A DNA stretch of 64,000 bases. It comes from an uncultured Candidatus Competibacteraceae bacterium. Lineage in GTDB: Bacteria; Pseudomonadota; Gammaproteobacteria; Competibacterales; Competibacteraceae. The position numbers and the translations under genes were made by a program. Within the stretch, counting starts at the first letter, position 1; the number at the start of each line of letters is the position of its first letter. The stretch covers positions 16,406 through 80,405 of the forward strand of contig CAYRGG010000006.1 in NCBI GenBank assembly GCA_964423745.1, in the 5' to 3' direction. The notes beneath the pieces are model-generated. The model saw only the letters and a list, made by a program, of their open reading frames with translations. It was not told the origin of the DNA and ran no database searches. Shown here in pieces: positions 1 through 64,000 of the stretch.

Positions 1-670
1 TTTTACTCGCGATTTCGGCGAGGATGCTGATGCAGGAGAAGGTTTTCAAGTGATGCTTTCTGAAACCGGTGAAGTGCTAAGCCGTCAAGAATCACGAGGT
101 GGACCCATCCCCGCACAGGGTTATGTGCTGCAGGGGACTGGCGATGAGGCGCAATGGTTGGCCACTCATGCGCGTATGGGGCAAACGTTAACGATCGATA
201 TTGACGTGGTTGCCCGCATGCCGGGCTCGCTAGATAACACGGTTGATATCAAACTCAAAGAGGGTGTCTATGCTGTTAACGGTGGTCCCACACTCATCGA
301 TGATGGTGAGACCGTATTGGCCTATCCGGCTGAAGGGTGGAGTCCAGCAACCATTGCCGATAGCGACCGACATGCGTTTTATAACGCCTGGCTAGTGCGG
401 CGTAATCCCCGCACGGCGGCGGGCATTCGAGAGGACGGTTCACTGGTGCTGGTGGTGGTCGATGGCCGCAACCCGGAACATAGCATTGGCGCATCGATTC
501 CAGAAATGGCCGGGTTAATGCGCCATCTCGGCGCGATCGACGCCATCAATCTGGACGGCGGTGGTTCCAGCGCTATGGTGGTGAATGGAGAATTGGTGGG
601 TATCCCGTCGGATATGACCGATGAACGGGCGGTATCCGATGCCATTGTATTTACCCCTGCTGACAGATAG
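1..670 (+). CDS. Phosphodiester glycosidase family protein (DUF2233), C-terminal part. The frame is open to the window start, so the gene is 5'-truncated by the window.
   Basis: There is no in-frame stop between position 2 and the GTG at 50. The C-terminal motif NLDGGGSSAMVVNGELVG is typical of DUF2233/NAGPA-like proteins. Confidence 0.5.
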   Translation, partial: FTRDFGEDADAGEGFQVMLSETGEVLSRQESRGGPIPAQGYVLQGTGDEAQWLATHARMGQTLTIDIDVVARMPGSLDNTVDIKLKEGVYAVNGGPTLIDDGETVLAYPAEGWSPATIADSDRHAFYNAWLVRRNPRTAAGIREDGSLVLVVVDGRNPEHSIGASIPEMAGLMRHLGAIDAINLDGGGSSAMVVNGELVGIPSDMTDERAVSDAIVFTPADR

Positions 671-729
671 GCGCTTATGCTAGAGCATTGATTTTGTGTT
701 CGCAGAATCTGCTCCCGCTTGCTTGGAGA

Positions 730-1209
730 TCAATTACCACCCTTTGATCGTTCGCCAGCAGCAATAATTAGCTTGTGTTTCACAGAGGCGGCAAGATAAA
801 AATTGGCTTTATGTTCAAGTTGAATAAGGATATCTGCAAGCGAGGAGATGAAACCACGCTGTTTAGCCAAAAGCATCGCTCCGGCCAGTCCAATGCATTT
901 CAATCCTAATTCTTCAGCAGCTAGTCGGCCACGTTTTTCATCTATGATGAGTACGTTTGCATCAAGTTCTTTGGCCAACGTTATTGCTTCAGCTTCACCT
1001 GCATCCAATCTTTTTAGTAAATCTATCAATACCTTTTGATCGGTTGCTACTTTAACTATTAACCAGGAAGGCAGCGTTTTGTGATAGCTCAGTAATTCTG
1101 ATCGAACAGTCCAAGGGATAATGATATTTCCAAATAACGACAGCAAAAGCTGGTCTTTGCCAATTTTTAGAAGCGAGGTAAGCGCAGTGGTATCGCTGAC
1201 AACAATCAC
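730..1209 (-). CDS. DUF3368-family PIN-like protein, a putative toxin partner of the upstream UPF0175 gene.
   Basis: 159 aa ORF placed 6 nt downstream of the UPF0175 gene on the same strand. The DUF3368 family is my recognition of the family, not a run search. Confidence 0.5.
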   Translation of the reverse strand: MIVVSDTTALTSLLKIGKDQLLLSLFGNIIIPWTVRSELLSYHKTLPSWLIVKVATDQKVLIDLLKRLDAGEAEAITLAKELDANVLIIDEKRGRLAAEELGLKCIGLAGAMLLAKQRGFISSLADILIQLEHKANFYLAASVKHKLIIAAGERSKGGN

Positions 1210-1215
1210 TCGGCG

Positions 1216-1509
1216 TTAGCTATTAGAGTTTAAATCAAGAGTCTGTAAAGTCTGAAGATCCGCCTCGAGATCGGCTTCGTCGTAATGAATTGGAACCTGT
1301 CGCTCGCCGAGCGCATCCAGAAAACTTGGACGTGACACACCGGCAAGGCGGGCCGCTTGGCCGAGTGTTGCTTTACGATCGACATAAAGACCCAACGCTA
1401 GTTCGAAAATAGCCTCACGTTCCGTAAGCGAAATATCTTTAATTAAATTATCGGGCAATGTAATTATCAAACTGATTACCTTAATTAACTGATTATGAGT
1501 TTCTGGCAT
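1216..1509 (-). CDS. UPF0175-family small protein (antitoxin-like).
   Basis: 97 aa; central segment LGQAARLAGVSRPSFLDALGERQVPI is HTH-like and typical of UPF0175. Tightly linked to the DUF3368 gene. Confidence 0.5.
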   Translation of the reverse strand: MPETHNQLIKVISLIITLPDNLIKDISLTEREAIFELALGLYVDRKATLGQAARLAGVSRPSFLDALGERQVPIHYDEADLEADLQTLQTLDLNSNS

Positions 1510-1713
1510 ATTTTCATCTTAATTCTACCAGCTATACAACGCAGTTGGGGCGACATACCTTACTGATCTCTGGAAAACCGCTAGGTAGTATCGTTGTGAT
1601 TTTGCAATTTCTAACGCTGGCGTTAACGTCACCAAGGAATCCAGTAAGTTCCACCTGTGGCTAAAAACGTGAAGGTATTTCTCATGGATTTAAAAAAAAT
1701 CCAAAAATGCAAA

Positions 1714-2565
1714 CTACCCTGATGAGCGCGGTATTGCATTAAGCGGTAGCTTCTCCAGCATCGATTCGGGCAGTGTTCCCACCAGTAAATTACCACTGCC
1801 CGTCCCCGGCCACGCCAGCAGGCTTTCATGGTTATCAGTGGTCAAATACCGTCCACTATCGGCAACAGCCTGCCGTACCACATCTTGCCTAAAAAACAGC
1901 GGTTCGCTGACAATATATTGCACCACAATCTGATTATTAATACGGTAGGCCAGTGCGGCGGCCGGCTCCCCTTGAATTTCAGTCGGCCAGGCACCCATAA
2001 GCTCGCCATCGGGTAAATTGAGTGTTTCAACGGGAAATGGCATCAGTGATTGAATCCGGCTAAGATCGACCGAATCGGTGGCTGGCAACCCATGTGCCAC
2101 TGTAATGCGGTAATCGGTCAGTGCGGATGCCACCATGGGTGCTCCTTGCGGTGTTATGGGTGCCGTGTTAATCCACCAAACCATTACAATGGCCTGGGTG
2201 GCAGCTACAGCCCAACCTAACCACGGCAGCAGCGACCCCTTGGGAAATATGCGGCTTTTTATACTTTCGACGTGGTTGATAGTGCCCTGTAAAGGACTAC
2301 TAGGCTGGGGTTCAGTGGGCGTGTCTTTAAGCGCCGTTTCAATACGCCTACGCAACGCAGGTGGTGCGTCCTCGGTAGGCGCTGCGGTTAACTGTTCACG
2401 GATAGCCTGCTGTAACGCTGCTTCACGCCTTAGCAAGGTATGCTCTTGTAACGAGCGCTCCGCTTCTGTATGGGCTAGAGTATCGAGTTCACCGTCAAGA
2501 TGTGCGCCGATTTTGTCAGCCAGTTTTCGTAATCCTTGTTGGTTGTCCGGAGCGTACTTTGTCAC
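1714..2565 (-). CDS. Anti-sigma-factor-like single-pass membrane protein (RskA/ChrR-like architecture).
   Basis: 283 aa. Cytoplasmic charged N-terminal region, one hydrophobic TM segment (LLPWLGWAVAATQAIVMVWWI), and a C-terminal periplasmic domain. No sigma-factor gene is adjacent. Confidence 0.4.
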   Translation of the reverse strand: MTKYAPDNQQGLRKLADKIGAHLDGELDTLAHTEAERSLQEHTLLRREAALQQAIREQLTAAPTEDAPPALRRRIETALKDTPTEPQPSSPLQGTINHVESIKSRIFPKGSLLPWLGWAVAATQAIVMVWWINTAPITPQGAPMVASALTDYRITVAHGLPATDSVDLSRIQSLMPFPVETLNLPDGELMGAWPTEIQGEPAAALAYRINNQIVVQYIVSEPLFFRQDVVRQAVADSGRYLTTDNHESLLAWPGTGSGNLLVGTLPESMLEKLPLNAIPRSSG

Positions 2566-2747
2566 CTCATGTTACCTGTTATTACCCAATGCTTATCCAT
2601 AGACAATACGAGTAATTAAAAGGTTGCTGGTATAGTGTTAACCATCTACATTCCAGCATAGAATAAAAAATACTACAGGTCATTGGAGTAAAATAGGTTC
2701 TCCCCCAACAATACATACTCACAAGTATGACGCAGGGGATGATGGCG

Positions 2748-3020
2748 TCAAAATAGATGGCTAGGGCATCCTGGAGTCTGGTCAGATATGCTGTCTGCGA
2801 ATCGCTTGAAAAAAACGATTGGGATCAATGTGATAGGTCTATAGGTCAACCAAAAAAGCACTGTTGCTTCAAGAATGACTGCCCAGATGGGCCACGCTAT
2901 GGCTGGCGGCGTCTGATAACCGTGGGACCAGAGCCAACGATCGACAATGTATGCCCTTTTGATTTTACTCTTAGGGTGTATGATCTGAAAAAACCGGTCT
3001 ACTTTTTCTTGGTGTGTCAT
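2748..3020 (-). CDS. Hypothetical small membrane protein.
   Basis: 90 aa with one clear hydrophobic stretch. It competes with an opposite-strand ORF of equal length, so this is a weak call. Confidence 0.25.
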   Translation of the reverse strand: MTHQEKVDRFFQIIHPKSKIKRAYIVDRWLWSHGYQTPPAIAWPIWAVILEATVLFWLTYRPITLIPIVFFKRFADSISDQTPGCPSHLF

Positions 3021-3174
3021 AGTAAATAGAAGATTCCTTCTTCATCTATAGGACTTACGCATGACCAGGGCTTGGGCAGCTCATGAAAGAGGTGTCGGCG
3101 GCCTGGAAGGCCGTCGTCAAGCCTACAGGGACGTATTCACGGCGTCCTCTGGAATGAGCTGCGTAAGTCCTGAT

Positions 3175-3600
3175 CTATTTAAGAGGATTTTCATTAAAAT
3201 AGTCAGCAGGATTAACGTTCGATACATTATCTGGATCAGCTACTGTTTGTCCCAAACCGACTGCTGCACTGATAACTGCTCCAATAGCCACATTTCCGGC
3301 AACCACTTGCGGTGGCATTCCAGGCCGCGTTCCACCTGCAGCAAAGGCTGCACCACCTGCGGCACCCCAAAATGTACCGTGCGCAACGGCCGCAGTGTCG
3401 ACTTCGACACAGCGAGCATCCCAGTCCCTTTGATTTCGTCCTCGTTTAGCGACATTGCTCTCTACACAATGTAATGCTTTCTCAAACTCTTCCAGTTGCT
3501 CTGGGGTGCATTCGCCCCTAAAGCTTTGAGACATACCTTTGTTATCAAGAGGGGTTTTTGGAACCGTATAAGGACTGAATTTATTACCAATACTCGACAT
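3175..3600 (-). CDS. Hypothetical glycine-zipper protein.
   Basis: 141 aa; G/A-rich segment GAAGGAAFAAGGT...VVAGNVAIGAVISAAVGLG resembles glycine-zipper TM motifs. AGAGA lies upstream of the ATG. Confidence 0.4.
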   Translation of the reverse strand: MSSIGNKFSPYTVPKTPLDNKGMSQSFRGECTPEQLEEFEKALHCVESNVAKRGRNQRDWDARCVEVDTAAVAHGTFWGAAGGAAFAAGGTRPGMPPQVVAGNVAIGAVISAAVGLGQTVADPDNVSNVNPADYFNENPLK

Positions 3601-3965
3601 AACGTTTTCTCTTTATAGGATTTATAAAAGCACAAACGACTTAACTAAAGTCTCTAAAGAGTATGCTGTAATTTCAGCGATGCCTATCCAACTGATGTTC
3701 TAAGCCAAAAGTGGTAGGAAAGAAGTTGGGTAACAGGTTTTGTGAAGTCTTCTCCCGAGCGGTAAATAGGCATTTTAATTCCATAACGTGATTCTGATTT
3801 GGTAACGAAGCGACATTATCGGCACAGCCCTTCTGCGCGTTTTTTTCATCACAGTGCATCCACCAAATGCGCCATGTAAGATTCATGACATCCGGTTTTT
3901 GAAAACCTGACTATGGGTTTTTGAAAGCATTCCCTGCCTGATTATCACTACGCTAACTACCGATC

Positions 3966-4574
3966 TTGATAATCAAGATTAAGCAAAGAATGAACGTGCT
4001 GCATAGAGGATCTCAACTCATGAAACATGACCTGTTTGCTAAACTCCAATCGCCATCGTTGTCAGAGTTAAGTGGCGGATCAGCAATGGCCAACAGATTG
4101 GTTACTCCCTCACAGACCGAACTGCAAAATGACGACGAAAAACAAATTCGTGGCAAAATCGCCCAATGGCAAGCTTTGTTTAGCCGTGGTGAAGGTAGGT
4201 ACACACTGAGTGGTTATGAACACCTTTTTGCTAACAGCGACGAGTTGCTGGTTTACGATAATTTTGCACCGGTGAATATACGCTTTACTGGTTTTGATAC
4301 CTATCGCACCACTTGGGAAAGAACCATCAATGAGGATTTTCCTGGATATGTTATGTACCGGGTAGACATCGAACGGATCGAAGTCGATGGTGATATCGCC
4401 TGGAGTGCGATTAATTGGTGGGGTAAGATAACTAAGCACGGCAAAACAACTTATACGAGCCAACATGGTACCCACGGTTGGCGTAGAATCGACGGGGAGT
4501 GGCGAATCATGCATGAACACTTAACCGGTCCGATTATGGAAAACCAACAGGAAGCTTGGCGCCCAGAGCCCTAG
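3966..4574 (+). CDS. NTF2-like / SnoaL-like (ketosteroid-isomerase fold) domain protein. The true start is probably an internal ATG near 4020 or 4086.
   Basis: The C-terminal 120 aa shows the NTF2-like pattern, with W/Y-rich alternating strands (DGDIAWSAINWWGKI...HGWRRIDGEWRIMHEH). Confidence 0.45.
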   Translation: MIIKIKQRMNVLHRGSQLMKHDLFAKLQSPSLSELSGGSAMANRLVTPSQTELQNDDEKQIRGKIAQWQALFSRGEGRYTLSGYEHLFANSDELLVYDNFAPVNIRFTGFDTYRTTWERTINEDFPGYVMYRVDIERIEVDGDIAWSAINWWGKITKHGKTTYTSQHGTHGWRRIDGEWRIMHEHLTGPIMENQQEAWRPEP

Positions 4575-4860
4575 ACAGGTTCTAACAACCACAGGTGACG
4601 CGCCGCGAAGACTTTTGCGGCGCTTTGACCTTAAAAAGAGTTTCAGTACTCTTACTGCAGTCTCTGATCAAAATGCTTGTGGCGCATGCTAGCGGCGTAC
4701 AAGTCGCCGCACACATTTAGTGTGGCTGCAATCCAATGCGCCATAAACAGGCATGCTTATGAATGAAAAAAGCGATACAGTGAGGAAAAACACCTCAACC
4801 GTCTTAGATATGAATACCCAAAAGGCGGCCGAGCGGTTACACCGATGCACCGGCGCCGAG

Positions 4861-5280
4861 TTACTGACCGAGCTTAGGCAGCTTCAGCAATCCCATTGCT
4901 GGATTGAAGGTCCTTTCTATCTGGCGCTGATCAAATTGGTAGCGGATCGACTGCGCATGGTGTTTCTTTTTGAACTTCGGGTAACTGGTACGCCCGGCAA
5001 AGAAATTCTGGAAAGCTCGATCCTGATCGCGCAGCGTTTGCGTCAAGACTGTGCTGTTTGCTTGATTAAGCCAGACATGATTGCAGTCTTGCTTCAACTC
5101 GGTAAGCGCACGATTCAGCGACACATAATTTTCACAGCGCCCCAAAGCTCGGTAAGCCAATCCTCGGGCATCCAGCGCCGTATTCCAGACAAACCGCGCA
5201 CAGCCAAAATCAACTGCCAGTTGTTGGCGTTGCTGAGCATTGGGATAAAAGCGGAATTTATAGGTTTTGTTGACAAGCAT
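4861..5280 (-). pseudogene. tnpB: IS200/IS605-family TnpB (OrfB) N-terminal fragment. The gene is truncated after about 139 codons.
   Basis: The N-terminus MLVNKTYKFRFYPNAQQRQQLAVDFGCARFVWNTALD is the characteristic OrfB_IS605 N-terminal motif. The ORF stops where the RuvC-like and zinc-finger domains should follow, and no tnpA is nearby. Confidence 0.6.
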
Positions 5281-5610
5281 CCTTTAATGATAGCAGGGAA
5301 GGACGCTCCTGGCATGGCGAAACAAAACCTTACATATACCTCTCACGCCCTCTGCTCCGCTGCGCTACGCAACCAGGCTAGGGGGTCGTCGGTCATCCAT
5401 GACCTCCTTCAATGCGGATTATATGTCATTTCCCAGAGGTGATCATCCGGGTCTTTGAAGTAGCCATTATAGTTATCCCAAAATACGTGTTGTGGCTTTT
5501 TTACAAGGGTTGTTCAGCGTCGATGGTCTGCGAACTTTAATAAGCGTCAAAGTCCTATCCCCACTGTCAGGTAGTTAAGCAAGTGGCATCTGAATACTGG
5601 AGAAAAGTTT

Positions 5611-6699
5611 TCAACTTAATTCAGCAGCGGCAATGATAGCGTCAGCCAGGGTTTTAAGGGCGCCGAAATAACCCGCAGAACGGGCCGGTCGCGTCGGGTC
5701 GGATGTAACCACCAGCGTAAGTCCAAGATCCGGCACCAGATACAGCAATTGTCCACCGTAACCCCGGGCATAGCGCACCGGGTGCCCAAGCACCGTATTG
5801 ATGAACCAGCCATAGCCGTAGTCGTCCCCGGAAAAAGGTGAGTACGTGCGGGGTGTCCATGCTAACGCAATCCACTCTGGGCTTACCACCGAATTGCCAC
5901 GCCAAACGCCGCCTTGGCGATACATTTCGCCGAACCGCAGCAAGGCATTCGGTGATAGCACCATATCATTACCACCCAGATAAATACCTTGAGGGTCGCG
6001 AGTCCAGGAAGGAAACTGAATCGCTAAAGGCTCACCCAGCCATTGTCGAGCCAGTTCTAAGAGATTGCTTTCGGTGGCATAAGTAAGTACTGCAGCTAGC
6101 AAATGGTAGCTGCCGGTGGAATACAGCATACGCCCGCCGGGCTGATCTACAAATGGGCGATTCCACGCATAACGAACCCAATCAGCGCTAGTGACCCAGC
6201 GACCATAGTTCGGACCGGAGGTGCGTTCTAGTCCGGCCCGCATGGTCAGCAAATGATCAATGGTGATCTGGTTTAAGCGGGGATCCGCATTCGCCGCAGT
6301 GAGGTCATTCAGGAAAGGGGCAACCTGCTGCTCGACGCTGTCAAGTACACCACGATCAAGGGCAACACCGGTGAGGGTGGCGACTAGTGTTTTCGATATG
6401 GACTTAATATTGACTGGGCCATCCAATCCTGGCCCACGTAGCGCTTCGGCAAACTGAATCTTACCGTCGCGGGCGATGATCAGACTGTTAAGTTGATCGT
6501 AACGACGAGCCTTGGCCACGGCTTGATCAAGGCGAGCAGCATCTAACTGACGTGGCGCTGGTGTTGCCCCTGCAGCCGGCAGACCTGTCCATCCCCATAG
6601 GGTTGCGCCAAACAATCCTGTTAATAGGCGTCGTCGAATAAGATCAGTGTGTGGTTGCGCAGCGCTTTGTGTTGTATGTTTCATGGCACTATTATGCAT
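5611..6699 (-). CDS. Serine hydrolase of the beta-lactamase/transpeptidase-like superfamily, with a Tat signal.
   Basis: SISKT (SxxK) active-site motif. N-terminal RRRLLTGLFGA twin-arginine signal. 362 aa. Confidence 0.65.
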   Translation of the reverse strand: MHNSAMKHTTQSAAQPHTDLIRRRLLTGLFGATLWGWTGLPAAGATPAPRQLDAARLDQAVAKARRYDQLNSLIIARDGKIQFAEALRGPGLDGPVNIKSISKTLVATLTGVALDRGVLDSVEQQVAPFLNDLTAANADPRLNQITIDHLLTMRAGLERTSGPNYGRWVTSADWVRYAWNRPFVDQPGGRMLYSTGSYHLLAAVLTYATESNLLELARQWLGEPLAIQFPSWTRDPQGIYLGGNDMVLSPNALLRFGEMYRQGGVWRGNSVVSPEWIALAWTPRTYSPFSGDDYGYGWFINTVLGHPVRYARGYGGQLLYLVPDLGLTLVVTSDPTRPARSAGYFGALKTLADAIIAAAELS

Positions 6700-6892
6700 T
6701 TCTCCTAGTCGAAGGTGATGTATTAGAAAAGTTCAGGTGATCTTTAAACAGGCTCTGAAAAAGACGGAAAATACTATTCAAGAAAAAATGACTGAAATAT
6801 TCATATTTTTCTTAGAGCACTTCGCCTCTACAGAGTTTTTATGTCAACGCGAAGATAGCAAAAGTCGCAACGATTACTGAAAGGAAAGCATC

Positions 6893-7585
6893 ATGTCAAA
6901 TGATAAGAAAACAGCGTTGGTGACCGGCGCTAACCGCGGTATTGGCTTAGCCATTGCCAAGGGGTTAGCGGCGCGCAGCGATATCCAGGTGTTGGCTGCT
7001 GCCCGTAAAACCGCTGACGCTGAAGCAGCCGCCGAGACAATCGGCAGTGGCGCGGTGGGCGTGGCGCTGGATCTGTCCGATCCCTTTGATGCAATAGTGC
7101 GCACCAAAACCATCGAAGCTGACTATGGACCTATCGATATTTTGGTCAACAATGCGGGAATCTTGATACCCGGTGATGGCTTGAATATCGACGTGGCGGA
7201 TCTAAACCGATCCCTCGCCGTCAACGCCGTAGCGCCCTTCGTCTTGATTCAAGTCCTGGGTCCCCCTATGAAAGCGCGGGGTTGGGGCCGCATCGTCAAT
7301 GTCTCTTCTGGATGGGGATCCTTTGATGAGGGTTTGGCAGGTCCCGCTGCCTATTCCATCAGTAAGGCTACGCTTAACGCTGTGACCTTTACTTTCGCGC
7401 CTACTCTAGCTCCTACCGTAAAGATCAACTCCGTCTGCCCAGGGTGGGTACGCACCCGTATGGGCGGTCAAACCGCGACCCGTTCGCCGGAGGAGGGAGC
7501 CGATACGCCGATTTGGTTAGCGACCCTTCCCGATGACGGCCCCACCGGCGGTTTTTTTCGTGATCGCCAGCTGATTGGCTGGTAA
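6893..7585 (+). CDS. SDR-family short-chain dehydrogenase/reductase.
   Basis: TGANRGIGLAIAKGLA Rossmann motif and NNAG motif; the S-Y-K region is around SISKAT. Confidence 0.75.
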   Translation: MSNDKKTALVTGANRGIGLAIAKGLAARSDIQVLAAARKTADAEAAAETIGSGAVGVALDLSDPFDAIVRTKTIEADYGPIDILVNNAGILIPGDGLNIDVADLNRSLAVNAVAPFVLIQVLGPPMKARGWGRIVNVSSGWGSFDEGLAGPAAYSISKATLNAVTFTFAPTLAPTVKINSVCPGWVRTRMGGQTATRSPEEGADTPIWLATLPDDGPTGGFFRDRQLIGW

Positions 7586-7651
7586 TTCAAGACAACGTTA
7601 ATAGAGTAGTGCATGACTTAACAATTCTGTTCCCGATTAATTAATATGGTG

Positions 7652-9355
7652 TCAATTAGACTGCTCGCTCAGATAGCGGTGAACCGACGGAATGCATACC
7701 GCGCCTTCGCCCACGCCGGAGGCAACCCGTTTTACAGACCCCGAGCGTACATCGCCGACCGCGTAGATGCCCTCCACCGAAGTGGTAAACGATGAAGAAA
7801 CATTTGCGTTCTTCACCTCTGAGCCAGTCAATATAAAGCCTTTTGAATCAAGGGCGACACAGCCTTGCAACCAACCCGTGTTGGGCATAGCGCCGATCAT
7901 AACAAAAATATTGTGTATCTTGTGGGTTTCGTGCTTGCCACTTTCCCGGTTTATCCAAGTGACCTGTTCTAACAATCGATCGCCATGCAGTGTGGTGATT
8001 TCAGTGTAGGTATGGAGCGTAATGCGGGGAGAAGACTCGATACGCTGAACTAGATAATCCGACATGCTGGCTGCCAGGGTTGCGCCACGCACCAGTATAT
8101 GAACATGACTCGCATGGCTGGAAAGAAATACCGCGGCTTGACCGGCTGAATTCCCACCACCAACCACCACAATGTGTTCACCGGTACATAGTTGGGCTTC
8201 GATGGCAGTCGCTGCATAATGAATGCCTTGGCCTTCATATTGCTCATAGTTTTGTACATTGAGAGTCCGGTAAGTGGCGCCAGTAGCAACGACAATTGCC
8301 CGCGACCGCACGCAGCGCCCGTCGCCCAGGTTGATGTGAAACGGGCGCTGATCACAGTCGATACCCATCGCCGGACGAGATACAGCAAACCGTGCTCCGA
8401 ATTTCTGACTTTGTATCCATGCCCGGCCAGCCAGTGCTTGGCCGGAGATGCCGATGGGAAAACCCAGGTAATTCTCAATCTTTGAGCTGGTTCCCGCTTG
8501 TCCTCCCGGTGCCTCTGCTTCGATGACTAAGGTGTCGAGACGCTCGGATGCTGCATAAACTGCAGCAGATAACCCAGATGGACCAGCACCGATGACAGCA
8601 ATATCAAAAACATGATTGTCATCGAAAGTTTCTGTCAAACCTAATCGATCGGCTAGCTCTGGATTAGATGGATTGTAAATCACTTCCGTGGCTGCTGGGC
8701 TGATGACCGCTGGAAGGTGGTCTCGTTCCATGTGACACCCCTCAGGTAGCTTACTGTCCGTTGCAGGGTCATTGCTGTCTATAAGTCGATAAGGATAGCC
8801 GTTACGGCGTAAAAAGCGCTGTATCCGCGACATATCGCTATTCTGTCTCGGGCCGAACAACGTCACCCCAGCCTGGTCATGGACAATAAAACCTGTGCGT
8901 CTGAGAATAAACGCCCGCATCACAATCTCCGCGATATCCTGCTCGGTACTCATTAGTCGGTAAAAGCGGTTACGGGGTACTCGTAATACTTGGCTATTTT
9001 CACCCGTGCGCCCACCCACGAGGATTTTACGATCATTGAATAAGTCGAGTTCGCCGGTAAATTGCTGATCCCGATGGACGGTGAATACATGGGGTTTACC
9101 GTCGTTGGTAAGGTCATATATCTCGATACTACCCGTTAGCACGAGAAAAAAATCGACGCTTCGGTCGCCACGTTCGAACAACACTGTACCCTTTTTAAGT
9201 TTTTCGCTCTCGCCGTAAGCTTTCGCTCTCGCGATTTGCTCATGGTTAAGCCGGGGAAAAGTCTGTTTTTCCCGCTCGTAAGGATCGCTAGGATCGACAG
9301 ACGCTTGCGCTGCTGCGGGTGCGCTTTCGGATAGTTTTTTAGACACTGTTGTCAC
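7652..9355 (-). CDS. Cyclic-nucleotide-binding domain fused to an FAD/NAD(P)-binding pyridine-nucleotide-disulfide oxidoreductase-like (TrxR-fold) domain.
   Basis: The N-terminal cNMP-binding beta-barrel pattern is GELDLF...R. Two dinucleotide-binding motifs are present: AVIGAGPSGLSAA and VVVGGGNSAGQAA. A canonical CxxC redox pair was not seen. Confidence 0.7.
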   Translation of the reverse strand: MTTVSKKLSESAPAAAQASVDPSDPYEREKQTFPRLNHEQIARAKAYGESEKLKKGTVLFERGDRSVDFFLVLTGSIEIYDLTNDGKPHVFTVHRDQQFTGELDLFNDRKILVGGRTGENSQVLRVPRNRFYRLMSTEQDIAEIVMRAFILRRTGFIVHDQAGVTLFGPRQNSDMSRIQRFLRRNGYPYRLIDSNDPATDSKLPEGCHMERDHLPAVISPAATEVIYNPSNPELADRLGLTETFDDNHVFDIAVIGAGPSGLSAAVYAASERLDTLVIEAEAPGGQAGTSSKIENYLGFPIGISGQALAGRAWIQSQKFGARFAVSRPAMGIDCDQRPFHINLGDGRCVRSRAIVVATGATYRTLNVQNYEQYEGQGIHYAATAIEAQLCTGEHIVVVGGGNSAGQAAVFLSSHASHVHILVRGATLAASMSDYLVQRIESSPRITLHTYTEITTLHGDRLLEQVTWINRESGKHETHKIHNIFVMIGAMPNTGWLQGCVALDSKGFILTGSEVKNANVSSSFTTSVEGIYAVGDVRSGSVKRVASGVGEGAVCIPSVHRYLSEQSN

Positions 9356-9477
9356 CTTTCTTCGTGGGCTTGCTGGTTACAACTTGGTTTTTACTGATTG
9401 TTGTAGCAGGGTAACAAAGGATAAAAGAGTTGTGCTATACAGAGGCTATAGATAAGACAGCAATAGACCAAAAAAAA

Positions 9478-9506
9478 GCAACCCTGATGATGTCAGGGTT
9501 GCTTTT
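9478..9506 (-). terminator. Rho-independent terminator downstream of the DUF2383 gene. It could act bidirectionally.
   Basis: GCAACCCTGA-tgatg-TCAGGGTTGC hairpin, with an A8 run on one side and T4 on the other. Confidence 0.5.
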
Positions 9507-9601
9507 GTAACGTTAAACCCATGGAGTATTTGCTACTGACTCTGAGCCTTGGTGCCAGTCAGTGAGCGTAATGAATACTATGGGTCTGGCAGCGTTAAGT
9601 T

Positions 9602-10051
9602 TTAGGCTAAATTCTGTTCAATCCACATTTTATGGGTGCGTTCATCCGCCAAATTTTGTTCCAGGGTACTACGAATTTTTGGGGTTAAATCCGTCCGTTC
9701 TAAAGCCATACTATAGGCTTTGTTGGTATCTTCTTCATTGGTTTGCATGGCTTTTATAATGGCATTGTCACCCATTAAACCACCGATGATTACCTTACCT
9801 TGGGTCAAATAACTTTTTAGATCGCCTCTTTCAGGGGGAACCTCTCCAAGTTCTTTTAAGTGCATACTGACGTTTTCAATATGACGTTGATGATCCCCCA
9901 TAAAGGTGGAAAATTTCTCGCGGTTTCTGGAATCATCTAAACGGTCGATGGCTGCTTGATAAGCATCTACCGCATCGTAATCAAGTCTCACAAGATTTTT
10001 AAGCAAATGGATCAATTCAGCTTCGGTGCCTACAGTGGTTGCCATGGTCAT
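9602..10051 (-). CDS. Ferritin-like four-helix-bundle protein, PA2169/DUF2383 family.
   Basis: 149 aa. Motifs DAVDAYQAAIDRL and ERTHKMWIE are typical of TIGR02284/DUF2383 stress proteins. Confidence 0.6.
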   Translation of the reverse strand: MTMATTVGTEAELIHLLKNLVRLDYDAVDAYQAAIDRLDDSRNREKFSTFMGDHQRHIENVSMHLKELGEVPPERGDLKSYLTQGKVIIGGLMGDNAIIKAMQTNEEDTNKAYSMALERTDLTPKIRSTLEQNLADERTHKMWIEQNLA

Positions 10052-10179
10052 GCCTCCGAAAGAGTTAAAAAAATGATATGTGATGAGTTGGTCGTTTAAG
10101 CTGGTTAACGGGGTAAACGATCAACCAACCCCTTATGTCATAAAGTAGTAAAGTTAACTACTTTTGCTTTATAGCGTAT

Positions 10180-10434
10180 CTAGTGGTTGCGTAACGCCTC
10201 GATCAGTTCCTGTTTGCTCATTTTTGAGCGCCCTTCAATGCCAATTGCTTGAGCACGTTGATACAAATCATCTCTGCGCCAATCTTCATAAGGTGGCGCT
10301 TTCCCGCCTCTTCGACCAGCTTGTTTACGGGGTGTATTGGCGATCCGAGCGGCTTTCTCTTTGCTTATTCCCTGCTCACGCAAGGACTCATACTGTTCAT
10401 CATCTTTGATAGAAGGACCATGATCTTTTGCCAT
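10180..10434 (-). CDS. Small basic protein with a Rho-N-like C-terminal motif (general-stress-protein-like).
   Basis: 84 aa. The C-terminal MSKQELIEALRNH matches the Rho termination factor N-terminal domain signature. Confidence 0.45.
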   Translation of the reverse strand: MAKDHGPSIKDDEQYESLREQGISKEKAARIANTPRKQAGRRGGKAPPYEDWRRDDLYQRAQAIGIEGRSKMSKQELIEALRNH

Positions 10435-10634
10435 GGTAATAACCTATTATTCAGGGTTAAGAAAGCACGTTACAGAAAACATAAGCACTATTTATACCAT
10501 GAATAATGTGAGTGTAATAAACAGGTTTAACAGGGCAGTAAACTAAAATGAATTATCTGGCATAAATGGTGCCTTAGTCATTGTTACTAAGCGGTTTAGT
10601 GAATGACTAACAGAAACAAACAGCGGGTGTATTT

Positions 10635-10934
10635 ATGAATGATCCTAAAATTGATCCTCATAGCTCCAGCAATACCGACGCAGAACAAGCATCTCATAAT
10701 CTAGAACATGCTGATCAACCTAAAGCCATAAATCCTGATCAACCCCCGGAACGTGATCCGGGTGAAGCGGATTTTGCCGCTGAGGCCCACGGCTTTACGG
10801 GTTTTGAATCGGCAGGCAAGGGGGCTGACTACAAAAGCGATAAGTCATCGCCCAATAAAAACAAATTAATCGGTCTTATAAAACTTCTTACAAACAACTT
10901 ACAGTTGTCAAAGCTAGGAAATTTTTACAAATGA
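10635..10934 (+). CDS. Hypothetical low-complexity protein.
   Basis: ORF only; disordered composition. Confidence 0.2.
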   Translation: MNDPKIDPHSSSNTDAEQASHNLEHADQPKAINPDQPPERDPGEADFAAEAHGFTGFESAGKGADYKSDKSSPNKNKLIGLIKLLTNNLQLSKLGNFYK

Positions 10935-11010
10935 CTTTGTAATTTCTACTAAACTAAGGTTGGCTTTAAAACTTAATCCAGAATGCAGTTTTTGAGGTTT
11001 ACGCTTATTT

Positions 11011-11034
11011 GCTAGCTAGCTAGCTAGCTAGCTA
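11011..11034. repeat. (GCTA)6 tetranucleotide microsatellite built from CTAG units, followed by an 8 bp-stem hairpin at 11040-11067.
   Basis: The run gctagctagctagctagctagcta is read directly from the sequence. Confidence 0.8.
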
Positions 11035-11094
11035 ACTAGGGCTAAGCGGTATTTGCTACTTAGCCCATTGGTAAATACTTTAATTTAAGAAAGA

Positions 11095-12201
11095 CTAACG
11101 GTTTCCTTTAAGTTTTTCCCATCCATAACGGACCGAGTCTTTGAACGAATTCCAAGTATTTGGATTTTCTCCTTCCCAATCATTTTGGATTTGAGATTCA
11201 ATGGTTGACCAATCCTTGTTTTGATAGCGGCTATCGTGATTTAAGCTATAACCATATTCATACGCTTTACGATGGTTGTCAAAGGAATCGCCACGGTTAG
11301 CATAGTTGGTTTCGTAATGTTTACGGAAATCGTCTGTATAATCTACCGTATCGCTTGCGCCACTTAGGTTGCGATCGCCTAGTTGCTCAATTTCCACGTC
11401 GGTGCGCCGCACCGTATCCTGTACCTTTTCTTCATGTTGCGTGGCCTGTTTGCCTACAACCACTTCTTCAACAACCCGAGCTTCCTTGGAAACCACCGCT
11501 TCTTCGCGAAATTCCTCGGTTTCGATAACGCCTTCCTTAAAAGCTGCAGCGCGTTCAGCGTCACTGACGGGACGATTCACCGGACGACGTTCCACCGATA
11601 CATGCTCTTCCCGCAGAGCGACGGTTTCCTCCACCGGTCGTTCAGTAACACGGCTATGCACCCGGATACCGCCACTACGCACAACACGTTTGCCAACCTT
11701 AAGCTCTTCTTCAGTGACAGGTACTGAAACCTGATCATCCGCTGTTCTTTGAGTGGCCGTTTTTTCGGCAGGATAATCTTTTCGTTCTGTGGTCGTTTGC
11801 TCACTGGTATAGGCCGTTGCATCGGGATCATAACCGGTCCACCCCTGGCTACGCCAATGATCGACTCGTGCGTCGATATCTACCACTTCATAACGTCGCA
11901 TGATATCAGCAGCTTTGTCAGCCCATTCATCGGCTGCGCTTACGGTAATCAGCGTTCCGCCTCGGCGTACACCTTCGGCATAATAACCGGCTTCTTCATC
12001 GGGAACTCCTTCGTCACCTAAATGTTTGCCTAGTTTGTGATGATCAAAGTCTGTACTGTGGCGGCCCTTAGCCGAACTCCCGGTAACATGAATGTCATTA
12101 TCTGAAAAACCGTTTTTGACTAAGTCTTCAACGACTTGCTCAGCTATCTTATAGTCATCAAACAAACTAATAACCATTTTCATCATAATCGCTTTCCTCA
12201 T
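11095..12201 (-). CDS. YsnF/AvaK (DUF2382) domain general-stress protein.
   Basis: 368 aa. The DUF2382-type segment is EEELKVGKRVVRSGGIRVHSRVTERPVEETV. The C-terminal W-rich tail is NDWEGENPNTWNSFKDSVRYGWEKL. Confidence 0.6.
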   Translation of the reverse strand: MRKAIMMKMVISLFDDYKIAEQVVEDLVKNGFSDNDIHVTGSSAKGRHSTDFDHHKLGKHLGDEGVPDEEAGYYAEGVRRGGTLITVSAADEWADKAADIMRRYEVVDIDARVDHWRSQGWTGYDPDATAYTSEQTTTERKDYPAEKTATQRTADDQVSVPVTEEELKVGKRVVRSGGIRVHSRVTERPVEETVALREEHVSVERRPVNRPVSDAERAAAFKEGVIETEEFREEAVVSKEARVVEEVVVGKQATQHEEKVQDTVRRTDVEIEQLGDRNLSGASDTVDYTDDFRKHYETNYANRGDSFDNHRKAYEYGYSLNHDSRYQNKDWSTIESQIQNDWEGENPNTWNSFKDSVRYGWEKLKGNR

Positions 12202-12244
12202 CTGTATTGAATTATCAAGGTTTTAATGGAACCCATTTGGAAAT

Positions 12245-12871
12245 TCACTCTTCCACAGGTTTCTCTGTTCTCTCGACAAGTGCTTCTTCCCACCGCACAC
12301 TGATCTGTTGCTGGTGACGAAATGACTGACGGTGTCTATGGATATGAACTTCTTCTTTAAGAAGGAAGCGCTTTTCCACCACCAGCACTTCTTCCACCAC
12401 CGGCACGATCAAAATATCGCCCTCAAAGCGATTCTCCAGGGGGCCATCGACAAGACGATCGATGGCAACTCTCTTTACATCGACGGTTTCTTGATGCAAC
12501 AGCTCATCAATGGTCGCTTGGTGTTCATGAACGACTTTACTTACTCGAACCTTGCCGCTGATTACTTTGCGCTTTGCGATATCCACCGTTTCTGCCAACA
12601 CTGGCACAACCGTTGTATCCTGAGACGCAGAATTTTCTTGAATTTCCTCTGTTGCGATGTGTGCCTGCTGAGAATCTGTATCTAAGTCGAGAAAATAGAT
12701 TCCATCCTCACCTTTTTTAAGGGTCTGGGCAGATACCCATAGCTCTCGACCCACAGCGAACTGCACAAAGACCCAGGCTTTGTCTTCACCATTAACAGGA
12801 GTTGGGGAAACAAAACCGGTTCCCTGTCTCCCCTGTCTATCCACCACGGTTAACGTATGTTGCTGGTCCAC
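12245..12871 (-). CDS. PRC-barrel / DUF2382 (YsnF-like) stress protein, a tandem paralogue of the preceding gene.
   Basis: 208 aa. Repeated KRKVISGKVRVSKVVHEHQATI-type segment, as in DUF2382 proteins. Confidence 0.55.
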   Translation of the reverse strand: MDQQHTLTVVDRQGRQGTGFVSPTPVNGEDKAWVFVQFAVGRELWVSAQTLKKGEDGIYFLDLDTDSQQAHIATEEIQENSASQDTTVVPVLAETVDIAKRKVISGKVRVSKVVHEHQATIDELLHQETVDVKRVAIDRLVDGPLENRFEGDILIVPVVEEVLVVEKRFLLKEEVHIHRHRQSFRHQQQISVRWEEALVERTEKPVEE

Positions 12872-12896
12872 GTATTAGATCTCATGGGATAGGGCG

Positions 12897-13256
12897 CTAA
12901 AGCACTAACAACAGTAATAAAATGGCGATGGCGACTGCAATGGCAATCCAGGTGTTCTTAGATAATCCACCTAAAACCCTAGGTCTGTTGTAAACATCGG
13001 TAATCTGGTCTGGAGAAGCCGCCAGATTATCGTTAACACCTGAACGGGGCGTGGACTCGGTCAGTGTATCGGTGTTGGATGTTCTAGGTTTTGTATAAGG
13101 ATCACTCATAGTCGAATCCTCCGCATAAATGCCGCTGGATGCCACGGCTATAGTGATTGATAAATCTTTTTGTTTCTCGTCAGGGAAAACTTGTTCATTG
13201 GATTTTAATGAGCATGGTTTATGCCAATCTTGAACAGCATGGAATAAAAAAGGCAT
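12897..13256 (-). CDS. Hypothetical C-terminally membrane-anchored small protein.
   Basis: C-terminal WIAIAVAIAILLLLLVL segment. Weak call. Confidence 0.25.
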   Translation of the reverse strand: MPFLFHAVQDWHKPCSLKSNEQVFPDEKQKDLSITIAVASSGIYAEDSTMSDPYTKPRTSNTDTLTESTPRSGVNDNLAASPDQITDVYNRPRVLGGLSKNTWIAIAVAIAILLLLLVL

Positions 13257-13421
13257 TGATGGATGGATTGATCGGCAAGGGATGGTTATGATCGATAATG
13301 CTTATCGATCAATAGCTGATTATCCAATGAACCTACTAGTCGAGCCAAGCTTTGCTGGATTTGCAGAGGTTGACAAAACAAGAAGTAAATCTCGTGAATA
13401 TTTCAGCAGGGGAGGCGTAGG

Positions 13422-14438
13422 TTAGTAATAGCTAATGTCTCGAGTGATCTTGCCCCGAAATACCCAATAAGAATAACCGGTGTAAAACAGGATAATAGGT
13501 AGTAGTACCACCATGCCGACCAACAAAAATGTCTGGGTTTCAGGTGGCGACGCCGCATCCCAGATGGAAAGATTGGGAGGTACGATATTAGGCCAAACAC
13601 TGATGGCGAGTCCCGCGTAGTTGAGGAGAAATAAAACCATTGCTAAGACAAAGGGCAGCACTTCATGACGCTGTTGCACAGCACGGTAAAGCTTAACTGA
13701 GGTGGTCCCCGCTAACACAGGCACAGGGGCTAAAAAAACTATATTGGGCCAGCTAAACCAACGCTTGGCGATATCTGTGTCGAGAAACGGCACCCAAAGA
13801 CTGACGATCACCATAAAAACCACCATGGTGATCAGTAGCGGTACAGTGATGCGATAGGCCCAATCTTGCAACTCCCCTTCCGCTTTAATGATCAGCCAAG
13901 TAGCGCCCAAGAGGGCATAACCTCCTAACAAGGCAAAGCCAGTAATTAGGCCAAAAGGTGTAACCCAATCCAAAGGGCTGCCCCCATAATGATTATCCAC
14001 CACGGAAAAACCTTGCACAAAGGTGCCCAGTACCACCCCTTGGGCAAAAGTGGCGGTGATGGAGCCTAGACTAAAAGCGATACTCCAAAGGCGTTTTTGC
14101 GATGTGGCTTTAAAACGAAATTCGAAAGCAACCCCGCGAAATACCAAGGCGATGAGCATAGCCAGCAAGGGTAGATACAGGGCTGGTAAGAGCACCGCAT
14201 AGGCGACTGGAAAAGCCGCAAATAAGCTGGCGCCCCCTAATACCAGCCAGGTTTCATTGCCGTCCCAGATGGGTGCCACCGAATTCATCATAAGATCACG
14301 ATCGGGTTGTGAGGGCGCCGCCGGAAATAGAATGCCGATCCCCAGTACAAAGCCATCCATAAGCACATACATAAAAACCCCAAAGGCGATAATAGCGAAC
14401 CATACCAGGGTTAAAAAAGGTTCCATGGTAATGCTCAT
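13422..14438 (-). CDS. cydB: Cytochrome bd-type quinol oxidase subunit II (CydB/CioB).
   Basis: 338 aa polytopic membrane protein with a CydB-type N-terminus. ATGA overlap with the subunit I gene. Confidence 0.85.
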   Translation of the reverse strand: MSITMEPFLTLVWFAIIAFGVFMYVLMDGFVLGIGILFPAAPSQPDRDLMMNSVAPIWDGNETWLVLGGASLFAAFPVAYAVLLPALYLPLLAMLIALVFRGVAFEFRFKATSQKRLWSIAFSLGSITATFAQGVVLGTFVQGFSVVDNHYGGSPLDWVTPFGLITGFALLGGYALLGATWLIIKAEGELQDWAYRITVPLLITMVVFMVIVSLWVPFLDTDIAKRWFSWPNIVFLAPVPVLAGTTSVKLYRAVQQRHEVLPFVLAMVLFLLNYAGLAISVWPNIVPPNLSIWDAASPPETQTFLLVGMVVLLPIILFYTGYSYWVFRGKITRDISYY

Positions 14439-15835
14439 GGTGGGGGTTCATCTTCAAGGGAATGATCGGGGATCGACAGGGGTCGTCGTGGTGTTTCGTA
14501 GGACTGGGTTGTATCCTTTTGCAAGATTTCTTGTGGCCCTTTTTTGATAAGCTTGACCATATAATAAGCCCCGGCGCTAAAGACAATGCCATAAACCAGT
14601 ACAAAGGCGATCAATGAGGTGGCAACGCTGGCGCCATTGACAGGGGATAAACCTTGCGCGGTGCGCAGCAGTCCATAGACCATATAAGGTTGACGACCCA
14701 CTTCTGCAGTCACCCAGCCTGCGAGTACAGCGATAAAACCGCTTGGTGTAGCCCACAGGCAAATTCTGTGAAACCAACGTTCGCTGTAAAGTCGGCCTTG
14801 GCGCAGCAGATATACGCCATAGAAGCCGATGAACAACATCAATAACCCAATACCCACCATGAGTCGGAATGACCAGAAAACGATGCTCACCGGCGGACGG
14901 TCGGCTACTGGGAACTCTTTTAATCCTTTGATTTCGCCATTCCACTGGTGAGTAATGATCACGCTGCCCAGTTTTGGAATAGCCACTTCAAAACGATTGA
15001 TTTCCTGCTCCGCATCGGGTAACGCAAATAAAATGAGTGGCGCACCTTGTTGCGTATGCCAATGGGCTTCCATCGCCGCCAGTTTAGCCGGTTGATGATC
15101 GCGCACGATAAGACCTTGTAAGTCCCCCGCGATAATCTGCAAGGGCGCCACAATAGCGGCAAAGATGACCGTCATAAACAACATAAAGCGGGCTTGCGGA
15201 ACAAAACGTTCACGGAGCAGATACCACGCGGAAACCCCACCGATCACAAAACAAGTGGTTAGATACGCTGCTAAAATCATGTGCACAAGACGGTAGGGAA
15301 ATGACGGATTAAACACCACCTGCCACCAGTCGGTGGGAAAAAATATGCCGTCGCGGAGCTCATAACCGGCGGGGGTTTGCATCCAGCTATTGGCAGAGAT
15401 AATCCAAAAGGTGGAGATTAACATTCCTAAAGCCACCATACAGGTGGCAAAGAAATGAAAGCCTTTGCCTACCCGTTGCCAGCCAAACAGCATGATGCCT
15501 AAGAAAGAGGCTTCGAGAAAAAATGCGGTGAGTACCTCGTAGCTCAGCAGAGGACCGATGATATTACCAGTTACCTCAGAAAAGCGTCCCCAATTAGTGC
15601 CAAATTGAAAACTCATCACTAATCCAGACACCACTCCCATGCCAAAAGAGACGGCAAAAATCTTCATCCAAAAGCGATAAAGCGTCATATAGGTTTCCCG
15701 ACCGGTGATCAGCCAAATGGCCTCTAACATCACCAACCAGCTTGCCAGACCGATGGTAAAAGCGGGAAACAGGATATGGAACGCGATGGTAAAAGCGAAT
15801 TGAATCCGCGATAGTAGTAGTGGATCAAATTCCAT
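14435..15835 (-). CDS. cydA: Cytochrome bd-type quinol oxidase subunit I with a short Q-loop (CioA-like).
   Basis: 466 aa. N-terminus MEFDPLLLSRIQFAFTIAFHILFPAF is the conserved CydA start. The length suggests the short Q-loop type. Confidence 0.85.
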   Translation of the reverse strand: MEFDPLLLSRIQFAFTIAFHILFPAFTIGLASWLVMLEAIWLITGRETYMTLYRFWMKIFAVSFGMGVVSGLVMSFQFGTNWGRFSEVTGNIIGPLLSYEVLTAFFLEASFLGIMLFGWQRVGKGFHFFATCMVALGMLISTFWIISANSWMQTPAGYELRDGIFFPTDWWQVVFNPSFPYRLVHMILAAYLTTCFVIGGVSAWYLLRERFVPQARFMLFMTVIFAAIVAPLQIIAGDLQGLIVRDHQPAKLAAMEAHWHTQQGAPLILFALPDAEQEINRFEVAIPKLGSVIITHQWNGEIKGLKEFPVADRPPVSIVFWSFRLMVGIGLLMLFIGFYGVYLLRQGRLYSERWFHRICLWATPSGFIAVLAGWVTAEVGRQPYMVYGLLRTAQGLSPVNGASVATSLIAFVLVYGIVFSAGAYYMVKLIKKGPQEILQKDTTQSYETPRRPLSIPDHSLEDEPPP

Positions 15836-16190
15836 AGGTGAGTACCCAAACCGGGGTTATAATTGCTTTTACTCCATTTGTTTTGAGTCCATATAAGAAT
15901 TAATAATAGGCAACTGTTGTGCCGACGGATTAGGAGGGTAAAAATGCTCGTCTTGTCGATCAATCTTAAATTGTGCAGCGTGTTGAGATTTAAACTTATT
16001 GATCGAATGTTAAAGGAGTAAAATTTTTGCAAAAATTTCAATTCATTTTGCAAACTTTGCAAAGGTTTATTTATATAAGCAATGAAAGATTGTGTAGAAT
16101 TAGGATAAGCTATGCTCAAATAGCTCACAAATCAGTCAAAACTGAAAACTTTTTTTGCTAAATAGGTTTTTTTGATTGAATAAAAAAATA

Positions 16191-16213
16191 AGTGGCCGCT
16201 AATAGCGGCCACT
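16191..16213 (-). terminator. Rho-independent terminator after the DUF1206 gene.
   Basis: AGTGGCCGCT-aata-AGCGGCCACT hairpin followed, on the minus strand, by a T-rich run. Confidence 0.5.
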
Positions 16214-16254
16214 AAGTAATAAGAATATGAAGTAAAGCTAGGACGATAAATCCA

Positions 16255-17118
16255 TTAGACTTTGATGCGTCGGTAGTAGGCTTCTATTAGAGAATAAACA
16301 CCAAAGCCAAATAAACCAGCGGCCACGAGTCCTAATAACCAAGGTCCATAGGGTTGTTGCGCCAAGGTGGAAAGGGCTTGAGCAAGACCGCCTGCCTCGC
16401 TGGCATCATGAGTCATAGCAGCCTGCATAAGAAAACCACCGATAATAACGTATACAATTCCCCGCGCTGCATAACCTGTACGGCCTATTCGCTCTATCCA
16501 AGTTTTGACTTTCAGGGATAATTCTCCCGGTTTGAACATTTTCATAAAACTGCCGCTATAACTTTGATAAAACTGATATGCGGCCACACCGAAAATGATC
16601 AAACCAAAGATACCGACTAACCATTGTCCAAAAGGTTGTGCTAACAGTTTGGCTGTCCAATCTTCTTTAGAACTACCGCCACCCGAGGATGCCAGTGAAT
16701 TAACAATGATTTGTACGGCAACAATCCCCAAGGCTGCATACGTCAACCCGCTAACCACATAGCTGATACGGGTGACAATGCCTTTGGCGTCACTGCCTTT
16801 ACCTTCCGGGTCTTTTATACCTTGAACCAGTCTCCACAGGGTATAAGCAAATAAGCCAAAAGCAACTATACCTAACATCACTTGACCAAAGGGCTGTTGC
16901 GCGATTTCGGTAAGTGCGCCTTTTTTACTGGTGGTATCGCCACCCGATCCTATGGCTACTTGAATAGCTAACCATCCCACAACCAAGTAAACGACACCCC
17001 TTGCCCCGTAGCCTAGACGCGCCAGTACTCTAACCCAGGGTGCTACGTTTTGTGATGCCTGGGAAACGTGATCGGAAGCACGATTAAAACGATCTTCAGT
17101 GGTCGAATAAATGCGCAT
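16255..17118 (-). CDS. DUF1206 domain membrane protein, with three DUF1206 repeats.
   Basis: 287 aa. A repeated ARGVVYLVVG / AQQPFGQ / LGIVAFGLF module occurs three times. Confidence 0.6.
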   Translation of the reverse strand: MRIYSTTEDRFNRASDHVSQASQNVAPWVRVLARLGYGARGVVYLVVGWLAIQVAIGSGGDTTSKKGALTEIAQQPFGQVMLGIVAFGLFAYTLWRLVQGIKDPEGKGSDAKGIVTRISYVVSGLTYAALGIVAVQIIVNSLASSGGGSSKEDWTAKLLAQPFGQWLVGIFGLIIFGVAAYQFYQSYSGSFMKMFKPGELSLKVKTWIERIGRTGYAARGIVYVIIGGFLMQAAMTHDASEAGGLAQALSTLAQQPYGPWLLGLVAAGLFGFGVYSLIEAYYRRIKV

Positions 17119-17231
17119 AACTGTTTCTCTAATGTAGATTGTTTTAAGGGATTATTAATATGCATGTCATAGAATGCTAATAAAGCAATATACATGCCCA
17201 AATAATTTTGATTACAATGTTTTTCCCAAAA

Positions 17232-17260
17232 AAAACCCCTTTTAATAAAATAGGGGTTTT
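17232..17260 (-). terminator. Rho-independent terminator.
   Basis: AAAACCCCT-loop-AGGGGTTTT hairpin with a T8 run on the minus strand. Confidence 0.45.
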
Positions 17261-17370
17261 AAATGACAACTTGGGATGGTGGTTATGAATAAATAAAAAG
17301 GTGATTTATATATAATAAGAGATATTTTTGGTGACTTGTTAATTCAAAAAAAATTAAAGTTTTAGAAATT

Positions 17371-17589
17371 TTAAGCTATTAAAAAATGAGGTTTGCTGAT
17401 ATAACTCTTTACATAGATAGGTAAATTACGTTGATTCATTATATATTTGCCAAAATCGCTCTCTAATTCTGTGAGTTTTGGTTTGTATCCATACCAATAC
17501 GCATAGGCTTGTTCGAACAAATCAAATTCCTTTACGCCTAATGAATTGGCAAGTTCGGTAAGGGTGGTTTGCATAGACCTGGCTCCCAT
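17371..17589 (-). CDS. Hypothetical small protein.
   Basis: 72 aa ORF with aromatic-rich composition. No recognisable family. Confidence 0.2.
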   Translation of the reverse strand: MGARSMQTTLTELANSLGVKEFDLFEQAYAYWYGYKPKLTELESDFGKYIMNQRNLPIYVKSYISKPHFLIA

Positions 17590-17917
17590 CAGATACTTCG
17601 AATAACATAAGAAAGTATATGATTATTCTGCAAATACTGTACCAGCGCCTTGGAAAATCTAATCGACCAAAAAGTTGAGTCTAATGTCCATCATTATGTG
17701 ACGTATCTGTCTAACTAATAATTTAATGCTCAAGAGCAAATGTCTGTAAGGATTAAAGGTTTGAGAATGCTTTATTGAAGACTAGTAACAAAACTGCACC
17801 GCATTGGCTGAGAAAGTATTGAACTCAAGAAAAAATTTTTCGAAAGTACGGTGCAGTAAAGTTACATGTAAAAACCGTTAATTGTTTTCATCCCAAGCAA
17901 GTCGCCGCTTAGAGATT

Positions 17918-18424
17918 TTAAAGATGCTTTTTAATGGCATCTACAAAGGCATTTAAATCATCGGGTTTACGGGAAGTGATGAGATTGCCATCTTCGACTA
18001 CTTTTTCATCGATCCAGTTGGCGCCGGCATTTTGTAAATCTTTGCGCACTGAGGCGAACGACGTCATGGTTTTTCCGTTAACGGCGTCAGCCTCGATTAA
18101 TAGCTGGGGTCCATGGCAAATAGCAGCTACCAGCTTTCCTGTTTTACAAAAGGTCCGCACGAAGGAAACAACCTGGTCATCGGTGCGTAAATGATCCGGT
18201 GAAAAACCACCGGGAATAATCAAGACGTCAAAGTCACTGGGAGAAAGTTCTTGCGCTGTTTTTTCTACGGTGAAACTTTCCTCACCGCGTTTACCGTTGA
18301 CTGTTTCTCCAGCCTGTTTACCGAACACAACAATGTCGTGGCCTGCTTCCTTGAGTCGGGAATAAGGTACGCTGAATTCACTGTCTTCAAAGTCTTGTGC
18401 TAGTGGTATTGCGATGTGAGCCAT
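17918..18424 (-). CDS. DJ-1/PfpI family protein (general stress protein 18-like).
   Basis: 168 aa with the [10 protein letters not shown] nucleophile-elbow motif. Confidence 0.8.
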
Positions 18425-18668
18425 CCTATAAAACCTCGCTAGGTTTGATCGAGAAAAAACTTGCCTGAGTTGGCTGTGTTTATTGAATGATCGAGGCTAT
18501 ACGTTGTTCCACAAATGTGAACAGATACAAATTCTGCAAGAGCAATGCCAGGCCACAAAACACCTCCCCTCGACTGGCACAGAGATTGTATAAGAGATGC
18601 TTTAGAAACAGCTTCTAAAGAATTGGTTTGGTTTCCTTTTCTCTAGGACAAACCCGTGAGGAAAATAT

Positions 18669-18932
18669 ATGACTTATCAGACAGTCGCAGAGCTTCCTAC
18701 ATCTATTCGGGATGAGCTGCCCGAACATGCTCAAGAAATTTACCGGGCGGCCTATAATTTAACCATCGAGGAGCATCGTGCCGCTGACCATGACGAACAT
18801 GACCTACAGGCTATCGCCGATCAAGCTGCCTGGCAACGTGTGCAAATGGAATATGAACGGGACGAGACGGGTAAATGGCGATGTGTTTCTATCGGTGATT
18901 ACATGGACAAAGGTAATATACCCCACGGCTAA
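18669..18932 (+). CDS. ChaB family protein.
   Basis: 87 aa. TVAELPTSIRDELPEHAQEIYRAAYN parallels the ChaB start (SDLP..V...LP.HAQ.IY..AFN). Confidence 0.55.
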   Translation: MTYQTVAELPTSIRDELPEHAQEIYRAAYNLTIEEHRAADHDEHDLQAIADQAAWQRVQMEYERDETGKWRCVSIGDYMDKGNIPHG

Positions 18933-18992
18933 ATAGTGGCTATACCGTCATCTTAGAGAAAAACTTGGACAGTATTTGGAGGTTACAATCCC

Positions 18993-19853
18993 ATGGCTTC
19001 TAACTCTCAGCAGCGCCCCCTTCAACATCAAGAGCAACAACCTGGTGTCGAACATAACATGACGCCACAGCCGATTTACATACGGGATGATTATCGCGGC
19101 AGTGGTAAATTGATCGGTAAAGTGGCTCTTATTAGCGGCGGTGATAGCGGTATTGGTCGAGCAGTGGCCATACATTTTGCTAAAGAAGGAGCTGATGTTG
19201 CTTTTATCTATAAGGAAGAAGACAGCGATGCTGAAGAGACTGAAAAGTTGATTAAAGCCTGCGGACAGCGCTCTCTGAAGTTACGTGGGGATGTGGGCGA
19301 TGAGGCATTCTGCCAACGTTGCGTACAGGACACAATAGCAGAGTTCGATACATTAAATATTTTAGTCAATAATGCTGCTGAGCAACACCCTCAAACTGCT
19401 TTTGAGGACGTGACCAGTGAGCAAATGCGGCAAACTTTTACAACCAATTTTTTTGCTTATTTTTACTTGACACAAGCCGCGTTGCCGCATCTGCGTGAAA
19501 GCGCCGCCATTATTAATACTACCTCAGTAACCGCTTATCGTGGCGCTACTTCATTGGTAGATTATGCTTCCACAAAAGGCGCCATTGTGGCTTATACGCG
19601 ATCCCTGTCGTTAGCCTTAGTTGAGAAAGGAATACGTGTCAATGGGGTTGCGCCAGGACCCATCTGGACTCCCCTGATTCCGGCTACCTTTCCGGCTGAT
19701 CGAGTTGCTACGTTTGGTAAAAGCACTCCCATGAAACGGGCTGGACAACCTGCTGAAGTGGCTCCCAGTTATGTCTTGCTGGCCTCAGCGGACGGTTCCT
19801 ATATGACAGGTCAGATCATACATACCAATGGTGGCGACTTTATTACCACCTAA
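18993..19853 (+). CDS. SDR-family oxidoreductase (YghA / general stress protein 39-like).
   Basis: KVALISGGDSGIGRAVA, NNAA and Y-x3-K motifs. 286 aa. Confidence 0.75.
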   Translation: MASNSQQRPLQHQEQQPGVEHNMTPQPIYIRDDYRGSGKLIGKVALISGGDSGIGRAVAIHFAKEGADVAFIYKEEDSDAEETEKLIKACGQRSLKLRGDVGDEAFCQRCVQDTIAEFDTLNILVNNAAEQHPQTAFEDVTSEQMRQTFTTNFFAYFYLTQAALPHLRESAAIINTTSVTAYRGATSLVDYASTKGAIVAYTRSLSLALVEKGIRVNGVAPGPIWTPLIPATFPADRVATFGKSTPMKRAGQPAEVAPSYVLLASADGSYMTGQIIHTNGGDFITT

Positions 19854-20028
19854 GTTGTAAAGGACTTAACATGGAGCGCACATACCCTGTGCGCTCCATG
19901 TGCATCAATAAACGCGCTGTAAAAGCCTATGAGGGGATTGGGTTATGCAGATTTTACAAAAAAATTTGTAAAATCTGCTTCAAAAAGTGGGATTAAATTA
20001 ATTGGTTATATTAGGCAAATGGCTGGCG

Positions 20029-20289
20029 TTAACTTTTTGCTAAAAAACGATAACCAATCAATAATAAAATGGCGCCTAAAATGGCAGTTACCATACTGCC
20101 TAGATTAAAACCACTAACTGGTCCACCTAACCCTAAAACATTGCCAATAAAGCCGCCCACAAAAGCGCCGGCGATACCTAATAGTATCGTAACGATAAAA
20201 CCTCCTGGATCTTTACCTGGCATTAGCATTTTGGCGATAACGCCAGCGATAAGTCCAAAAATAATCCAAGCGATAATACTCATAATCAA
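20029..20289 (-). CDS. GlsB/YeaQ/YmgE-family stress-response membrane protein.
   Basis: 86 aa; the IIAWIIFGLIAGVIAKMLMPGKDPGG signature is read directly from the sequence. Confidence 0.75.
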   Translation of the reverse strand: MIMSIIAWIIFGLIAGVIAKMLMPGKDPGGFIVTILLGIAGAFVGGFIGNVLGLGGPVSGFNLGSMVTAILGAILLLIGYRFLAKS

Positions 20290-20456
20290 TTGTCTCCCAA
20301 GGTTTTTAGTTCTTCAGATAAAACTTAAGTTTGCGCAAGTTTTATACCAAAATGGTTTATCAAAACCCATGCAACCTTTTTAAAGAATTTTTAGAGATGA
20401 TTAAAACCACAGTGCTATGTAAAAAAGCTAATTTGGGATTTTAAAATTATAGATCT

Positions 20457-21650
20457 CTACATTTGGGACTTGAACAGTCGCATTGTGCTTTCTCCCAAAC
20501 GCTGTAAAGGATTGCGTTTGCGCCAATTACTTAATTTAAGGCGCTCACAAAATTGGAGGTCTTCGCTGTAATGCTGATCTAAAATAGCGGTTGTTTCTTT
20601 ATCTAACATCACTAAAGCAATTTCATCATCTTTACGCATGGAGCGTTGATTGAAATTGGCTGACCCAATGCAAGCCAATAAGTTATCCACAGTGATTATC
20701 TTGGTATGAAGCATGGTTTTTTGATAGCTCCATAGTTTTACGCCAGCTTCTAATAAGGCGTCAAAAGTTTTTTCACCGGCAAGCTGTGACAGCCGTTCAT
20801 CAGTATACGGGCCAGGCATCATGACTTCTACACTCACTCCCCGTTTAGCGGCTTTGCAAAGCACCTCTAGCGTATCCTCATCGGGAACAAAATAGGCAGT
20901 GGCGATGCGCACATGGTGGCGAGCTTCGATAACCAACAAACGCTGTAAGGTCGCGATGTCGCTCCACCCAATGGAGGCAGTGGTGTGAATAATCTGTATC
21001 CAAGCATCCCCTTGAGGTTGTAGGCAAGGTATAGTGTTGCCGGGCTCATGAATAGGGCGTCCTGTCTCGGCCCAATTACTAAAAAAAGCGCCCTGTAGTC
21101 CGTGGACAGCTGGACCTTGAATACGAAAATGGCTATCGCGCCATTCCGTAGGGTTGCGGGCATCACCCTCCCATTCTTCAGCGATACCAACACCACCAGT
21201 AAAACCTAGCTTATTATCAATAATCAATATCTTACGATGAGTTCGATTATCAGATTGCCAGATTTTCCAGGTCACTAAAGGCCGAAACCATTGCACATCC
21301 ACGCCAGCGTCCTGCATCATTGTGATTAGCTCATCGGCCATTTTGTTAGCACCTATGCTGTCTAAGAGCACATTGACTTGTACGCCAGTGCGAGCTTTAT
21401 CTGCAAGGGCTTGGGCAAAACGCTGAGCGATAGAACCCTTCCAATAGACAAATGTGAGAAAATCAACCCTTTCTTTAGCCTCAGCGATGGCTTCCAACAT
21501 CGCAGGAAAGATTTGATCACCATTTCGCAACACATCAATATGATTTCCAGCGGTAAATGGAATACCCAAAACACCTTCTAAGGTAGAACGCCAGCGCTTT
21601 TGGTCGTGATCAAAACTATTGTCAGGGGATGAGGCAAAATTTGTACTCAT
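20457..21650 (-). CDS. Phospholipase D-family protein / cardiolipin synthase B-like, with no N-terminal TM.
   Basis: Two HKD motifs: HRKILIIDN...GG and HTKIITVDN...GSANFNQRS. Confidence 0.7.
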   Translation of the reverse strand: MSTNFASSPDNSFDHDQKRWRSTLEGVLGIPFTAGNHIDVLRNGDQIFPAMLEAIAEAKERVDFLTFVYWKGSIAQRFAQALADKARTGVQVNVLLDSIGANKMADELITMMQDAGVDVQWFRPLVTWKIWQSDNRTHRKILIIDNKLGFTGGVGIAEEWEGDARNPTEWRDSHFRIQGPAVHGLQGAFFSNWAETGRPIHEPGNTIPCLQPQGDAWIQIIHTTASIGWSDIATLQRLLVIEARHHVRIATAYFVPDEDTLEVLCKAAKRGVSVEVMMPGPYTDERLSQLAGEKTFDALLEAGVKLWSYQKTMLHTKIITVDNLLACIGSANFNQRSMRKDDEIALVMLDKETTAILDQHYSEDLQFCERLKLSNWRKRNPLQRLGESTMRLFKSQM

Positions 21651-21803
21651 AAGTATGCTCTATGGTGGTGATAAGGCACCGTGATGCAACGCCTTCCATA
21701 GAGTTTTATAATTCCAAATCGGCAGTCTGCCATGAGGAATGAATGGGTAGACTGCCTTCAAAACCATTTTAACCTTCCAAAGTTGCAGCATGGTTATTTG
21801 TTT

Positions 21804-22634
21804 TTATTTTACAGTGCTGTCTGTTTTAACCGTCGAGTAAGCTAAAGGCACTGCGGCTTCAGGAGCCAATGGGCGGAACGTAAAGCTTTCTTGTAAATAA
21901 AGCTGTATCGAGTCGTTATTGTGGCTCAAATAACCAATAGAAAAGTCTTGACCAACCACCAGTTCAAAATCGCCACCTCGGAGACTTATTACCACTGCGC
22001 CATCGACAGCGGGCGCCCATACTACAGGACCGTCTAGCAAACGCTGTACAAAATCAAAAACCCGATAACCTCCGCGGGTTGTGGTTTCCGTCAACCCTTT
22101 GTAGCAGCGTGGACCCAGGGCAATGGCATAGGGACCTGCGATGCCTGCCTGGCGCAGTTTGCTAAGGGCTTCCGCGACCACGTTAGAGTATTTTTCGTAA
22201 TTGTCGCTAAGAGTTAGTTTCTCGGCGGCGGCTTCGCTGATGCCTTTAATATGACCTGCTGCATAACCATGAAAAATAGCGTGGTCCTCAGCCATTGCGA
22301 TAACCCGAGCCGCTTCTATGACTGGTTGCATATCGGCATCTTTACTACCACGTTCGATGGATTCAAGCTCGTTACGGGATAAGGTAAATGGAATACGTAG
22401 CTCAACCAGGGGTTGCACGCGACGCAAATGGGCATGAACATTAGCACCGAGCGATTCACTAAGGGTGTCGGTGCGGCCAGTATCTATAGCAGAATGTGAC
22501 CAACCGAGAGGACCGATAAAGTCGACTATTTTGCGGGCTGCAAGGGTTAATTTAAAAGTACGTGTAGCTTCCTCTTGAATTTCTTCCCAGGCGGCTGGAG
22601 TAATGGGTGCTAATTCACGCAGTAAATTGTTCAT
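21804..22634 (-). CDS. Family 1 encapsulin nanocompartment shell protein.
   Basis: 276 aa. N-terminus MNNLLRELAPITPAAWEEIQEEA is the hallmark encapsulin start. It lies immediately downstream of a cargo gene that carries a targeting peptide. Confidence 0.8.
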   Translation of the reverse strand: MNNLLRELAPITPAAWEEIQEEATRTFKLTLAARKIVDFIGPLGWSHSAIDTGRTDTLSESLGANVHAHLRRVQPLVELRIPFTLSRNELESIERGSKDADMQPVIEAARVIAMAEDHAIFHGYAAGHIKGISEAAAEKLTLSDNYEKYSNVVAEALSKLRQAGIAGPYAIALGPRCYKGLTETTTRGGYRVFDFVQRLLDGPVVWAPAVDGAVVISLRGGDFELVVGQDFSIGYLSHNNDSIQLYLQESFTFRPLAPEAAVPLAYSTVKTDSTVK

Positions 22635-22637
22635 GGT

Positions 22638-23021
22638 TTATTTTTCTCCCCGTAAACTACCGATGCCTAGCGAACCGTCAGTGGTGACGTGCGGTGAATC
22701 TTCTTCATCTTGTTCTTCTTCCATTTCTTCAACGTCGGTTATGGCGACTTTACTAAAAAGATACGTGCGCAGTTGCTCGTCCCAACCTGGATCATGACGC
22801 CGTAGCCACTCCAGCACCATTGCCGCATGTTCTTTTTCTTCATCACGGTTGTGAGCGAGAACAGCCCGCAAATCGTCGTCTGTGGTAGCGTCCACCCGTT
22901 GATCATACCAGTCAACTGCTTCCAGCTCTTCCATTAAAGATACAATGGCGCGATGACGTTCGATGGTGGCCGCCGTTAATTTCGTTTTGTCTTCGTGCAG
23001 GGTTTCACTGGCGCTTGCCAT
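22638..23021 (-). CDS. Encapsulated ferritin-like cargo protein (EncFtn-type) with a C-terminal encapsulin targeting peptide.
   Basis: 127 aa with ferritin-like E/H residues. The C-terminus DGSLGIGSLRG matches the GSLGIGSL targeting-peptide consensus. The gap to the shell gene is 3 nt. Confidence 0.75.
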   Translation of the reverse strand: MASASETLHEDKTKLTAATIERHRAIVSLMEELEAVDWYDQRVDATTDDDLRAVLAHNRDEEKEHAAMVLEWLRRHDPGWDEQLRTYLFSKVAITDVEEMEEEQDEEDSPHVTTDGSLGIGSLRGEK

Positions 23022-23742
23022 ACTGAAGAATCTCCTTGAGGTTAGTTTAATAGCTGTTTAAAAATGCTTACTTTTACCTACCGAAGTAGGCGATTAAGAT
23101 AACATAAGAGATTCTTAATCCTAAGAGCCTTTAGGGTTTACTATTTATAATCTAACGAGATTAGTCGTAAATACATCCTCAAAGTAAAGCATGTCTTTAT
23201 TTTTTTACCCTTTGCTCAATTTGATTTTCGGGCAATGGTTATGTCATTAGTGGAATAAAATTAGCTTTTTCTTAAGCCTTAACGATATGACACCTCTATG
23301 TTATTGAAATAATGCAGATCGACTTGCTAGCATAGCAATGCTTGGGCCATTCAAAAGTGTGTCAGATTTATCTAAGAAACAATGTTTTATAAATCAACAG
23401 GTAGTTTATTGAACAGCAAAACTGTATTATGTGTCCATGCAAAATTCAAAACTTTATGAGTAATCTTTTTATTTTTGAAAGACTTGTGTAAATTAAGTGA
23501 CGGTTGGTGGATACTTCCCAAACGACTTTGTAGCTTCGGGAAGGCTATAGGACAGTATTTCAAGGGTAGATACCACCAGAACATAAATATATTTAGCGCA
23601 GGTGTGGCCTATCTAGAGTAAATTAGATTATATTTTGCTTTTCCAAAGCGTGGTTTATTAAACAGTTTTTCACCTTTAAAAGATAACTGTTTAGAATAAT
23701 AGTGTGTGCATTATATTTAGTCAAAAATAGCAGGAATGTCCT

Positions 23743-24549
23743 ATGGATCGAATTTCGAAAGCCCTTGAACGTGCAAAGAAAAATCCAACTCCTTATCGAG
23801 ATCCTAAAAGAAGTAAAGACTTAATTGAGGATATAAATTACACCCATACAAAAACTGTTGATGTCTCTGAAGACATATTAGAGAAAAATCGTGTGATCAG
23901 TAGCGGGTCTAACAAAATGCTCGTTGACATTTATCGCGTATTACGCACCCGCGTGTTGCATAGATTACAGCAGAATAATTGGAAAGTTATCGGTGTGACC
24001 AGTGCGCGACCAGAGGAGGGGAAGACACTTACTGCCGTTAATCTTGGTATCAGTATCGCCATGGAACCAAACTACTCGGTGCTCTTAGTTGATGCGGATC
24101 TACGTCGTCCTGGCGTTCACCAAGCTTTTGGTATAACACCTACACATGGTTTATCAGATTATTTGACCTCAGATGTTTCTGTCGAAGAGTTATTTATTAA
24201 CCCTGGAATAGGAAGCTTTGTGATGTTACCTTGCGTAAAACCTAGTCCAACCTCTTCTGAGTTGCTTACCTCTCCCAAAATGGTAAATTTGTTGGAAGAG
24301 CTTAAATTACGTTATACCTCTCGGTTAATAATATTTAATCTACCTCCCTTGCTCATGAGCGATGATGTTGCTGCGTTGTCACCCTTTTTGGATGCTGTTT
24401 TGATGGTGGTTGAGGACGGAAAAACACGCGCTGACGATCTAGGTAAGTCATTAGAACTATTAGAGGGCGTGAATTTGCTAGGCACTGTTTTAAATAAATG
24501 TAAAAATGCAAAGCACGATCTTCATTATTATAAAGAAGGATATTATTGA
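23743..24549 (+). CDS. BY-kinase (CpsD/CapB-family tyrosine autokinase) cytoplasmic ATPase, orphan.
   Basis: Walker A SARPEEGKT, Walker A' VDADLRRP, and a C-terminal tyrosine cluster HYYKEGYY. Confidence 0.6.
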   Translation: MDRISKALERAKKNPTPYRDPKRSKDLIEDINYTHTKTVDVSEDILEKNRVISSGSNKMLVDIYRVLRTRVLHRLQQNNWKVIGVTSARPEEGKTLTAVNLGISIAMEPNYSVLLVDADLRRPGVHQAFGITPTHGLSDYLTSDVSVEELFINPGIGSFVMLPCVKPSPTSSELLTSPKMVNLLEELKLRYTSRLIIFNLPPLLMSDDVAALSPFLDAVLMVVEDGKTRADDLGKSLELLEGVNLLGTVLNKCKNAKHDLHYYKEGYY

Positions 24550-24698
24550 TTAACTGATAATAACAACGACATTAGATCAAAAACCAAAATTTAATGGTAT
24601 TCATAATTTTTAAATCAAAAATATCATTCCTGAGTAGAATCTATATAGAAGATTTCTAGAGTTCAAGTTATTAATTTTTCTAACCAGCTTTTTATAAA

Positions 24699-24746
24699 TA
24701 AAGCGGTGTTTCTGGCAGACCTATAGGAAACACCGCTTTATTTTTG
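24699..24746 (+). terminator. Rho-independent terminator.
   Basis: 13 bp stem AAAGCGGTGTTTC...GAAACACCGCTTT followed by ATTTTT. Confidence 0.5.
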
Positions 24747-25189
24747 TCTTTTTTTATCGGTTTGTGATTTTTGTACTCTTAAAAATCAGTCTTTTTTAGG
24801 CTTGTAAGTGTTTCATCAAACCGATCCATAGCTGACGAGTAATTCCTGCAAGCAACTTATCGATGGCAGGTACTAAGCTCGGATTGAACCTTATATGGAT
24901 TTAGAGTTTGAATGCATATATAAATTGTAAGAAATACAATTTATTTTGTAAAAGTTACTTTAGTCTAGATCACTAACGTCTCGTCAAAATCATTAATTGT
25001 ATTCCCGAATGAGCCAAAAGTGGTTAATTGTTTTAGTTATTTATGATCGCCTTATCTCGTTGATACGCTATACATATAAAGGTTGGCTTACATGTTGCAA
25101 AAAAACTTCTGAGAAAAGGCAATAGATAAAGCATTACCCAGACCGGTAGATAATCTTAAAGTAGTGTTTGCGGTATTTAAGGTGTAATC

Positions 25190-25909
25190 ATGACGAACAA
25201 ACCAATGACAAGCCTATTATTATTTACAGCCTTCTTATTGATTGGTTGTTCATCAGTTGCCGATCAAGGTGCGTCCTTACAGGAAGGTATTGACATTACC
25301 ACTTGGGATCAGGCGGCGCTTTATAAAGGTTGGAGTGCAGAGGCGTTGTTGGATACAAAGGTACTTGGGGAAAATGGAGAAGAAGTTGGTGAGGTGGAAA
25401 ATATCGTCGTCGGTCCGGATGGTAAAGTACAAAAAATCATCGTTGAGAGCGGCGGATTTTTAGATATAGGGGATACCCACCTAAGTGTGGCCTGGGATCA
25501 AGCGGAGATAGGTCCGCAGATTGAAACCGTTACTGTGCCTGTTAACAAAGAAAATGTAGCTGATTTTAGTCTGTTTGGCGATGATAATGTTTCAACAAGT
25601 GGTCCACGGGCCTGGCGTGTAACGGAATTGATTGACGATTATGTAACCTTGCAAGGTGGTGAGGGGTACGGTTATGTGGATGATGCGATTTTTGATGAAG
25701 AGGGTCAACTACAAGCAGTGGTTGTAACGCCGGATGTCGCCCGCGGTACGCCTGGTTATTATGCCTATCCTTATGCAAGCTCAAGCTATGGTGGTTATGA
25801 ATACGATCCAGGTCTAGATGTCTACGAACTGCCTTATGCACGAGATCAGGTTATGGGTCTAGAGCCATTTGACTATGAAGTCCTAGAGGAAGAAGGTTTG
25901 TATTACTAG
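25190..25909 (+). CDS. Lipoprotein with two PRC-barrel domains.
   Basis: LIGC lipobox in the signal peptide. Two PRC-barrel-like G-rich beta segments. Confidence 0.5.
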   Translation: MTNKPMTSLLLFTAFLLIGCSSVADQGASLQEGIDITTWDQAALYKGWSAEALLDTKVLGENGEEVGEVENIVVGPDGKVQKIIVESGGFLDIGDTHLSVAWDQAEIGPQIETVTVPVNKENVADFSLFGDDNVSTSGPRAWRVTELIDDYVTLQGGEGYGYVDDAIFDEEGQLQAVVVTPDVARGTPGYYAYPYASSSYGGYEYDPGLDVYELPYARDQVMGLEPFDYEVLEEEGLYY

Positions 25910-26649
25910 CTAGCTAGTTAGTGTTAATGAAGTCACGTTTTAGTTAAGTGAAATATTTTTGATAGTGGGATGTTAGTTCTGCAATTAAGGCCCAATTTCT
26001 GATGGTGTCCAAGCGTCGCGCAAGCTAAACACTGTTTTTTGGGCCTTCTTTTTATAAAAAATTTTTAAAGCTAATAGTCAATATTAGATCAAGTAGTTTT
26101 CCAAATCATTCCATATTTATATACTCATCGGTTCGACCTGTCTATCTATCTGTTAACTACATCCTAGTCTAGCACCCAAATTCCAAGCGATGTATGTATG
26201 ATATCGTTAGTAAGGGAATTGTAACGATTATTTGTTGAGTCCATGGGCAAACGAACGTTGTTGCAAGCGATAGCCAGACATTTATAATCAACCTCACCTC
26301 AAGCATCATTCGTTGGCTTGATTAAATCGACTGATATGGTTAACTGACGAGACAGTCAACATGCTCCTGAAGTGATGGCACAGGCGTTGACCATGACGGC
26401 CTATCTTAAATTTGTTACCTAAAACAGCAGTGTGCTGCTGCAATCGGCAGATAAAACTTAGGGTGGGGACGCTGACCTGATAAACATGAACAGTTTTGAG
26501 GTTGTGCAATAGTTGCAGATGCTACACTCATCTGTGAAACACTTCTTAATTATCAAAAAAACAGGTATGAATACCCAACCGCTCTCTTGACTAAATGAGA
26601 GTTGCTCTGCCGTGCAACTCGTTAATGAATGGCTTGTTAATGGCTTGCC

Positions 26650-28494
26650 TTACTCAGCCAAAAGAGGAAACTCATCAAATTTGACCACTGCCGACTCAGG
26701 ATCGCGGGTATCAAAGACATAACTTTTAACCGTACCTGCTCGCGTATCCAGAATACTAAAGGCAGTCAATTCATTAGAGTCAATACACGGTAATTCATTG
26801 CCATTATCATCTTGTTGAGGCGCAAAGATACTCGGTGGAATAGGCAATAAGCCATGAGGATCTCCGGTGCTGACATAATTTGCACTGTCGTAACGAGGGT
26901 CATCAGGTACATTCCCTCGTTCTTTATAACCTTCCAAATAACAACCAAAACTATTACCCACATTAGACGTTTCTAGGTAATGTACGCCTGCTGCATTTTG
27001 CAGATGAAACCACACATGGGAGTGCCCTTGATGGACCAGTTGAACACCGGTTTCATTCAACAGGGGTTCGATATCGCGGATTAAAATATCAGCCTCGATG
27101 GGATATTCATAGCGTACTGCGGTAAGACGCCCCTCGTCGTCATAGTCGATGATTTGCTCTGGATGTGCAAATACGGGGTTGTAGTTATCTCCGATGCCAT
27201 GAGGTCCTTGGTGCATGACCACCACTTTGTAACGGGCGTTTTTGAACATCTCGCTATTTAACTGTTCCACTAACCAATTGTATTGCTCACTGCCCACCGC
27301 TAAATCTTCAAAAATAAAATCCCCATAACCCCAATTGTCCGGTTTGCTCAGATCTGCCTCTGGCTCTCGGTATTTGCCCCGGGCACTGGCTTGTAAACTG
27401 GGTGTGCGCCAAATGCGGGTGGCATAAAGCCCGATCATATAAACGTCTCCATAGGGGATGGCGTAATAGCGCTCCCCGGATGGGGCATCATCAGGCAGGG
27501 TAAAAAGTTCCTCATAGGTTATGGTGTTATAGGAATTGTCCTGAATCCATTGTTCCCGTACAGTGGGATCATCAAAAGGGTTGACAATGTTTTCCAGCCG
27601 TTCGTAACGCTGTTCAGCGATGGGACGGGGTTGGGGATCATTATACTGGTCACTGGTGGTCGTGCTAGGATTAAAACGTCCCATGACTTCGTGATTACCC
27701 ACCACCGGAAAAAGCGGTGCATGTTGAATAATCTCCCCACCCTGGTAAGTCACTTGACTGGTATAGGTGATGCCATTGCGCGTTTGGCTACGTTCGAGGG
27801 TGTGCATGGCCCGACCTTGCAAACTGGGGAAAAAAGCAAAACCACGATTGTCATCAAACCATTCCGAGGCGCGATCAGGAATATTGACTAAATCACCGGC
27901 GAAAAAAACCGCATCCACCCGACCGATGGTTTCTACAACTTTTTGGAGGTTGGCAGGGGTCATGGCTTTGAGTTGATGATCGGAGGTCAACAATATTTTT
28001 AAAGGCTGTCCTTCAGCAGGCAAAGGTGCGAGGGTAAATTTTTCACTGCTGATTCTTTGTCCTTCCTCAGTAATACTCGTCACCCGATAATTTCGCCGTT
28101 CCCCTGGATGAAGCCCCGTTACTTCGGCTTCGTGTCGCCAAATATCTCTCACCGTAGTGGTTTGATAAATCTGGCCATCTTCCGTTTGTTCACCCACGCG
28201 GGAACGTTCGTCTTCAAACATACGGCTGAGTTTGATGGTATGAGCCGCAAACCTGTCGCCGTCAACCTTAACAAAGTGCTTAGTTCCAGCAAACTCAGTA
28301 AACCAAACCACATGCACTGAGCTATCTGTGGGCAATTGCAAAAAAGGATCAGTAAGTAATGTGGTGGGCAAGGTTGTGTCTTCATCTTGCGCCACTGCTA
28401 GCCCCATTAGTGCAATGAGACTGACTGTTATAATAGCGTTTCTCAACTTTCCCATGAGATTTCCATTTTTGTAGCGTTTTCTATGGAAACCCAT
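26650..28494 (-). CDS. Secreted calcineurin-like metallophosphoesterase (purple acid phosphatase-like).
   Basis: Signal peptide. Motifs GDLVN...DR, VVGNHE, VVMHQGPH and GHSHVW. Confidence 0.65.
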   Translation of the reverse strand: MGFHRKRYKNGNLMGKLRNAIITVSLIALMGLAVAQDEDTTLPTTLLTDPFLQLPTDSSVHVVWFTEFAGTKHFVKVDGDRFAAHTIKLSRMFEDERSRVGEQTEDGQIYQTTTVRDIWRHEAEVTGLHPGERRNYRVTSITEEGQRISSEKFTLAPLPAEGQPLKILLTSDHQLKAMTPANLQKVVETIGRVDAVFFAGDLVNIPDRASEWFDDNRGFAFFPSLQGRAMHTLERSQTRNGITYTSQVTYQGGEIIQHAPLFPVVGNHEVMGRFNPSTTTSDQYNDPQPRPIAEQRYERLENIVNPFDDPTVREQWIQDNSYNTITYEELFTLPDDAPSGERYYAIPYGDVYMIGLYATRIWRTPSLQASARGKYREPEADLSKPDNWGYGDFIFEDLAVGSEQYNWLVEQLNSEMFKNARYKVVVMHQGPHGIGDNYNPVFAHPEQIIDYDDEGRLTAVRYEYPIEADILIRDIEPLLNETGVQLVHQGHSHVWFHLQNAAGVHYLETSNVGNSFGCYLEGYKERGNVPDDPRYDSANYVSTGDPHGLLPIPPSIFAPQQDDNGNELPCIDSNELTAFSILDTRAGTVKSYVFDTRDPESAVVKFDEFPLLAE

Positions 28495-28626
28495 TGTTCC
28501 CGATTTATATGATCTTTTTGTTACATTTTTGTGGCGAATCTGTTGGTATTTAATCTAAATAGGGGAACTTAACTTATAAAAAGGGTTTACAAAGTCATTT
28601 TAATAGCAGTAACAAAAGAAAATATC

Positions 28627-29010
28627 TCAGTTCCCCAAAATATGTTGCGCTAAAGTTCTTTGCACATCGAGAACGCTTGCGCCCTTTTTGAACTGGTGTT
28701 GAATGGGCATGGATTCCCCGGAAATGTAGATTTTCAACTCAGCATCCAGGTCGAAATGCCCTGCGGTCTCGACACTAAAACGCACAATGCTTTTATAAGG
28801 AATCGATTGATATTCCGCCTTCTTACCGGTCATACCTTGTTTATCCACAATCATTAAGCGTCTATTGGTAAATATTAAGGTATCGCGGATGAGTTTGTAG
28901 GCAAGATCCACAGTCTCGCCCGGTATTAATAGATTGGCTATTTCTGTTTCCAGTTTTTGCGTATCCACTTCAGACGCATTACCCAACATACCTGAAAGAA
29001 ACCCCATCAT
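28627..29010 (-). CDS. Bacterial PH-domain (bPH/YokE-like) protein.
   Basis: 127 aa. A core resembling LIFTNRRLMIVDKQG is present. Confidence 0.4.
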   Translation of the reverse strand: MMGFLSGMLGNASEVDTQKLETEIANLLIPGETVDLAYKLIRDTLIFTNRRLMIVDKQGMTGKKAEYQSIPYKSIVRFSVETAGHFDLDAELKIYISGESMPIQHQFKKGASVLDVQRTLAQHILGN

Positions 29011-29041
29011 GGTTCTCCTTTTTACATATGGTTACTCAATG

Positions 29042-30670
29042 TTATACGGTTTTATTTTTAGACTGCAAATTCGACACCAGTTGCCAATCCAAACCAAACT
29101 TAGCCAGATATTTTTGCAGTCTAGCGGAATCGTTAGCACTGCGTTTTTTCTGTCGGGATTGCGCAAACAGTTCCCGCCCTGCCGCCGCTTGGCTAGGATG
29201 GCGCTGACACAACTCAACCACATAAGCCAGCTGCACGCGATCAAAAGGATCCAAAGCGCTAACCTGATCTTCATCTAGCAATCTATGGAGACTCTGCTGA
29301 CCATCAATGACAGTGGTGTCTACCGCCGGTTGCCAAGCGCGGGTTAAACGATCGATCTCGGCTGCGACAATCGCACTGTTGATCCGCCCGGCGCCAGCTA
29401 AAATACCCATCCGATAGATGCTCGCATTTAGATCCCGAAAGTTATGTCGCCAATGGCCGTTTGGACCGCAAGCAAATTGTAGATATGCGCTACGCGCCGC
29501 CTTGTTAAAATCCACCACGCGCCCTTCGTTTTCGGCAAATCGGCGTAGCTCAAACTCAATATTAGGTTCGATATCTTCTTTGCGTTCTGCTAACCCCGGT
29601 AGCTGATAGCTCCACAGATCAATACGCGCTAACAGATCGTCCCTGAAATGACCTGCCGCCACCGCTTGTTGCAAATCTTTATTGGTTCCCGCAATCAGGG
29701 TGAAGGCGCTGCTGACCGGTTGATCGGCGCCCAGGGGATAAAATGATTTTTCTTCCAAGGCGTGGAGTAGCATCGCTTGTTCATCTGTTCCCAGTTCGCC
29801 AATCTCATCCAGAAACAATAGCCCGCCATCGGCGCATTTCAGTAAACCTGCCCTTTCTTTCTGAGCACCGGTAAACGCTCCTTTAACGTGACCAAATAGC
29901 GTTGACTGGGCTTGATCGCTCCGTAGGGTCGCACAGTTGACACTGACGAACTCCCCCGTCACATGCCCTCGCTGATGTTTCAGCTCATAGATACGCCGCG
30001 CCAATTCCGTTTTACCAGAGCCAGTGGGGCCACTCAGCAGTATCGGCGCTCGGCTGCGAATGGCAATGGTTTCTATCTGGGTGATGAGCGTGTTAAATCC
30101 AGGGTTTGCGGTTTTGATGCCGGCTTTAAGAAATGCTTCCCCCTCTAACTGCTCGTTATAAAACCGTGCGGAAAGCTGATCGTACTTGGATAGGTCCAAA
30201 TCGATGATCTGATAGGAGCCCTTGTTCCGCACTGTTCCATCGTCGGTTTTGCCAGGGGAAAGCTGCAGCAGCTTGGCAGGCAAATGACGACTCTCCGCCA
30301 ACAAAAACCAACAAATCTGAGCCACATGGGTGCCTGTGGTGATGTTCACCAAATAGCGGGTCTCTTGATCGAAGCGCTGCTGCTTAACAAAGTCGAATAG
30401 CTTGGCATATACCTCTTCAAAATCCCACGGTTGCACAAAGTTCATGGGATGAAGCGTGACTTTAATGGTGTCCCGGCAAAAGCGTGCGTCGTCTGCCACC
30501 CGATTCGCTAACCCCAGGGAATGATTGTCGTGGAGCAGCACCAACTCATCCACCACCAGATCTTCATGCATCGCCAAGGCAACATTAGGCCGCCACTTAT
30601 CCCAACGGCTTACCCGACGTCCGGCAAAGTCCAACTGTATGCCGAGAATACTGAAAACCACGGTTCTCAT
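29042..30670 (-). CDS. rtcR: RtcR: sigma-54-dependent transcriptional activator with an N-terminal CARF domain.
   Basis: 542 aa. The N-terminus MRTVVFSILGIQLDFAGRRVSRWDKWRPNVAL is the RtcR CARF start. The AAA+ sigma-54 activator core has GPTGSGKTELARRIY and a GAFTGA-type loop. Confidence 0.8.
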   Translation of the reverse strand: MRTVVFSILGIQLDFAGRRVSRWDKWRPNVALAMHEDLVVDELVLLHDNHSLGLANRVADDARFCRDTIKVTLHPMNFVQPWDFEEVYAKLFDFVKQQRFDQETRYLVNITTGTHVAQICWFLLAESRHLPAKLLQLSPGKTDDGTVRNKGSYQIIDLDLSKYDQLSARFYNEQLEGEAFLKAGIKTANPGFNTLITQIETIAIRSRAPILLSGPTGSGKTELARRIYELKHQRGHVTGEFVSVNCATLRSDQAQSTLFGHVKGAFTGAQKERAGLLKCADGGLLFLDEIGELGTDEQAMLLHALEEKSFYPLGADQPVSSAFTLIAGTNKDLQQAVAAGHFRDDLLARIDLWSYQLPGLAERKEDIEPNIEFELRRFAENEGRVVDFNKAARSAYLQFACGPNGHWRHNFRDLNASIYRMGILAGAGRINSAIVAAEIDRLTRAWQPAVDTTVIDGQQSLHRLLDEDQVSALDPFDRVQLAYVVELCQRHPSQAAAGRELFAQSRQKKRSANDSARLQKYLAKFGLDWQLVSNLQSKNKTV

Positions 30671-30716
30671 TGGCGTTCCTTTGTCATTTGATGAGAAAAC
30701 TCATATGGATATATAT

Positions 30717-30732
30717 CTATCTATATAGATAG
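30717..30732. promoter_or_regulatory. Perfect 16 bp palindrome CTATCTATATAGATAG in the rtcR-divergent intergenic region. It is a candidate operator or UAS.
   Basis: Read directly from the sequence. It lies between the rtcR start and the sigma-54 promoter. Confidence 0.3.
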
Positions 30733-30854
30733 TTTAACCACTTACCCTGCTTATGGTAGATAAATAGGGATTAACTGAAAATAATTTAAAATAGTATTGT
30801 TTATCATTATCTTAAGTAATTTTCACTAGACGCTTTCTGAGCATGACTGCAGCT

Positions 30855-30870
30855 TGGCACAGCTCTAGCA
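30855..30870 (+). promoter_or_regulatory. Sigma-54 (-24/-12) promoter: TGGCAC-N5-TAGCA.
   Basis: GG and GC elements are spaced exactly as in the consensus TGGCAC-N5-TTGCA. It is divergent from rtcR and about 185 bp from the rtcR start. Confidence 0.5.
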
Positions 30871-30963
30871 ATTACACCCTGTGAATGCCTAACGCAAAGG
30901 TGCTGATTCTGTAAGCCAGCCTGGCATGGGCCAGTCAATCCCTCATGTACCGCGTGGTGTTCA

Positions 30964-31035
30964 GACTTGATAGCTCAGTTGGTAGAGCGATGGATATCAC
31001 TCCATTTGGCGCAGGTTCAACTCCTGCTCAAGTAC
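30964..31035 (+). ncRNA. tRNA-like element. The D-arm and T-arm are canonical, but the anticodon loop is non-canonical at 6 nt, the terminal acceptor pair is mismatched, and no CCA is encoded. It could be a Y-RNA-like tRNA mimic or a tRNA pseudogene.
   Basis: D-arm GCTC-AGTTGGTA-GAGC. T-arm GCAGG-TTCAACT-CCTGC. 6/7 acceptor pairs. Anticodon stem ATGGA/TCCAT with loop TATCAC. Confidence 0.4.
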
Positions 31036-31409
31036 AAAAAACCGAACTTTTAATTCGGCATGGTAAAGGTCATTGACCTGGGGTTCGACTCCCCTTGTCG
31101 TCATAAACGACACCCTTATAACAAGGGCTTCGGCCCACAGCCAGTGGGAATAGCCGGGCGCAGTTGGCCCGGACCAGTACCACCAAACACCGGTCGGCAG
31201 CGTTACTGTCCACAGGATTAGCTTCAGACGAAGGCCAACCTGATGAGTGACCGGCCCAGGAGGCGCTAAGCAAGTGATCCAAACACCTAGTCCAAGATTA
31301 GGTCAGGAGCGCTTATCTAGTAGCTAGGGTCTGTCACCTTGAGGGTCCGCTCAATCTACACTGATTTTGCAACGGTATCCCCCGACCGGTACTTTATGAG
31401 GAAATAATA

Positions 31410-32591
31410 ATGTTTGGTATAAAAAGAATTTTGGTGGCGGATAACGAGCGTGTTGTGTTGTTTAAAAATCGCCGCTTTGCACAAGTGTTAACACCTGGCG
31501 AATACACACTGGTTGATCTGAAGAACCGTATGGAAACGGTTACCTTTAACCTGGATTTGGTAGAAGTGGTAGACAGCAAACTGGACTGGTTGCTGCAACA
31601 GCCCAGCTTTGCCAGATTGGTGGATTGCTACCAGCTTAATCGTGAAGAAATAGCGATCTTATACCAGCGAAACGAGATGGTGCGTTTGGTGGAACCCGGT
31701 GAGCGTTTGGTGGTATGGAGAGATGCGGCTGATGCCCGGGTCGAAGTAATCCCAGTGGCAGAGCTGACCCCAGTGCAAGATCCACTGCTGTCGCAACTGC
31801 AGAAAAAAGGTTGGGAACGCTCGGCAAAAGGCTATAGGTTAGTGAGTGTTTCAGTACCGGCACAGCAGGTAGCGCTGTTGTTTGATAACGGTAACTATGT
31901 AAAAACCTTGCCGTCGGGTCGGTATGGTTACTGGAACTACAACCGGGATGTCTCGTTGGATCTGTATGACTTAAAACTACAAACCACCGAGGTCAGTGGC
32001 CAGGAGATTCTGACCAAGGATCGGGTGAGCCTGCGGGTTAACCTGAGTGCCAGCTATAAGATCAGCGATGTGGTGCTGGCCGCCGAATCGGTCAACAACC
32101 TGAGCGATTATATCTATCGGCAGCTACAGTTGGCGCTGCGAGAAGTGATTGGCACCCGTTCACTGGATGAGTTACTGGCGGATAAAAACGTAGTCAGCGC
32201 TGTGGTGCAGAAACAAAGTCAGACCCGTTTGGCGGATGTGGGTGTGTCGCTGATGGCTGTGGGTGTCCGGGATATCATCCTGCCCGGTGAGATGAAGGAT
32301 ATTCTCAATCAGGTGGTGCAGGCCCAGAAGGCGGCGGAAGCCAACGTCATTAAGCGACGGGAAGAGACTGCCGCGACCCGTTCGCTACAGAACACCGCGA
32401 AGTTTATGGAGGGTAATCCTACCCTGCTGCGGTTGAAGGAATTGGAGACATTGGAAAAAGTGGCGGAGCGGATCGACCGTATCACCGTCGTGGGTGGTTT
32501 GGATCAGGTGCTCAACAATATGGTGACCATTAATCCAACAGGTAACAATAGTGGTGCGTCGTCAAACGTCACCAAAATAGATAACGGTTAA
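31410..32591 (+). CDS. SPFH/band-7 (slipin/flotillin-like) domain protein with an N-terminal extension.
   Basis: 393 aa. The SPFH core starts around residue 155. The C-terminal coiled region is rich in Q/A/E. Confidence 0.6.
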   Translation: MFGIKRILVADNERVVLFKNRRFAQVLTPGEYTLVDLKNRMETVTFNLDLVEVVDSKLDWLLQQPSFARLVDCYQLNREEIAILYQRNEMVRLVEPGERLVVWRDAADARVEVIPVAELTPVQDPLLSQLQKKGWERSAKGYRLVSVSVPAQQVALLFDNGNYVKTLPSGRYGYWNYNRDVSLDLYDLKLQTTEVSGQEILTKDRVSLRVNLSASYKISDVVLAAESVNNLSDYIYRQLQLALREVIGTRSLDELLADKNVVSAVVQKQSQTRLADVGVSLMAVGVRDIILPGEMKDILNQVVQAQKAAEANVIKRREETAATRSLQNTAKFMEGNPTLLRLKELETLEKVAERIDRITVVGGLDQVLNNMVTINPTGNNSGASSNVTKIDNG

Positions 32592-32607
32592 ACCGATATA
32601 AGCAACT

Positions 32608-32643
32608 AATCAGCAGGTCCCCATGGGCCTGCTGATTTTTTTT
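32608..32643 (+). terminator. Rho-independent terminator of the SPFH gene.
   Basis: ATCAGCAGG...CCTGCTGAT hairpin followed by T8. Confidence 0.6.
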
Positions 32644-32846
32644 GCCCCAAGAGTCTCGAAAGGTACGGAAGATCTCGACGTACCCACCAAAGCAGTAAAA
32701 GGGAACAACACACTGGAAAAGAGGCCGCCGACCCTCTAACCCCACTAATACAGAAAGCCATATCTAAGTATGATAAATTACTGAGCTAATTTCCACTTCA
32801 ACGCAGACTAACCTCACCGGTTAGCTTAGCCGCTAGAGATCAATTC

Positions 32847-33320
32847 ATGGCTCAGTATATTGCAGAAGTCCTGTGGCTCCGCGGCGAGCAGGAATTTTTT
32901 AGCAACCGCTACAGTAGGCGGCATTTACTTCGTTTTGATGGAGGCATCGAGATTGTCGGTTCCTCCTCTCCACAGGTTGTCCCGGTCCCCCTATCTGATC
33001 CGTCAGCGGTTGATCCAGAGGAAGCCTTTGTTGCCTCTCTGTCGAGCTGCCACATGCTTTGGTTTCTTTCCATTGCAGCAAGTCAAAAATTTTGCGTTGA
33101 TCGCTACTTCGATGCAGCCATAGGCGTCATGGCGAAAAATGCCCAGGGAAAGATGGCAATGACCTTGGTTACACTAAGACCAGAGGTGCAGTTTTCCAGC
33201 AACCCTACACCCACCTGCGAGCAGATAGAGCAAATGCACCATGCAGCCCATGAGGCATGCTTCATTGCCAACTCAGTAAAAACCGAAGTGCGCTGTGAGC
33301 CAGTGTATCTCGTTCGCTGA
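32847..33320 (+). CDS. OsmC/Ohr-family peroxiredoxin-like protein.
   Basis: 157 aa with two conserved Cys contexts (SSCHMLWF and EACF). Confidence 0.55.
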   Translation: MAQYIAEVLWLRGEQEFFSNRYSRRHLLRFDGGIEIVGSSSPQVVPVPLSDPSAVDPEEAFVASLSSCHMLWFLSIAASQKFCVDRYFDAAIGVMAKNAQGKMAMTLVTLRPEVQFSSNPTPTCEQIEQMHHAAHEACFIANSVKTEVRCEPVYLVR

Positions 33321-33415
33321 CCATTTACTGGTTAAGCGTTGAAGATAGCAACCTTTATATTAACCCAGGTTTTGCTGTTACCCCTCTCAACCATTTCATA
33401 TTTAAATCAAGAAAA

Positions 33416-34330
33416 ATGAATCCAGAACAAGTTCCGCAATCTTTCAATCAAGTGCTAATGTCTATACGGGATACCCTGTTGCAGATTTGGGCCGATTTCG
33501 TCGAGCGTATGCCGTTTATTGCAGCAGGGTTAGTGATTTTGCTAATTACCTGGCTAGTGGTAGCTATGACTGTGCAGGTTATCACCAGCACCTTACGCCG
33601 TTCGCAAATTCGCGGGTCTTTGCGGGAACTGATCCTCAGGCTTATCAGTATCAGCATCTGGATTGTTGGCATCATGACAGCCGCTATCATCATTTTTCCA
33701 GGACTGACGCCTGCAAAGGCGTTAGGCGCGATGGGTGTTATCTCCATTGCGGTGGGTTTTGCGTTTAAAGATATTTTTGAAAACTTCTTTGCTGGGATTT
33801 TATTGCTTTGGCGTTTTCCTTTCGAGCGAGGAGACTTTATCGAGTGTGAGGGTATTGAAGGCCGTGTGGAAGATGTCACGGTGCGCATGACGCAGATCCG
33901 TAAGGTATCCGGGGAGTTAATGGTCGTACCTAACTCATTCTTATTTATGAATCCAGTCAAGGTGCTGACCAACCTCAACCGCCGCCGGGTGACGATTATC
34001 GCTGGCGTAGCCTACGGTGAGCAGGTAACTCAGGCTGTTGATGTCATCGAGAAAGCTGTCCAGCAGTGCGACACCGTGCGTCAAGACCAGCCGGTAGAGA
34101 TTTTCCCACAAGGGTTTGGCAACAGCAGCATCGATATTGAAGTGACCTGGTGGACTGGCCCGCAACCGGTGGACATACGTCGCTCCCGAGGCGAGGTGGT
34201 CACTGCAATTAAATGGGCCCTAGACGAGGCTGGTATCGAGATTCCATTCCCTTATCGTACCTTGACTTTTAAAGAGCCTCTGGAGACGCGGGTTATGTCG
34301 GCGAAGAAACTCAAGTCCGTTGGTGAGTGA
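33416..34330 (+). CDS. MscS-family mechanosensitive channel.
   Basis: TM helices followed by the conserved MscS beta domain. 304 aa. Confidence 0.75.
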   Translation: MNPEQVPQSFNQVLMSIRDTLLQIWADFVERMPFIAAGLVILLITWLVVAMTVQVITSTLRRSQIRGSLRELILRLISISIWIVGIMTAAIIIFPGLTPAKALGAMGVISIAVGFAFKDIFENFFAGILLLWRFPFERGDFIECEGIEGRVEDVTVRMTQIRKVSGELMVVPNSFLFMNPVKVLTNLNRRRVTIIAGVAYGEQVTQAVDVIEKAVQQCDTVRQDQPVEIFPQGFGNSSIDIEVTWWTGPQPVDIRRSRGEVVTAIKWALDEAGIEIPFPYRTLTFKEPLETRVMSAKKLKSVGE

Positions 34331-34423
34331 TTTCCACGTTTTATTCGTCTCGGAAAAACTTAAAACCTAGAATACATTGAAAGATTAAAGTCCCATAGAA
34401 GTTAGTAAAGATACTGAGAAACA

Positions 34424-35122
34424 ATGCAATACCTTACAGGTCAGTTTAAGCTTTATCTGCTAATACTTGCTTTCTTTAATGTTGCCTGTGGAAACACACA
34501 GCCACAGTTAGCGGTCGACTCCATCGCCCATGAGCCCTATTACCAGAGCCCTGTGCTATTAACCCTTGCATGGCGTCTGCCTGTCGCGGCAATGTATAAA
34601 GACGATTTTGAGTATCAGATAAATGCCGCTTTCTGTGGACCCGCCACTGTTGTCAGTGTGTTTGGATCGTTAGGAGTGAAACCGGAACATACTCAAAGTA
34701 GCCTGTTTGAGAAAGCCGATGTCGGCTATTGGAAAGCTCGTATTATGGGGTTAACGCTTGATGAGATGACAGAGCTGATGAAAGCGAATTCAAACCTTGC
34801 TATCATTGCTCACCGGAATCTGTTAGAAACCCAATTTCGCAGCTATTTACGCAAAACAAATAATCCAAACTATCGTCTTGTTATCAATTTTCATCGAGAA
34901 CCGCTATTCGGCGTTGATATAGGGCATTTTTCCCCCATCGGCGGCTATCTGGAAAAGCAGGATCTGGTTTTCGTGCTCGACGTTTTGGAGGATTATCAGC
35001 CTTTCTTAGTGCCAGCCGATCGATTATTCGAGGCCATGGATACCATCGATGGATCCACGGGGCAGAAACGAGGTCTAATTTTAGTGCAGGCAGTGGCTAA
35101 TAATGAGCTAATAACTCCATGA
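34424..35122 (+). CDS. Phytochelatin-synthase-like (C83/papain-fold) cysteine peptidase, secreted or lipoprotein half-size bacterial type.
   Basis: AFCGPATV catalytic Cys context, GHFSPIGGY catalytic His context, and a signal peptide with an N-terminal VACG lipobox-like motif. Confidence 0.6.
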   Translation: MQYLTGQFKLYLLILAFFNVACGNTQPQLAVDSIAHEPYYQSPVLLTLAWRLPVAAMYKDDFEYQINAAFCGPATVVSVFGSLGVKPEHTQSSLFEKADVGYWKARIMGLTLDEMTELMKANSNLAIIAHRNLLETQFRSYLRKTNNPNYRLVINFHREPLFGVDIGHFSPIGGYLEKQDLVFVLDVLEDYQPFLVPADRLFEAMDTIDGSTGQKRGLILVQAVANNELITP

Positions 35123-36099
35123 CCGACGATTACGATAGTCCCTGGAAGGATGTGCTAGAGCGTTACTTTCAGGCATTTATAGCTTTTTGCTTTCCCCAAG
35201 CTCATGACGAGATCAATTGGGTGAGAGGCTACGAAAGCCTCGATACCGAATTGCAGCAAATCGTGCGGGATGCAGACAGCGGTCGCCGTTTAGCCGATAA
35301 ACTGATGAAGGTTTGGCGCTGCGATGGGCAAGAACAAATTGTTTTGATCCACATCGAAGTGCAAGGCGAGCCGGACTCCAAGTTCACTGAACGGATGTTT
35401 ATCTATCACTACCGGCTTTATGATCGTTATCGTCAGCCCATTGTTAGTATAGCTGTGTTGGGGGACGATCAATCCAACTGGCGACCCGAGCAGTATCAAA
35501 CGGAGCTTTGGGGGTGCCAAACGCGCTTACGTTTTCCAGTGGTGAAGCTTATGGATTACACAGCAAATTGGCAGGTTTTAGAAAATAGCGCCAATCCCTT
35601 CGCCACCCTAATCATGGCGCACCTTAAAACCAAAGCTACCCGGCATGATCCATCCGGTCGCTTGGTTTGGAAACTACGATTAGTAAAACGACTTTACGAA
35701 AAAGGTTATAACCGCGAAGATGTATTAGAAATGTTTCGGTTTATTGACTGGTTGCTGGCGCTGCCGCCAGAATTAGAACAGCAATTTACTGTACAGTTGA
35801 GTGACTATGAGGCTGCCATGAGTACACCATATATCACTAGCATAGAGCGACTAGGTATTGAGAAAGGCCGTCAGCAGGGACTTGAGCAGGGACTTGAGCA
35901 GGGACTTGAGCAGGGTATATTGCAAGGCGAACGTCAGTTGTTGGTACGCCAAGCTCGGCTGCGTTTTGGAGATGCTGTAGCAGAAGCTTTGGGAAAAAAG
36001 ATCGAACCAATCAATGACCCAGAGCGATTAGCTGACATCGGGGTGTGGATTATCGAGTGCGAATCCGGTGAGGCGCTGTTGACGCGGTTAAAAAGGTAG
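35119..36099 (+). CDS. Rpn-family / DUF4351 PD-(D/E)XK recombination-promoting nuclease (putative transposase-like).
   Basis: N-terminus DSPWKDVLERYFQAFIAFCFPQ is the family start motif. C-terminal GLEQGLEQGLEQG repeats. ATGA overlap with the upstream gene. Confidence 0.5.
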   Translation: MTDDYDSPWKDVLERYFQAFIAFCFPQAHDEINWVRGYESLDTELQQIVRDADSGRRLADKLMKVWRCDGQEQIVLIHIEVQGEPDSKFTERMFIYHYRLYDRYRQPIVSIAVLGDDQSNWRPEQYQTELWGCQTRLRFPVVKLMDYTANWQVLENSANPFATLIMAHLKTKATRHDPSGRLVWKLRLVKRLYEKGYNREDVLEMFRFIDWLLALPPELEQQFTVQLSDYEAAMSTPYITSIERLGIEKGRQQGLEQGLEQGLEQGILQGERQLLVRQARLRFGDAVAEALGKKIEPINDPERLADIGVWIIECESGEALLTRLKR

Positions 36100-36309
36100 G
36101 ATGCCCAAAAGTTGCAAAACTCTTTTATTGTCTAAGAAATTTTGTATTGTGGTTTACGCTGCTTGTAGAACCAGAGAAATAAAAAAAATAACTGGCAGTA
36201 CCAATAGTTTAACTTTGCAAATACTACGTGAAATCCGCGATTTACATAATATTGGCTGGACTTAAAAAACTATACTGAAGATAAGTTTTTACCAAAAAGA
36301 GATTGAACA

Positions 36310-36738
36310 ATGAGCAGTTTCTATGAGGCAGATTTTTATGCCTGGGCCTATGATCAAGCGGCGAAAGTGCGAGCAGGGCATTTCACGGAGATCGACAGTA
36401 TCAATATTGCCGAGGAACTAGAAAGTTTGGGTAAATCGCAAAAAAAAGAATTAGTTAGCCGGTTGACTGTGTTATTAGCCCACTTGTTGAAATGGCAGTA
36501 TCAGCCGGACAAAAAAACGTTGAGCTGGCAATTAACAATTGAAGAACAGCGTGACAAGTTAGAACAACATTTGCAAGAAAATCCAAGCTTAAAGGCCACT
36601 TTGACGCAGTCAATTGATAGTGCTTATCGAAGCGCCGTCCGATGGGCCAGAGAGGAAACCGAACTGGACAAAGAAACCTTCCCGGTCCAGTGCCCTTATT
36701 CGTGGGAACAAATCAGCGACAACCATTTTTATCCATAA
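36310..36738 (+). CDS. DUF29 domain protein.
   Basis: N-terminus FYEADFYAWAYDQAAKVRAGHF...IDSINIAEELESLG is the DUF29 start. Confidence 0.6.
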   Translation: MSSFYEADFYAWAYDQAAKVRAGHFTEIDSINIAEELESLGKSQKKELVSRLTVLLAHLLKWQYQPDKKTLSWQLTIEEQRDKLEQHLQENPSLKATLTQSIDSAYRSAVRWAREETELDKETFPVQCPYSWEQISDNHFYP

Positions 36739-36796
36739 TTCTTTTAATGATTGGCAATTCAAAATGCGGCATCAGCGTAAACCCTGAAACCAGCAA

Positions 36797-36888
36797 CTCA
36801 TAATTCTTTATAGGGATGAATAACGAAGCCAAGGAGCACGGAAAGCGAATGAGATACAGCCTCATAACCCCTTATAGGGATGAATACC
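36797..36888 (-). CRISPR. Two degenerate leader-distal CRISPR repeats (36797-36824 and 36861-36888) with one 36 nt spacer. A 317 bp insert separates them from the main array.
   Basis: ctcataattctttatagggatgaataac and ctcataaccccttatagggatgaatacc, compared with the consensus ctcataaccccttatagggatgaataac. Confidence 0.6.
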
Positions 36889-36971
36889 TAATATACTATA
36901 GGTATAGTTTGAGATCGCGGCAAATAGTTGCAAGGGGCTTGGCCCGACCTAGTAAACGACAGAGACAAACG

Positions 36972-37193
36972 ATGACAGACAATACTGAAAATCTTGCACT
37001 AGAACATTTACGCGCTATTCGTGGCGAGTTGGCAGATATGAAAAACCGTATTACACATCTTGAAATGCAGGTGAGCGCCATGGGACAACAGTTATCGGGT
37101 CTTACTACGGCGGTTTACGCAAGTAACAGTCAAGATTTGTCGATGCAACAACAAAGAGACAGAATTAATCGCCGCTTAGAGCTTCAAGATTAA
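36972..37193 (+). CDS. Hypothetical 73 aa coiled-coil protein encoded inside the 317 bp insert within the CRISPR array.
   Basis: The ORF MTDNTENLALEHLRAIRGELADMKNRITHLEMQ... has heptad-like composition. The longer ORF-track start at 36816 runs into a CRISPR repeat and is rejected. Confidence 0.25.
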   Translation: MTDNTENLALEHLRAIRGELADMKNRITHLEMQVSAMGQQLSGLTTAVYASNSQDLSMQQQRDRINRRLELQD

Positions 37194-37205
37194 TCTTAAA
37201 CCCAT

Positions 37206-37873
37206 CTCATAATTCCTTATAGGGATAAATAACTAAAAGATCATTACCGATAGCAAGGCTTTCAATGTACTCATAACCCCTTATAGGGATAAATAACTTT
37301 TGGATGTACATGGAAGCAACCTATCCTCACAAGTCTCATAACCCCTTATAGGGATGAATAACCACCTCGCCAATCACGCCCGTGCCCTGCTCGCTGCCAC
37401 TCATAACCCCTTATAGGGATGAATAACCGTATCGAGGATGCAGCTGATAGCCACGATCAGCGCCTCATAACTCCTTATAGAAATGAATAACATTTTTTTT
37501 GTAGCCATAGCAACCATATTCTCAATCTCATAACCCCTTATAGGGATGAATAACCAGCTGCCAGTAGGGAACAGCCTCATTAGGATTCAGCCTCATAACC
37601 CCTTATAGGGATGAATAACATGGGAATATGCGCCGCCAAGGCATGGGGAGTCATCTCATAACCCCTTATAGGGATGAATAACTATCTCGACCTGGATGGC
37701 GATAAACCATTTATCGGCCTCATAACCCCTTATAGGGATGAATAACATGGGAATATGGGCCGCCAAGGCATGGGGAATCAGCTCATAACCCCTTATAGGG
37801 ATGAATAACTGATAAGCTGATTTAGAAGACAAGCATAATTTTCCTCTCATAACCCCTTATAGGGATGAATAAC
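37206..37873 (-). CRISPR. CRISPR array: 11 contiguous copies of a 28 bp repeat with 35-37 nt spacers. The leader is at the 37874-38009 side, so transcription is on the minus strand.
   Basis: Repeat starts at 37206, 37270, 37335, 37400, 37464, 37527, 37592, 37655, 37719, 37782 and 37846. The cas2-proximal repeats are perfect and the distal ones degenerate. Confidence 0.9.
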
Positions 37874-38009
37874 CCCCCAATTATGGCAAAAAAATGACTT
37901 TAGGAAAGCCATGGAATAGCAAAAAACACCTTGAAATAATATAAAAAGCACTTCAAGCCCCTATAACGAATACTTCACAGTAAATCGAAGTAAGTACAGA
38001 ATAAAAAAA

Positions 38010-38312
38010 TCACAAAACACCGAAGTCTCGCCGATGATCATCTATTGGCTGGCGTTGTACTTCACCTTTGCCCGATTCGTTTTTTTCTAGGTGAATCACT
38101 TCAATGTTGTGGCGGTTTGCAGCGGTAATTTCGGTCAACCGATCACCAGGAATCATCAATCGGCTTAACTCCCGGCGTAATTGAATAGCACTAGCCTCTG
38201 TAATGTCTCCGCAAAATACAGAGTACTGATCGTGATTCAAATACCTCTGCAGCAATTTCTTGAACTTCTGAGTACGTTTTGCCTCTACATCGTAAGTCAT
38301 TAACATATACAT
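38010..38312 (-). CDS. cas2: Cas2.
   Basis: About 100 aa. MLMTYDV...YSVF pattern. It is the last gene before the leader and array. Confidence 0.7.
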   Translation of the reverse strand: MYMLMTYDVEAKRTQKFKKLLQRYLNHDQYSVFCGDITEASAIQLRRELSRLMIPGDRLTEITAANRHNIEVIHLEKNESGKGEVQRQPIDDHRRDFGVL

Positions 38313-38330
38313 TAAATTGAACTCTGCAAA

Positions 38331-39306
38331 CTAAACTTTGCGTTTAAAAGATTCATACTCAGCGATACCCAACAAGTGACGCTCAAGAGCTAAAGCCTCC
38401 CGATACACCCATTCTCTAAAGCTACGGCCTTGATACTTCTCTTCTAAACGAATTGAAAATTGTTCCGCTACATGGCGGCGTCCTGTGTCACTAAGCAGGC
38501 ATACTCCATCGTGTTGCTCCAACCAGTTATCCGCTAGCATATTACGACCTGCCATTCGGAAAATCAGATTATCTCCCAGCACAGGTTTGAAGGGTTCGGC
38601 TAGATCCAAACTTAGCGACGAGCGGCCATTACCGGGGCTGTGCAATAGACTAAAGGTTTCCTCTAAATGTGTTTTGAAAAGCTCATGGCGGCATATCGTG
38701 TAAACCAACTGGTTTAAGAACGACAGCAGACAGTTGATGGGATTGTTAGGCGGACGGCGTACCCGGGGTCCAAAAGCCAATAGGGGATTAGTGAATTTCC
38801 AGGCATCGTAATACCACTGATGTAAATTACCCTCTATGCCCATGAGCATTGCGGTATCTTTTGCTTTGTGAAGGCTCTTCAACAACCGTTGCATCTCAGT
38901 AATCGGTTTTTTTAATTTTTCATTTTTCATTGCCTCTATAGCGGTAATAGAGCAGATTAACGCACATATTATGGCCAGCTCCGCGCACAATTTCTCTGGC
39001 CAAGGCCATACGCTGCCGGTGGTCCAGCAGTGCCTGTGCCTGTATCAGCTTCACTCGTCCGGAAGGGTTACTAGCAACGGGTTCGAAAACGCCTTTGCAA
39101 TAACCATAGTAATCAAATACCGATAACCGCACACCATGCTTACCACACAGGCTCAGTAGCCGGGTGTTGAGATCACTTTCGCCTAGCAGCACCAAATGGC
39201 CAATCTTCTCAATAGGGAGGGCACGGGTACGGCCGCCGGTAGTGAGCATCAGCGTGTTTTCCCGGCGCCGCAAATGTGCCTCCCGGGAGACAAATAACGT
39301 TTCCAT
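38331..39306 (-). pseudogene. cas1: Cas1 interrupted by a frameshift. The N-terminal ORF is 38920-39306 and the C-terminal ORF is 38331-38990.
   Basis: The N-terminal beta-domain and C-terminal alpha-domain (RRPPNNPINCLLSF, DLAEPFKPVLGD) lie in different frames. The combined length of about 325 aa is typical for Cas1. Confidence 0.7.
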
Positions 39307-39314
39307 TCTTTTCC

Positions 39315-39863
39315 TCAGTCATGTCCACAAAAGGCAGCCAACGAGCAGCTAGCGCACAAGGGGATACGCTTAGCGGTTGGCACGGTTTGTTGTTGCGCCA
39401 ACGCTTGCAAATGCTCAGAGGATTGCCATAGGTTTTCTAGTTGTTTTACATCCAACGGCACCTCGCGGCGTTGGCGCGTAGACAGCACATGGGTAATCGC
39501 TCGCCACGCCTTGCCTGTAGCGATGGATAACAGCACGGCATAAAAGGCGGTCTGGTCATTACTGGCTTCCACAGCGCCTCCGGTATCCTTGTTCTCATAT
39601 ACGATGTGGTTTTCCCAGTCAATCCGATCCGGGGTCAGACCAAACAACCCGATAGTGGAACTATCACGAGCATAGCTGGTGAGATGTTTGGCAGTACCCA
39701 CAGCCACCCGTCCATGCCACTGGGCAAAGTTAATGCCGTGAAAATACATCCACGCCCGCCGCTGACACAGTTTAACGTGTTGAAAGTGCAGACCGTGCAA
39801 ACCGAGTCGATCGACGCGCTCAATAAACGCCGCTGCTCGGTTCCAGCGAAATAGCGTCGTCAT
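39315..39863 (-). CDS. cas4: Cas4 (RecB-like nuclease with an Fe-S cluster cysteine motif).
   Basis: C-terminal Cx2Cx5C (CASCSLAAFC) plus an N-terminal Cys. An ExK-like core IVYENKDTGG. Confidence 0.6.
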   Translation of the reverse strand: MTTLFRWNRAAAFIERVDRLGLHGLHFQHVKLCQRRAWMYFHGINFAQWHGRVAVGTAKHLTSYARDSSTIGLFGLTPDRIDWENHIVYENKDTGGAVEASNDQTAFYAVLLSIATGKAWRAITHVLSTRQRREVPLDVKQLENLWQSSEHLQALAQQQTVPTAKRIPLCASCSLAAFCGHD

Positions 39864-41808
39864 CGGTGTCCACCACTAAACCTGTACAAAGAACTAATTT
39901 TTCCGCTGCCGCTAAAGCCTGCGGATAAGTATCCCAAGGGGCATTAGGGTCGCTGTGCAACTCCCGACGCCACGCATCTGGTAAAAAACCCTTATCATCC
40001 AGTGCAGCTGTGTATTGGGTGTGAGGAAAGTGAACGCTGCGTTTTTTCGCCACATAGCGGTGCTGGTCTCGGAGGGACTCTTCTAGACGACCTTGGATCA
40101 GTAATTCCTCGTCGCCGTCCTCTCCCACCACTGACGGGCAGGTATCCAGTAGGTCAGTCTCACGCCGTAACCAGTTCAAATCAACACTAAGGGTGCGGCC
40201 ACGCTCGTCGCGTACCCGCAGCCGTTGCCCTATGTCCCGCAAGGTGTGAGCGGCCTGTTTGAATTTCGTTAACCAGGTTTTGGCGGGTGCGCAGAAGTAA
40301 GGGTCATCACACAGCTCACCCACCTGCTTGAGCAGCGCAAAAATCATCCCTGCTGTGGGCGGTTGACAAGCCCGCAGATGCTCGCGCCGAGGCCCTTTGT
40401 TGCTTGGATGTTCCAGCAATACATTCCAGTACAATCCAGCACTGTAAGCAGCGCGGTTGTTGAGGCTACCAAAATGTGGGTTGTTCGCGTTTTCGTCTAC
40501 GGGTTTAAAACGGGTTTTGGTATCTCGGGCCAGCACGTTGGTTAGGTCGGCAATCCCGACCACACTGTCGGCATGAGTCTTAAGCCAATGTTGCAATCGT
40601 CGCAACCAGGGATTGCGCTGCTCCATAGCAGCGTCAATCCGCACCCATACCTGACCCTGATGATGACCACGGGCAGCGCGGCCATAACGCTGGAGAAAAT
40701 TGAGTGGTGCAAATCCCGGTTCCATAAATAGTAGATTAGCGCCGAATGTCACGCCCATTTCGACACTGGCCGTGGCGATGAGTACGTCGAAAGCCAAGGG
40801 ATCGTGATCCCGCCCAGCGACAAAGTAATCGTTAAAGTTTTGCCCCTGATGACTGTCGTGGATGCTGTTGACCAGCAATGCTTTACCCGCCACGATGCCT
40901 GCTGAAATAAAATGCCGGTGTAAGGAGGGAAGCTGGCGGATCAAATCCGCCAAGGAATTATAGATGACGACCACCTGTCGCTTGGCCTTGACCTCATCCC
41001 TGACTTGCTGCAGATGCTCACCCAAAAGGTCTGCCAAACAGGCGCTAGGGTGAAAACTCAGAGTCACATCTCCATGGACGGGACGCCCACCAGGAGTAAG
41101 CTTCTCCTCCAACAGCGCCATGTCTGTGTTGTTTACCCCAATCTTGTTCAGCACTGGCGCTATGTCGATGGGTGTGGCAGAGAGAAAAGTGACCTTTGCC
41201 CGTCCGGGGACCACACCGTTTTGCGCTGCGACGGCTAGACGCGCACACACCGCAGCCAGACCAAAACCGCGGCTGTCGATGGTGTGAAATTCATCAAAAA
41301 CCAGGTGATCAAATTGAGTCAGTAGCTCGAAGATACCTTCAGCCCCTTGACCGGCTTGTAAATAACGGCCGATCAATAGATAACTGACTACTTCTGGTAC
41401 CGTAAAGACGATCTCACCGCCCCGGCGTGGCGAAAGCTCATAGAGGTCTCGAAGTCGTTGCACGGTAATCTCGCGCACCCCAATCGCACGTTGCCGTTGC
41501 GCCTCGTCGCTGGTCCATAGGGCAACCTTAGTTTCGGCGAGGGTGGGTTCCCAACCCTGTTCATGGACCAGTGCTAGCCGGGTGCTTTGAGCAAGATTCT
41601 GGGCTAGACGCCGGGTCGGCACGATGAATAATACCCGCGTCTGTTGTTGCGCCACCGCTCGTTGAAAGGCATAGCTTTTGCCCGCGCCAGTGGGTGCGCT
41701 GGCAATGCGTACAGCATGGGGATCATCCAGCAATGCCTGCTGAAAGGGCGATAAGCCAGTTTCTGCGCTGCCACCGTCCACAAAGTGTTTAGCAACGGTC
41801 AATTCCAT
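39820..41808 (-). CDS. cas3: Cas3' superfamily-2 helicase without an HD domain. The start is probably the ATG at 41808, which has a GGAGG Shine-Dalgarno; the ORF track extends to 41874.
   Basis: Walker A SAPTGAGKS close to the N-terminus. DExH box VFDEFH. No room for an HD domain. Confidence 0.7.
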   Translation of the reverse strand: MELTVAKHFVDGGSAETGLSPFQQALLDDPHAVRIASAPTGAGKSYAFQRAVAQQQTRVLFIVPTRRLAQNLAQSTRLALVHEQGWEPTLAETKVALWTSDEAQRQRAIGVREITVQRLRDLYELSPRRGGEIVFTVPEVVSYLLIGRYLQAGQGAEGIFELLTQFDHLVFDEFHTIDSRGFGLAAVCARLAVAAQNGVVPGRAKVTFLSATPIDIAPVLNKIGVNNTDMALLEEKLTPGGRPVHGDVTLSFHPSACLADLLGEHLQQVRDEVKAKRQVVVIYNSLADLIRQLPSLHRHFISAGIVAGKALLVNSIHDSHQGQNFNDYFVAGRDHDPLAFDVLIATASVEMGVTFGANLLFMEPGFAPLNFLQRYGRAARGHHQGQVWVRIDAAMEQRNPWLRRLQHWLKTHADSVVGIADLTNVLARDTKTRFKPVDENANNPHFGSLNNRAAYSAGLYWNVLLEHPSNKGPRREHLRACQPPTAGMIFALLKQVGELCDDPYFCAPAKTWLTKFKQAAHTLRDIGQRLRVRDERGRTLSVDLNWLRRETDLLDTCPSVVGEDGDEELLIQGRLEESLRDQHRYVAKKRSVHFPHTQYTAALDDKGFLPDAWRRELHSDPNAPWDTYPQALAAAEKLVLCTGLVVDTDDDAISLEPSSGVY

Positions 41809-42446
41809 TGGTTGACCTCCGCGAAGGCATCTTGCAAAGGCATCTCGGCGCTGAGTTGTAAGCTGTGGAGGCAATAGCGGCTTACTCGTAGCCGGCTGCG
41901 CGGATTGAACAACACTGCCGTGGCAGCGTTCAACCGCACCGAGTTCACAGGGGTTTCAGCATCACAGGGTTTGAGCGCCACCATACCATTACGGTGCAGA
42001 CCGACGCGAATGACTAGCATGTCCTTACCCGTGTAGGCAAAGGGATTAAACCCGAACACAGCGCCGTAGAAGTGTTGGTCGGGCGGCACTTCTTGGGTGT
42101 GAAAAAAGGTTTTAAGGTTGCCTTTGCGGGTAACATCATCGAGTTTTTTTTGAAACCCCCCTTCACTATCTAGGTTAAACCGCCGCGTTAGCGGGGCTAA
42201 TAGACGCGGTTCCGGGGTGGTAAGTACCGATGTTCGGTACGGCATGGCCCTCAAATGACGGCGATAGTCTTTATCCGGCAACAACAGACGTGCGTCCATC
42301 CAGCCTAAAGTAGCGGCCAACCCAAAGGCCAATGCCTGGTCGCCAATCAACTCCGGCAGGGTGGCACTACCACCTTGCACCATTAAACTGTGGTAAGCAA
42401 AGGGGGTTAGGGTAATAGCCTGAATTGGGGTGATGATGGATTCCAT
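41799..42446 (-). CDS. cas5: Cas5-group RAMP (Csc1-like).
   Basis: 215 aa. Glycine-rich segments typical of RAMPs. Its position between cas7 and cas3', and the AGGAG Shine-Dalgarno, also fit. Confidence 0.45.
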   Translation of the reverse strand: MESIITPIQAITLTPFAYHSLMVQGGSATLPELIGDQALAFGLAATLGWMDARLLLPDKDYRRHLRAMPYRTSVLTTPEPRLLAPLTRRFNLDSEGGFQKKLDDVTRKGNLKTFFHTQEVPPDQHFYGAVFGFNPFAYTGKDMLVIRVGLHRNGMVALKPCDAETPVNSVRLNAATAVLFNPRSRLRVSRYCLHSLQLSAEMPLQDAFAEVNQWN

Positions 42447-42470
42447 AAGATGACTCCTTGAGTAGTCGAT

Positions 42471-43478
42471 TCAGCTGGCTTTTTTGCTGCCAAACCAGCT
42501 GTCGAACAAGTTGGCCACCTGCTTGGCTACGCCTCGATATTGATCTCGTAAGCTCCCATCATCCCCTTCAAAACGCTCAATCAAGCGGTGCAGATAATCT
42601 TCTAACGAAGCGCCATCTACGGTGGCCGGGTGTAGATTGGCAAGTCGGTTATGGAGCGATTGGGTTACGGCATTGACGTCACTGAGCTGGGATTCGGGCA
42701 ACTCTTTTAGCAGAGTTTTCAGCAGTTCGTAGGGAGAAGTTTCCGCCCGCTCAAAGGGCGCGGCGTAGGCCCCTACGAAGTAGGTGCGGATGTTAGTGCC
42801 GGTGAGGGAGGTTTGGCCGCCGTAAGCCCCTGCCAGGCCCAGGCATAGCAACAGATGATCTAAACCTTCCCGGGGTAACACCTGTCCCCGAGTCGATAAT
42901 ACTTGCATCAACAGCGTCCCCGGCGTCACGAAGTGGCGGGTAAACAAGTTTTCGCTGTTTTTCTTCTCCACGGCATCGAACAGCGTGCCATCCTCGGCAG
43001 CACGGTTATGGAATGTCTCGTCAACACACAGATGTTTTGGCAACAGACTCAAGGCATCAGAATAATTGACGGCGGCTTTGACCGGCAACACCCGGTTGTC
43101 TTGCGTGGTGGAATCACCGAACACGAGGGTGTTCAGGTCAAAGGCTTCCGAGGGTGCTTGCCCTTTATTGAGTGCCGTCCGGTTTTGCGGGTGTCGCCCT
43201 CCGACGCCATAGGCTCGCAGGATTTGTAGCCCCCGCCCCTTTTCTGGATATTTGAACTTATTGGGTACAGCTCGCATATGGACGCTGCCATCCAGGTCGA
43301 TGTCGGTGATTTCTTCTTCAGCATTGCGAAATACGCTAGGTGCGATGGTTTTTCGCAATAGTACTAAACTGACACTGCCGAGATTCTTTAAGGCGGGATG
43401 GATATATTGCTGTTTTCCGTCGCTACTGGTATCGGTGAGATGGGTAAGCTCGGCGAGAAAGGGGTTTAAGGTATCCAT
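42471..43478 (-). CDS. cas7: Cas7-group RAMP (Csc2-like). The start is taken at the ATG at 43478, which has a strong AGGAGA Shine-Dalgarno.
   Basis: About 335 aa. Its position after the large subunit fits. The Shine-Dalgarno overlaps the stop of the upstream gene. Confidence 0.45.
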   Translation of the reverse strand: MDTLNPFLAELTHLTDTSSDGKQQYIHPALKNLGSVSLVLLRKTIAPSVFRNAEEEITDIDLDGSVHMRAVPNKFKYPEKGRGLQILRAYGVGGRHPQNRTALNKGQAPSEAFDLNTLVFGDSTTQDNRVLPVKAAVNYSDALSLLPKHLCVDETFHNRAAEDGTLFDAVEKKNSENLFTRHFVTPGTLLMQVLSTRGQVLPREGLDHLLLCLGLAGAYGGQTSLTGTNIRTYFVGAYAAPFERAETSPYELLKTLLKELPESQLSDVNAVTQSLHNRLANLHPATVDGASLEDYLHRLIERFEGDDGSLRDQYRGVAKQVANLFDSWFGSKKAS

Positions 43479-43480
43479 GG

Positions 43481-46303
43481 TTACTTCTCCTCTTTGTTTT
43501 GAATGTGGCGGGCGCTGTTGATAAACGCCATACGGTAAATACTGCCCAACAGGCGCAGCTGGCTTTGGCTGGGCAATCGATCGGCCAGTGCGCCATGCCA
43601 GACATGGTTGACGAAGTAGTCGGCAAATGCGGTACAAACTTCACGGCGTTTGCTGGCCGCTTTTAAAAAGGTTTTGTCTTTACGGTCAAGGTTGATATCC
43701 AATTCCCCCGCGATGCCGTTGACCAGGGAGGTATCATCCATTTGGCGGGTTTTTAACAGGATGCGCAGGCTGTCCATCGCTAATTTAAACATCAGCATGG
43801 TTTCGTTGGCAGAGGCGTTAGCGCCAGGACGCTTTTGGATATTGGCGGCCATTTCTCCGAGCCTGACCAGGGGGGCTTCCGATTCACTCATGGCAAAATT
43901 CTCCTTTATGTCACAGTATTGATTGTTAAAGAGCTGACGAACATGTTTTATACGGTAGCTGTCGGTGCTTGCCCCTTCAGAGAGGCGCTTGTCGAACTGC
44001 TGCACGGCAAGGCAGATGGCACCAAAGCGGGTGTTACCCTCGGAATAAGCGCGTAACACCTCGTAGCCCAAAGGGTTTTCGTTTAATAGCACGCGGGCGA
44101 TTTCCAGCCTATCCAACGCGGCGGGGATCTGTTCCAGGCGTAGGCCGTGGGCATTCAGCAAATTTTCCAGTATCCGCGGTAAGGCATCGCAATAAAAGAA
44201 CTCCTTGCGGGGTGTGGGCAGACCACGGAATACATGTAATGGCCGACCGATACGGCGACAGGCCCGCAGCATCATGTCCAGCATTTCAATCTGCTCAGCC
44301 AGTTTTTCTGGCCAGCGCTCAAACCGAGCTATGCGCTGACGCCCTCGGAACATGGGCAGCCCGGTGACGACGCGGCCTTTTTTCACTTCCTGGCGACTGA
44401 GGTCAAACAGCGATAGGTGTTCGTTATCGCTAGACAAGGCCAAGCCGCCGAATAGCCCATTGGTGGTGGGTGAGGAGATCAAGCTGGGTACACCGCTGGG
44501 TTTGGCTCTTACCTGCGCAAATAGGTTTTCCCGCAGCCGATGCTCAGCGATGGAGGTGGGACTGACATTGGTGTGCCCACTTGCCTGGCGCAAATTTTCA
44601 GGTCGATTGTCACGGCCGGAAAAAGCCGACACTTTGACCTGGTACAGTCCTAAGGAGTCACGGATAGGGGAACCCCATGGTACCGGCTCGTCGGTGAACA
44701 AACAGCGCCCCGTTTCTGTTTCATCCACAGCCTTTACCCGTTCGTGCAGTAGCAGTTGCCGGTAACGCTGTACCACCGCTGGATTAATGTACTCACCTGC
44801 GGTAGCTAGGCTGTCTTTAAAACTCGGGCAATCATCCCTACCTTCCCACCAACGCCACAGCAAGCCCTCCTTACCCCAAATCGTGTCTTCAATATCAGGA
44901 TTGATATAGGTTTCACCCAGCAGCCATAGGGCAGTCAGCGCACGTCTTGATCCGCCATCGTCAATGGTTACCAGCCACTTTGGTTGGCCTAGATCAACCT
45001 CCCTTAGCAAGGTTTGCTCACGCTTAGTATAATCCGGGTAATCCGCCTTTTTGTCTTTTGATAGGTCGAGGTTCAGCACCAGCGCCAGTATCGCCGCTTT
45101 GCGTAAATCGACGACTGCCTGCGGGTGTAGGTCAGCGAGACTGGCATAGGGACTCAGGGTAGCACCGGTGATCTTCTCCGGCCAGCGGGGTGCGAGGTCC
45201 AGCGGCTCTAAACACTGCTCTAAGGGGTCAGCCACCACATCCCGTAACGATGCCTTGATGTTAAATAGCCTAGCGATGTCCCCCTCGTTGACAGTTTCTT
45301 GCAAGAATTGAGTCAGCTCAGGGTAATTTGGGCGGGCGTTTTGTAATATGGGTGTGCCCCGATTAGTGATGGTGAGTTCTAATCGAAACGGTAATCGCTG
45401 GGGTAGCTGATCTATTGCCCGTTCCACAATCGCCGGGTGCTGTTGTTTTGGCAACAGCATATATAAACAACCATCCTCATGGGCCTCAATCAGGGGCGGT
45501 AGTCCCGATAGTCGGGTGCAGTTTGTCGAAAGGAGCGTCTGCATTTCATCGACAATGAAGGGATGATGGGGATCATAGATTTCCACCGACTCCCACTCCC
45601 CAAGTTCTAAAGTGCGGTCTTCAATGAGCCGTTTTTTTACGCCTTCCAAACCATCCGTGTGCCAAATTCCGTCGAGCTTATCGGCAAGTTTTATAAAACG
45701 GGTTAAGCCTATATAGTCACGAGGCGGCAGGATTTTGGGCACGCTGCGTTGGGCTTGCAAGTCTTCCACCCGTTCGATGAGATAGAGCACTTGGTCTGGC
45801 GTTAAATGGATACTGCGGCGTTCAAAAAATTTATCGAGTCCGTAACGGGTCATCCGCTCGGCTATCATGGTTTTTGTCAGCGGTGTGTTACGGTCTAGCA
45901 TTAGATCTTTGTCGATGTCGTGCAGGAAAGCGACGACGACCACAATAACGAGTAGTATTTGCAAGTCGTCCGGTTCGATACCGCCGCGGAGTTTATCGAG
46001 CGCAGTCAGCACCAATGCCCCGCGGGTGACTGACAGTTGATGATCCAACAGGGTGATGTTGCGGCTTATCGCATAGCGGGCAGCGAACTCTGGATCAGGA
46101 CTCCAACCCCCTTTACCGCTGATGCTCATCAACCGGACTACCCGGATATCCACATGGGTTCCTTTATCGATAGCTTTTCGCTGTTTTTCGCTCAGGGGTT
46201 TTTCCCGATCCCTAAGCACACCCCCTTCGATAACCTCTTCTAGGAATTCCTGATAGATTTTCTCTGTCAACTGCCGGGCCAGCGATAATCGTTGGATATT
46301 CAT
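43481..46303 (-). CDS. cas10d: CRISPR large subunit with an N-terminal HD nuclease motif (Cas10d-like). The start is taken at the ATG at 46303, which overlaps the cas6 stop as ATGA.
   Basis: About 940 aa. The HD-domain motif FLHDIDKDL resembles Cas3 HD motif II. It is the largest gene of the operon. Confidence 0.55.
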   Translation of the reverse strand: MNIQRLSLARQLTEKIYQEFLEEVIEGGVLRDREKPLSEKQRKAIDKGTHVDIRVVRLMSISGKGGWSPDPEFAARYAISRNITLLDHQLSVTRGALVLTALDKLRGGIEPDDLQILLVIVVVVAFLHDIDKDLMLDRNTPLTKTMIAERMTRYGLDKFFERRSIHLTPDQVLYLIERVEDLQAQRSVPKILPPRDYIGLTRFIKLADKLDGIWHTDGLEGVKKRLIEDRTLELGEWESVEIYDPHHPFIVDEMQTLLSTNCTRLSGLPPLIEAHEDGCLYMLLPKQQHPAIVERAIDQLPQRLPFRLELTITNRGTPILQNARPNYPELTQFLQETVNEGDIARLFNIKASLRDVVADPLEQCLEPLDLAPRWPEKITGATLSPYASLADLHPQAVVDLRKAAILALVLNLDLSKDKKADYPDYTKREQTLLREVDLGQPKWLVTIDDGGSRRALTALWLLGETYINPDIEDTIWGKEGLLWRWWEGRDDCPSFKDSLATAGEYINPAVVQRYRQLLLHERVKAVDETETGRCLFTDEPVPWGSPIRDSLGLYQVKVSAFSGRDNRPENLRQASGHTNVSPTSIAEHRLRENLFAQVRAKPSGVPSLISSPTTNGLFGGLALSSDNEHLSLFDLSRQEVKKGRVVTGLPMFRGRQRIARFERWPEKLAEQIEMLDMMLRACRRIGRPLHVFRGLPTPRKEFFYCDALPRILENLLNAHGLRLEQIPAALDRLEIARVLLNENPLGYEVLRAYSEGNTRFGAICLAVQQFDKRLSEGASTDSYRIKHVRQLFNNQYCDIKENFAMSESEAPLVRLGEMAANIQKRPGANASANETMLMFKLAMDSLRILLKTRQMDDTSLVNGIAGELDINLDRKDKTFLKAASKRREVCTAFADYFVNHVWHGALADRLPSQSQLRLLGSIYRMAFINSARHIQNKEEK

Positions 46304-47028
46304 CGTCCTACTCCCTGCTCCAATAATCCTAGACAACCGAATCCACTGCGGGTCTTTTCCCCGATGCCGGCATACCAAGCGAGGCGCAGATCCACTTCGC
46401 TGCCCGCTAATACCAACGGTGCCCTCATGCCAATTACAAAGCTGCGTTTGCCGTTAGCCATTTTTTTCAGTGGCACCAATACGGAATGCTCAGGATTTGC
46501 CCGCAGATACAATCGATCGGGTTGGGCCTGTAACCGCACCTCGCGGCCAGCAAGACGGGACAATCGGCGGTTAATGACAGTGGCTAAGTCGATGCTGCTT
46601 AAGTCTTTAAGCCAACGTTTACGGTTGTTTTCCCGGATGCTGATTGCCAGTGGCGAGAGCATCAACAAACCCATAACCCCCTCGCCCGGTGGTATAGGAT
46701 CTTGTTCTTGAATAACCTCGGCAGAACTAAAATCGATCATCTCAGCGGTTTGAGCGCGAGCGTGACGAATGTGGACGGGGTCCATTTGCCGGAGTTTTTG
46801 CGCCAACCTGGGATCGAGTGTGGATACCACCAAGGTATGTACGCTGCTAGCATCTTTGTATCGACGGCCTAAAGCTGCGAAATTCCAGGGACTTGCCGAT
46901 GAGCCTATTATCTCCTCAGCCTCAACACCGGTGGCTGTAAAACCGTTGATAAGGGCATCATGGAGGAGGTCGAGGTGTTGGTAGCAAGCCGTTTTAGGTA
47001 AACGTATCCGTATGCGATTCATAGACAT
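46300..47028 (-). CDS. cas6: Cas6 crRNA endoribonuclease.
   Basis: C-terminal glycine-rich loop GIGEKTRSGFGCLG. 242 aa. It is the first gene of the operon. Confidence 0.6.
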   Translation of the reverse strand: MSMNRIRIRLPKTACYQHLDLLHDALINGFTATGVEAEEIIGSSASPWNFAALGRRYKDASSVHTLVVSTLDPRLAQKLRQMDPVHIRHARAQTAEMIDFSSAEVIQEQDPIPPGEGVMGLLMLSPLAISIRENNRKRWLKDLSSIDLATVINRRLSRLAGREVRLQAQPDRLYLRANPEHSVLVPLKKMANGKRSFVIGMRAPLVLAGSEVDLRLAWYAGIGEKTRSGFGCLGLLEQGVGR

Positions 47029-47094
47029 TTCCTCAAAATAAGCTATGCTTTTTAGTGTAAATATTTTTTTTACCTAAGTAATAGTGAACCTGTC

Positions 47095-47892
47095 ATGAAA
47101 AATGACATATATGAACGATTTACTTACATCGAAACTCGGCTTTGGTGGGGCGATGGCGTAACAGCAAGCGAGTTGGCTAAAACATTTGGTTTAGCTCGCC
47201 AGACTGCGCAGGGGGTCATCGATCTTTACCGGCGTCAGCATCCAGGCACCCTTATTTATGACGAATCCCGCCGACGCCAAATTGCAACACCAGATTTTAA
47301 ACCTACCTATATTCGACCTAAACCCGCAGCTTTCTTGGATTATCTACGGGGGCAAGCAATGACTGCCTACTATATGGAAGAAAAGGATTGGACGGATTTA
47401 CCTTTTGAGGATGTAGATCACCTGCTCAGGCCTGCCTTAAGCAGAGAACCCATAGAGGTTTTGTTGTCAGCGTTACGCCATCAACGTGCAGTAACCATCA
47501 ATTATTTTTCTAAAAGAAGGGCTCGTTTGCGGGATATTTCCCCGCACCGTCTGATCTTTGCCGGTAATCGTTATCATGTACGCGGCTATTGCCACGTTAC
47601 GAATGATTTTTTCGACTTTGTTTTATCGAGAATCGATCATGCGGAAACGTCTCTGACCGAATGGGTCGCCGACCAGGATGACGAAAAATGGCATAGGTTT
47701 GTGGACCTGTGTTTTAAACCCAACGAAAAGCTTCCTCCTGAAACTTATAGAGCGCTGGTTTATGATTATCCATTGGATGACCAAAATATTTATAAGGTGC
47801 CTTGTCGGGAAGCTTTAGTCCTTTACGTGGAAAGAGAGCTGATAGCAACTAACCCTAAATATGGTTACTCGCTTTGGGTTCGTGTAAAGTGA
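47095..47892 (+). CDS. WYL-domain transcriptional regulator (HTH plus WYL), divergent from the cas operon.
   Basis: The WYL-domain core is RHQRAVTINYFSKRRARLRDISPHRLIFAGNRYHVRGYCH...FVLSRI. The N-terminal segment is HTH-like. Confidence 0.65.
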   Translation: MKNDIYERFTYIETRLWWGDGVTASELAKTFGLARQTAQGVIDLYRRQHPGTLIYDESRRRQIATPDFKPTYIRPKPAAFLDYLRGQAMTAYYMEEKDWTDLPFEDVDHLLRPALSREPIEVLLSALRHQRAVTINYFSKRRARLRDISPHRLIFAGNRYHVRGYCHVTNDFFDFVLSRIDHAETSLTEWVADQDDEKWHRFVDLCFKPNEKLPPETYRALVYDYPLDDQNIYKVPCREALVLYVERELIATNPKYGYSLWVRVK

Positions 47893-47969
47893 CGTATGAC
47901 AACCCCGTTCAGTCTTTAAGGGCTTTTTTTATCAACCTTAATATACAAATATTTGAATTTAGAAATTTT

Positions 47970-48584
47970 TTAATATTCTTGTATACCCACAAAAACCAAA
48001 TACTGCCACAACCCACCATAAGCTCCTTGGATATCTACGGTCAGCGGTCTAAACAAACCCTGCAACTTAGGCAGCAGATGGCCTTCCATGCGCACATGAT
48101 TCATTCCCATCCAGCGCTTGAAAAAATCAAACCTTGAATTGTGGAAATCCACTACCGCTATCACACCACCGGGTTTTAGGTCCCTTGCGGCCGCGTCGAT
48201 GGCCTGTTCCCAACCAGGGTTTATCATGGACAATGAATAAGAAAAGAGGATCACATCAAAGGGTTTTTCAGAAGCTAGTGGACGATCATAGGGTTGTTGC
48301 AGGAGTTGCACACGCCCTCGTTCGAGACCCAGGTTACTGCGGGCCTGTTTGAGCATATCCGCTGATATGTCGACGCCCACCAGCTCGGCGTCAGGAAATT
48401 GCTGGCATAGGGTTGCCAGGTTTTTGCCAGTGCCGCAGCCTACCTCCAGAATATGAGCAGGATGGTGCTGAGCTAAATGTTTTTGGATAATCGTTGAACG
48501 TCCAAATAAAAAACTCCAGCGGGTTGCATCGTAAACCTTAGCGTGAAAACGGTAGTAGCGCTCGATATTCTCAAAGGCGGTCAT
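47970..48584 (-). CDS. Class I SAM-dependent methyltransferase (BtaB-like).
   Basis: ILEVGCGTGKN motif I. 204 aa. ATGA-type overlap with the upstream DUF3419 gene. Confidence 0.55.
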   Translation of the reverse strand: MTAFENIERYYRFHAKVYDATRWSFLFGRSTIIQKHLAQHHPAHILEVGCGTGKNLATLCQQFPDAELVGVDISADMLKQARSNLGLERGRVQLLQQPYDRPLASEKPFDVILFSYSLSMINPGWEQAIDAAARDLKPGGVIAVVDFHNSRFDFFKRWMGMNHVRMEGHLLPKLQGLFRPLTVDIQGAYGGLWQYLVFVGIQEY

Positions 48585-49753
48585 AGTACTTCGGCAAGGT
48601 GCAAACTACCGTAAGTGCCCACGCGATCTTGAGCATGTAAGGCGTTGGTGAGTTGAGGGAAAAAGCGTAGCGACGATTTGGCGGACTGAGGTAGAAAGCT
48701 AACATCGGTACCCGCAGAACGCATCAGTATTTTGCTGCCTGAAGCACTATTTTTTAAAATCAGTTGCCATTCCTCTTCAAGGGCTTTTGGATCGTGCCAC
48801 GCGAGCCAATCCTGGTGATCTAGTAACACAAAATGACTGTAACACCCAGGATTGTTTGTCAAAAATTTGCTGACCGTTGTGTTGTAAGTTTTTACCCTAT
48901 TTGTTTGGTTACGAAGGGTATCGTGATTTTTCTTTTTCAGATAATTGGGACAGCAATTTTCTGTGTAGCAACCCGTTAAATAAACGCGCCAAAAATAATT
49001 ATCCTTGATTAAAACCTCCGTCAACACATGTTTTAGTTTTTTATTCACATAACCCCAAATACCACCTTCGTATTGGGAGTCGATTAGACGAATTTGTGGT
49101 CGAGGAACCCCGATCATGGCCATGGTCATGGGTTGTTTAACCAGCCAAGCGCTAAATTTTCCCCATAAGACAGGTTCAATCTTGCAGTAAATCTCCTTTT
49201 GCTCCTGCAGCGTTTGGGCATTAAGCAAATTAAATACGTAGTCTTTTTTATTTTCCGAACGAAGCATGTACTTTTTCAAAATCCATGCTATGGCCCCCGA
49301 AGTGCCATAATAGTAAAACGATTTTTTTTTACTATCCGTGGCAAAGTATTGAATTTTTTCATCCCAAAAAGCTTGGGCATAGGGGGGTAAATAGGATTTT
49401 ATCGCGTTATAGACATCTCTAAATCGACGGTGGGAACCGAGTCCAAACATAGCAAACAAATCGTCAAAGTTGCCCTGCTTAATAAGCGCTAACTTAAGAT
49501 GAAGCAGCGCATTTTGGCGGGGATTTACATCAACGGCATGAATCTCTGCGGGTTGGTCTAACAGATAATCGAGGGCATTGCAGCCCGCACTGGTGAGCAT
49601 GACGACTTTACTATTGCTGTCTAGATTGAGCATTTGACGATCGATGCGCGGGTCTTCCCAACAAATGTTATAGATGAGGCAGCGGTTATGTACTGTTTTA
49701 AAGAGCAAATCATGGGCGTTGTTAGCCAATCTTTTAGGGAGGTTTCTTACCAT
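48581..49753 (-). CDS. DUF3419 / BtaA-like S-adenosylmethionine:diacylglycerol 3-amino-3-carboxypropyl transferase family protein.
   Basis: 390 aa. The N-terminal NICWEDPRID...SAGCNALDY segment is characteristic of BtaA-like proteins. Confidence 0.5.
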   Translation of the reverse strand: MVRNLPKRLANNAHDLLFKTVHNRCLIYNICWEDPRIDRQMLNLDSNSKVVMLTSAGCNALDYLLDQPAEIHAVDVNPRQNALLHLKLALIKQGNFDDLFAMFGLGSHRRFRDVYNAIKSYLPPYAQAFWDEKIQYFATDSKKKSFYYYGTSGAIAWILKKYMLRSENKKDYVFNLLNAQTLQEQKEIYCKIEPVLWGKFSAWLVKQPMTMAMIGVPRPQIRLIDSQYEGGIWGYVNKKLKHVLTEVLIKDNYFWRVYLTGCYTENCCPNYLKKKNHDTLRNQTNRVKTYNTTVSKFLTNNPGCYSHFVLLDHQDWLAWHDPKALEEEWQLILKNSASGSKILMRSAGTDVSFLPQSAKSSLRFFPQLTNALHAQDRVGTYGSLHLAEVL

Positions 49754-49963
49754 ATTGTTTGGGCCAGTCAGTTACTTAAGGAGTATTTCAGCCCTACTAT
49801 GGGGTGGGATTGGTGAAAAAATTGTGTCAGTCGAATTAAGGTTTTGTTGCAATGGATTGATAGAAGACTTATTTTCAGAGCGGAAGAATTGACGGGTGGG
49901 TTTTTCGCAATAGGTTATTGCTGAGTTTTATTAGACACGGTTTTACGACAGAATTGCTAATGG

Positions 49964-50449
49964 CTAGGGTTTCCAACGTTCGGGATGGGCCCAGTGCTGA
50001 CTATTAAACCAATCAGGACGGGTTTTATAGCTTTCAATGGCATAGTGATAGAGATGTAGTGGTTTACCCGCCAGCTGATAGCGGGCCATGAGTGTCATGC
50101 CGTAACCTAAAAGATCCGTCATTTCCCAATAACTTTGCTGGTTTTCCCAGGCGTTACCCATGGGGAGCAGGGCAACAAAACGGCTTGTGTGCAAGTCCCG
50201 TAACAGGGCTAGCACCCTACCAGCGGTTTTATGGTCTAGATGTTCTAAGGTGTTAGCGACAATACCCAAGTCAAAACGTTCTAAACTGCGCAGTTGCTCT
50301 ACAATATCGCCGTCTGAATAAACGAGTTGGCGCTGCCTAGACGAGTTTGCCTGGGTGAGCAGGGTGGGGTCGGGATCGATAAGCAGCAGAGAGACTGGGC
50401 GAGCCACTTCAAGCAAGGTTTGCAGATCCCGGTGGTGAACGGTATGCAT
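49964..50449 (-). CDS. Hypothetical protein (possible methyltransferase-fold remnant).
   Basis: 161 aa ORF; weak similarity in pattern only. Confidence 0.3.
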   Translation of the reverse strand: MHTVHHRDLQTLLEVARPVSLLLIDPDPTLLTQANSSRQRQLVYSDGDIVEQLRSLERFDLGIVANTLEHLDHKTAGRVLALLRDLHTSRFVALLPMGNAWENQQSYWEMTDLLGYGMTLMARYQLAGKPLHLYHYAIESYKTRPDWFNSQHWAHPERWKP

Positions 50450-50591
50450 AGGTTGGGTATTATCTGAGGTGTCTAATGGTGATGGTTAGCGGGCTTATAC
50501 TGACAGTCACGCACTTGGTTATTTTAAGTTATTTAAGCGGCATGGCAAGGCAACCATTGTCCTTAGTTTACTCGGTGACAAGAGGTTAACA

Positions 50592-51395
50592 ATGATTGGG
50601 CGGGTGCTTATCATAGCAGGTTCGGATTCCAGTGGCGGCGCTGGCATTCAAGCAGATATCAAAACCGTTACGGCTTTGGGGGGTTATGCCGCCACCGCTA
50701 TCACCGCGCTGACAGCGCAAAATACCTAAGGGGTCTTCGGGGTGCGAGATGTGGATACGGATTTCATCGAGCAGCAAATACGTGTGGTGTTAGACGATAT
50801 TGGCAGTGACTGTATTAAAACCGGTATGCTCCATAGCAGCCCGGTGATCGAGACGGTGGTGGCTGTCCTTGAAAAGAATGCTGTTAAAAAACCTCTGGTA
50901 GTCGACCCAGTCATGTTCGCCAAGAATGGCCAACCCCTCTTGGAAGCATCAGCATGCAAGACGCTTAGGCAGCGCCTCGTGCCCAAGGCCACCGTGCTGA
51001 CCCCCAATGTAAAAGAAGCAGAGGTTTTATGTGAGATGACGATCCGCCATGTGGACGCCCTACAAACGGCTGGGCAGCAGCTATTAAAACAAGGACCCAC
51101 CGCAGTATTGATGAAAGGAGGGCATTTGCAAACCGATCCGGTCGTCGATCTATCAGTGTCTCGGCAAGGTGTAAATTCGTTTACCCGGCCACGTCTGCAA
51201 ACGCCCCATACCCATGGCACGGGTTGTACATTAGCCTCGGCCATCGCCACCGGCTTAGCCCAGGGTTTATCGCTAGATATGGCGGTACCCCGTGCCTATG
51301 CCTACCTTTATGAGGCAATCCGTACAGCGCCGGGTTTAGGCAAAGGACGGGGGCCATTAAACCACGGACACACAGTCCGTCATGGCGACGGTTAG
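50592..51395 (+). pseudogene. thiD: Hydroxymethylpyrimidine/phosphomethylpyrimidine kinase ThiD interrupted by an in-frame TAA at codon 46 (50727-50729).
   Basis: The N-terminus [20 protein letters not shown]...ALTAQNT-stop-GVFGV aligns with ThiD ..ALVAENTCGVQSV. The downstream 217 aa ORF (50742-51395) is in the same frame. Confidence 0.7.
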
Positions 51396-51400
51396 TCTCT

Positions 51401-51943
51401 ATGGGCCAGCGTTTGTTACCCAATGCCCAGGTGCCTGTGGTGGGGTTCATCGCTCCTCGGGGTAACGTTACCATGGACTTGCTGAGTCAAGTGACAGTCT
51501 TACTTCAGGCACAGCAGGTGCGGATCGCTATGGTGAAGGAGGCGCCGGAGGATTTTGATATGGATCAGCCTGGTAAGGATAGTTATCGGTTACGCAAGGC
51601 TGGCGTAGAACGTTTGCTGATAACCTCGTCTCGGAAATCCGCTTTATTATTAGAGCATCCTAAAGCAGTTGATCCAACACTCAATGATTTGTTGGCGTTG
51701 CTGCATCAGGATGTGCTGGATGTGGTGTTGGTAGAGGGTTTTGCTCAGCAGGCGTTTCCTAAAATCGAGTTGCAATGGGCGCCAAGCCCTTTACGCCATT
51801 ATCCTGCAGATCCACACATTATCGCCATAGGAACCGATCAACCGGATAAATTACAGGTATCAATTCCTATTTTAGACCTTAGAAAACCCAGCGCGGTTGC
51901 CGAGTTTTTGATGAGTTTGATCCACGCCCACCCATTGCCATGA
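51401..51943 (+). CDS. MobB-like protein with a degenerate Walker A motif.
   Basis: DQPGKDSYRLRKAGVERL matches MobB DKPGKDSYELRKAGAAQ. The P-loop position reads APRGNVT rather than GTGKTT. Confidence 0.55.
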   Translation: MGQRLLPNAQVPVVGFIAPRGNVTMDLLSQVTVLLQAQQVRIAMVKEAPEDFDMDQPGKDSYRLRKAGVERLLITSSRKSALLLEHPKAVDPTLNDLLALLHQDVLDVVLVEGFAQQAFPKIELQWAPSPLRHYPADPHIIAIGTDQPDKLQVSIPILDLRKPSAVAEFLMSLIHAHPLP

Positions 51944-52761
51944 ATTCTGTCATAATCCGTAGAACCCCTTGGCAAGCAAAGCTTTACGAAATCATTTTTG
52001 AAGCGGAGACGCCGGCAGGACGTCTGTTTGACCTGATTTTGCTCTGGTGTATTTTGCTAAGCGTTTTTGTGGTGTTTTTAGATAGCATCGCTGAGTTTCA
52101 TGCCCGCTATTGGTATTACTTAAGAATCGCGGAATGGTTTTTTACCTTTTTATTTACCGTTGAGTATGTATTAAGACTCAGCTGTTATGGGCGCCCCCTG
52201 ATTTATGCCAGAAGCTTTTTTGGCATTGTGGATTTGTTGGCTATCTTACCTTCCTATTTAAGCTTTTTGTTTCCCGGTACGGAATCCCTGGTGGTGGTGC
52301 GAGCCCTGCGGATGTTGCGCATTTTTCGTATTCTGAAAATGGCTCGCTACCTGGTTGAAGCAAGGCTTTTAGCAGGGGCCGTTTGGGAGACACGGCGGAA
52401 AATTATTGTGTTTGTCATCACCGTTGTGACATTGGTGATTATTATCGGCGCTGTCATGTATTTGATCGAAGGAAAAGAACATGGTTTTGACAGTGTACCC
52501 CGGGGAATGTATTGGGCCATTGTGACGTTAACAACGGTGGGTTACGGGGATATCTCTCCACAAACCCCTTTGGGTCAGATTTTCGCCAGTATTGTGATGA
52601 TCTGCGGTTATGGCATCATTGCAGTGCCCACCGGTATCGTGACAGTAGCCATATCACGAGCGAGTCAGCAGCCGGTTAGCAGCCAGGTTTGTCCCCGTTG
52701 CACCGCGCAAGGCCATGATATTGACGCCAAGTACTGTAAGTATTGCGGTAGTTCCCTCTAG
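51940..52761 (+). CDS. Voltage-gated K+ channel (a voltage-sensor plus pore module) with a C-terminal Cys4 zinc-ribbon.
   Basis: S4 helix LRMLRIFRILKMARYL. Selectivity filter TTVGYGD. C-terminal CPRC...CKYC. ATGA overlap with the mobB-like gene. Confidence 0.7.
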   Translation: MNSVIIRRTPWQAKLYEIIFEAETPAGRLFDLILLWCILLSVFVVFLDSIAEFHARYWYYLRIAEWFFTFLFTVEYVLRLSCYGRPLIYARSFFGIVDLLAILPSYLSFLFPGTESLVVVRALRMLRIFRILKMARYLVEARLLAGAVWETRRKIIVFVITVVTLVIIIGAVMYLIEGKEHGFDSVPRGMYWAIVTLTTVGYGDISPQTPLGQIFASIVMICGYGIIAVPTGIVTVAISRASQQPVSSQVCPRCTAQGHDIDAKYCKYCGSSL

Positions 52762-52804
52762 CAGTAGTTTATTGACTTGAAGACATGGGTATCGAGTAAG
52801 AGCT

Positions 52805-53041
52805 TCACGGATTGCCGCTGAGCCAGAAATTATGGGGTAGAGGATCATTAAAATCGTCGCTCATGTGGATTTTGCCCCGATACTCACCAAAAACCCGTTT
52901 ACTACTCGTCTCCGGCGCTATGGAAACAAGCTTCACTTTATGATCGTCCTGGGTAATGACAATTTCTTCACCTTGCTCCGCAAGATGAATGAGCTCAGCA
53001 AGTTGAGCTTTTGCTTCTTGAAGGGTGACGGTTGTTGTCAT
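52805..53041 (-). CDS. Phd/YefM-type antitoxin-like protein with an extended C-terminal tail. No cognate toxin is adjacent.
   Basis: The N-terminus TVTLQEAKAQLAELIHLAEQGEEIVIT is the Phd/YefM fold signature. 78 aa. Confidence 0.5.
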   Translation of the reverse strand: MTTTVTLQEAKAQLAELIHLAEQGEEIVITQDDHKVKLVSIAPETSSKRVFGEYRGKIHMSDDFNDPLPHNFWLSGNP

Positions 53042-53124
53042 GAGGATATACCCTATTCAAATGCAGATATCACAACAGTTTACCAAAAAGGCTTAGGTGG
53101 TTTGGCAACGGTGTTGAAACCAAC

Positions 53125-53940
53125 TTATCTTATCGTGTTTCCCTGACGCAGACCCACCACGGTGGGAAATCGGCCGGACACGTAGCCCTCTTTATGACAG
53201 GAAAAAAATGTTTCGTTATGACAGCCGGTGCAAAGCTGTGTTTCATGGATGTGGTCTGCAGCAACACCACAACCCTGTAATTGGGTTTTGAAAGCGCCTA
53301 TCAAGTCGATTTGGTAGATGCCGTCTCCGCTGTCTGTCAGAAAAGGTTGCCAGAAAGGCTCATGGCGTTGCTGCGGTTCTTTGATGTGATAGCAGCAGGG
53401 ATAAATGGCCGGTCCAATACCCACACGTAAGGATTTTGGTGCTATCCCATAAGTGGTTTGCAAGGCTTCCACCACCGTCTCGGTAAAATGGGCCATGACA
53501 TTGCGCCAACCCAAATGAACCAGTCCCGTAAAAGACCCTTGGGTGTCGGAAAAGATAGCCGGGATACAGTCGGCTGTACTCAGCAAAAAATAGCTACCGG
53601 CAGTGCGAGTAAACGCGCCATCGGTTTTATAAAGCACGTCTCTGGGGTTAGCTTGCCAAGCCTCATCGTCGACAAAGGCAATCCGATCTCCATGACACGG
53701 GTTAAGAATGCGTAACGGGCGATCCACAATATCTAAGGCATGATACAGGCGATCGCGATTTTGCGATGCCTGGGAATCTTGGGTGACAAACGCGGTATTG
53801 AAACTGGCGTAGGGCGGTGTACTGACGCCCCCTGTGCGAGCAAAAAAGCCATGCCAGAGAGGGAGTGTCGCAAACCGATAGCGAGTCAATCCTGAGCGAA
53901 TTTCAATTAAACAAGATGACTTCGTAGCGAGATTATTCAC
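53125..53940 (-). CDS. pgeF: PgeF/YfiH (laccase-domain, DUF152) purine nucleoside phosphorylase-like protein.
   Basis: 271 aa with conserved Cys/His contexts typical of YfiH. Confidence 0.65.
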   Translation of the reverse strand: MNNLATKSSCLIEIRSGLTRYRFATLPLWHGFFARTGGVSTPPYASFNTAFVTQDSQASQNRDRLYHALDIVDRPLRILNPCHGDRIAFVDDEAWQANPRDVLYKTDGAFTRTAGSYFLLSTADCIPAIFSDTQGSFTGLVHLGWRNVMAHFTETVVEALQTTYGIAPKSLRVGIGPAIYPCCYHIKEPQQRHEPFWQPFLTDSGDGIYQIDLIGAFKTQLQGCGVAADHIHETQLCTGCHNETFFSCHKEGYVSGRFPTVVGLRQGNTIR

Positions 53941-55393
53941 AGAGACCCTTTAGTTGTTCATAGTCGCTAAAGGGAAGCTGTTGATCGCCGATGATTTGGT
54001 AAGGTTCATGGCCTTTACCAGCCACAAGAATAATATCGCCAGCTTGGCTTAATGCCATAGCTTTGCGAATCGCTGCGCGACGATCTGGTTCAACAAACCT
54101 GTTCTGCTCAGGCATACCTTTTAAAATATCATCAATGATTGTCGCAGGATCTTCTCGGCGTGGATTGTCCGAAGTAACCACGCACAAGTCGGAACCTTGT
54201 GCTGCCACCGCGCCCATCAGCGGTCGTTTGCCTTTGTCGCGATTGCCACCGCAGCCGAACACGGTAATGATGCGACCGGGATTCAAGGTTCGCAAGGTCT
54301 GCAATGCCTTTTCCAGGGCATCGGGTGTATGGGAGTAATCGACAACGCCTACTCGGCCCTGTCCCAGAGGTAGCGTTTCCAGACGGCCGGGTACGCTGCG
54401 CAACGCTATGCTGGCGGCCGCCAAACTCTGTAGGGTTGGGCCACAGGCTAAGCAAGCCCCTAACGCAGCCAGCACATTGGAGACATTAAAAGTGCCCACC
54501 AGACAGGTGGAAAACGTGACCGTTTCCCCACGGTAAGTAATTGTCATCTTGGTTTCATGTAAAGCATACTCCACCTGGATAACCCGCAAATCCGCCCAGG
54601 GAGAAGACCCAAAGGTCAGCACCGGACAGGGTGAAAGGGCGGCGATTTCTCGTCCTACTAGATCATCGGCATTGACGATAGACAAAGCATCAGATTTTAA
54701 GTGCTCGAATAAACTGAGTTTAGCTGCCCGGTAGTTTTCCATGCTGCCGTGAAAATCCAAATGATCTCGGCTCAAATTAGTAAACACAGCGATATCGGTA
54801 TCTAGACCAAAGACCCGGTCTAGGGACAAGGCATGGGAAGAGATCTCCATGGCGACTGTGCCTATGCGAGCCGCCTTTAATTCTTGCAAAATGCGAAACA
54901 GTGCTGGCGCGAGGGGGGTGGTGTAAATGGTGTCTTGTCGTTTTCCGGTGGCCGTCTGCAAACCCAGCGTGCCCAACGCCGCTGAGGGTTCTCCGCAAGC
55001 CATAAGCCACTGATAGATGAGCTGAGTAACGGTGGTTTTGCCGTTGGTACCTGTAACGCCGATAATACGCAATGCCTGATCGGGTTGATCGAAAAAGGAT
55101 TTGGCAGCCATGGCGGTAGCCTTACGCACATCAGCAACTATAATCTGCGGGATAGGCAACTCGGGGTGAAATTGGGCCGTAAGGAGAGCGGATATACGAT
55201 CGGTTGCTGCCCTGTTAAGAAGATCAGCACCCTGCTTCCAATGGCCATATTCAAGAAATTCTTCAATGACGCAATAAAAACAGTTAGACTGGATTTCCTC
55301 GGGTCGGCAAGCAATGGTTTGTAGGGTAACATCTGCCCAGTTAAACACGGCAGAAGGGCTTAGGGCTGTGACCACTTGACTTAGGGTTTTCAT
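53933..55393 (-). CDS. murE: Mur ligase, UDP-MurNAc-L-Ala-D-Glu:meso-DAP ligase (MurE)-like.
   Basis: The ATP-binding motif is GVTGTNGKTTV. 486 aa. Mur ligase middle and C-terminal motifs are present. Confidence 0.7.
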   Translation of the reverse strand: MKTLSQVVTALSPSAVFNWADVTLQTIACRPEEIQSNCFYCVIEEFLEYGHWKQGADLLNRAATDRISALLTAQFHPELPIPQIIVADVRKATAMAAKSFFDQPDQALRIIGVTGTNGKTTVTQLIYQWLMACGEPSAALGTLGLQTATGKRQDTIYTTPLAPALFRILQELKAARIGTVAMEISSHALSLDRVFGLDTDIAVFTNLSRDHLDFHGSMENYRAAKLSLFEHLKSDALSIVNADDLVGREIAALSPCPVLTFGSSPWADLRVIQVEYALHETKMTITYRGETVTFSTCLVGTFNVSNVLAALGACLACGPTLQSLAAASIALRSVPGRLETLPLGQGRVGVVDYSHTPDALEKALQTLRTLNPGRIITVFGCGGNRDKGKRPLMGAVAAQGSDLCVVTSDNPRREDPATIIDDILKGMPEQNRFVEPDRRAAIRKAMALSQAGDIILVAGKGHEPYQIIGDQQLPFSDYEQLKGLCE

Positions 55394-55780
55394 GGAATTA
55401 GATTAATTCTAAAAATTATTCTACAAACTATTGACAAAGCCGGTGGATTCTATAGGCTATGTTGCATAGCTTTTGTAAAGCTTTAACCTTCCTCACCTTT
55501 GTATCATAACGGCGTCCTACCATTAGGACCAAACCATTTGCAATACAAGTACCTCAAACCGTTTGATTTGAAACCTGTATAACATTATAAGCCGTATGAT
55601 AATTGAAGTTATTGAAGTTTTTATAATTCTAACAATACGTCTTCATGGGCGTGTTTATAATACAAACCCCTGTATATAGCGGGTATCTTTGAGCAGACAG
55701 TAAAACCTTTGAGCGTTTGCAGAACGTAACCATAATTTATTGATATTATTATCAACACTTAGCGACGCGAGGCCACAACA

Positions 55781-56035
55781 ATGAACGATATGGAAAAAGA
55801 TCTTAATTACCTTATCGAAACAGCAAAAGAAGCTACCAAGGTTTTGCGTCGGAATGCAGAATATTTTGAAGCGCAGGGTAAAGAAGCCCATGACGAACGT
55901 GAGGCCGTGAGGTGGTTGAATCTGGCTGTTCAGCTAGTACAGTATGACCTTCCAGATTCTGACAACGCTTTTGATGAATCTGGTCCGGGGTTGAGTGAAA
56001 ACCGTTCTTTGGACGAGGAGCGTCCAAACCTATAA
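55781..56035 (+). CDS. Hypothetical small acidic protein.
   Basis: 84 aa ORF followed about 165 nt downstream by a 14 bp-stem hairpin. Confidence 0.25.
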   Translation: MNDMEKDLNYLIETAKEATKVLRRNAEYFEAQGKEAHDEREAVRWLNLAVQLVQYDLPDSDNAFDESGPGLSENRSLDEERPNL

Positions 56036-56199
56036 CAGGTTTTCTCCATTCACAGGGAGGAAATGAGTGTATGTAAACGGTGTCAATGATTCTATGAAAT
56101 TGACGTTTCAATGGATAAAAATTTTTTCTAAGATTCTTTTAAACTAGAAATTTAGTTAAGCCGTTTGACGGTAAACCGTTGCCCCTTTCTATTCATATA

Positions 56200-56233
56200 C
56201 TTGTTGTGCGTTGAGGATACAACGCACAACAAG
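56200..56233 (+). terminator. Perfect 14 bp-stem hairpin (CTTGTTGTGCGTTG / CAACGCACAACAAG) followed by a T-rich tract. It may be a terminator or a regulatory structure.
   Basis: Read directly from the sequence. Confidence 0.35.
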
Positions 56234-56858
56234 TTATGTCTTTTCGGTTTTTATTCCTTAACTACCTTCCTAAGATTTTGCCCGAAAGGCGTTAAAAATG
56301 ACGCTGAGTATCACTTTGGCACCAAAAGAGACACAAGCTCCTGTCATAAACACCAATACACTTTCCAACTTTGCTATTTATAACACTTCTAAATACCCAG
56401 TTTGTGGTTTTAAGTTGAACGAAAAAGTAAGCTGTTTTAGCGAGTTGGCTAAAAAAATGCTTATATTATTATTCAAACCGAAACTTATTTGATGGGTTTG
56501 CTTCTCATCAAGCAAACTATTGTTCGCGATTTTTAGAAGATCTTTCCTTTTTGAAAATAAATATTGAACCTTAATGAATACTGCGTATTTTGAAGTGCTG
56601 CTTGAATGAAACGGTGTAATCTATTAAACAATTTTGAAAATTATTAGCAATTCTTTTGAGGGTAATTTACAACCTTTAACAGGCGCATGATTGAGTCATC
56701 AAAAATTTTTTTGTGTTGAAAAAACTATTTTTTATTAAGGTTCGTAATCGCAGAAATACTCGAACAATTAAGAAAAAATTTTTTCGCAACTTACATTAAT
56801 TACGGATATGACCCTAGATGGGTTAACTCTATTTCGATAGAGTACATTAGGAGTATGT

Positions 56859-58040
56859 ATGTCAATTAAACAGATTCTCGTAGTCGATGATTCCAAGGCT
56901 GCCAGATTGGTGCTAAGGAAAATGTTACAAGGCATCAATTTGGCAGTGGATTTAGCTGCTTCCGGTGAAGAGGCGCTTAAATATTTGTCTGCAAACTGTC
57001 CCGACGCGATTTTTATGGACCATACCATGCCGGGGATGGACGGTTTGCAAGTTATAAAAATGATAAAAAATGATGCGGAAACGGCAAAAATACCGGTAGC
57101 CATGTATACCTCCAAAGAGGAGCAAGGCTATGTGGACAAGGTAAAAGCCAGTGGTGCGGTAGGTATATTACCAAAACCCGCATCAGCGGATGCCCTTTCT
57201 TATATCATTAATCAGCTCAATGAAGCAGCTGATGCTGTGGATGCGCAATCCGCAGCGATCAACGGGAAGCGGATCGATGCAATGATTGCTGAGAATACGA
57301 CTGTAATTTCCAATGAAGCTATCGAAACCACCGCAAAAGCAGCCGTTGAATCCTTGTTTGACGATGCTATCCACACACGTATTTTACCCTTACTTGATGA
57401 AAAACTTGATACTTTTAAGCAAACCCTCTTTATGGATCAGGAATCAACGATCTTAGGCATTGCTGGAGGTGTTTGTGATACCCGTATCAACGGATTTACT
57501 GAAAAGTTAAATCGGCAGTTCAACGAGCAGATAAAGGAAATAAAAGAAAGTGTTAAAGCGACCCCATTGTCCAATGGGGTAACCCCTGAGTTGTTGGGGC
57601 AATTTGAGGGGACTTTGGAAGAATTTATTGAGGATAAGGCTAGACAGATAACCAAAGATACCTTGCAAAAGCATGTAAAAGATCTTGTACAAGAGGCAGC
57701 CGAAGTGGTTTACGAGGAACGAGCTGGCGAGCTAGCTAGTCGCTTGGCTCAGCAGCTGGGTAAACAGCTTGCAGCCACCAAAACGCCTCCTCGTGCAACA
57801 AAATCAGAGCAGCAAGTTTCTCAAGCTATGAACGATAGAATGGAGGCCATGGCTGTCAGTAAAGCAAAACAATCAGCTCAAGAGGCCGCTGAGAAAACAG
57901 CTAGCGACATTGTCAACAAAATGATGGTGGATATAAACAGAAACACTAAATCTGTTTTTAATCGTATGTATTTTTTTGCTATTTCAACCATTGTGTGTGC
58001 AGGTGCAACCATGGGTGCAGTTATTTTTTATATCAAATAA
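56859..58040 (+). CDS. Response-regulator receiver (CheY-like REC) domain protein with a long helical region and a C-terminal TM anchor. It has no DNA-binding domain.
   Basis: REC motifs VVDDS, DAIFMDHTMPGMDG and a conserved K. The C-terminus is hydrophobic (FFAISTIVCAGATMGAVIFYI). Confidence 0.6.
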   Translation: MSIKQILVVDDSKAARLVLRKMLQGINLAVDLAASGEEALKYLSANCPDAIFMDHTMPGMDGLQVIKMIKNDAETAKIPVAMYTSKEEQGYVDKVKASGAVGILPKPASADALSYIINQLNEAADAVDAQSAAINGKRIDAMIAENTTVISNEAIETTAKAAVESLFDDAIHTRILPLLDEKLDTFKQTLFMDQESTILGIAGGVCDTRINGFTEKLNRQFNEQIKEIKESVKATPLSNGVTPELLGQFEGTLEEFIEDKARQITKDTLQKHVKDLVQEAAEVVYEERAGELASRLAQQLGKQLAATKTPPRATKSEQQVSQAMNDRMEAMAVSKAKQSAQEAAEKTASDIVNKMMVDINRNTKSVFNRMYFFAISTIVCAGATMGAVIFYIK

Positions 58041-58087
58041 CCCTTGAAAAGTTATTTTGGAGTTTTATTTAACAAGGAGTAAGAACG

Positions 58088-58903
58088 ATGTTTGCAGCGG
58101 TTTATCTCGCTTGTGGTATAGGTATCGGTTTAATAATAAGTTTTGTTTTATTTTATGGTCTTTTTTATCGTTCTTTGAAAAAAGGGCATGTGGAAAATGA
58201 CCAGCGGCTAGCTCAATTACAATCAGAACAAGAAACCTTGAGTAGTAAACTCTACAACGAAGGAACACAACGGCAACTTGAAAAACAAACCTTCGCGAGA
58301 GAAAAGGCTCAGTTAGAAGCCGATCTAGAACAACTAGAAGAATCTCAATCCGAGCTTACTGAAGGCTACAATGCCCTCATCGCCCAGTCCAATGAAACTC
58401 AGCAAGGGCAAAAAAAGACAATACACCAGTTGCAAGAGGAGTTAGCGCAAACGTTGAAGGAAAAATCGAGCTTAGAAGCGCAATTGACCCGTATGAAAGC
58501 TAATCATGAACAACAACTAAAAAATTTGCAGTGGGATAATCTACAATTACAAAACGATTTCGATCGTATTGCGTTAGAAAAGTCTGTTTACGAAAAAAAA
58601 GCGGAAGAACGCCGAGATGAGTGGGAACAAAAACGTCTAGATTTGGATATTCAAGTTGCTCAGTCTCATAATGAAATAAAAAAACTGGAAGCCAAACTAG
58701 CGGTTTTAGCCCATGGTCAAACCGATAAGGACGAGCAAGACGGGCAAGCCTTAACAGATCAGATAAAACAACTCTTATCTGAAAAAGATAATATGGCGCA
58801 AAAACTCAATGCTCAAATTGACCATACGCAAGCCCTAGAAGAAGAAATCGAGCAGCTTATGGAACGTTTGCTGCGGGTACAAAGCGGTGCTGTGCAAAAT
58901 TGA
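58088..58903 (+). CDS. N-terminally membrane-anchored coiled-coil protein.
   Basis: N-terminal TM. Extended Q/E/L-rich heptad sequence. Confidence 0.4.
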   Translation: MFAAVYLACGIGIGLIISFVLFYGLFYRSLKKGHVENDQRLAQLQSEQETLSSKLYNEGTQRQLEKQTFAREKAQLEADLEQLEESQSELTEGYNALIAQSNETQQGQKKTIHQLQEELAQTLKEKSSLEAQLTRMKANHEQQLKNLQWDNLQLQNDFDRIALEKSVYEKKAEERRDEWEQKRLDLDIQVAQSHNEIKKLEAKLAVLAHGQTDKDEQDGQALTDQIKQLLSEKDNMAQKLNAQIDHTQALEEEIEQLMERLLRVQSGAVQN

Positions 58904-58952
58904 CTGATAAGGATAACAGACCAGACCGCTACATTTTAATACACAAGGTTTT

Positions 58953-59468
58953 ATGAAAGAACTGATTTTAGGTGGAGCGCGTTCTGGCAAGAGTGCCTTG
59001 GCCCAGCAACGGGCACAACAAAGCGCTTTACCGATTGTTTTTATCGCCACTGCCCAGCCTTTAGATGGAGAAATGGCCGCCCGCATTGCCCAGCATCGTC
59101 AGGAACGTCCTGATACCTGGAAGACCGTGGAAGAACCGTTGAACTTGGCCGCCACACTCCAGGCATATTCCACTCCAAATTCTTTACTTTTGGTGGACTG
59201 TTTGACCCTTTGGGTTTCCAATTTGCTTATGGCTGGGGACGCTTGTTTGCAAAGGGAAAAAGCGGCTTTACTCGATGTTTTGCCTGACTTATCAGGAGAT
59301 GTGGTGTTGGTAACTAATGAGGTAGGACAAGGAATCGTTCCAACTCATGAAACGTCTCGTTATTTTAGAGACGAAATGGGTTCTCTCCATCAAAAGCTTG
59401 CCCAAATCTGTGAACGCGTAACATTAGTGGTTGCAGGTCTTCCATTGGTTTTAAAACAGCCAATTTAA
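58953..59468 (+). CDS. cobU: Adenosylcobinamide kinase / adenosylcobinamide-phosphate guanylyltransferase (CobU/CobP).
   Basis: N-terminus LILGGARSGKSALAQQ. 171 aa. Confidence 0.8.
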   Translation: MKELILGGARSGKSALAQQRAQQSALPIVFIATAQPLDGEMAARIAQHRQERPDTWKTVEEPLNLAATLQAYSTPNSLLLVDCLTLWVSNLLMAGDACLQREKAALLDVLPDLSGDVVLVTNEVGQGIVPTHETSRYFRDEMGSLHQKLAQICERVTLVVAGLPLVLKQPI

Positions 59469-59573
59469 AAAATGTTAGGTTTCAAAAAATGGCGCAAGCA
59501 AATTTTTTATACATTAGGTCAAAGGATAAATTTAGTAACCAATATATACAACTTAAATAAATTAAGCACTGTG

Positions 59574-60482
59574 CTAGCGATAAGCAACAATTTTTACACG
59601 ACTCTCCCAACTGCCGAATAGAGCGCTGCCGGTTGTTTCTAGAAAAATTTTCCGATTGGCTGGCATCGGTAACCAAAAATTATCGGAGTTATATGACCAC
59701 TCCTGTTGCATTTGAGCGATAGAGTAAAGATAGAAAGCAGCTTCTTTCGATTCATTTAGTTTTACAGAAATTTTAAAACTGTGGCGTCCTCCTCGAACAT
59801 AATTGGTTGCTATGAAAGCATAAACGAGAATTTCTCGAGCTTCATTGGGTATGCTAGTAGGTATGGCTTTTATGATTTTTCCTGGTCGCCCGGAGGGTAG
59901 AGACCCTAAATCGGCATTCACAAACTCATGCCGAGTTACAAAGGAATTTAGCGCTTTATTAAATAGTCTGGATAATTCATTTTTTTTAACGTATCTATGG
60001 GTCATCAAAATAATCTGATTTTGTAGCGATTTTATAATCTTTATATAATCTTTTCTGGCATTGTGAACATCTGCTTTAGTTTGTGCTAATAAATTTTGCA
60101 AATCTATTCGATTTTTTTCCTTTAAAGTAGTTAGCTCAACATTATTTTCCTTTTGAAAGGATGTCAGTGCCTCGGTTATCTTTTTTAGCTCCTGTGCACT
60201 GGTTTCTTGCCATTTGTTCAATTTGCTAGCGAGTCTTTTCATATCCTTGGTATAGAATGCAAGTTGCTGATTTAGTTGGCTGCTGTTACGCTCAATCATG
60301 TCTTGCTGAGTGACAAGACTGGACTGAAGTCTATTTATTTCATTTTTCATAGATAACAGGCTTGTTCGAAGTTTTTCCATCTCAAGTTGTTTTGCGTAGT
60401 TTTGTTGTAAAAAATAGTATCCTCCTGTTCCTGCTACAGTAATTGCTATTAAAAAAGTTAAAAAATGCCCGAGTAATCTCAT
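59574..60482 (-). CDS. Hypothetical membrane-anchored coiled-coil protein with a conserved-looking C-terminal globular domain.
   Basis: N-terminal TM and a central coiled coil. No family recognised. Confidence 0.35.
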   Translation of the reverse strand: MRLLGHFLTFLIAITVAGTGGYYFLQQNYAKQLEMEKLRTSLLSMKNEINRLQSSLVTQQDMIERNSSQLNQQLAFYTKDMKRLASKLNKWQETSAQELKKITEALTSFQKENNVELTTLKEKNRIDLQNLLAQTKADVHNARKDYIKIIKSLQNQIILMTHRYVKKNELSRLFNKALNSFVTRHEFVNADLGSLPSGRPGKIIKAIPTSIPNEAREILVYAFIATNYVRGGRHSFKISVKLNESKEAAFYLYSIAQMQQEWSYNSDNFWLPMPANRKIFLETTGSALFGSWESRVKIVAYR

Positions 60483-60754
60483 TACTTTCTTTCTCCAAAC
60501 ATTAACATCTTATTTTTTGCAAATAAGCGGAATTATCTCCATGTATAAACGTGTTAACTAAAATGCATGTGGTTACAGTCAATTTTTTACGATTGCTCAG
60601 TACATTGTAACCTTTCACTCTTCAACTGCGCAGCAATTTCCTACTTGGACCATTTTTTGCTTTTAAATAAATTAAGTTATTATCTGCAGGGTAGGAGCGC
60701 GAGTTCAAAAAAGTCTATCCGATAAGGTTTTATACTTGCTACGACAAAGCTTTT

Positions 60755-61438
60755 GTGATTTGCAAAGGATTGATGAATATGTGGAAAAAATGGATTATTT
60801 GTTTATTTTTTTTGACGAGTGCGGTTTTCTTACCCTTAGAATTGTATTCAGCAGTTTATAAATATGTTGATAATCGTGGAGTTGTGCATTTTGTTGACAA
60901 TATAAGTAAAGTACCTCTCGAGTATCGAAAAAATCTCGAATCTCGTGAGTATAAAAAAAATGATCACTTATCTCAAAATAAAAGAAATGCGTTGCTAGAT
61001 AATGAAAAGAAAAAACGCCAAGCAATGATTCAATCGTTTTTATCGAAAGACATTGAAACCAATGTTATTATTATAAACAATAAAGTTTTAGTGCCTGTAC
61101 GGCTTGGCTACAGAGGTAGAGAGATAAAAACGCTACTGCTTTTCGATACGGGTGCTTCAATAACTTTATTACACGAAAAACCCATTCGACAATTGGGCAT
61201 TAAAAAACTAAAAAGCGCACAAGCTCAAGTGGCTGACGGTAGTGTTATCAATACGGGTATTTCTGAACTGGACTATATGATTGTGGGACCTTTCAAAAAA
61301 ACTAATATCGAAGTGGCTTTTGTGGAAGACAAAGTTGTTTCTGGAACACACGACGGCTTATTAGGTATGAATTTTTTACGTGGCTTTGAATACAGTATAG
61401 ATTTTGAGAGAAATGTCATAAAATGGAAAAAACCCTAA
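60755..61438 (+). CDS. DUF4124 domain plus retropepsin-like (clan AA) aspartic protease domain protein.
   Basis: N-terminal YKYVDNRGVVHF (DUF4124). C-terminal LLFDTGASITLL aspartyl-protease motif. Confidence 0.55.
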   Translation: MICKGLMNMWKKWIICLFFLTSAVFLPLELYSAVYKYVDNRGVVHFVDNISKVPLEYRKNLESREYKKNDHLSQNKRNALLDNEKKKRQAMIQSFLSKDIETNVIIINNKVLVPVRLGYRGREIKTLLLFDTGASITLLHEKPIRQLGIKKLKSAQAQVADGSVINTGISELDYMIVGPFKKTNIEVAFVEDKVVSGTHDGLLGMNFLRGFEYSIDFERNVIKWKKP

Positions 61439-61452
61439 AGTCGATTTTTTAA

Positions 61453-61902
61453 TTGAAGGGATCAATGAATTACGCAAAATCTGCTTCGTTGCCCCGGTTT
61501 CATCTTGCTTTTCCAGTTAAAAACCTGGCAGAAACAAAATCGTTTTATCAAGATAAGCTGGGTTGTAACGTTGGGCGTGAGAGCCAAACTTGGCTAGATT
61601 TTGACTTTTTTGGTCATCAGATCACTGCTCATTTGAGCCACCAAGTTGACGATTTAACGGTAACCAACGAAGTGGACGGTGATGATGTTCCCATACGCCA
61701 TTTCGGCGTCATTTTGGATTGGAGCGACTGGCATGAGCTGGTTGCAAAGCTTCGTGCAGCGTCTATTCCGTTTAGTATCGAACCCCATATACGTTTTCAG
61801 GGTCAAATCGGGGAGCAAGCTACGCTATTCTTCCAAGACCCCAGTAACAACATGCTTGAGTTCAAAAGTTTTAAAGATCCAAGTCAGGTCTTTGTAAAAT
61901 AA
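61453..61902 (+). CDS. VOC-family (glyoxalase/bleomycin-resistance/dioxygenase fold) protein.
   Basis: 149 aa; the N-terminal segment is FHLAFPVKNLAETKSFYQDKLGC. Confidence 0.55.
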   Translation: MKGSMNYAKSASLPRFHLAFPVKNLAETKSFYQDKLGCNVGRESQTWLDFDFFGHQITAHLSHQVDDLTVTNEVDGDDVPIRHFGVILDWSDWHELVAKLRAASIPFSIEPHIRFQGQIGEQATLFFQDPSNNMLEFKSFKDPSQVFVK

Positions 61903-61967
61903 AAAGATATACCGATAAGGTGGAATATTACGATAAGGTGGAGTCATAAAGTCTTCAATAGGTTTAA

Positions 61968-63452
61968 ATGAATACTATGACGAAACACGATCAATCATTT
62001 CCTTCCAAAAAACCCCCCAATATTCATCGCATTAAATCAGGTTCTTTCTCGCGAGGAATGAGCTTGACTACATTGGGATTGAAAGCGGGAGCACGTTTTG
62101 GCACTTATTCCCTGACAGGTTTTTTAACCCGTGGCGACAAAAAGCAGGCTCGGCGTCAGCAGATGCTAGAACAGCAAGCACAGCTGTTTGCCGAGGAACT
62201 GGGTAAGTTAAAGGGCAGCGTGATGAAGGTTGGGCAAGTATTGGCCTTGTATGGCGAGCACCTTTTCCTGCCACCAGAGGTAGTGGATGTGCTGCGCACC
62301 CTGCAAGATGACAGTCCTCCTTTGCAGTGGAAGACGTTGTTGCCTATTTTACAACGAGAACTGGATAGTCAGCGTTTGCAGGAGCTGGATATGGATCCAA
62401 CGCCTTTAGCGGCTGCATCTTTGGGTCAAGTTCATCGGGCACGACGCAAGCGCGATGGTAAAGCACTGTGTATCAAGATCCAATATCCCGGTGTGGCGGA
62501 ATCGGTGGATAGCGATCTCAATACCTTGCAAACCCTATTATTGTTCTCGCGACTGTTACCTAGGGGTTTAGATATTTCTGACTTTATGATTGAAGTACGG
62601 GAAATGCTACACCGGGAAGTGGACTACGACCTCGAGTTGAAAAATGTCGAGAGATTTCGTCAATTGTTAAAGGACGATGGTCGCTTTTGTATTCCAGAGA
62701 CGTTTCCGGAATATTCCACAAAGCGGGTGTTGACAACGACCTTTGAATCCGGCTTACCAGTAAGCAACGCCACGGCTAAAACCCTCAGTCAACAACAACG
62801 TAACCAGCTCGGGGCGGCAGCCCTTGAGCTTTTTTTACGAGAATTTTTTCAGTGGAATTGGATCCAAACTGATCCAAATTTTGGTAACTATCGTATTCGC
62901 CTGGATCCTAAAGGTGACCGATTAGTATTACTGGATTTTGGTTCAGTACGGCGGTTTTCCGAGGCTTTTTTGGCCGCCTATCGGGAGATGGTGCGAGGCG
63001 CTTTTTGGCGAGACAAAGAGCGTTTGTGGAAGGCCGCCATCGAACTTAACTTTATGCCCGCCAATGCATCACCGGCAACCCTGGAACGTTTTGCCGAGTT
63101 GTGCTTTTTGATTATGGAGCCTTTTGCAGAGCCTGGGGAGCGGCCCTCAGTCGCTAACCTTACCAATAGCAACGGTGAATACTGTTGGCGCACTTCAAAT
63201 TTACCGCAGCGGGTTGCCCTAGCGGCCTCTAAGGCAAGCCTGTCATTATCATTTCGTTTGCCGCCGCGGGAATTTATTTTTTTGCATCGTAAGCTAGGTG
63301 GTGTGTTTCTTTTTTTAGCTGAACTCGGCGCTGAACTCAACACCAGACACCTGTTGCTACCCTATATGGGACAGCCCAAGGCATCGTCTGACAGTAAGCT
63401 GATCTGTCAAGATGAGCCAGATACTTCGCCAAGTACTGTGGAGCTAGCCTAA
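61968..63452 (+). CDS. ABC1/UbiB-family atypical protein kinase.
   Basis: AASLGQVHRA...ALCIKIQYPGV segments are characteristic of the ABC1 family. Confidence 0.7.
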   Translation: MNTMTKHDQSFPSKKPPNIHRIKSGSFSRGMSLTTLGLKAGARFGTYSLTGFLTRGDKKQARRQQMLEQQAQLFAEELGKLKGSVMKVGQVLALYGEHLFLPPEVVDVLRTLQDDSPPLQWKTLLPILQRELDSQRLQELDMDPTPLAAASLGQVHRARRKRDGKALCIKIQYPGVAESVDSDLNTLQTLLLFSRLLPRGLDISDFMIEVREMLHREVDYDLELKNVERFRQLLKDDGRFCIPETFPEYSTKRVLTTTFESGLPVSNATAKTLSQQQRNQLGAAALELFLREFFQWNWIQTDPNFGNYRIRLDPKGDRLVLLDFGSVRRFSEAFLAAYREMVRGAFWRDKERLWKAAIELNFMPANASPATLERFAELCFLIMEPFAEPGERPSVANLTNSNGEYCWRTSNLPQRVALAASKASLSLSFRLPPREFIFLHRKLGGVFLFLAELGAELNTRHLLLPYMGQPKASSDSKLICQDEPDTSPSTVELA

Positions 63453-63460
63453 AAGTCCGT

Positions 63461-64000
63461 TTAAGCGGGTTCCACATCGCGTACCCTAACGTAGGAGCCG
63501 GGCGCATCTTCAAGGGGTGCGAGTGCCCCATCGCCCGGTATCCTAGCGGGTACTTGAGGGCCTGAATGCTGCTTAACCCACTCCAACCAGTGTAGCCACC
63601 AGGACCCCTCGTGCTGGCTAGCATCCTTGGCCCATTTATCGGGGCTTTTAGGTAGTTTTTCATTGGTCCAATAGCTGTATTTACCTGCCTGGGGTGGGTT
63701 TATAATGCCAGCAATATGGCCAGATTCTCCTAATACAAAGGTGACTGGCCCACCCACCAATTGGGTGCCTGCGTAGGTGGAACTCCAAGGCGCGATATGA
63801 TCTTCTTTAGCAGAGAGAAAATAAACCGGCGTTTTGATCTTTCCAAGATCAATGGGTTGGCCCAAAAAGTTTAGACTGCCTGGGTCTTTAAGTTTATTGT
63901 GAAGGTACATATTGCGCAGATAAAAACTGTGCATTGCCTTGGGCATGCGGGTGGAGTCGGCATTCCAATATAACAAATCAAAGGGAAAGGGCGCTTGGCC
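63461..64000 (-). CDS. phaC: Poly(3-hydroxyalkanoate) synthase (PhaC), C-terminal part. The gene continues beyond the window end.
   Basis: The frame is open to position 64000. The PFDLLYWNADSTRMP motif is present, and the catalytic His lies within the C-terminal alpha/beta-hydrolase region. Confidence 0.6.
   Translation of the reverse strand, partial: GQAPFPFDLLYWNADSTRMPKAMHSFYLRNMYLHNKLKDPGSLNFLGQPIDLGKIKTPVYFLSAKEDHIAPWSSTYAGTQLVGGPVTFVLGESGHIAGIINPPQAGKYSYWTNEKLPKSPDKWAKDASQHEGSWWLHWLEWVKQHSGPQVPARIPGDGALAPLEDAPGSYVRVRDVEPA

Follow-up and report, generated by a model that had tools for sequence, protein, structure and literature searches.

What does an intact rtcR control when the RNA repair genes rtcB and rtcA are missing from its neighbourhood? 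We address this question for a 64-kb stretch of DNA from an uncultured Candidatus Competibacteraceae bacterium (hereafter the window). In it, rtcR faces a sigma-54 type promoter whose predicted transcript carries a tRNA-like RNA and the gene of an SPFH/Band-7 protein. A first-pass annotation had described this arrangement, and all of its features lie where it had placed them (Table 1). One reading it offered was an RtcR regulon rewired to a tRNA-mimic RNA and a membrane scaffold protein. We conclude instead that the locus is probably a b7a-tRNA/Band-7 module under RtcR/sigma-54 control, with no ligase gene linked to it.

Table 1. Features of the rtcR-SPFH locus (positions in the window)
Feature	Position	Strand	Description
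rtcR	29042-30670	minus	CARF + sigma-54 AAA+ + HTH transcriptional activator, 542 aa, intact
Candidate RtcR upstream activating site	30717-30732	none	perfect 16-bp palindrome CTATCTATATAGATAG
A/T-rich spacer with IHF-like match	30802-30814	plus	TATCATTATCTTA vs WATCAANNNNTTR, one mismatch; read from sequence
Sigma-54 type promoter	30855-30870	plus	-24 TGGCAC, -12 TAGCA; TGGCACAGCTCTAGCA
Conserved 5' RNA domain	30886-30963	plus	outer helix P1 + hairpins P2, P3
tRNA-like element (b7a-tRNA type)	30964-31035	plus	Rfam tRNA; ARAGORN
Hairpin CCGAAC-UUUUA-AUUCGG	31041-31059	plus	window-specific insertion, absent from aligned relatives
Mini tRNA-like element	31062-31094	plus	GGUAA, short hairpin, then T-arm (GGGGUUCGACUCCCC)
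Second T-arm hairpin	31080-31094	plus	GGGGTTCGACTCCCC
Hairpin GUCGU-CAUAA-ACGAC	31097-31111	plus	read from sequence; in predicted minimum-free-energy fold
GGGC-UUCG-GCCC hairpin	31125-31136	plus	GGGCTTCGGCCC
GAAU/CAGUA internal-loop helix	31144-31183	plus	hairpin cap; alignment A5, 8 sequences
200-nt domain	31190-31389	plus	long-range closing helix CCGGUCGG (31190-31197) with CCGACCGG (31382-31389)
Shine-Dalgarno GAGGAA	31397-31402	plus	8 nt after closing helix, 7 nt before ATG
SPFH/Band-7 ('slipin family') gene	31410-32591	plus	393 aa
Intrinsic terminator	32608-32645	plus	13-bp stem, 7 G-C pairs, T run; also placed at 32608-32637

RtcR and the facing promoter

The product of the minus-strand gene is a full-length RtcR, as annotated. 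It scores 744.7 bits over residues 2-533 against the NCBIfam equivalog RNA_repair_RtcR (cut-off 650), matches the Pfam families RtcR/CARF (5e-68) and Sigma54_activat (7.4e-48), is classified by PADLOC as RtcR--CARF_AAA_HTH (7.7e-234) and shares 53% identity with E. coli RtcR. The Walker A motif (GPTGSGKT, residue 214) and the GAFTGA motif (residue 264) are kept.

The promoter lies on the opposite strand, 185 bp from the rtcR start, and is the single match to TGGCAC-N5-TWGCA in the 64-kb window, where 0.06 are expected; transcription is predicted to start near 30881. Its -12 element reads TAGCA, not TTGCA. The promoter is kept in relatives: requiring at least 8 of 9 positions, TGGCAC-N5-T[TCA]G is found 134-201 bp from the rtcR start in all 36 rtcR-adjacent loci. 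A gap of 24-42 nt separates the promoter from the conserved 5' RNA domain downstream.

The palindrome, 137 bp upstream of the -24 element, had been proposed as an upstream activating site from its position. Its core, TATC-N6-GATA (30718-30731), has three matches in the window against 0.89 expected; this is not significant alone, and the motif gains weight only through its conservation. With at most one mismatch it occurs in 35 of the 36 rtcR-adjacent loci, 22 of which have the exact form, and it mostly precedes the -24 element by about 140-145 bp. RtcR presumably binds here. The layout resembles the E. coli rtcR/rtcBA and Salmonella rsr-yrlBA-rtcBA operons, where rtcR is likewise divergent, with a site close to its start, then an A/T-rich spacer and a sigma-54 -24/-12 promoter (CTGGCACGACGGTTGCA in E. 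coli). For E. coli rtcBA, an IHF site is reported to separate the promoter from the upstream activating site (PMC9650030); by analogy, the spacer in the window may be an IHF site. The window differs from E. coli in the repeat, which there is of the GATA-N6-TATC type, and from both operons in the cargo. E. coli has a short leader before rtcB and Salmonella rsr-yrlBA-rtcBA encodes Ro60 and Y RNAs, whereas the window carries a 530-nt RNA and an SPFH gene.

Repair genes and the SPFH protein

The reported lack of RtcB, RtcA and Ro60/Rsr genes holds for the window. Searches of the 64 kb by tblastn with the E. coli RtcB and RtcA proteins gave no match even at E ≤ 10, and neither protein, nor the nucleotidyltransferase RlaP, is encoded in the operon or anywhere else in the window. 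No TROVE/Ro60 domain was found among the 38 window ORFs scanned against Pfam, a set that covers every ORF of at least 388 aa and leaves out about 14 shorter ones (155-219 aa).

The SPFH gene has an intact reading frame, and its product matches Pfam Band_7 (2.3e-27), in line with the annotation. The structure models with high confidence: beta-repeats at the N-terminus (residues 1-147) lead into the SPFH domain (148-290), which is followed by long helices (292-355). Over the 393 aa no hydrophobic or membrane segment was found, which argues against the earlier description as a membrane scaffold protein. The SPFH proteins stomatin, HflK/C and QmcA are membrane-anchored, whereas the window protein lacks an N-terminal anchor, has about 147 extra beta-repeat residues before the SPFH domain and is encoded without an adjoining NfeD partner gene. 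The match to the major vault protein is far weaker than that to stomatin, with a very large rmsd, and vault RNA similarity is also missing. The P. aeruginosa rtc locus also contains an SPFH gene (PMC13086221), and deletion of the homologue PaFlo8 in that species had no phenotype in standard assays. Downstream of the window gene a 13-bp stem and T run form the strong terminator noted before. The plus strand has no terminator-like site from the promoter up to the SPFH start codon.

A modular leader RNA

A conserved, covarying leader of about 530 nt, with the tRNA mimic as one of its modules, extends from the promoter to the start codon and has a folding z-score of -3.0. The mimic itself, predicted in the first-pass annotation, scores 49.1 bits with the Rfam tRNA covariance model (gathering score 29), and ARAGORN labels it 'tRNA-???'. 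D-arm and T-arm are canonical. The anticodon loop has 8 nt, which an additional A-U pair would reduce to 6 nt. The acceptor stem has 6 bp and a mismatch, G1/A72, and the sequence does not encode CCA. In 67 of 84 relative loci such tRNA-likes are found no more than 520 nt upstream of the SPFH gene; between relatives the number of units varies from one to three. Anticodon loops of 6 or 8 nt occur in 23 of 88 tRNA-likes versus 2 of 138 other tRNAs from the same loci, and CCA is encoded in 25 of 120 versus 120 of 141. Those of 'Ser' and 'Leu' type measure only 70-78 nt, apart from three longer outliers.

On the 5' side the mimic is preceded by a domain with no matching Rfam family. The P2 loop contains UUC, and the base of P3 is GG...CC with a 2-nt 3' bulge. 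With the structure specified by hand on a MAFFT alignment of 16 sequences (A2), 86.9% of cells are paired and 18 of 23 pairs show compensatory changes; covariation is 0.463, whereas shuffling gives 0.206 (0 of 500) and sliding no more than 0.109. The covariance model R1 adds further support, with a score of 45.6 bits (E 7.8e-13) for the window and matches to the domain in 48 loci; a 51-row alignment is 87.1% paired with a covariation of 0.596.

The second T-arm-like hairpin and the UUCG hairpin, both noted before, belong to the 3' side. Homologues of the mini tRNA-like element, GG(U/A)AA(G)CC-loop-GGCU followed by a T-arm, are present in the relative loci L084, L086, L087, L120, L121 and L123 and in Competibacter-type loci. 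At the position of the UUCG hairpin relatives have hairpins with differing stems (GGAGC/GCUCC, GGGGC/GCCCC, GGGC/GCCC). GAAU and CAGUA are invariant in the eight sequences of A5; their flanking helices are 90% paired, with compensatory changes in 7 of 10 pairs and a covariation of 0.529 (0.204 shuffled, at most 0.125 slid). By resemblance only, this loop may be of the loop-E or sarcin-ricin kind. CAGUA(N)CC also follows tRNA-likes on the 3' side in Pseudomonas, Dechloromonas and Competibacter-type loci. The long-range closing helix of the 200-nt domain is part of the minimum-free-energy fold, with weak significance from the single sequence. It recurs in the same register in L084, L086, L087, L120, L121, L122 and L124, where 6 of 8 positions show compensatory changes. 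The enclosed domain contains three CAGGA motifs (31213, 31257, 31304; 0.16 expected, p=6e-4).

The first-pass annotation had alternatively suggested a long structured 5' leader sensing the same signal as the CARF domain. The structured leader is borne out. Its modules are, however, also present at loci lacking RtcR or a sigma-54 promoter, and thus belong to the SPFH module and not to the sensing of the RtcR signal.

The module in relatives

Going by the citations in bioRxiv 10.1101/312249 and PMC12776372, Burroughs and Aravind (Nucleic Acids Res 2016) predicted a b7a-tRNA, a tRNA-like RNA followed by a Band-7 protein, as an accessory module of RtcB/RtcR systems; the preprint describes it as never validated experimentally. 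The description fits the window, with an SPFH protein of the same family and a tRNA-resembling RNA upstream on the same strand. Linkage to RtcR and a sigma-54 promoter is shared with b7a-tRNA loci of Alteromonas, Pseudoalteromonas, Pseudomonas and Marinobacter. The window differs from the described module in the absence of RtcB, RtcA and RlaP and in the conserved RNA domains that flank its tRNA-like. These flanking domains go unmentioned in the accessible literature, and Burroughs and Aravind (2016) may already describe them.

A census took in 75 loci flanked on each side by at least 4.5 kb. In 27 of them rtcR diverges from the RNA-SPFH module and rtcB is nearby, and four (the window, L031, L071 and L087) have the same divergent layout without rtcB or rtcA. 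Seven have rtcR and rtcBA upstream, eight rtcB only, and 29 neither rtcR nor rtcB, which indicates that the module is independent of an adjacent ligase. In the clade to which the window belongs (SPFH identity of 51% or more), the partners are rtcB, rtcA and RlaP. Since 27 of the 31 rtcR-divergent loci share the layout with rtcB nearby, and the module had already been predicted, the window does not represent a newly rewired regulon. The RNA-SPFH module normally forms the first part of an RtcR-driven operon, ahead of rtcB, and the window is this usual operon minus the genes of the RtcB ligase and RtcA cyclase.

Alternative readings

Could the tRNA-like element be an ordinary decoding tRNA gene that lies upstream of the SPFH gene by chance? 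The Rfam score and the canonical D and T arms would allow it. We regard this as very improbable given the aberrant anticodon loop, the 1/72 mismatch and missing CCA, the recurrent placement with highly variable anticodon loops, the short 'Ser' and 'Leu' types and the conserved non-tRNA domains on either side. A Ro60/Y RNA (Rsr-YrlA) system with a divergent Y RNA is suggested by YrlA, which likewise has a tRNA-like domain and is RtcR-regulated in Salmonella, but it is hardly credible here. No TROVE/Ro60 was found among the scanned ORFs, and the window element is a complete cloverleaf, not a domain inserted in a Ro-binding stem. Moreover, Y RNA models, which the first-pass annotation had proposed for a search, gave no match even at E ≤ 10.

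A decaying rtc operon remnant that lost rtcB and rtcA and does nothing useful is improbable, although clean loss does occur: two Enterovibrio norvegicus strains differ by exactly rtcB in an otherwise intact locus. The RNA region of ligase-less L031 is degraded, with neither an ARAGORN tRNA-like nor a 5' domain match, so that ligase-less copies can decay, and the ligase is absent in just 4 of 31 rtcR-divergent loci. In the window, by contrast, rtcR with all its motifs, the SPFH frame, promoter and palindrome are intact and all conserved RNA modules are present, their pairing preserved by compensatory substitutions; the 29 loci without rtcR or rtcB also argue against a remnant. Rather unlikely, too, is a purely cis-acting leader on the mRNA, with no separate tRNA-like RNA, that tunes SPFH stability or translation in response to, for example, a CsrA/RsmA-like protein or uncharged or damaged tRNA. 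Such a role is consistent with the lack of an internal terminator, the end of the long-range helix close to the Shine-Dalgarno sequence, the CAGGA motifs and the position of the RNA modules in relatives, always immediately ahead of the SPFH gene and in its orientation. On the other hand, the variation from one to three tRNA-like units is easier to reconcile with a released product than with a precise switch, the features recognised by processing enzymes (acceptor, D and T arms) stay tRNA-like, and another tRNA mimic, M. smegmatis YrlA, is cut by RNase P (PMC4201824). The cis-leader and the b7a-tRNA/Band-7 module are compatible and not mutually exclusive.

Proposed working of the locus

Gene identities, the conserved promoter and palindrome, the RNA structures backed by covariation and the census of arrangements are observed. 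For the ligase-less b7a-tRNA/Band-7 module we infer from them RtcR binding, the ends of the transcript, the processing of the RNA, oligomerisation of the protein, its binding to RNA and the biological role; everything from excision of the mimic onwards is much less certain than the identity of the locus. The CARF domain of RtcR would sense RNA damage; its ligand in Salmonella is a 5' tRNA half with a terminal 2',3'-cyclic phosphate (PMC7790460). RtcR would then oligomerise at the palindrome by its own start codon and activate the promoter, yielding a single transcript that begins at about 30881, ends at the terminator near 32640 and measures about 1.75 kb. The leading 530 nt would fold into the 5' three-helix domain, tRNA mimic, mini tRNA-like, GAAU/CAGUA helix and closed 200-nt domain, followed by the SPFH coding region. 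The mimic is probably excised by tRNA-processing enzymes. The SPFH protein, without a membrane anchor and with coiled-coil helices as in cage-forming stomatin, HflK and prohibitin, is probably a soluble ring or cage that binds the leader RNAs, by analogy with Ro60/Y RNA. Such a particle may act on damaged tRNA or tRNA-cutting nucleases, as scaffold or decoy, and any ligase would have to come from another part of the genome. According to PMC9650030, RtcR activation in E. coli depends on RtcA and RtcB, which also bind the RtcR CARF domain. If the genome is entirely without RtcA and RtcB, activation of RtcR would need another route.

An RtcR-linked tRNA-like/SPFH locus without ligase genes

The first-pass annotation had described an rtcR gene, a sigma-54 promoter match, a palindrome, a tRNA-like element, several hairpins, an SPFH/Band-7 gene and a terminator, and all of these were recovered in place; their coordinates are compiled below together with those of further RNA elements. 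The window RtcR shares 53% identity with its E. coli counterpart and comprises an RtcR-type CARF domain (PF06956, 5e-68, residues 2-184) and a sigma-54 interaction AAA+ domain (PF00158, 7.4e-48; both from Pfam), with a Walker A motif GPTGSGKT at residue 214 and GAFTGA at residue 264. The reported absence of RtcB and RtcA is borne out as well, and that of Ro60 for the ORFs scanned. tblastn with the E. coli RtcA and RtcB proteins gave no match in the 64-kb window even at E ≤ 10, no rtcB or rtcA remnants were found even at E ≤ 10 in the 375-nt spacer, and Pfam scans of 38 window ORFs, covering all ORFs of at least 388 aa and leaving aside about 14 of 155-219 aa, detected no TROVE/Ro60 domain.

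Features of the rtcR/SPFH locus, in window coordinates
Feature	Position	Strand	Remarks
rtcR	29042-30670	minus	542 aa; NCBIfam NF038308 equivalog, 744.7 bits versus cut-off 650, residues 2-533
16-bp palindrome CTATCTATATAGATAG	30717-30732		candidate RtcR upstream activating site
Sigma-54 -24/-12 match TGGCACAGCTCTAGCA	30855-30870	plus, opposite rtcR	185 bp from rtcR start
5' RNA domain	30886-30963	plus	outer helix plus two hairpins, of which hairpin 2 has a GG...CC base and a 2-nt bulge
tRNA-like element	30964-31035	plus	ARAGORN and Rfam tRNA, 49.1 bits versus gathering score 29
Mini tRNA-like element	31062-31094	plus	GGUAA, hairpin, T-arm; T-arm hairpin at 31080-31094
GGGC-UUCG-GCCC hairpin	31125-31136	plus	stem covaries with relatives
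GAAU/CAGUA helix	31144-31183	plus	internal loop invariant
Long-range helix	31190-31197 with 31382-31389	plus	closes a 200-nt domain ending 8 nt before the Shine-Dalgarno
SPFH/Band-7 gene	31410-32591	plus	Pfam
Terminator	32608-32637	plus	13-bp stem, after the SPFH gene

Promoter and candidate upstream site are conserved

The -24/-12 match reads TGGCAC-N5-TAGCA, with GG at -24, GC at -12 and canonical spacing, and lies on the right strand upstream of the cargo. It is the single match to TGGCAC-N5-TWGCA in the whole window, versus 0.06 expected. The promoter match is kept in relatives: TGGCAC-N5-T[TCA]G, counted at 8 or more of 9 positions matched, is found 134-201 bp from the rtcR start in 36 of 36 loci with an adjacent divergent rtcR, where it precedes the 5' RNA domain by 24-42 nt. 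As the -12 element varies among these relatives and is frequently TTGA, TTGT or TCGC instead of TTGC, the TAGCA of the window falls in the range of the family.

The palindrome had been guessed to be an upstream activating site for RtcR, and its conservation backs this assignment. Allowing one mismatch, TATC-N6-GATA is present in 35 of the 36 rtcR-adjacent loci, 22 of which have it in exact form. The site lies close to where rtcR begins, and in most loci its distance upstream of the -24 element is about 140-145 bp (137 bp in the window). By a rough estimate, an exact 8-base match would be expected by chance about 0.003 times per locus within a 200-bp interval, the loci being related and spanning several orders. 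Judged from this pattern, RtcR would bind at the palindrome. A matching layout is found at the E. coli rtcBA promoter, for which one study reports both an IHF site and an upstream activating site (PMC9650030).

The leader RNA is built from conserved modules

Between promoter and start codon, the 530-nt leader folds into a more stable structure than shuffled sequences do (z = -3.0), and no plus-strand terminator was found between the promoter and the SPFH gene. The leader consists of modules that recur in relatives and is far more than a tRNA mimic. We analysed the 5' domain in a 16-sequence MAFFT alignment with the structure specified by hand. Pairing is maintained in 86.9% of cells with compensatory changes at 18 of 23 pairs, and covariation amounts to 0.463 compared to 0.206 in shuffled alignments (0/500) and at most 0.109 with partners slid. 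A covariance model derived from this alignment detects the domain in 48 loci, the window scoring 45.6 bits. These include loci without rtcR and without the sigma-54 motif, as well as loci with the RNA downstream of rtcA, demonstrating that the 5' domain is part of the SPFH module and not of the RtcR promoter. Thus, of the long structured leader that had been suggested to sense the same signal as the CARF domain, the structure holds, as conserved covarying modules, but its 5' domain also occurs without RtcR.

The mini tRNA-like element is common to the window, the comparison loci L084, L086, L087, L120, L121 and L123, and Competibacter-type loci. The helices flanking the GAAU/CAGUA loop are 90% paired with compensatory changes at 7 of 10 pairs, and the loop itself resembles, in its sequence, a loop-E or sarcin-ricin motif. 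A single-sequence test of the long-range helix is weak, 9-bp helices arising in 12-25% of shuffles; its assignment is therefore based on the same register in seven relatives and on compensatory changes at 6 of 8 positions, read by eye. Within the closed 200-nt domain there are three CAGGA motifs (31213, 31257 and 31304) versus 0.16 expected (p = 6e-4). CAGGA(N)G hairpins also recur in Alteromonas and Pseudomonas leaders. The motifs resemble CsrA/RsmA binding sites, and the window Shine-Dalgarno likewise contains GGA.

A covariance-model search of this region for tRNA and Y RNA gave a divided answer: the tRNA model matches, and Y RNA was rejected as a candidate because Rfam at E ≤ 10 over 30600-31500 returned no Y RNA family. 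Apart from tRNA this search yielded chance-level matches only, the other leader modules matching no family, and at the gathering threshold tRNA alone was found in the whole window.

The tRNA-like elements differ from ordinary tRNAs

The window element, which precedes the SPFH gene by 375 nt on the same strand, has an anticodon loop of 8 nt (6 nt should an additional A-U pair form), compared to the canonical 7. It carries a G1/A72 mismatch and does not encode CCA. At 67 of 84 loci, ARAGORN predicts one to three tRNA-like elements in the 520 nt that precede the SPFH gene, in the same orientation as the gene. Anticodon loops of 6 or 8 nt are present in 23 of 88 SPFH-proximal elements versus 2 of 138 other tRNAs of the same loci, and an encoded CCA end is seen for 25 of 120 proximal elements versus 120 of 141 distal tRNAs. 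Proximal 'Ser' and 'Leu' calls are mostly just 70-78 nt long, which leaves no room for the long variable arm typical of such tRNAs. For 1-72 pairing a count across relatives is unreliable, as ARAGORN end coordinates vary. Across the clade of the window (SPFH identity of at least 51%), conservation extends over the acceptor, D and T arms, while both the length and the sequence of the anticodon loop vary. The SPFH-proximal elements are thus not ordinary tRNAs.

In many rtcR-less loci the leader RNA and SPFH gene stand beside a large array of canonical tRNAs (up to 24 on the same strand within 5 kb), most of which encode CCA. Examples are L008 (3881-7623), L074 (3542-7679), L010 (9995-13706), L017, L020, L046, L048, L054, L055, L056 and L060. 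The combination of tRNA arrays with a tRNA-mimic module suggests a tRNA-damage island.

The SPFH protein is predicted to be soluble

The window protein belongs to the RtcB-associated 'slipin' family of SPFH/Band-7 proteins and, across 81-98% of its length, shares 42-57% identity with homologues in rtc loci. Its Kyte-Doolittle means over 19 residues peak at 1.47, inside the SPFH domain, so that no segment reaches transmembrane level. The N-terminus is predicted to form beta strands with no transmembrane or hairpin anchor. In this part of the protein a stretch of about 45 aa is repeated three times in sequence, and the SPFH domain begins with the third repeat. The AlphaFold model (pLDDT 83.4) predicts beta-rich repeats (1-147), the SPFH domain (148-290) and long helices (292-355), and its fold matches stomatin, HflK, prohibitin and QmcA over 205-231 residues. 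This predicted order of an SPFH domain followed by coiled-coil helices is of the ring- or cage-building type. In contrast to membrane-anchored SPFH proteins of the stomatin type, the window protein has no N-terminal anchor. The 'membrane scaffold' of the first-pass annotation is therefore not supported, and the protein is predicted to be soluble rather than membrane-bound.

A role in anti-phage defence was rejected, the protein having no PADLOC match, and a phage module was ruled out, with only one SPFH relative found in 2.9 million viral contigs. A second 393-aa ORF (56859-58040) was considered as an SPFH copy and rejected; it has the same length but is unrelated and encodes a response regulator.

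RtcB adjacency is a contextual feature of the module

More than 7,900 full-length SPFH homologues were found, the best 57% identical and the named matches mostly from Gammaproteobacteria. We compared 80 genome loci, 32 metagenome loci and eight exact-protein look-ups. Identities reach 49% at most in the genome scan and 42-48% in the metagenome scan (one partial match at 55%); the best relatives (51-57%) are from the exact-protein look-ups. Arrangements were scored in the 75 loci whose flanks extend for 4.5 kb or more on either side. rtcR is divergent from the RNA and SPFH gene with rtcB nearby in 27 of them, and without rtcB or rtcA in four (the window, L031, L071 and L087). In seven, rtcR and rtcBA lie upstream of the module, eight have rtcB only, and 29 have neither rtcR nor rtcB within the flanks. 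RtcB adjacency is thus a contextual feature of the Band-7/b7a-tRNA module.

Within the window clade two layouts are usual. In L120, L121 and L123, rtcA-rtcB-rtcR occupy one strand and RNA-SPFH-RlaP the other, RlaP being a ligase-associated nucleotidyltransferase (PMC12776372); in L122 and L124, rtcR is divergent from RNA-SPFH-rtcB. In the Marinobacter-type loci (L120, L121, L123 and L084) rtcR, rtcB and rtcA are head-to-tail with RNA-SPFH-RlaP divergent, which indicates two separate RtcR-linked units and not one operon.

In Enterovibrio norvegicus, strains DSM 15893 (L071, 9232-9347) and 10N.261.45.B2 (L077, 9233-10511) are colinear with about 90% identity, and L071 lacks exactly the 1.28-kb rtcB gene that follows the SPFH gene in L077. 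Ligase-less forms thus arise by simple gene loss. The ligase-less locus of Aliiglaciecola sp. SL4 (L031, 7392-7991) keeps the promoter, palindrome and SPFH gene; a lone T-arm replaces the full tRNA-like element and the 5' domain model finds no match, so this may be a decaying copy. The closest leader sequence to that of the window is found in Oleiphilus messinensis (L086, 7446-9158), amid RHS toxin fragments. Here rtcR is absent within 8 kb and a perfect sigma-54 motif, TGGCACCGCTCTTGAAAT, is still present, which implies control by an RtcR encoded elsewhere.

Neighbouring genes in the window

A bPH_1 PH-domain protein (28627-29010, minus) begins 31 nt past the rtcR stop, where relatives have rtcB, and is followed by a 614-aa calcineurin-like metallophosphoesterase (26650-28494, minus). 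This pairing is absent after rtcR in L087, the one relative looked at. A type I-D-like CRISPR-Cas locus (37591-47028) has a short repeat array (37591-37873) and genes for cas2, cas1 (split), cas4, DEAD-box Cas3, Csc2, a 965-aa protein and Cas6; the 965-aa protein, without Pfam match, is probably Cas10d. A WYL-domain regulator lies beside this locus (47095-47892). Encapsulin (Linocin_M18) and an adjacent encapsulated-ferritin-like gene are encoded at 21804-23021 (L001 395-1612), near stress-type genes (DUF2382, PRC, DJ-1, OsmC, MscS and cytochrome bd). A 326-aa ORF without Pfam match contains a perfect 12-nt tandem repeat, AGCAGGGACTTG, in 3.6 copies (35873-35915). For MurE, the top matches bearing a name come from Candidatus Competibacter (62%) and Desulfonema (59%).

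Discussion

A Band-7 protein with a b7a-tRNA beside RtcB was predicted by Burroughs and Aravind in 2016, as cited in a preprint on YrlA structure (bioRxiv 10.1101/312249), which describes the pair as a computational prediction without experimental follow-up. In Pseudomonas aeruginosa the SPFH protein PaFlo8 is embedded in an rtc locus, and its deletion, the sole genetic test known for a homologue, gave no phenotype in standard assays in a 2026 paper (PMC13086221). The 'rewired' regulon is consequently not novel: the arrangement has been predicted since 2016, and the 27 loci with rtcB share the divergent rtcR. What stands of that interpretation is an RtcR-linked tRNA-like/SPFH locus without ligase. 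As judged from its sequence, the window locus is a ligase-less form of the already predicted module. Compared with the papers citing the 2016 work, rather than with the original, the flanking RNA domains and the predicted solubility of the protein may be new.

Building on the gene identities, conservation and RNA structures, we infer the steps from transcription onward. Salmonella RtcR is activated by 5' tRNA halves bearing 2',3'-cyclic phosphate (PMC7790460), and by analogy the window RtcR would sense tRNA halves with such ends; in E. coli, activation is reported to need RtcA and RtcB (PMC9650030). RtcR would then bind the palindrome and fire the sigma-54 promoter, giving a single transcript of modular RNA and SPFH message from which tRNA-processing enzymes could free the tRNA mimic. 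Protein and RNA might form a particle helping to handle tRNA damage, with ligation performed by enzymes encoded elsewhere or unneeded. Our fullest proposal, which is speculative and rather unlikely, is that an RtcR-induced composite non-coding RNA (the 5' three-helix domain, a tRNA mimic whose anticodon loop is deliberately non-decoding and varies fast, and the GAAU/CAGUA domain) assembles with a soluble stomatin-like cage. The particle would be comparable to Ro-Y RNA or vaults and work without RNA ligase, e.g. as an anticodon-nuclease decoy or trap or as a compartment in which broken tRNAs are kept.

A leader acting purely in cis, which would be compatible with the course of events outlined first, is a possibility to which we give little weight. 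That the locus is a decaying remnant seems improbable, as its genes are intact and compensatory changes keep the RNA pairing. An ordinary tRNA upstream of the SPFH gene is very improbable in view of the non-canonical anticodon loop and the G1/A72 mismatch, and a Ro60/Y RNA system is hardly credible with no TROVE among the 38 scanned ORFs and no Y RNA match at E ≤ 10.

If the particle proposal is true, a ligase-independent core function would be shown by the window, with its missing ligase, and by the modules that stand alone in 29 of 75 loci, several of them beside large tRNA arrays. With its conserved candidate RtcR site and sigma-54 promoter, the module is expected to be induced by tRNA damage, and the covariation-supported domains beyond the tRNA mimic provide a defined RNA anatomy to test. 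Natural ligase-less versions, including the cultured E. norvegicus pair, allow the role of the module to be separated from ligation. Should the module indeed be a tRNA-mimic particle countering tRNA-cleaving toxins, it would represent a new arm of bacterial RNA-damage responses.

Follow-up and report, generated by a model that had tools for sequence, protein, structure and literature searches.

Comparative sequence analysis showed that the tRNA-like element at 30964-31035 (plus strand) is one module of a conserved structured RNA of about 520 nt (30873-31390), situated between a divergent rtcR gene and the gene for a Band-7 protein. Positions are those of the window, that is, the whole stretch of 64,000 nucleotides (64 kb) analysed here. 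The element was assigned to b7a-tRNA, a known but obscure class of non-coding RNA, and this identity is well supported by its sequence and setting. The best explanation, which is considered likely, is that the element is a non-decoding, Band-7-associated tRNA mimic of this class that keeps the tRNA L-shape free of translational constraints and acts with the Band-7 protein in RNA repair; the ribonucleoprotein and the repair mechanism are the parts that we infer.

The tRNA-like element and its gene neighbourhood

The element was located within the 740-nt gap between rtcR (29042-30670, minus strand) and the Band-7 gene (31410-32591, plus strand), on the same strand as the latter and 375 nt before its ATG. 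The product of rtcR is a sigma-54-dependent activator with an N-terminal RtcR/CARF domain (Pfam PF06956 RtcR, 5e-68; PF00158 Sigma54_activat, 7e-48). About 110 nt 5' of the element, at 30855-30870 (plus strand), a sigma-54 promoter-like motif was read as TGGCAC-AGCTC-TAGCA, with GG at −24 and GC at −12, its columns being invariant in alignment A5. The Band-7 gene is preceded by a Shine-Dalgarno-like GAGGA (31398-31402, plus strand; direct reading) 8 nt before the ATG, where relatives carry AAGGAG, and encodes an SPFH/Band-7 (stomatin-like, 'slipin') protein of 393 aa (Pfam PF01145, 2e-27). No hydrophobic membrane segment was visible in the protein sequence, and stomatins were the closest solved structures for its SPFH and coiled-coil part; the protein is predicted to be soluble and stomatin-like. 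The transcription unit is ended by an intrinsic terminator at 32608-32637 (plus strand), consisting of a 13-bp stem followed by TTTTTTT, and the terminator scan gave no plus-strand terminators between the promoter or element and the Band-7 gene.

Among the 28 window ORFs scanned, including all of those flanking the element, none encoded RtcB, RlaP or TROVE/Rsr, and the in-cis module is here reduced to rtcR, the RNA and Band-7. Downstream of rtcR (26650-29010, minus strand) the window carries genes for a bPH_1 (bacterial PH-domain) protein and a calcineurin-like metallophosphoesterase, at a place occupied by rtcB in three of the five nearest relatives, and Band-7 is followed by OsmC instead of RlaP. 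The window derives from a metagenomic contig of 109 kb. Elsewhere in the window, a CRISPR-Cas locus that looks like type I-D was found at 37591-47028 (minus strand), with Cas1 (38331-38990), a Cas3-type DEAD-box helicase (39820-41874), Csc2 (42471-43637), a 965-aa protein without Pfam match (43481-46378) and a short repeat array of period about 63 nt (37591-37873); an encapsulin shell protein is encoded at 21804-22634 (minus strand; Linocin_M18, 3.6e-91).

By direct reading, the acceptor stem of the element (GACTTGA/TCAAGTA) forms six of seven pairs, G1·A72 being mismatched, and is followed by T8 A9, the D arm GCTC-AGTTGGTA-GAGC, a 5-bp anticodon stem (ATGGA/TCCAT) closing the 6-nt loop TATCAC, the variable loop TTGGC and the T arm GCAGG-TTCAACT-CCTGC. 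The discriminator is C and AAAAAA follows, so that CCA is not encoded. The nucleotides for the contacts of the L-shape are complete (U8-A14, G15-C48, G18G19, T54-A58, G53-C61), and the model alignment gave the arm order of a normal tRNA, i.e. acceptor, D, anticodon, T. The Rfam tRNA model matched 30964-31035 (plus strand) with 49.1 bits against a gathering score of 29 (E=1.7e-7 for the 64-kb window), flagging the 1:72 pair as non-standard; this was the sole tRNA match in the window, and tRNA was the sole Rfam family above threshold. ARAGORN returned 'tRNA-???', i.e. a tRNA of undetermined identity. The tRNA-like fold, 6-nt anticodon loop, terminal G·A pair and missing CCA described in the earlier note were thus borne out by direct reading and by the model match.

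Relatives were collected by scanning one genome per species, which yielded 53 loci with a Band-7 orthologue; with a single exception these came from Gammaproteobacteria or unclassified Proteobacteria, many of them from Competibacteraceae and Granulosicoccaceae. A metagenome scan contributed a further 32 loci, and a look-up of the five closest proteins (54-57% identity) another five. Band-7 homologues at E<=1e-60 numbered more than 6,650; no relative above 57% identity over the full length was found in the metagenome scan or in a search of 5.8 billion proteins. The element was located in relatives with ARAGORN, Rfam and a D-arm anchor within 800 nt. Of 88 loci, 82 had it upstream of Band-7 in the same orientation, in several gammaproteobacterial families, at 239-652 nt (mostly 420-650 nt) from the Band-7 start. 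Among the six loci in which it was missing, five offer insufficient sequence upstream of the gene, and in the sixth the match covers the protein only in part.

The anticodon stem had 5 bp in 78 of the 82 parsed copies, with a loop of 7 nt in 69, 6 nt in seven, 5 nt in two and 8 nt in two (two unparsed). Twenty different triplets were found in the 7-nt loops, CAT being the commonest (33 copies). Pair 1:72 was unpaired in 62 of the 82 copies and CCA was encoded in 29. Within the window's clade, defined as the window, L003, L004 and L088-L092 (eight loci), seven of the eight copies had a loop of other than 7 nt and most had the 1:72 mismatch. Across 31 Competibacter-type copies, distinct but almost identical, no variation was seen in the D arm or in most of the T arm, and entropy was highest at position 1 (1.81 bits), at positions 34-37 (1.25-1.56 bits) and at position 72 (1.24 bits). 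The reverse would be expected of an RNA that takes part in decoding, and the element is read as non-decoding. The recurrent loops of non-standard length and the quantified hypervariability of the anticodon may be new.

A decoding role with an unusual anticodon loop, as in a frameshift or nonsense suppressor tRNA, would account for the high model score and for the presence of all tertiary-contact nucleotides, but it is extremely improbable: orthologues do not share an anticodon (20 triplets and four loop lengths), many copies have a pyrimidine at position 37, and the element forms part of an mRNA leader downstream of a sigma-54 promoter motif. The likeness to canonical tRNA extends to the cloverleaf, the L-shape contacts and the T-loop sequence, and that to initiator tRNA-fMet to the unpaired 1:72 and the frequent CAT 'anticodon' of relatives; the 6-nt loop and absence of an encoded CCA in the window copy, like its non-conserved anticodon and its place in an mRNA leader, set it apart.

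The same irregularities, together with the partial second tRNA-like copy downstream, could be taken for the marks of a decayed tRNA gene or of the remnant of an integrase-mediated insertion, both of which had been raised before. The 6-nt loop, 1:72 mismatch and lack of CCA recur, however, in clade relatives and in orthologous loci across families, and are therefore family traits and not decay; in 82 of 88 loci the element is found in the corresponding place, its D and T arms unchanged and its stems covarying, and the leader and downstream RNA on either side are conserved with covariation. No second copy of the 3' part of the tRNA was found in the 64 kb at up to three mismatches, and the Pfam scan gave no integrase among the genes flanking the element. 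Decay or insertion accordingly retains next to no probability as an origin of the element. BLAST of the intergenic region against plasmids gave no match, and against phages only generic tRNA-Asn genes (79-83% over about 65 nt), which were uninformative.

Every one of the eight loci in the window's clade has the sequence YTGGCAC-N5-YDGVW 110-135 nt before the element; the remaining 74 loci gave a single match, in L009 at 224 nt. In seven of the eight loci (the exception being L091) rtcR is adjacent, as it is in a minority of related loci overall. RtcR control is thus clade-specific, since most other clades (Competibacteraceae and others) are without a nearby rtcR or sigma-54 motif. The arrangement rtcB<-rtcR<-|->Band7 was seen in L088, L090 and L092; L089 has rtcR, with rtcB not in the stretch shown, and L091 has neither nearby. 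Directly downstream of Band-7, rtcB was found in L003, L009 and L038, and RlaP lies downstream of Band-7 in L088, L089 and L092. The L091 locus (Oleiphilus messinensis CP021425.1, 2460-3000) carries the sigma-54 motif, the leader, an element with a 7-nt CAT loop and the downstream domain, with RHS and ankyrin genes upstream and neither rtcR nor rtcB in the vicinity, so that a separation of the module from its regulator is evidently possible. In L006 (1841-3603), L009 (2764-3707) and L031 (2725-3476), and also in L034 and L041, the element is directly preceded by an array of as many as six tRNA genes (Tyr, His, Phe, Leu, Gln, Lys, Asp, Arg and others), which might be a reserve of tRNAs connected with the repair module.

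A second module, the leader and the downstream domain

The space between promoter and start codon was alignable throughout in the eight loci of the window's clade. Directly after the element, a second, 5'-truncated tRNA-like module was recognized at 31036-31103 (plus strand). It contains a hairpin resembling an anticodon arm (CCGAA-CTTTTAA-TTCGG, 31042-31058), GGTAA at 31062-31066, the hairpin AGGTC-ATT-GACCT at 31067-31079 and a second T arm, GGGG-TTCGACT-CCCC, at 31080-31094. The last of these was present as previously described; it had been called an orphan, and was found instead to belong to this conserved module. The T-loop motif GGTTCRANTCC occurs twice in the 64 kb, on the same strand and 68 nt apart, against a chance expectation of 0.17. 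With the first element masked, the tRNA model matched 31036-31103 as a 5'-truncated tRNA (22.4 bits, E=0.023), aligning CCGAA-CUUUUAA-UUCGG as anticodon arm, followed by a long variable arm and the second T arm. A terminator scanner had flagged the hairpin at 31041-31059 as a minus-strand terminator; the tRNA model fits it better as the anticodon arm of the second module.

A GG(N)AA sequence, a short hairpin and a T-arm-like hairpin follow the tRNA-like element in 65 of the 82 loci, as a covarying unit. The stems of the second T arm vary in concert among loci (GCGG/CCGC, GGGG/CCCC, GTGG/CCAC, AGGG/CCCT, CAGG/CCTG), as do those of the short hairpin (AGCC/GGCT, AGTC/GACT, TGGC/GCCA, ACCCG/CGGGT, AGGTC/GACCT, AACC/GGTT). 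The hairpin at 31042-31058 is a window-specific insertion in the clade alignment, and a fuller second cloverleaf is retained in L030 and L074. On the simplest reading, an ancestral tandem pair of tRNA-like units would have been present, of which the second is now cut down to its elbow-forming parts.

Upstream of the element, a structured 5' leader domain was delimited at 30873-30963 (plus strand) by covariation in alignment A6 and by covariance model R1. Its closing helix (30882-30888/30957-30963) directly adjoins position 1 of the element and might hinder RNase P at the tRNA 5' end; inside it lie the hairpins 30899-30906/30916-30922 and 30924-30933/30937-30948. In A6 (eight sequences) 91.3% of cells were paired, against 26-41% in slid controls, and compensatory changes were found in ten pairs. 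Shuffled alignments matched the observed values in 0-2 of 500 cases for four of the five measures and in 19 of 500 for the number of further pair types. A second sigma-54 promoter considered inside the leader (TGGCATC...TCGCT) is not conserved in the window and is better read as helix.

The downstream structured domain, of about 270 nt (31120-31390, plus strand), was delimited in the same manner in alignment A7 and with covariance model R2. It comprises the hairpin 31124-31136, nested helices at 31143-31147/31180-31184 and 31153-31158/31168-31173 with a conserved CAGTA loop, and a long-range helix (31189-31217/31365-31390) that closes the core of the domain and encloses about 150 nt. In A7 (six sequences) 89.7% of cells were paired, against 38-51% in slid controls; compensatory changes were found in 31 of 52 pairs, against 4-9 in controls, and the observed values were reached by none of 500 shuffles. 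The listed ORFs inside the structured RNA (window 31060-31221, plus strand, and 31070-31282, minus strand; L088 2308-2850, minus strand) gave no family matches and are probably spurious, since they overlap helices with compensatory changes.

Both covariance models were built from relatives only, with the window left out. R1 matched the window solely at 30873-30969 (30.4 bits, E about 1e-6) and R2 solely at 31120-31221 (31.3 bits, E about 1e-6). In other clades, R1 gave significant or weak but position-concordant matches just upstream of the tRNA-like element; R2 gave no match there and detected the downstream domain in the clade of the window alone. A structured spacer of 430 nt, peculiar to the Competibacter clade, showed compensatory changes in 32 of 100 pairs. 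An nhmmer profile of this downstream RNA gave no match in the window, and likeness between the two by eye was limited to the CAGTA motif. No Rfam family was matched by the leader, the second module or the downstream domain. The leader, the truncated second module and the downstream domain with its long-range helix may be new features.

The structured RNA could also be purely a cis-acting mRNA leader, in which the tRNA fold recruits RNase P or tRNA-binding factors to process, stabilize or gate the Band-7 mRNA and no trans-acting ribonucleoprotein is formed. This is judged unlikely, though the geometry is in its favour: in every case the RNA shares a strand with Band-7 and precedes its start by 239-652 nt with no terminator between, and the long-range helix stops about 20 nt short of the ribosome-binding site. 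In Competibacteraceae (L008-L053; alignment A4, columns 3-13 with 467-474) RNAalifold moreover predicted the Shine-Dalgarno region of Band-7 (GGAGAACC) to be base-paired to the second T arm (GGTTC...TCC). That pairing is, however, impossible in the window and shows no compensatory changes, and it was rejected. A cis-acting leader also leaves the retention of the full tRNA tertiary contacts unexplained. Furthermore, b7a-tRNA and the bacterial Y RNA YrlA are reported in the literature to exchange protein partners occasionally, which fits a trans-acting cofactor better.

Known RNA classes and the proposed role in repair

The b7a-tRNA is a predicted non-coding RNA encoded beside a Band-7 gene; Burroughs and Aravind (2016) are reported to have proposed it as the counterpart of the Y RNA that accompanies Ro60, and in 2018 it was described as still awaiting experimental validation. 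No later experimental work on its expression, processing or Band-7 binding was found in the literature. The class is defined by strong tRNA resemblance and a place beside a Band-7 gene in RtcB/RtcR neighbourhoods, and the window element is in exactly that position, with rtcR adjoining and with rtcB and rlaP carried by relatives. It departs from the class in its 6-nt loop, in having no rtcB or rlaP in cis, and in being one module of a structured RNA of about 520 nt.

A Y-RNA-type tRNA mimic had been suggested in the earlier note. A conserved non-decoding mimic in an RtcR-controlled repair context stands from that suggestion; membership of the Y RNA family does not. YrlA is circularly permuted (V, T, closed acceptor stem-loop, D), and its ends form an Rsr-binding stem with GNCGAA near the 5' end (Chen et al., RNA 2014, PMC4201824; Wang et al. 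2018). The window element resembles it as a tRNA mimic with near-invariant D and T arms and tertiary contacts kept; YrlA is likewise RtcR-controlled in some bacteria and is thought to be an RNA cofactor working with a scaffold protein in RNA repair or decay, and the RtcR-controlled RNA-repair setting is shared with Salmonella rsr-yrlBA-rtcBA. A YrlA-type RNA tethering Rsr (Ro60) could further point to a single GACGAAG (motif GNCGAAN0-1G) at 31228-31234. It is nevertheless a very improbable identity: the arms are in unpermuted order with a Band-7 protein as partner in place of the TROVE protein Rsr/Ro60, no TROVE was found among the 28 window ORFs scanned, the motif lies far downstream and occurs in only two of six relatives, and no Y RNA family was matched at E<=10. 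The element is, on sequence and setting, a functional analogue of YrlA and not a member of its family.

For the Band-7-associated tRNA mimic the following course of events is proposed. In Salmonella, 5' tRNA halves with a terminal 2',3'-cyclic phosphate activate RtcR by binding to its CARF domain (PMC7790460), and RtcR here would be activated in the same way. It would then fire the sigma-54 promoter at 30855-30870, for which the motif and its fixed distance were shown and activity is presumed. The resulting transcript of about 1.75 kb would contain the leader, the mimic, the truncated module, the domain of about 270 nt and the Band-7 ORF, and would end at 32608-32637; the structures within it are supported by covariation. 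The mimic, either excised by tRNA-processing enzymes or kept in the larger RNA, would associate with a Band-7 oligomer. Following the proposal of Burroughs and Aravind, this ribonucleoprotein would serve as scaffold or cofactor when RtcB repairs tRNA or rRNA damaged by nucleases, in the manner of Y RNA with Ro60/Rsr. From the Salmonella work we infer that tRNA damage may control both the RNA and Band-7 via RtcR. A repair role here needs partners encoded elsewhere, because rtcB and rlaP were not found in the window.

The mimic might alternatively be a bait or sensor: anticodon nucleases (toxins, colicins) would cut it and the 5' half with its cyclic phosphate would bind the RtcR CARF domain, giving feed-forward induction, or the mimic would act as a nuclease decoy. 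The anticodon loop changes faster than any other part of a molecule that is otherwise fixed, and differs in sequence and length between close relatives, RtcR is known to bind such halves, and arrays of five to six tRNA genes lie just upstream in some loci. The variability is, however, equally explained by simple loss of constraint, and in the window's clade the RNA would be made only once RtcR is already active; a bait or sensor is considered decidedly unlikely as the principal role, and action with Band-7 in repair is preferred.

A bolder form of the preferred explanation is offered tentatively, as a possibility that is not the expected outcome. In it, the composite RNA of about 520 nt would be a previously undescribed molecule that forms the RNA subunit of a soluble stomatin-like oligomer. 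The two would make up a bacterial 'vault-like' particle whose production is induced through RtcR by damage to tRNA, with the hypervariable anticodon loop as anticodon-nuclease bait or sensor. In vaults, the shoulder domain of the major vault protein is SPFH-like, and TEP1, a TROVE protein, binds the vault RNA. The likeness lies in an oligomeric shell protein of SPFH fold combined with a small structured RNA, and in an evolutionary link to the Ro/TROVE-Y RNA systems. The vault is, by contrast, eukaryotic and has a different RNA, and a closed shell around RNA is not a known trait of bacterial Band-7.

Rtc RNA-repair systems are widespread, and their repair targets and the reason for their tRNA-like RNAs are still open questions in the field. 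Since 2016, b7a-tRNA has been a computational prediction only, and pipelines label it an odd tRNA or a pseudogene because it is absent from Rfam. The window locus and about 80 relatives now give a testable picture, in which a promoter linked to a damage sensor, a multi-domain covarying RNA and a soluble stomatin-like partner are combined. Should the RNA and the protein prove to assemble into a particle, bacteria would have a second counterpart of the eukaryotic Ro/Y-RNA and vault ribonucleoproteins, and the fast-changing anticodon loop would link the RNA to an arms race with anticodon nucleases.

What the first reader, a model, noticed from the sequence alone, without database searches (positions are those of the whole stretch)
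37206..47892. CRISPR-Cas locus with type I-D content (HD-containing large subunit, HD-less Cas3', WYL regulator) but a type I-B-like gene order and 28 bp repeats.
The minus-strand operon reads cas6 (46300-47028), a roughly 940 aa large subunit with an HD motif FLHDIDKDL (43481-46303), cas7, cas5, a cas3' helicase whose Walker A lies at the N-terminus with no HD, cas4, cas1 and cas2, then the leader and array. An HD domain on the large subunit together with an HD-less Cas3' is the defining feature of subtype I-D. A WYL regulator divergent from the operon is also known for cyanobacterial I-D loci. The order cas6-large-cas7-cas5-cas3-cas4-cas1-cas2 is the canonical I-B arrangement, not the cas3'-cas10d-csc2-csc1-cas6 order of cyanobacterial I-D. 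The 28 bp repeat is also shorter than the roughly 37 bp repeats I recall for I-D. Every gene junction from cas6 to cas3' shows translational coupling (ATGA overlaps or Shine-Dalgarno sequences inside upstream stops). Together with the neighbouring cyanobacteria-type genes (DUF29, DUF4351/Rpn, PCS-like), this suggests a horizontally acquired, possibly under-described I-D/I-B intermediate arrangement.
Basis: partly seen in the sequence, partly recalled or inferred. Interest (0 to 1): 0.7.

Follow-up and report, generated by a model that had tools for sequence, protein, structure and literature searches.

The report
Non-cyanobacterial type I-D CRISPR locus
This is a genuine type I-D CRISPR-Cas immune locus of a widespread but never experimentally studied non-cyanobacterial lineage, so its unusual gene order and short 28-base repeats are normal for that lineage, and this copy has a broken cas1 gene.

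Summary
Window 37206-47892 carries a divergent WYL/BrxR-type regulator, then on the minus strand cas6-cas10d-cas7-cas5-cas3'-cas4-cas1-cas2, a leader, and 11 copies of a 28-nt repeat. The large subunit is Cas10d, not Cas8b. An AlphaFold model (pLDDT 87) matches only solved Cas10d structures (7sba_I, E 3e-13). The H..HD..D motif is invariant in 30 homologues. Cas3' has no HD domain.

The architecture is not a rare I-D/I-B intermediate. All ~60 related loci long enough to judge, drawn from 80 species genomes (Chromatiaceae, Thiothrix, Beggiatoaceae, Competibacteraceae, Desulfobacterota, Acidobacteriota and others, no cyanobacteria), have the same order. Every array found beside them uses the same 28-nt repeat family. 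PADLOC already holds full-length I-D profiles for this lineage, and a 2023 review notes that cas3' and cas6 positions differ between I-D groups.

Three points are new here:
- An internal ATG with an AAGGAG Shine-Dalgarno site inside cas10d predicts a 136-aa Cas11d. The site is conserved across the lineage.
- cas1 is split by a 7-bp tandem duplication.
- The adaptation module is I-B-like.

The host is a sigma-54-bearing gammaproteobacterium-like MAG, not a cyanobacterium. Verdict: new member of a known kind, modest interest.

The parts
37206..37873 (-). CRISPR array with 11 repeats of 28 nt (crRNA sense GTTATTCATCCCTATAAGGGGTTATGAG) and 10 spacers of 35-37 nt. The repeats at 37206 and 37270 are degenerate. 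The repeat at 37464 is a variant that keeps the stem pairing.
   Evidence: The same repeat family, position and orientation occur in about 55 related loci. The 4-bp GC stem is paired in 99-100% of 22 distinct repeats.
37874..38009 (-). AT-rich leader. It contains the lineage-conserved motif ACTTCGA-N8-TGAAGT (37972-37991) and a G-run at the junction with the first repeat.
   Evidence: No sigma-70 consensus match on the minus strand.
38010..38312 (-). cas2 (100 aa)
   Evidence: Pfam PF09827 59.5 bits, TIGR01573 37.6 bits. The best PADLOC model is Cas2b.
38331..39306 (-). cas1, disrupted. The N-terminal ORF is 38920-39306 (128 aa) and the C-terminal ORF is 38331-38930 (199 aa). The best profile for both is I-B Cas1b.
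   Evidence: It is 77-81% identical to the intact 322-aa Cas1 of locus L027.
38915..38928 (-). 7-bp tandem duplication GAAAAAT-GAAAAAT that causes the +1 frameshift in cas1 at the linker between its two domains.
   Evidence: Removing one copy restores the reading frame and the 6-residue spacing seen in L027. The truncated product is called on 4 contig records.
39315..39863 (-). cas4 (182 aa). It overlaps the end of cas3' by 44 nt.
   Evidence: Pfam PF01930 78.8 bits. PADLOC Cas4d PDLC02036 316 bits.
39820..41808 (-). cas3' (662 aa), an SF2 helicase with no HD domain.
   Evidence: TIGR03158 (type I-D Cas3') 70.2 bits against a cut-off of 69.1. PADLOC Cas3d PDLC02032 818 bits. No conserved His or Asp in the C-terminal ~260 residues across 28 homologues. 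The best PDB matches are stand-alone Cas3 helicases.
41799..42446 (-). cas5d / csc1-like (215 aa)
   Evidence: PADLOC Cas5d PDLC01565 323 bits. No Pfam or NCBIfam hit. No detectable similarity to Synechocystis Cas5d.
42471..43478 (-). cas7d / csc2 (335 aa)
   Evidence: Pfam Csc2 PF18320 35 bits against a cut-off of 25.5. hhalign against Synechocystis Cas7d gives E 2e-5.
43481..46303 (-). cas10d (940 aa), the large subunit with an N-terminal HD nuclease motif (H88, H128-D129, D208; FLHDIDKDL at 45902-45928).
   Evidence: PADLOC Cas10_Id 1122 and 1106 bits. The AF2 model has pLDDT 87.1. Foldseek against the PDB gives only four hits with E<=1e-3, all Cas10d. Invariant residues are listed.
43481..43891 (-). 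Predicted internal cas11d (136 aa), in frame within cas10d. Its ATG at 43891 is preceded by AAGGAG 9 nt upstream.
   Evidence: An ATG with a Shine-Dalgarno site is conserved in 44 of 72 relatives. Most of the distant subclade has GTG after GGAGG two codons upstream. hhalign aligns this Met with Synechocystis M830, the mapped Cas11d start.
46300..47028 (-). cas6d (242 aa), first gene of the operon. Its stop overlaps the cas10d start (ATGA).
   Evidence: PADLOC Cas6d PDLC02045 355 bits. Pfam Cas_Cas6_C 34.7 bits.
47095..47892 (+). Divergently transcribed WYL-domain (BrxR-family) regulator (265 aa), 66 nt from cas6.
   Evidence: Pfam WYL 51.5 bits. The identical product on the source contig carries WHD_BrxR, WYL and BrxR_CTD hits. 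It holds the same position and orientation in nearly all related loci.

Best explanation
[quoted passage not shown] It sits in the chromosome of an uncultured gammaproteobacterium-like organism related to Competibacteraceae.

Inferred mechanism, by homology to the Synechocystis and Sulfolobus I-D systems:
1. The divergent WYL/BrxR-type regulator controls the cas operon.
2. The array is transcribed from the leader on the minus strand.
3. Cas6d cuts each 28-nt repeat at the 3' base of its short GC hairpin. This should give crRNAs with a 7-8-nt 5' handle (.UUAUGAG), a ~36-nt spacer and a ~20-nt 3' hairpin.
4. Cas10d, Cas5d, about seven Cas7d, Cas6d and several copies of an internally translated Cas11d assemble on the crRNA as Cascade.
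5. Cascade finds a PAM-flanked protospacer in dsDNA and forms an R-loop. It then recruits the HD-less helicase Cas3', while the HD domain of Cas10d cuts the DNA.

Cas4-Cas1-Cas2, an I-B-like adaptation module, would add spacers. In this genome cas1 is broken by a 7-bp tandem duplication. The locus is therefore most likely still able to interfere with its 10 existing spacers but unable to acquire new ones.

Shown here: gene identities, the Cas10d fold, conservation of the HD motif, absence of HD in Cas3', conservation of the internal start with its Shine-Dalgarno site, the cas1 lesion, and lineage-wide conservation of gene order and repeat.

Inferred only: expression, the crRNA ends, complex stoichiometry, the PAM, nuclease activity and the regulator's role.
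For: - Profile classification: PADLOC Cas10_Id 1122 bits, Cas3d 818, Cas5d 323, Cas6d 355, Cas4d 316 and weaker Cas7d hits. NCBIfam type I-D Cas3' is above its curated cut-off. Pfam Csc2 is above its gathering score.
- Fold: the AF2 model of Cas10d has pLDDT 87.1 and pTM 0.80. The only PDB hits with E<=1e-3 are Cas10d chains 7sba_I (2.9e-13), 6thh_C, 7sbb_I and 6yes_B.
- HD motif: H88, H128, D129 and D208 are invariant in 30 homologues at 32-52% identity. There is a weak Pfam HD hit at residues 119-211.
- Cas3': Walker A at residue 38, no HD family hit, and no conserved His or Asp in the C-terminal domain.
- Cas11d: an internal start with a Shine-Dalgarno site is conserved across 72 loci. It aligns with the mapped Synechocystis start M830.
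- Lineage-wide gene order and the 28-nt repeat lying downstream of cas2.
- cas1 lesion.
- Mechanistic template for I-D from PMC10212523.
Against: - No member of this lineage has been studied experimentally.
- Its Cas10d and Cas5 show no sequence-level similarity to the characterised I-D proteins. Functional transfer therefore rests on fold and on operon logic.
- No protospacer was found for any spacer, so DNA targeting and the PAM are unverified.
- No promoter consensus was found in the leader.
- The broken cas1 raises the possibility that the whole locus is decaying, although all other genes are intact.
Confidence: 0.88

Rival explanations
1. This is an ordinary type I-B locus. The large subunit would be a divergent Cas8b and the helicase would carry a cryptic HD nuclease domain.
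For: The gene order cas6-LS-cas7-cas5-cas3-cas4-cas1-cas2 is the I-B order. Cas1 and Cas2 score best with I-B profiles: TIGR03641 gives 160.5 and 99.6 bits for the two Cas1 halves, and PADLOC gives Cas1b and Cas2b.
Against: - The large subunit hits only Cas10_Id profiles.
- Its model matches only Cas10d structures.
- It carries an invariant HD motif.
- Cas3' starts with the helicase Walker A at residue 38 and has no HD hit and no conserved His/Asp motif.
- Cas7 hits only Cas7d/Csc2 models.
Confidence: 0.02
2. This is a distinct, unnamed I-D sub-subtype or an I-D/I-B evolutionary intermediate. The lineage combines an I-D effector with an I-B-type operon layout, an I-B-like adaptation module and short repeats of the length and hairpin layout I associate with I-E/I-F. 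It may therefore differ mechanistically from canonical I-D in crRNA architecture and PAM, and deserve separate classification.
For: - The order and the 28-nt repeat are fixed across the lineage and differ from Synechocystis.
- Cas10d is only 12-14% identical to the solved Cas10d structures. A family profile finds no PDB chain by sequence.
- The family is discrete, with 274 representative clusters.
- Adaptation proteins score best with I-B profiles.
Against: - The defining I-D features are all present, so under current rules it is simply I-D.
- Reference HMM sets already label this lineage I-D.
- Published work already describes a third, non-cyanobacterial Cas10d lineage and shifted cas3' and cas6 positions.
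- Cas7 shows similarity only to I-D profiles and Cas5 only to the lineage's own I-D profile. No I-B effector profile was hit.
- Exchange of adaptation modules between subtypes is common, which I state from general knowledge of the Makarova classification papers.
Confidence: 0.25
3. This is a decaying, non-functional relic. The cas1 frameshift would mark a locus that is no longer expressed or used.
For: - cas1 is split by a 7-bp duplication that is reproducible in 4 contig records.
- The array has only 10 spacers, against 20-70 in many relatives.
- Three repeats carry mutations, and two spacers are near-duplicates.
Against: - All seven other cas genes and the regulator are full length and free of frameshifts, with catalytic motifs intact.
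- The leader-proximal repeats are perfect.
- The internal cas11d start and its Shine-Dalgarno site are intact.
- A single recent lesion in cas1 is compatible with continued interference.
Confidence: 0.15
4. cas1 remains functional despite the lesion. Either it works as a two-piece Cas1, with the N-domain and catalytic C-domain translated separately from overlapping ORFs, or a +1 ribosomal frameshift occurs at AAA-UGA.
For: - The break lies exactly at the linker between the two domains.
- The downstream ORF starts with an ATG 8 nt before the upstream stop, which resembles translational coupling.
- The site is A-rich, reading GAA AAA UGA.
Against: - All relatives with complete loci encode a single ~322-aa Cas1 and lack the duplication. 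The lesion therefore looks recent, not a conserved device.
- No strong Shine-Dalgarno site or known frameshift context is present.
Confidence: 0.07

Closest known systems
Synechocystis sp. PCC 6803 CRISPR1 (type I-D, plasmid pSYSA), the biochemically and structurally characterised bacterial I-D system
   Same: - A divergent WYL regulator.
- Cas10d with an HD domain, sharing the fold (7sba_I, E 2.9e-13).
- An HD-less Cas3'.
- A Csc2-type Cas7 (hhalign E 2e-5).
- A Cas11d start inside cas10d at the aligned position, M805 against M830.
- The order cas4-cas1-cas2-array at the 3' end.
- Spacers of about 35-37 nt.
   Different: - Gene order: Synechocystis has cas3' first and cas6 after cas5. Here cas6 is first and cas3' follows cas5.
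- Repeat length: 37 nt there against 28 nt here.
- Cas10d and Cas5 are unrecognisable by sequence.
- Cas1 there is the I-D (CYANO) type, here it is I-B-like.
- The host phylum differs.
- The PAM is GTN in Synechocystis and unknown here.
Sulfolobus islandicus LAL14/1 type I-D Cas10d (PDB 6THH, 6YES)
   Same: The large-subunit fold matches (E 3.6e-8 and 2.8e-6). The HD nuclease sits on the large subunit.
   Different: It is archaeal. Sequence identity is 12-14%. Its associated regulator is a CARF-domain Csa3 rather than a WYL protein.
Type I-B CRISPR-Cas (cas6-cas8b-cas7-cas5-cas3-cas4-cas1-cas2)
   Same: - Identical operon order, as I recall it from the Makarova classification.
- Cas1 and Cas2 give their best profile matches to I-B models.
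- An internal cas11 start inside the large-subunit gene is also reported for I-B.
   Different: - The large subunit here is Cas10d with an HD domain, not Cas8b.
- Cas3 lacks the HD domain.
- Cas7 gives no I-B profile hit.
- Cas5 matches only the lineage's own Cas5d profile and no I-B profile.
- Cas6 matches a Cas6b profile only weakly (25 bits, against 355 for Cas6d).
(All.)
Related loci of the same lineage, for example Marichromatium sp. AB32 (L002), Allochromatium warmingii DSM 173 (L029), Thiothrix fructosivorans plasmid pTfr153 (L070), Ca. Competibacteraceae STL-PRO95 (L027) and Desulfobulbaceae MAGs (L005, L075)
   Same: The same nine-gene layout, the same 28-nt repeat family, the same leader motif and the same internal cas11d start.
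   Different: - The window's Cas10d is at most 52% identical to any of them.
- The similarity is mosaic. WYL, Cas6, Cas4 and Cas1 are closest to L027 (59-80%), while Cas10d is closest to L075, L001 and L005 (50-52%) and only 41% identical to L027.
- cas1 is intact in most of them and broken here.
- Their arrays are usually longer.

Membership tests
Type I-D CRISPR-Cas | The large subunit is Cas10d (Cas10-like), not Cas8. | tested here: met
   PADLOC Cas10_Id profiles give 1122 and 1106 bits over the full length. Foldseek of the AF2 model (pLDDT 87.1) finds only Cas10d chains with E<=1e-3.
Type I-D CRISPR-Cas | The HD nuclease domain is carried by the large subunit. | tested here: met
   H88, H128-D129 and D208 are invariant in 30 homologues. 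A weak Pfam HD hit covers residues 119-211 with E 0.078. Partial Foldseek hits to HD-GYP proteins have probability 0.87. Catalytic activity itself cannot be tested here.
Type I-D CRISPR-Cas | A separate Cas3' helicase lacking an HD domain. | tested here: met
   TIGR03158 scores 70.2 bits against a cut-off of 69.1. Walker A is at residue 38. No HD family hit. No conserved His or Asp in the C-terminal domain of 28 homologues. The best PDB hits are stand-alone Cas3 helicases.
Type I-D CRISPR-Cas | Cas7 of the Csc2 family. | tested here: met
   Pfam PF18320 scores 35 bits against a cut-off of 25.5. TIGR03157 scores 34.6, just under its cut-off of 38. hhalign against Synechocystis Cas7d gives E 2e-5 and probability 77%.
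Type I-D CRISPR-Cas | Cas5 of the Csc1 family. | tested here: inconclusive
   The only hit is the PADLOC Cas5d profile PDLC01565 at 323 bits, apparently this lineage's own profile to judge from the full-length 323-bit match. No Pfam or NCBIfam hit. No similarity to Synechocystis Cas5d or to any PDB chain. Its position and size fit Cas5.
Type I-D CRISPR-Cas | The small subunit Cas11d is produced from an internal start in cas10d. | tested here: met
   The ATG at 43891 is preceded by AAGGAG 9 nt upstream. An ATG with a Shine-Dalgarno site is conserved in 44 of 72 relatives. Most of the distant subclade has GTG after GGAGG two codons upstream. The ATG aligns with the mapped Synechocystis M830. Actual translation cannot be tested here.
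Type I-D CRISPR-Cas | The cyanobacterial layout cas3'-cas10d-csc2-csc1-cas6 with a ~37-nt repeat. This is typical of the subtype, not defining. | tested here: not met
   The order here is cas6-cas10d-cas7-cas5-cas3' and the repeat is 28 nt. Synechocystis is shown. The literature already notes that the order varies between I-D groups.
Type I-D CRISPR-Cas | A GTN PAM and bidirectional dsDNA degradation. | not testable with these tools
   No protospacer was found for the window's spacers or for 1687 spacers from relatives.
Type I-B CRISPR-Cas | A Cas8b large subunit and an HD-containing Cas3 (or Cas3''). | tested here: not met
   No Cas8b profile hit and a Cas10d fold. No HD domain on Cas3' and no separate cas3'' gene in the operon.
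Type I-B CRISPR-Cas | Operon order cas6-LS-cas7-cas5-cas3-cas4-cas1-cas2 with a Cas1b-type adaptation module. | tested here: met
   The order is confirmed. For Cas1 the best profiles are TIGR03641 and PADLOC Cas1b, and for Cas2 the best is Cas2b. This shows resemblance only, because the defining effector features are not met.
WYL/BrxR-family defence regulators | An N-terminal winged-helix DNA-binding domain followed by a WYL ligand-sensing domain, encoded next to the regulated defence operon. | tested here: met
   Pfam WYL scores 51.5 bits against a cut-off of 21.8, with a weak HTH_28 hit. The identical product on the source contig carries WHD_BrxR, WYL and BrxR_CTD hits. The gene is divergent from cas6 in nearly all relatives. 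A repressor role cannot be tested here.

The most novel reading that the evidence does not exclude
The lineage to which this locus belongs may be a mechanistically distinct, so far unnamed branch of I-D. It combines an I-B-type operon layout, an I-B-like adaptation module, a 28-nt repeat with a short hairpin (a length and layout I associate with I-E/I-F repeats), and a Cas10d only 12-14% identical to the solved ones. It could represent the architecture from which I-B-like systems arose when the HD domain moved from Cas10d to Cas3'. Alternatively it could be a recombinant of an I-D effector with an I-B adaptation and processing frame. Its PAM and crRNA handle rules might differ from canonical I-D.
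Probability: 0.2. Interest if true: 0.5.

Novelty: new member of a known kind. Interest (0 to 1): 0.25.

Why it matters
As a classification result this is routine. Current typing profiles call the locus I-D, and its apparent oddities are the norm for its lineage.

There is modest value in what the comparison shows. The non-cyanobacterial I-D lineage is a tight, conserved module with a fixed order, a fixed 28-nt repeat, a conserved leader motif and a strongly conserved internal cas11d ribosome-binding site. It occurs in at least 92 species genomes and 274 protein-cluster representatives, and no member has been characterised experimentally. All I-D biochemistry comes from Synechocystis, Microcystis and Sulfolobus, whose proteins are barely or not at all alignable with these. 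Anyone wanting a second, compact I-D editor, or wanting to test how the HD domain moved between the large subunit and Cas3 during type I evolution, would find this lineage a reasonable target.

The cas1 lesion gives a natural example of an adaptation-dead but otherwise intact system.

Tried and rejected
- Single-sequence scan of genome contigs with Cas10d peptide patterns found no relative. It succeeded after a profile was built.
- Megablast of the whole locus against plasmids: no match.
- Sequence-level searches of the PDB with the Cas10d profile, the Cas3' and Cas7 single sequences, and the Cas5 and Cas7 profiles gave nothing meaningful. Only the fold comparison linked Cas10d to known structures.
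- hhalign of the Cas10d profile against Synechocystis Cas10d was statistically weak (E 0.13). For Cas5 there was nothing.
- Protospacer and PAM hunt, all without a target:
  - Window spacers against the window and all held loci.
  - 1687 spacers from relatives against all held loci, which found only within-array duplicates.
  - Four viral-contig scans with window spacers.
  - The Thiothrix and Allochromatium arrays against plasmids, which found only a self-hit.
- Both metagenome-contig scans found nothing. One looked for an undisrupted or disrupted cas1 allele and the other for the exact repeat.
- The simple promoter and terminator scans were not enriched over shuffles and gave no leader promoter.
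- Inverted-repeat search in the cas6-WYL intergenic region found no convincing operator.
- Covariation in the repeat stem is too sparse to choose between two pairing registers.
- I considered and rejected a CRISPR-associated transposon. The flanking genes scanned show no transposase domains, and Cas3' and the HD motif are intact.
- I considered and rejected a sequencing-error origin for the cas1 frameshift. The change is a 7-bp duplication rather than a homopolymer length change, and the truncated product is on 4 contig records.

Full report
**What is in the sequence**

The array, leader and cas genes are transcribed on the minus strand. The locus runs as follows (coordinates ascend on the + strand).
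- The array occupies 37206-37873. It has 11 copies of a 28-nt repeat (crRNA sense GTTATTCATCCCTATAAGGGGTTATGAG) and 10 spacers of 35-37 nt.
- The two repeats farthest from the cas genes are degenerate. The eight repeats nearest the leader, apart from one variant at 37464, are perfect.
- A 136-nt AT-rich leader (37874-38009) separates the array from cas2.
- Upstream lie cas2 (38010-38312), cas1 (38331-39306), cas4 (39315-39863), cas3' (39820-41808), cas5 (41799-42446), cas7 (42471-43478), cas10d (43481-46303) and cas6 (46300-47028).
- A WYL-domain regulator is transcribed divergently (47095-47892, + strand).

- cas6/cas10d share an ATGA overlap.
- cas10d ends GAGGAGAAGTAAccATG.
- cas7 and cas5 are separated by 24 nt containing AAGGAG.
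- cas5 and cas3' overlap by 10 nt, with GGAGG upstream.
- cas3' and cas4 overlap by 44 nt.

**Subtype**

Four lines of evidence answer it.
1. PADLOC-DB models named Cas10_Id match the 940-aa protein end to end at 1122 and 1106 bits. Lineage-matching I-D models also exist for Cas3' (818 bits), Cas5 (323), Cas6 (355) and Cas4 (316).
2. Independent libraries agree where they can see the proteins. NCBIfam's type I-D Cas3' model scores 70.2 bits against a curated cut-off of 69.1. Pfam's Csc2 model scores 35 against 25.5 for Cas7.
3. The large subunit has no sequence-level relative in the PDB, even as a 30-sequence profile. I therefore predicted its structure (pLDDT 87.1, pTM 0.80) and compared folds. 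The only four PDB hits with E<=1e-3 are all Cas10d. They are the Synechocystis I-D Cascade chains 7sba_I (E 2.9e-13, TM about 0.47 over the whole length) and 7sbb_I, and the Sulfolobus islandicus Cas10d entries 6thh_C and 6yes_B.
4. The HD signature is intact.

Cas3' begins with its Walker A motif at residue 38. It has no HD family hit, and 28 homologues show no conserved His or Asp in its C-terminal 260 residues. As a profile, its best PDB matches are stand-alone Cas3 helicases. The locus is I-D.

**Is the arrangement unusual?**

It differs from Synechocystis, which I fetched for comparison. Synechocystis reads WYL, cas3', cas10d, cas7d, cas5d, cas6, cas4, cas1d, cas2 and has a 37-nt repeat. 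Within its own lineage, however, the window's arrangement is the rule.
- A profile scan of one genome per GTDB species found 92 species with this Cas10d family. Eighty loci were kept.
- They come from Chromatiaceae, Thiothrix, Thiolinea and Thiofilum, Beggiatoaceae, Competibacteraceae, Methylococcaceae, Desulfobacterota, SAR324, Zetaproteobacteria, Acidobacteriota, Latescibacterota, Binatia, Spirochaetia and others. None is cyanobacterial.
- Every locus long enough to judge (about 60) shows cas6, cas10d, cas7, cas5, cas3', cas4, cas1, cas2 in that order. A divergent WYL gene was detected in nearly all of them (gene calls).
- Every array detected beside them lies downstream of cas2 on the same strand. 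All use the same 28-nt repeat family, GTTnnnnATCCCCATGAGGGGTwATGAG, with a period of 64-66.
- 1730 spacers from 55 loci have a modal length of 36 nt.
- Against 1.84 billion representative proteins the family has 274 members at E<=1e-3.

[quoted passage not shown] So the I-B-like order and the short repeat are real, but they are lineage traits that are already catalogued. They are not a peculiarity of this window.

**What is I-B-like**

Apart from gene order, the adaptation proteins lean towards I-B. Both halves of Cas1 score best with the I-B models: TIGR03641 gives 160.5 and 99.6 bits, and PADLOC Cas1b gives 176 and 106. The I-D (CYANO) model gives 85 and 46 bits. Cas2 scores best with Cas2b. 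In contrast, Cas7 matches only Cas7d profiles and Cas5 only the Cas5d profile, and neither hits an I-B profile. This is module mixing, not a hybrid effector.

**Internal small subunit**

- In frame within cas10d, an ATG at 43891 is preceded by AAGGAG 9 nt upstream. It would give a 136-aa C-terminal product.
- Across 72 distinct relatives the aligned codon is ATG in 44, almost all preceded by a GGAG-type Shine-Dalgarno site.
- In most of the distant subclade (Acidobacteriota and related groups) a GTG two codons upstream follows a conserved GGAGG.
- The weak hhalign match to Synechocystis Cas10d covers exactly this C-terminal region. It pairs the window's M805 with Synechocystis M830, the residue mapped by mass spectrometry as the Cas11d start.

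Conservation of a ribosome-binding site inside a coding region across proteins that are 30-50% identical is good evidence for a translated Cas11d.

**The cas1 lesion**

- tblastn with the intact 322-aa Cas1 of a Competibacteraceae relative (L027, 77-81% identical) shows a frame change after residue 126.
- The DNA reads GGCAAT-GAAAAAT-GAAAAAT-TAAAAAAACC. The GAAAAAT unit is duplicated in tandem at 38915-38928.
- Deleting one copy restores the frame and exactly the 6-residue spacing seen in L027.
- This is a 7-bp duplication, not a homopolymer miscount. The truncated 128-aa product is called on four contig records, including the 109-kb JGI contig that matches this window. It is therefore a real mutation.
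- The break falls at the linker between the N-terminal and catalytic domains, and the downstream ORF has its own ATG. A two-piece Cas1 cannot be excluded, but loss of adaptation is much more likely.
- This fits the small array and its mutated repeats.
- All other cas genes are full length.

**crRNA**

The repeat has a 4-bp GC stem that is paired in 99-100% of 22 distinct repeat variants. A few changes preserve pairing, for example C10-G20 to U10-A20 in L048 and in the window's own variant repeat at 37464. Covariation is too sparse to fix the pairing register. By analogy with Cas6 enzymes that cut at the 3' base of the stem (for canonical I-D), the crRNA should carry a 7-8-nt 5' handle (.UUAUGAG) and a ~20-nt 3' hairpin. 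Canonical I-D leaves a 29-nt 3' handle. This is inference only.

**Host and context**

The window matches a JGI metagenome contig (CydA 100% identical). The nearest named CydA sequences are from Candidatus Competibacteraceae, at 75%. The window encodes an RtcR sigma-54 activator, which points away from cyanobacteria. DUF29 and a phytochelatin-synthase-like gene do flank the array, but the CRISPR lineage itself has no cyanobacterial members.

The cas operon is 52.4% GC against 45.5% for the rest of the window. The effector genes are 52-55% GC, cas1 is 48%, cas2 43% and the WYL gene 45%.

Similarity is mosaic. WYL, Cas6, Cas4 and Cas1 are closest to Competibacteraceae locus L027 (59-80%). Cas10d is closest to L075, L001 and L005 (50-52%; two of them Desulfobulbaceae-type MAGs) and is only 41% identical to L027. 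One relative sits on a Thiothrix plasmid (L070). Horizontal spread and recombination within the lineage are therefore plausible.

**What could not be established**

No protospacer was found for any spacer, so the PAM and targets are unknown. No leader promoter was identified. Cas5's assignment rests on a profile that apparently derives from this lineage, plus its position in the operon. No member of this lineage has been studied experimentally, so the mechanism is transferred from systems whose proteins are at the limit of detectable similarity.

**Verdict**

The suggestion of a rare or under-described intermediate is not supported. This is a new, fairly divergent member (at most 52% Cas10d identity) of a known, conserved, non-cyanobacterial I-D lineage. 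It is probably able to interfere but unable to adapt.

Noticed in passing
window 30964-31035 (+): A tRNA-like gene lies between the rtcR sigma-54 activator (29042-30670, minus) and an SPFH/Band_7 gene. It matches Rfam tRNA at 49.1 bits. ARAGORN cannot assign it and reports a 4-base anticodon 'atca'. The anticodon loop is one position shorter than the model's. It may be a tRNA mimic or Y-RNA-like partner of an RtcR-controlled RNA-repair system rather than a decoding tRNA.
   Followed up: partly
window 38915-38928 (-): A 7-bp tandem duplication (GAAAAAT x2) splits cas1 at its interdomain linker. The truncated product appears on four contig records.
   Followed up: yes
window 37620-37654 and 37747-37781: Two spacers are near-identical, differing by 3 of 35 nt. 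Exact or near-exact duplicate spacers within a single array are also common in related loci (L011, L015, L023, L042, L057 and others). This suggests frequent intra-array recombination or repeated acquisition from the same protospacer.
   Followed up: partly
window 37972-37991 (leader); the same position in about 20 related loci: A conserved leader motif, ACTTCGA-N8-TGAAGT, lies about 100-120 nt upstream of the first repeat. A second GAAGT-like box follows about 20 nt further on, then a T-run, then a G-run at the leader-repeat junction. The sequence is conserved without covariation, which suggests a protein-binding site, for example for the integration machinery or the regulator.
   Followed up: partly
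window 37464-37491: An internal repeat variant (GTTATTCATTTCTATAAGGAGTTATGAG) carries three substitutions that keep the stem paired (C-G to U-A and C-G to U-G). It mirrors the consensus repeat of a Competibacteraceae relative (L048).
   Followed up: partly
window 39820-39863; L001 9116-9159, L002 13108-13151, L004 16664-16707: The 44-nt overlap between the end of cas3' and the start of cas4 is the same length in relatives down to about 33% protein identity. This suggests a constrained coupling or a dual-coding segment.
   Followed up: no
window 38010-47892 compared with L027, L005 and L075: The relationships are mosaic. The regulator, Cas6, Cas4 and Cas1 are closest to a Competibacteraceae locus (59-80%), while Cas10d is closest to L075, L001 and L005 (50-52%; two Desulfobulbaceae-type MAGs) and only 41% identical to the Competibacteraceae one. 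GC content also steps from 52-55% (cas6 to cas4) to 43-48% (cas1, cas2, WYL).
   Followed up: partly
window 35873-35915: A perfect 12-nt tandem repeat, AGCAGGGACTTG x3.6, lies inside an unannotated 326-aa ORF (35119-36099) with no Pfam match. This ORF follows the phytochelatin-synthase-like gene.
   Followed up: no
representative-protein hits P0497, P0503, P0509, P0513, P0514: Several proteins of 137-153 aa in the public collection match only the C-terminal, Cas11d-equivalent part of the Cas10d profile. They may be contig-end fragments, or cases where cas11d is called or encoded as a separate gene.
   Followed up: no
L070 (Thiothrix fructosivorans plasmid pTfr153): One complete locus of this I-D lineage, with an array of about 69 repeats, sits on a 153-kb plasmid. 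That is a possible vehicle for the lineage's wide phyletic spread.
   Followed up: no
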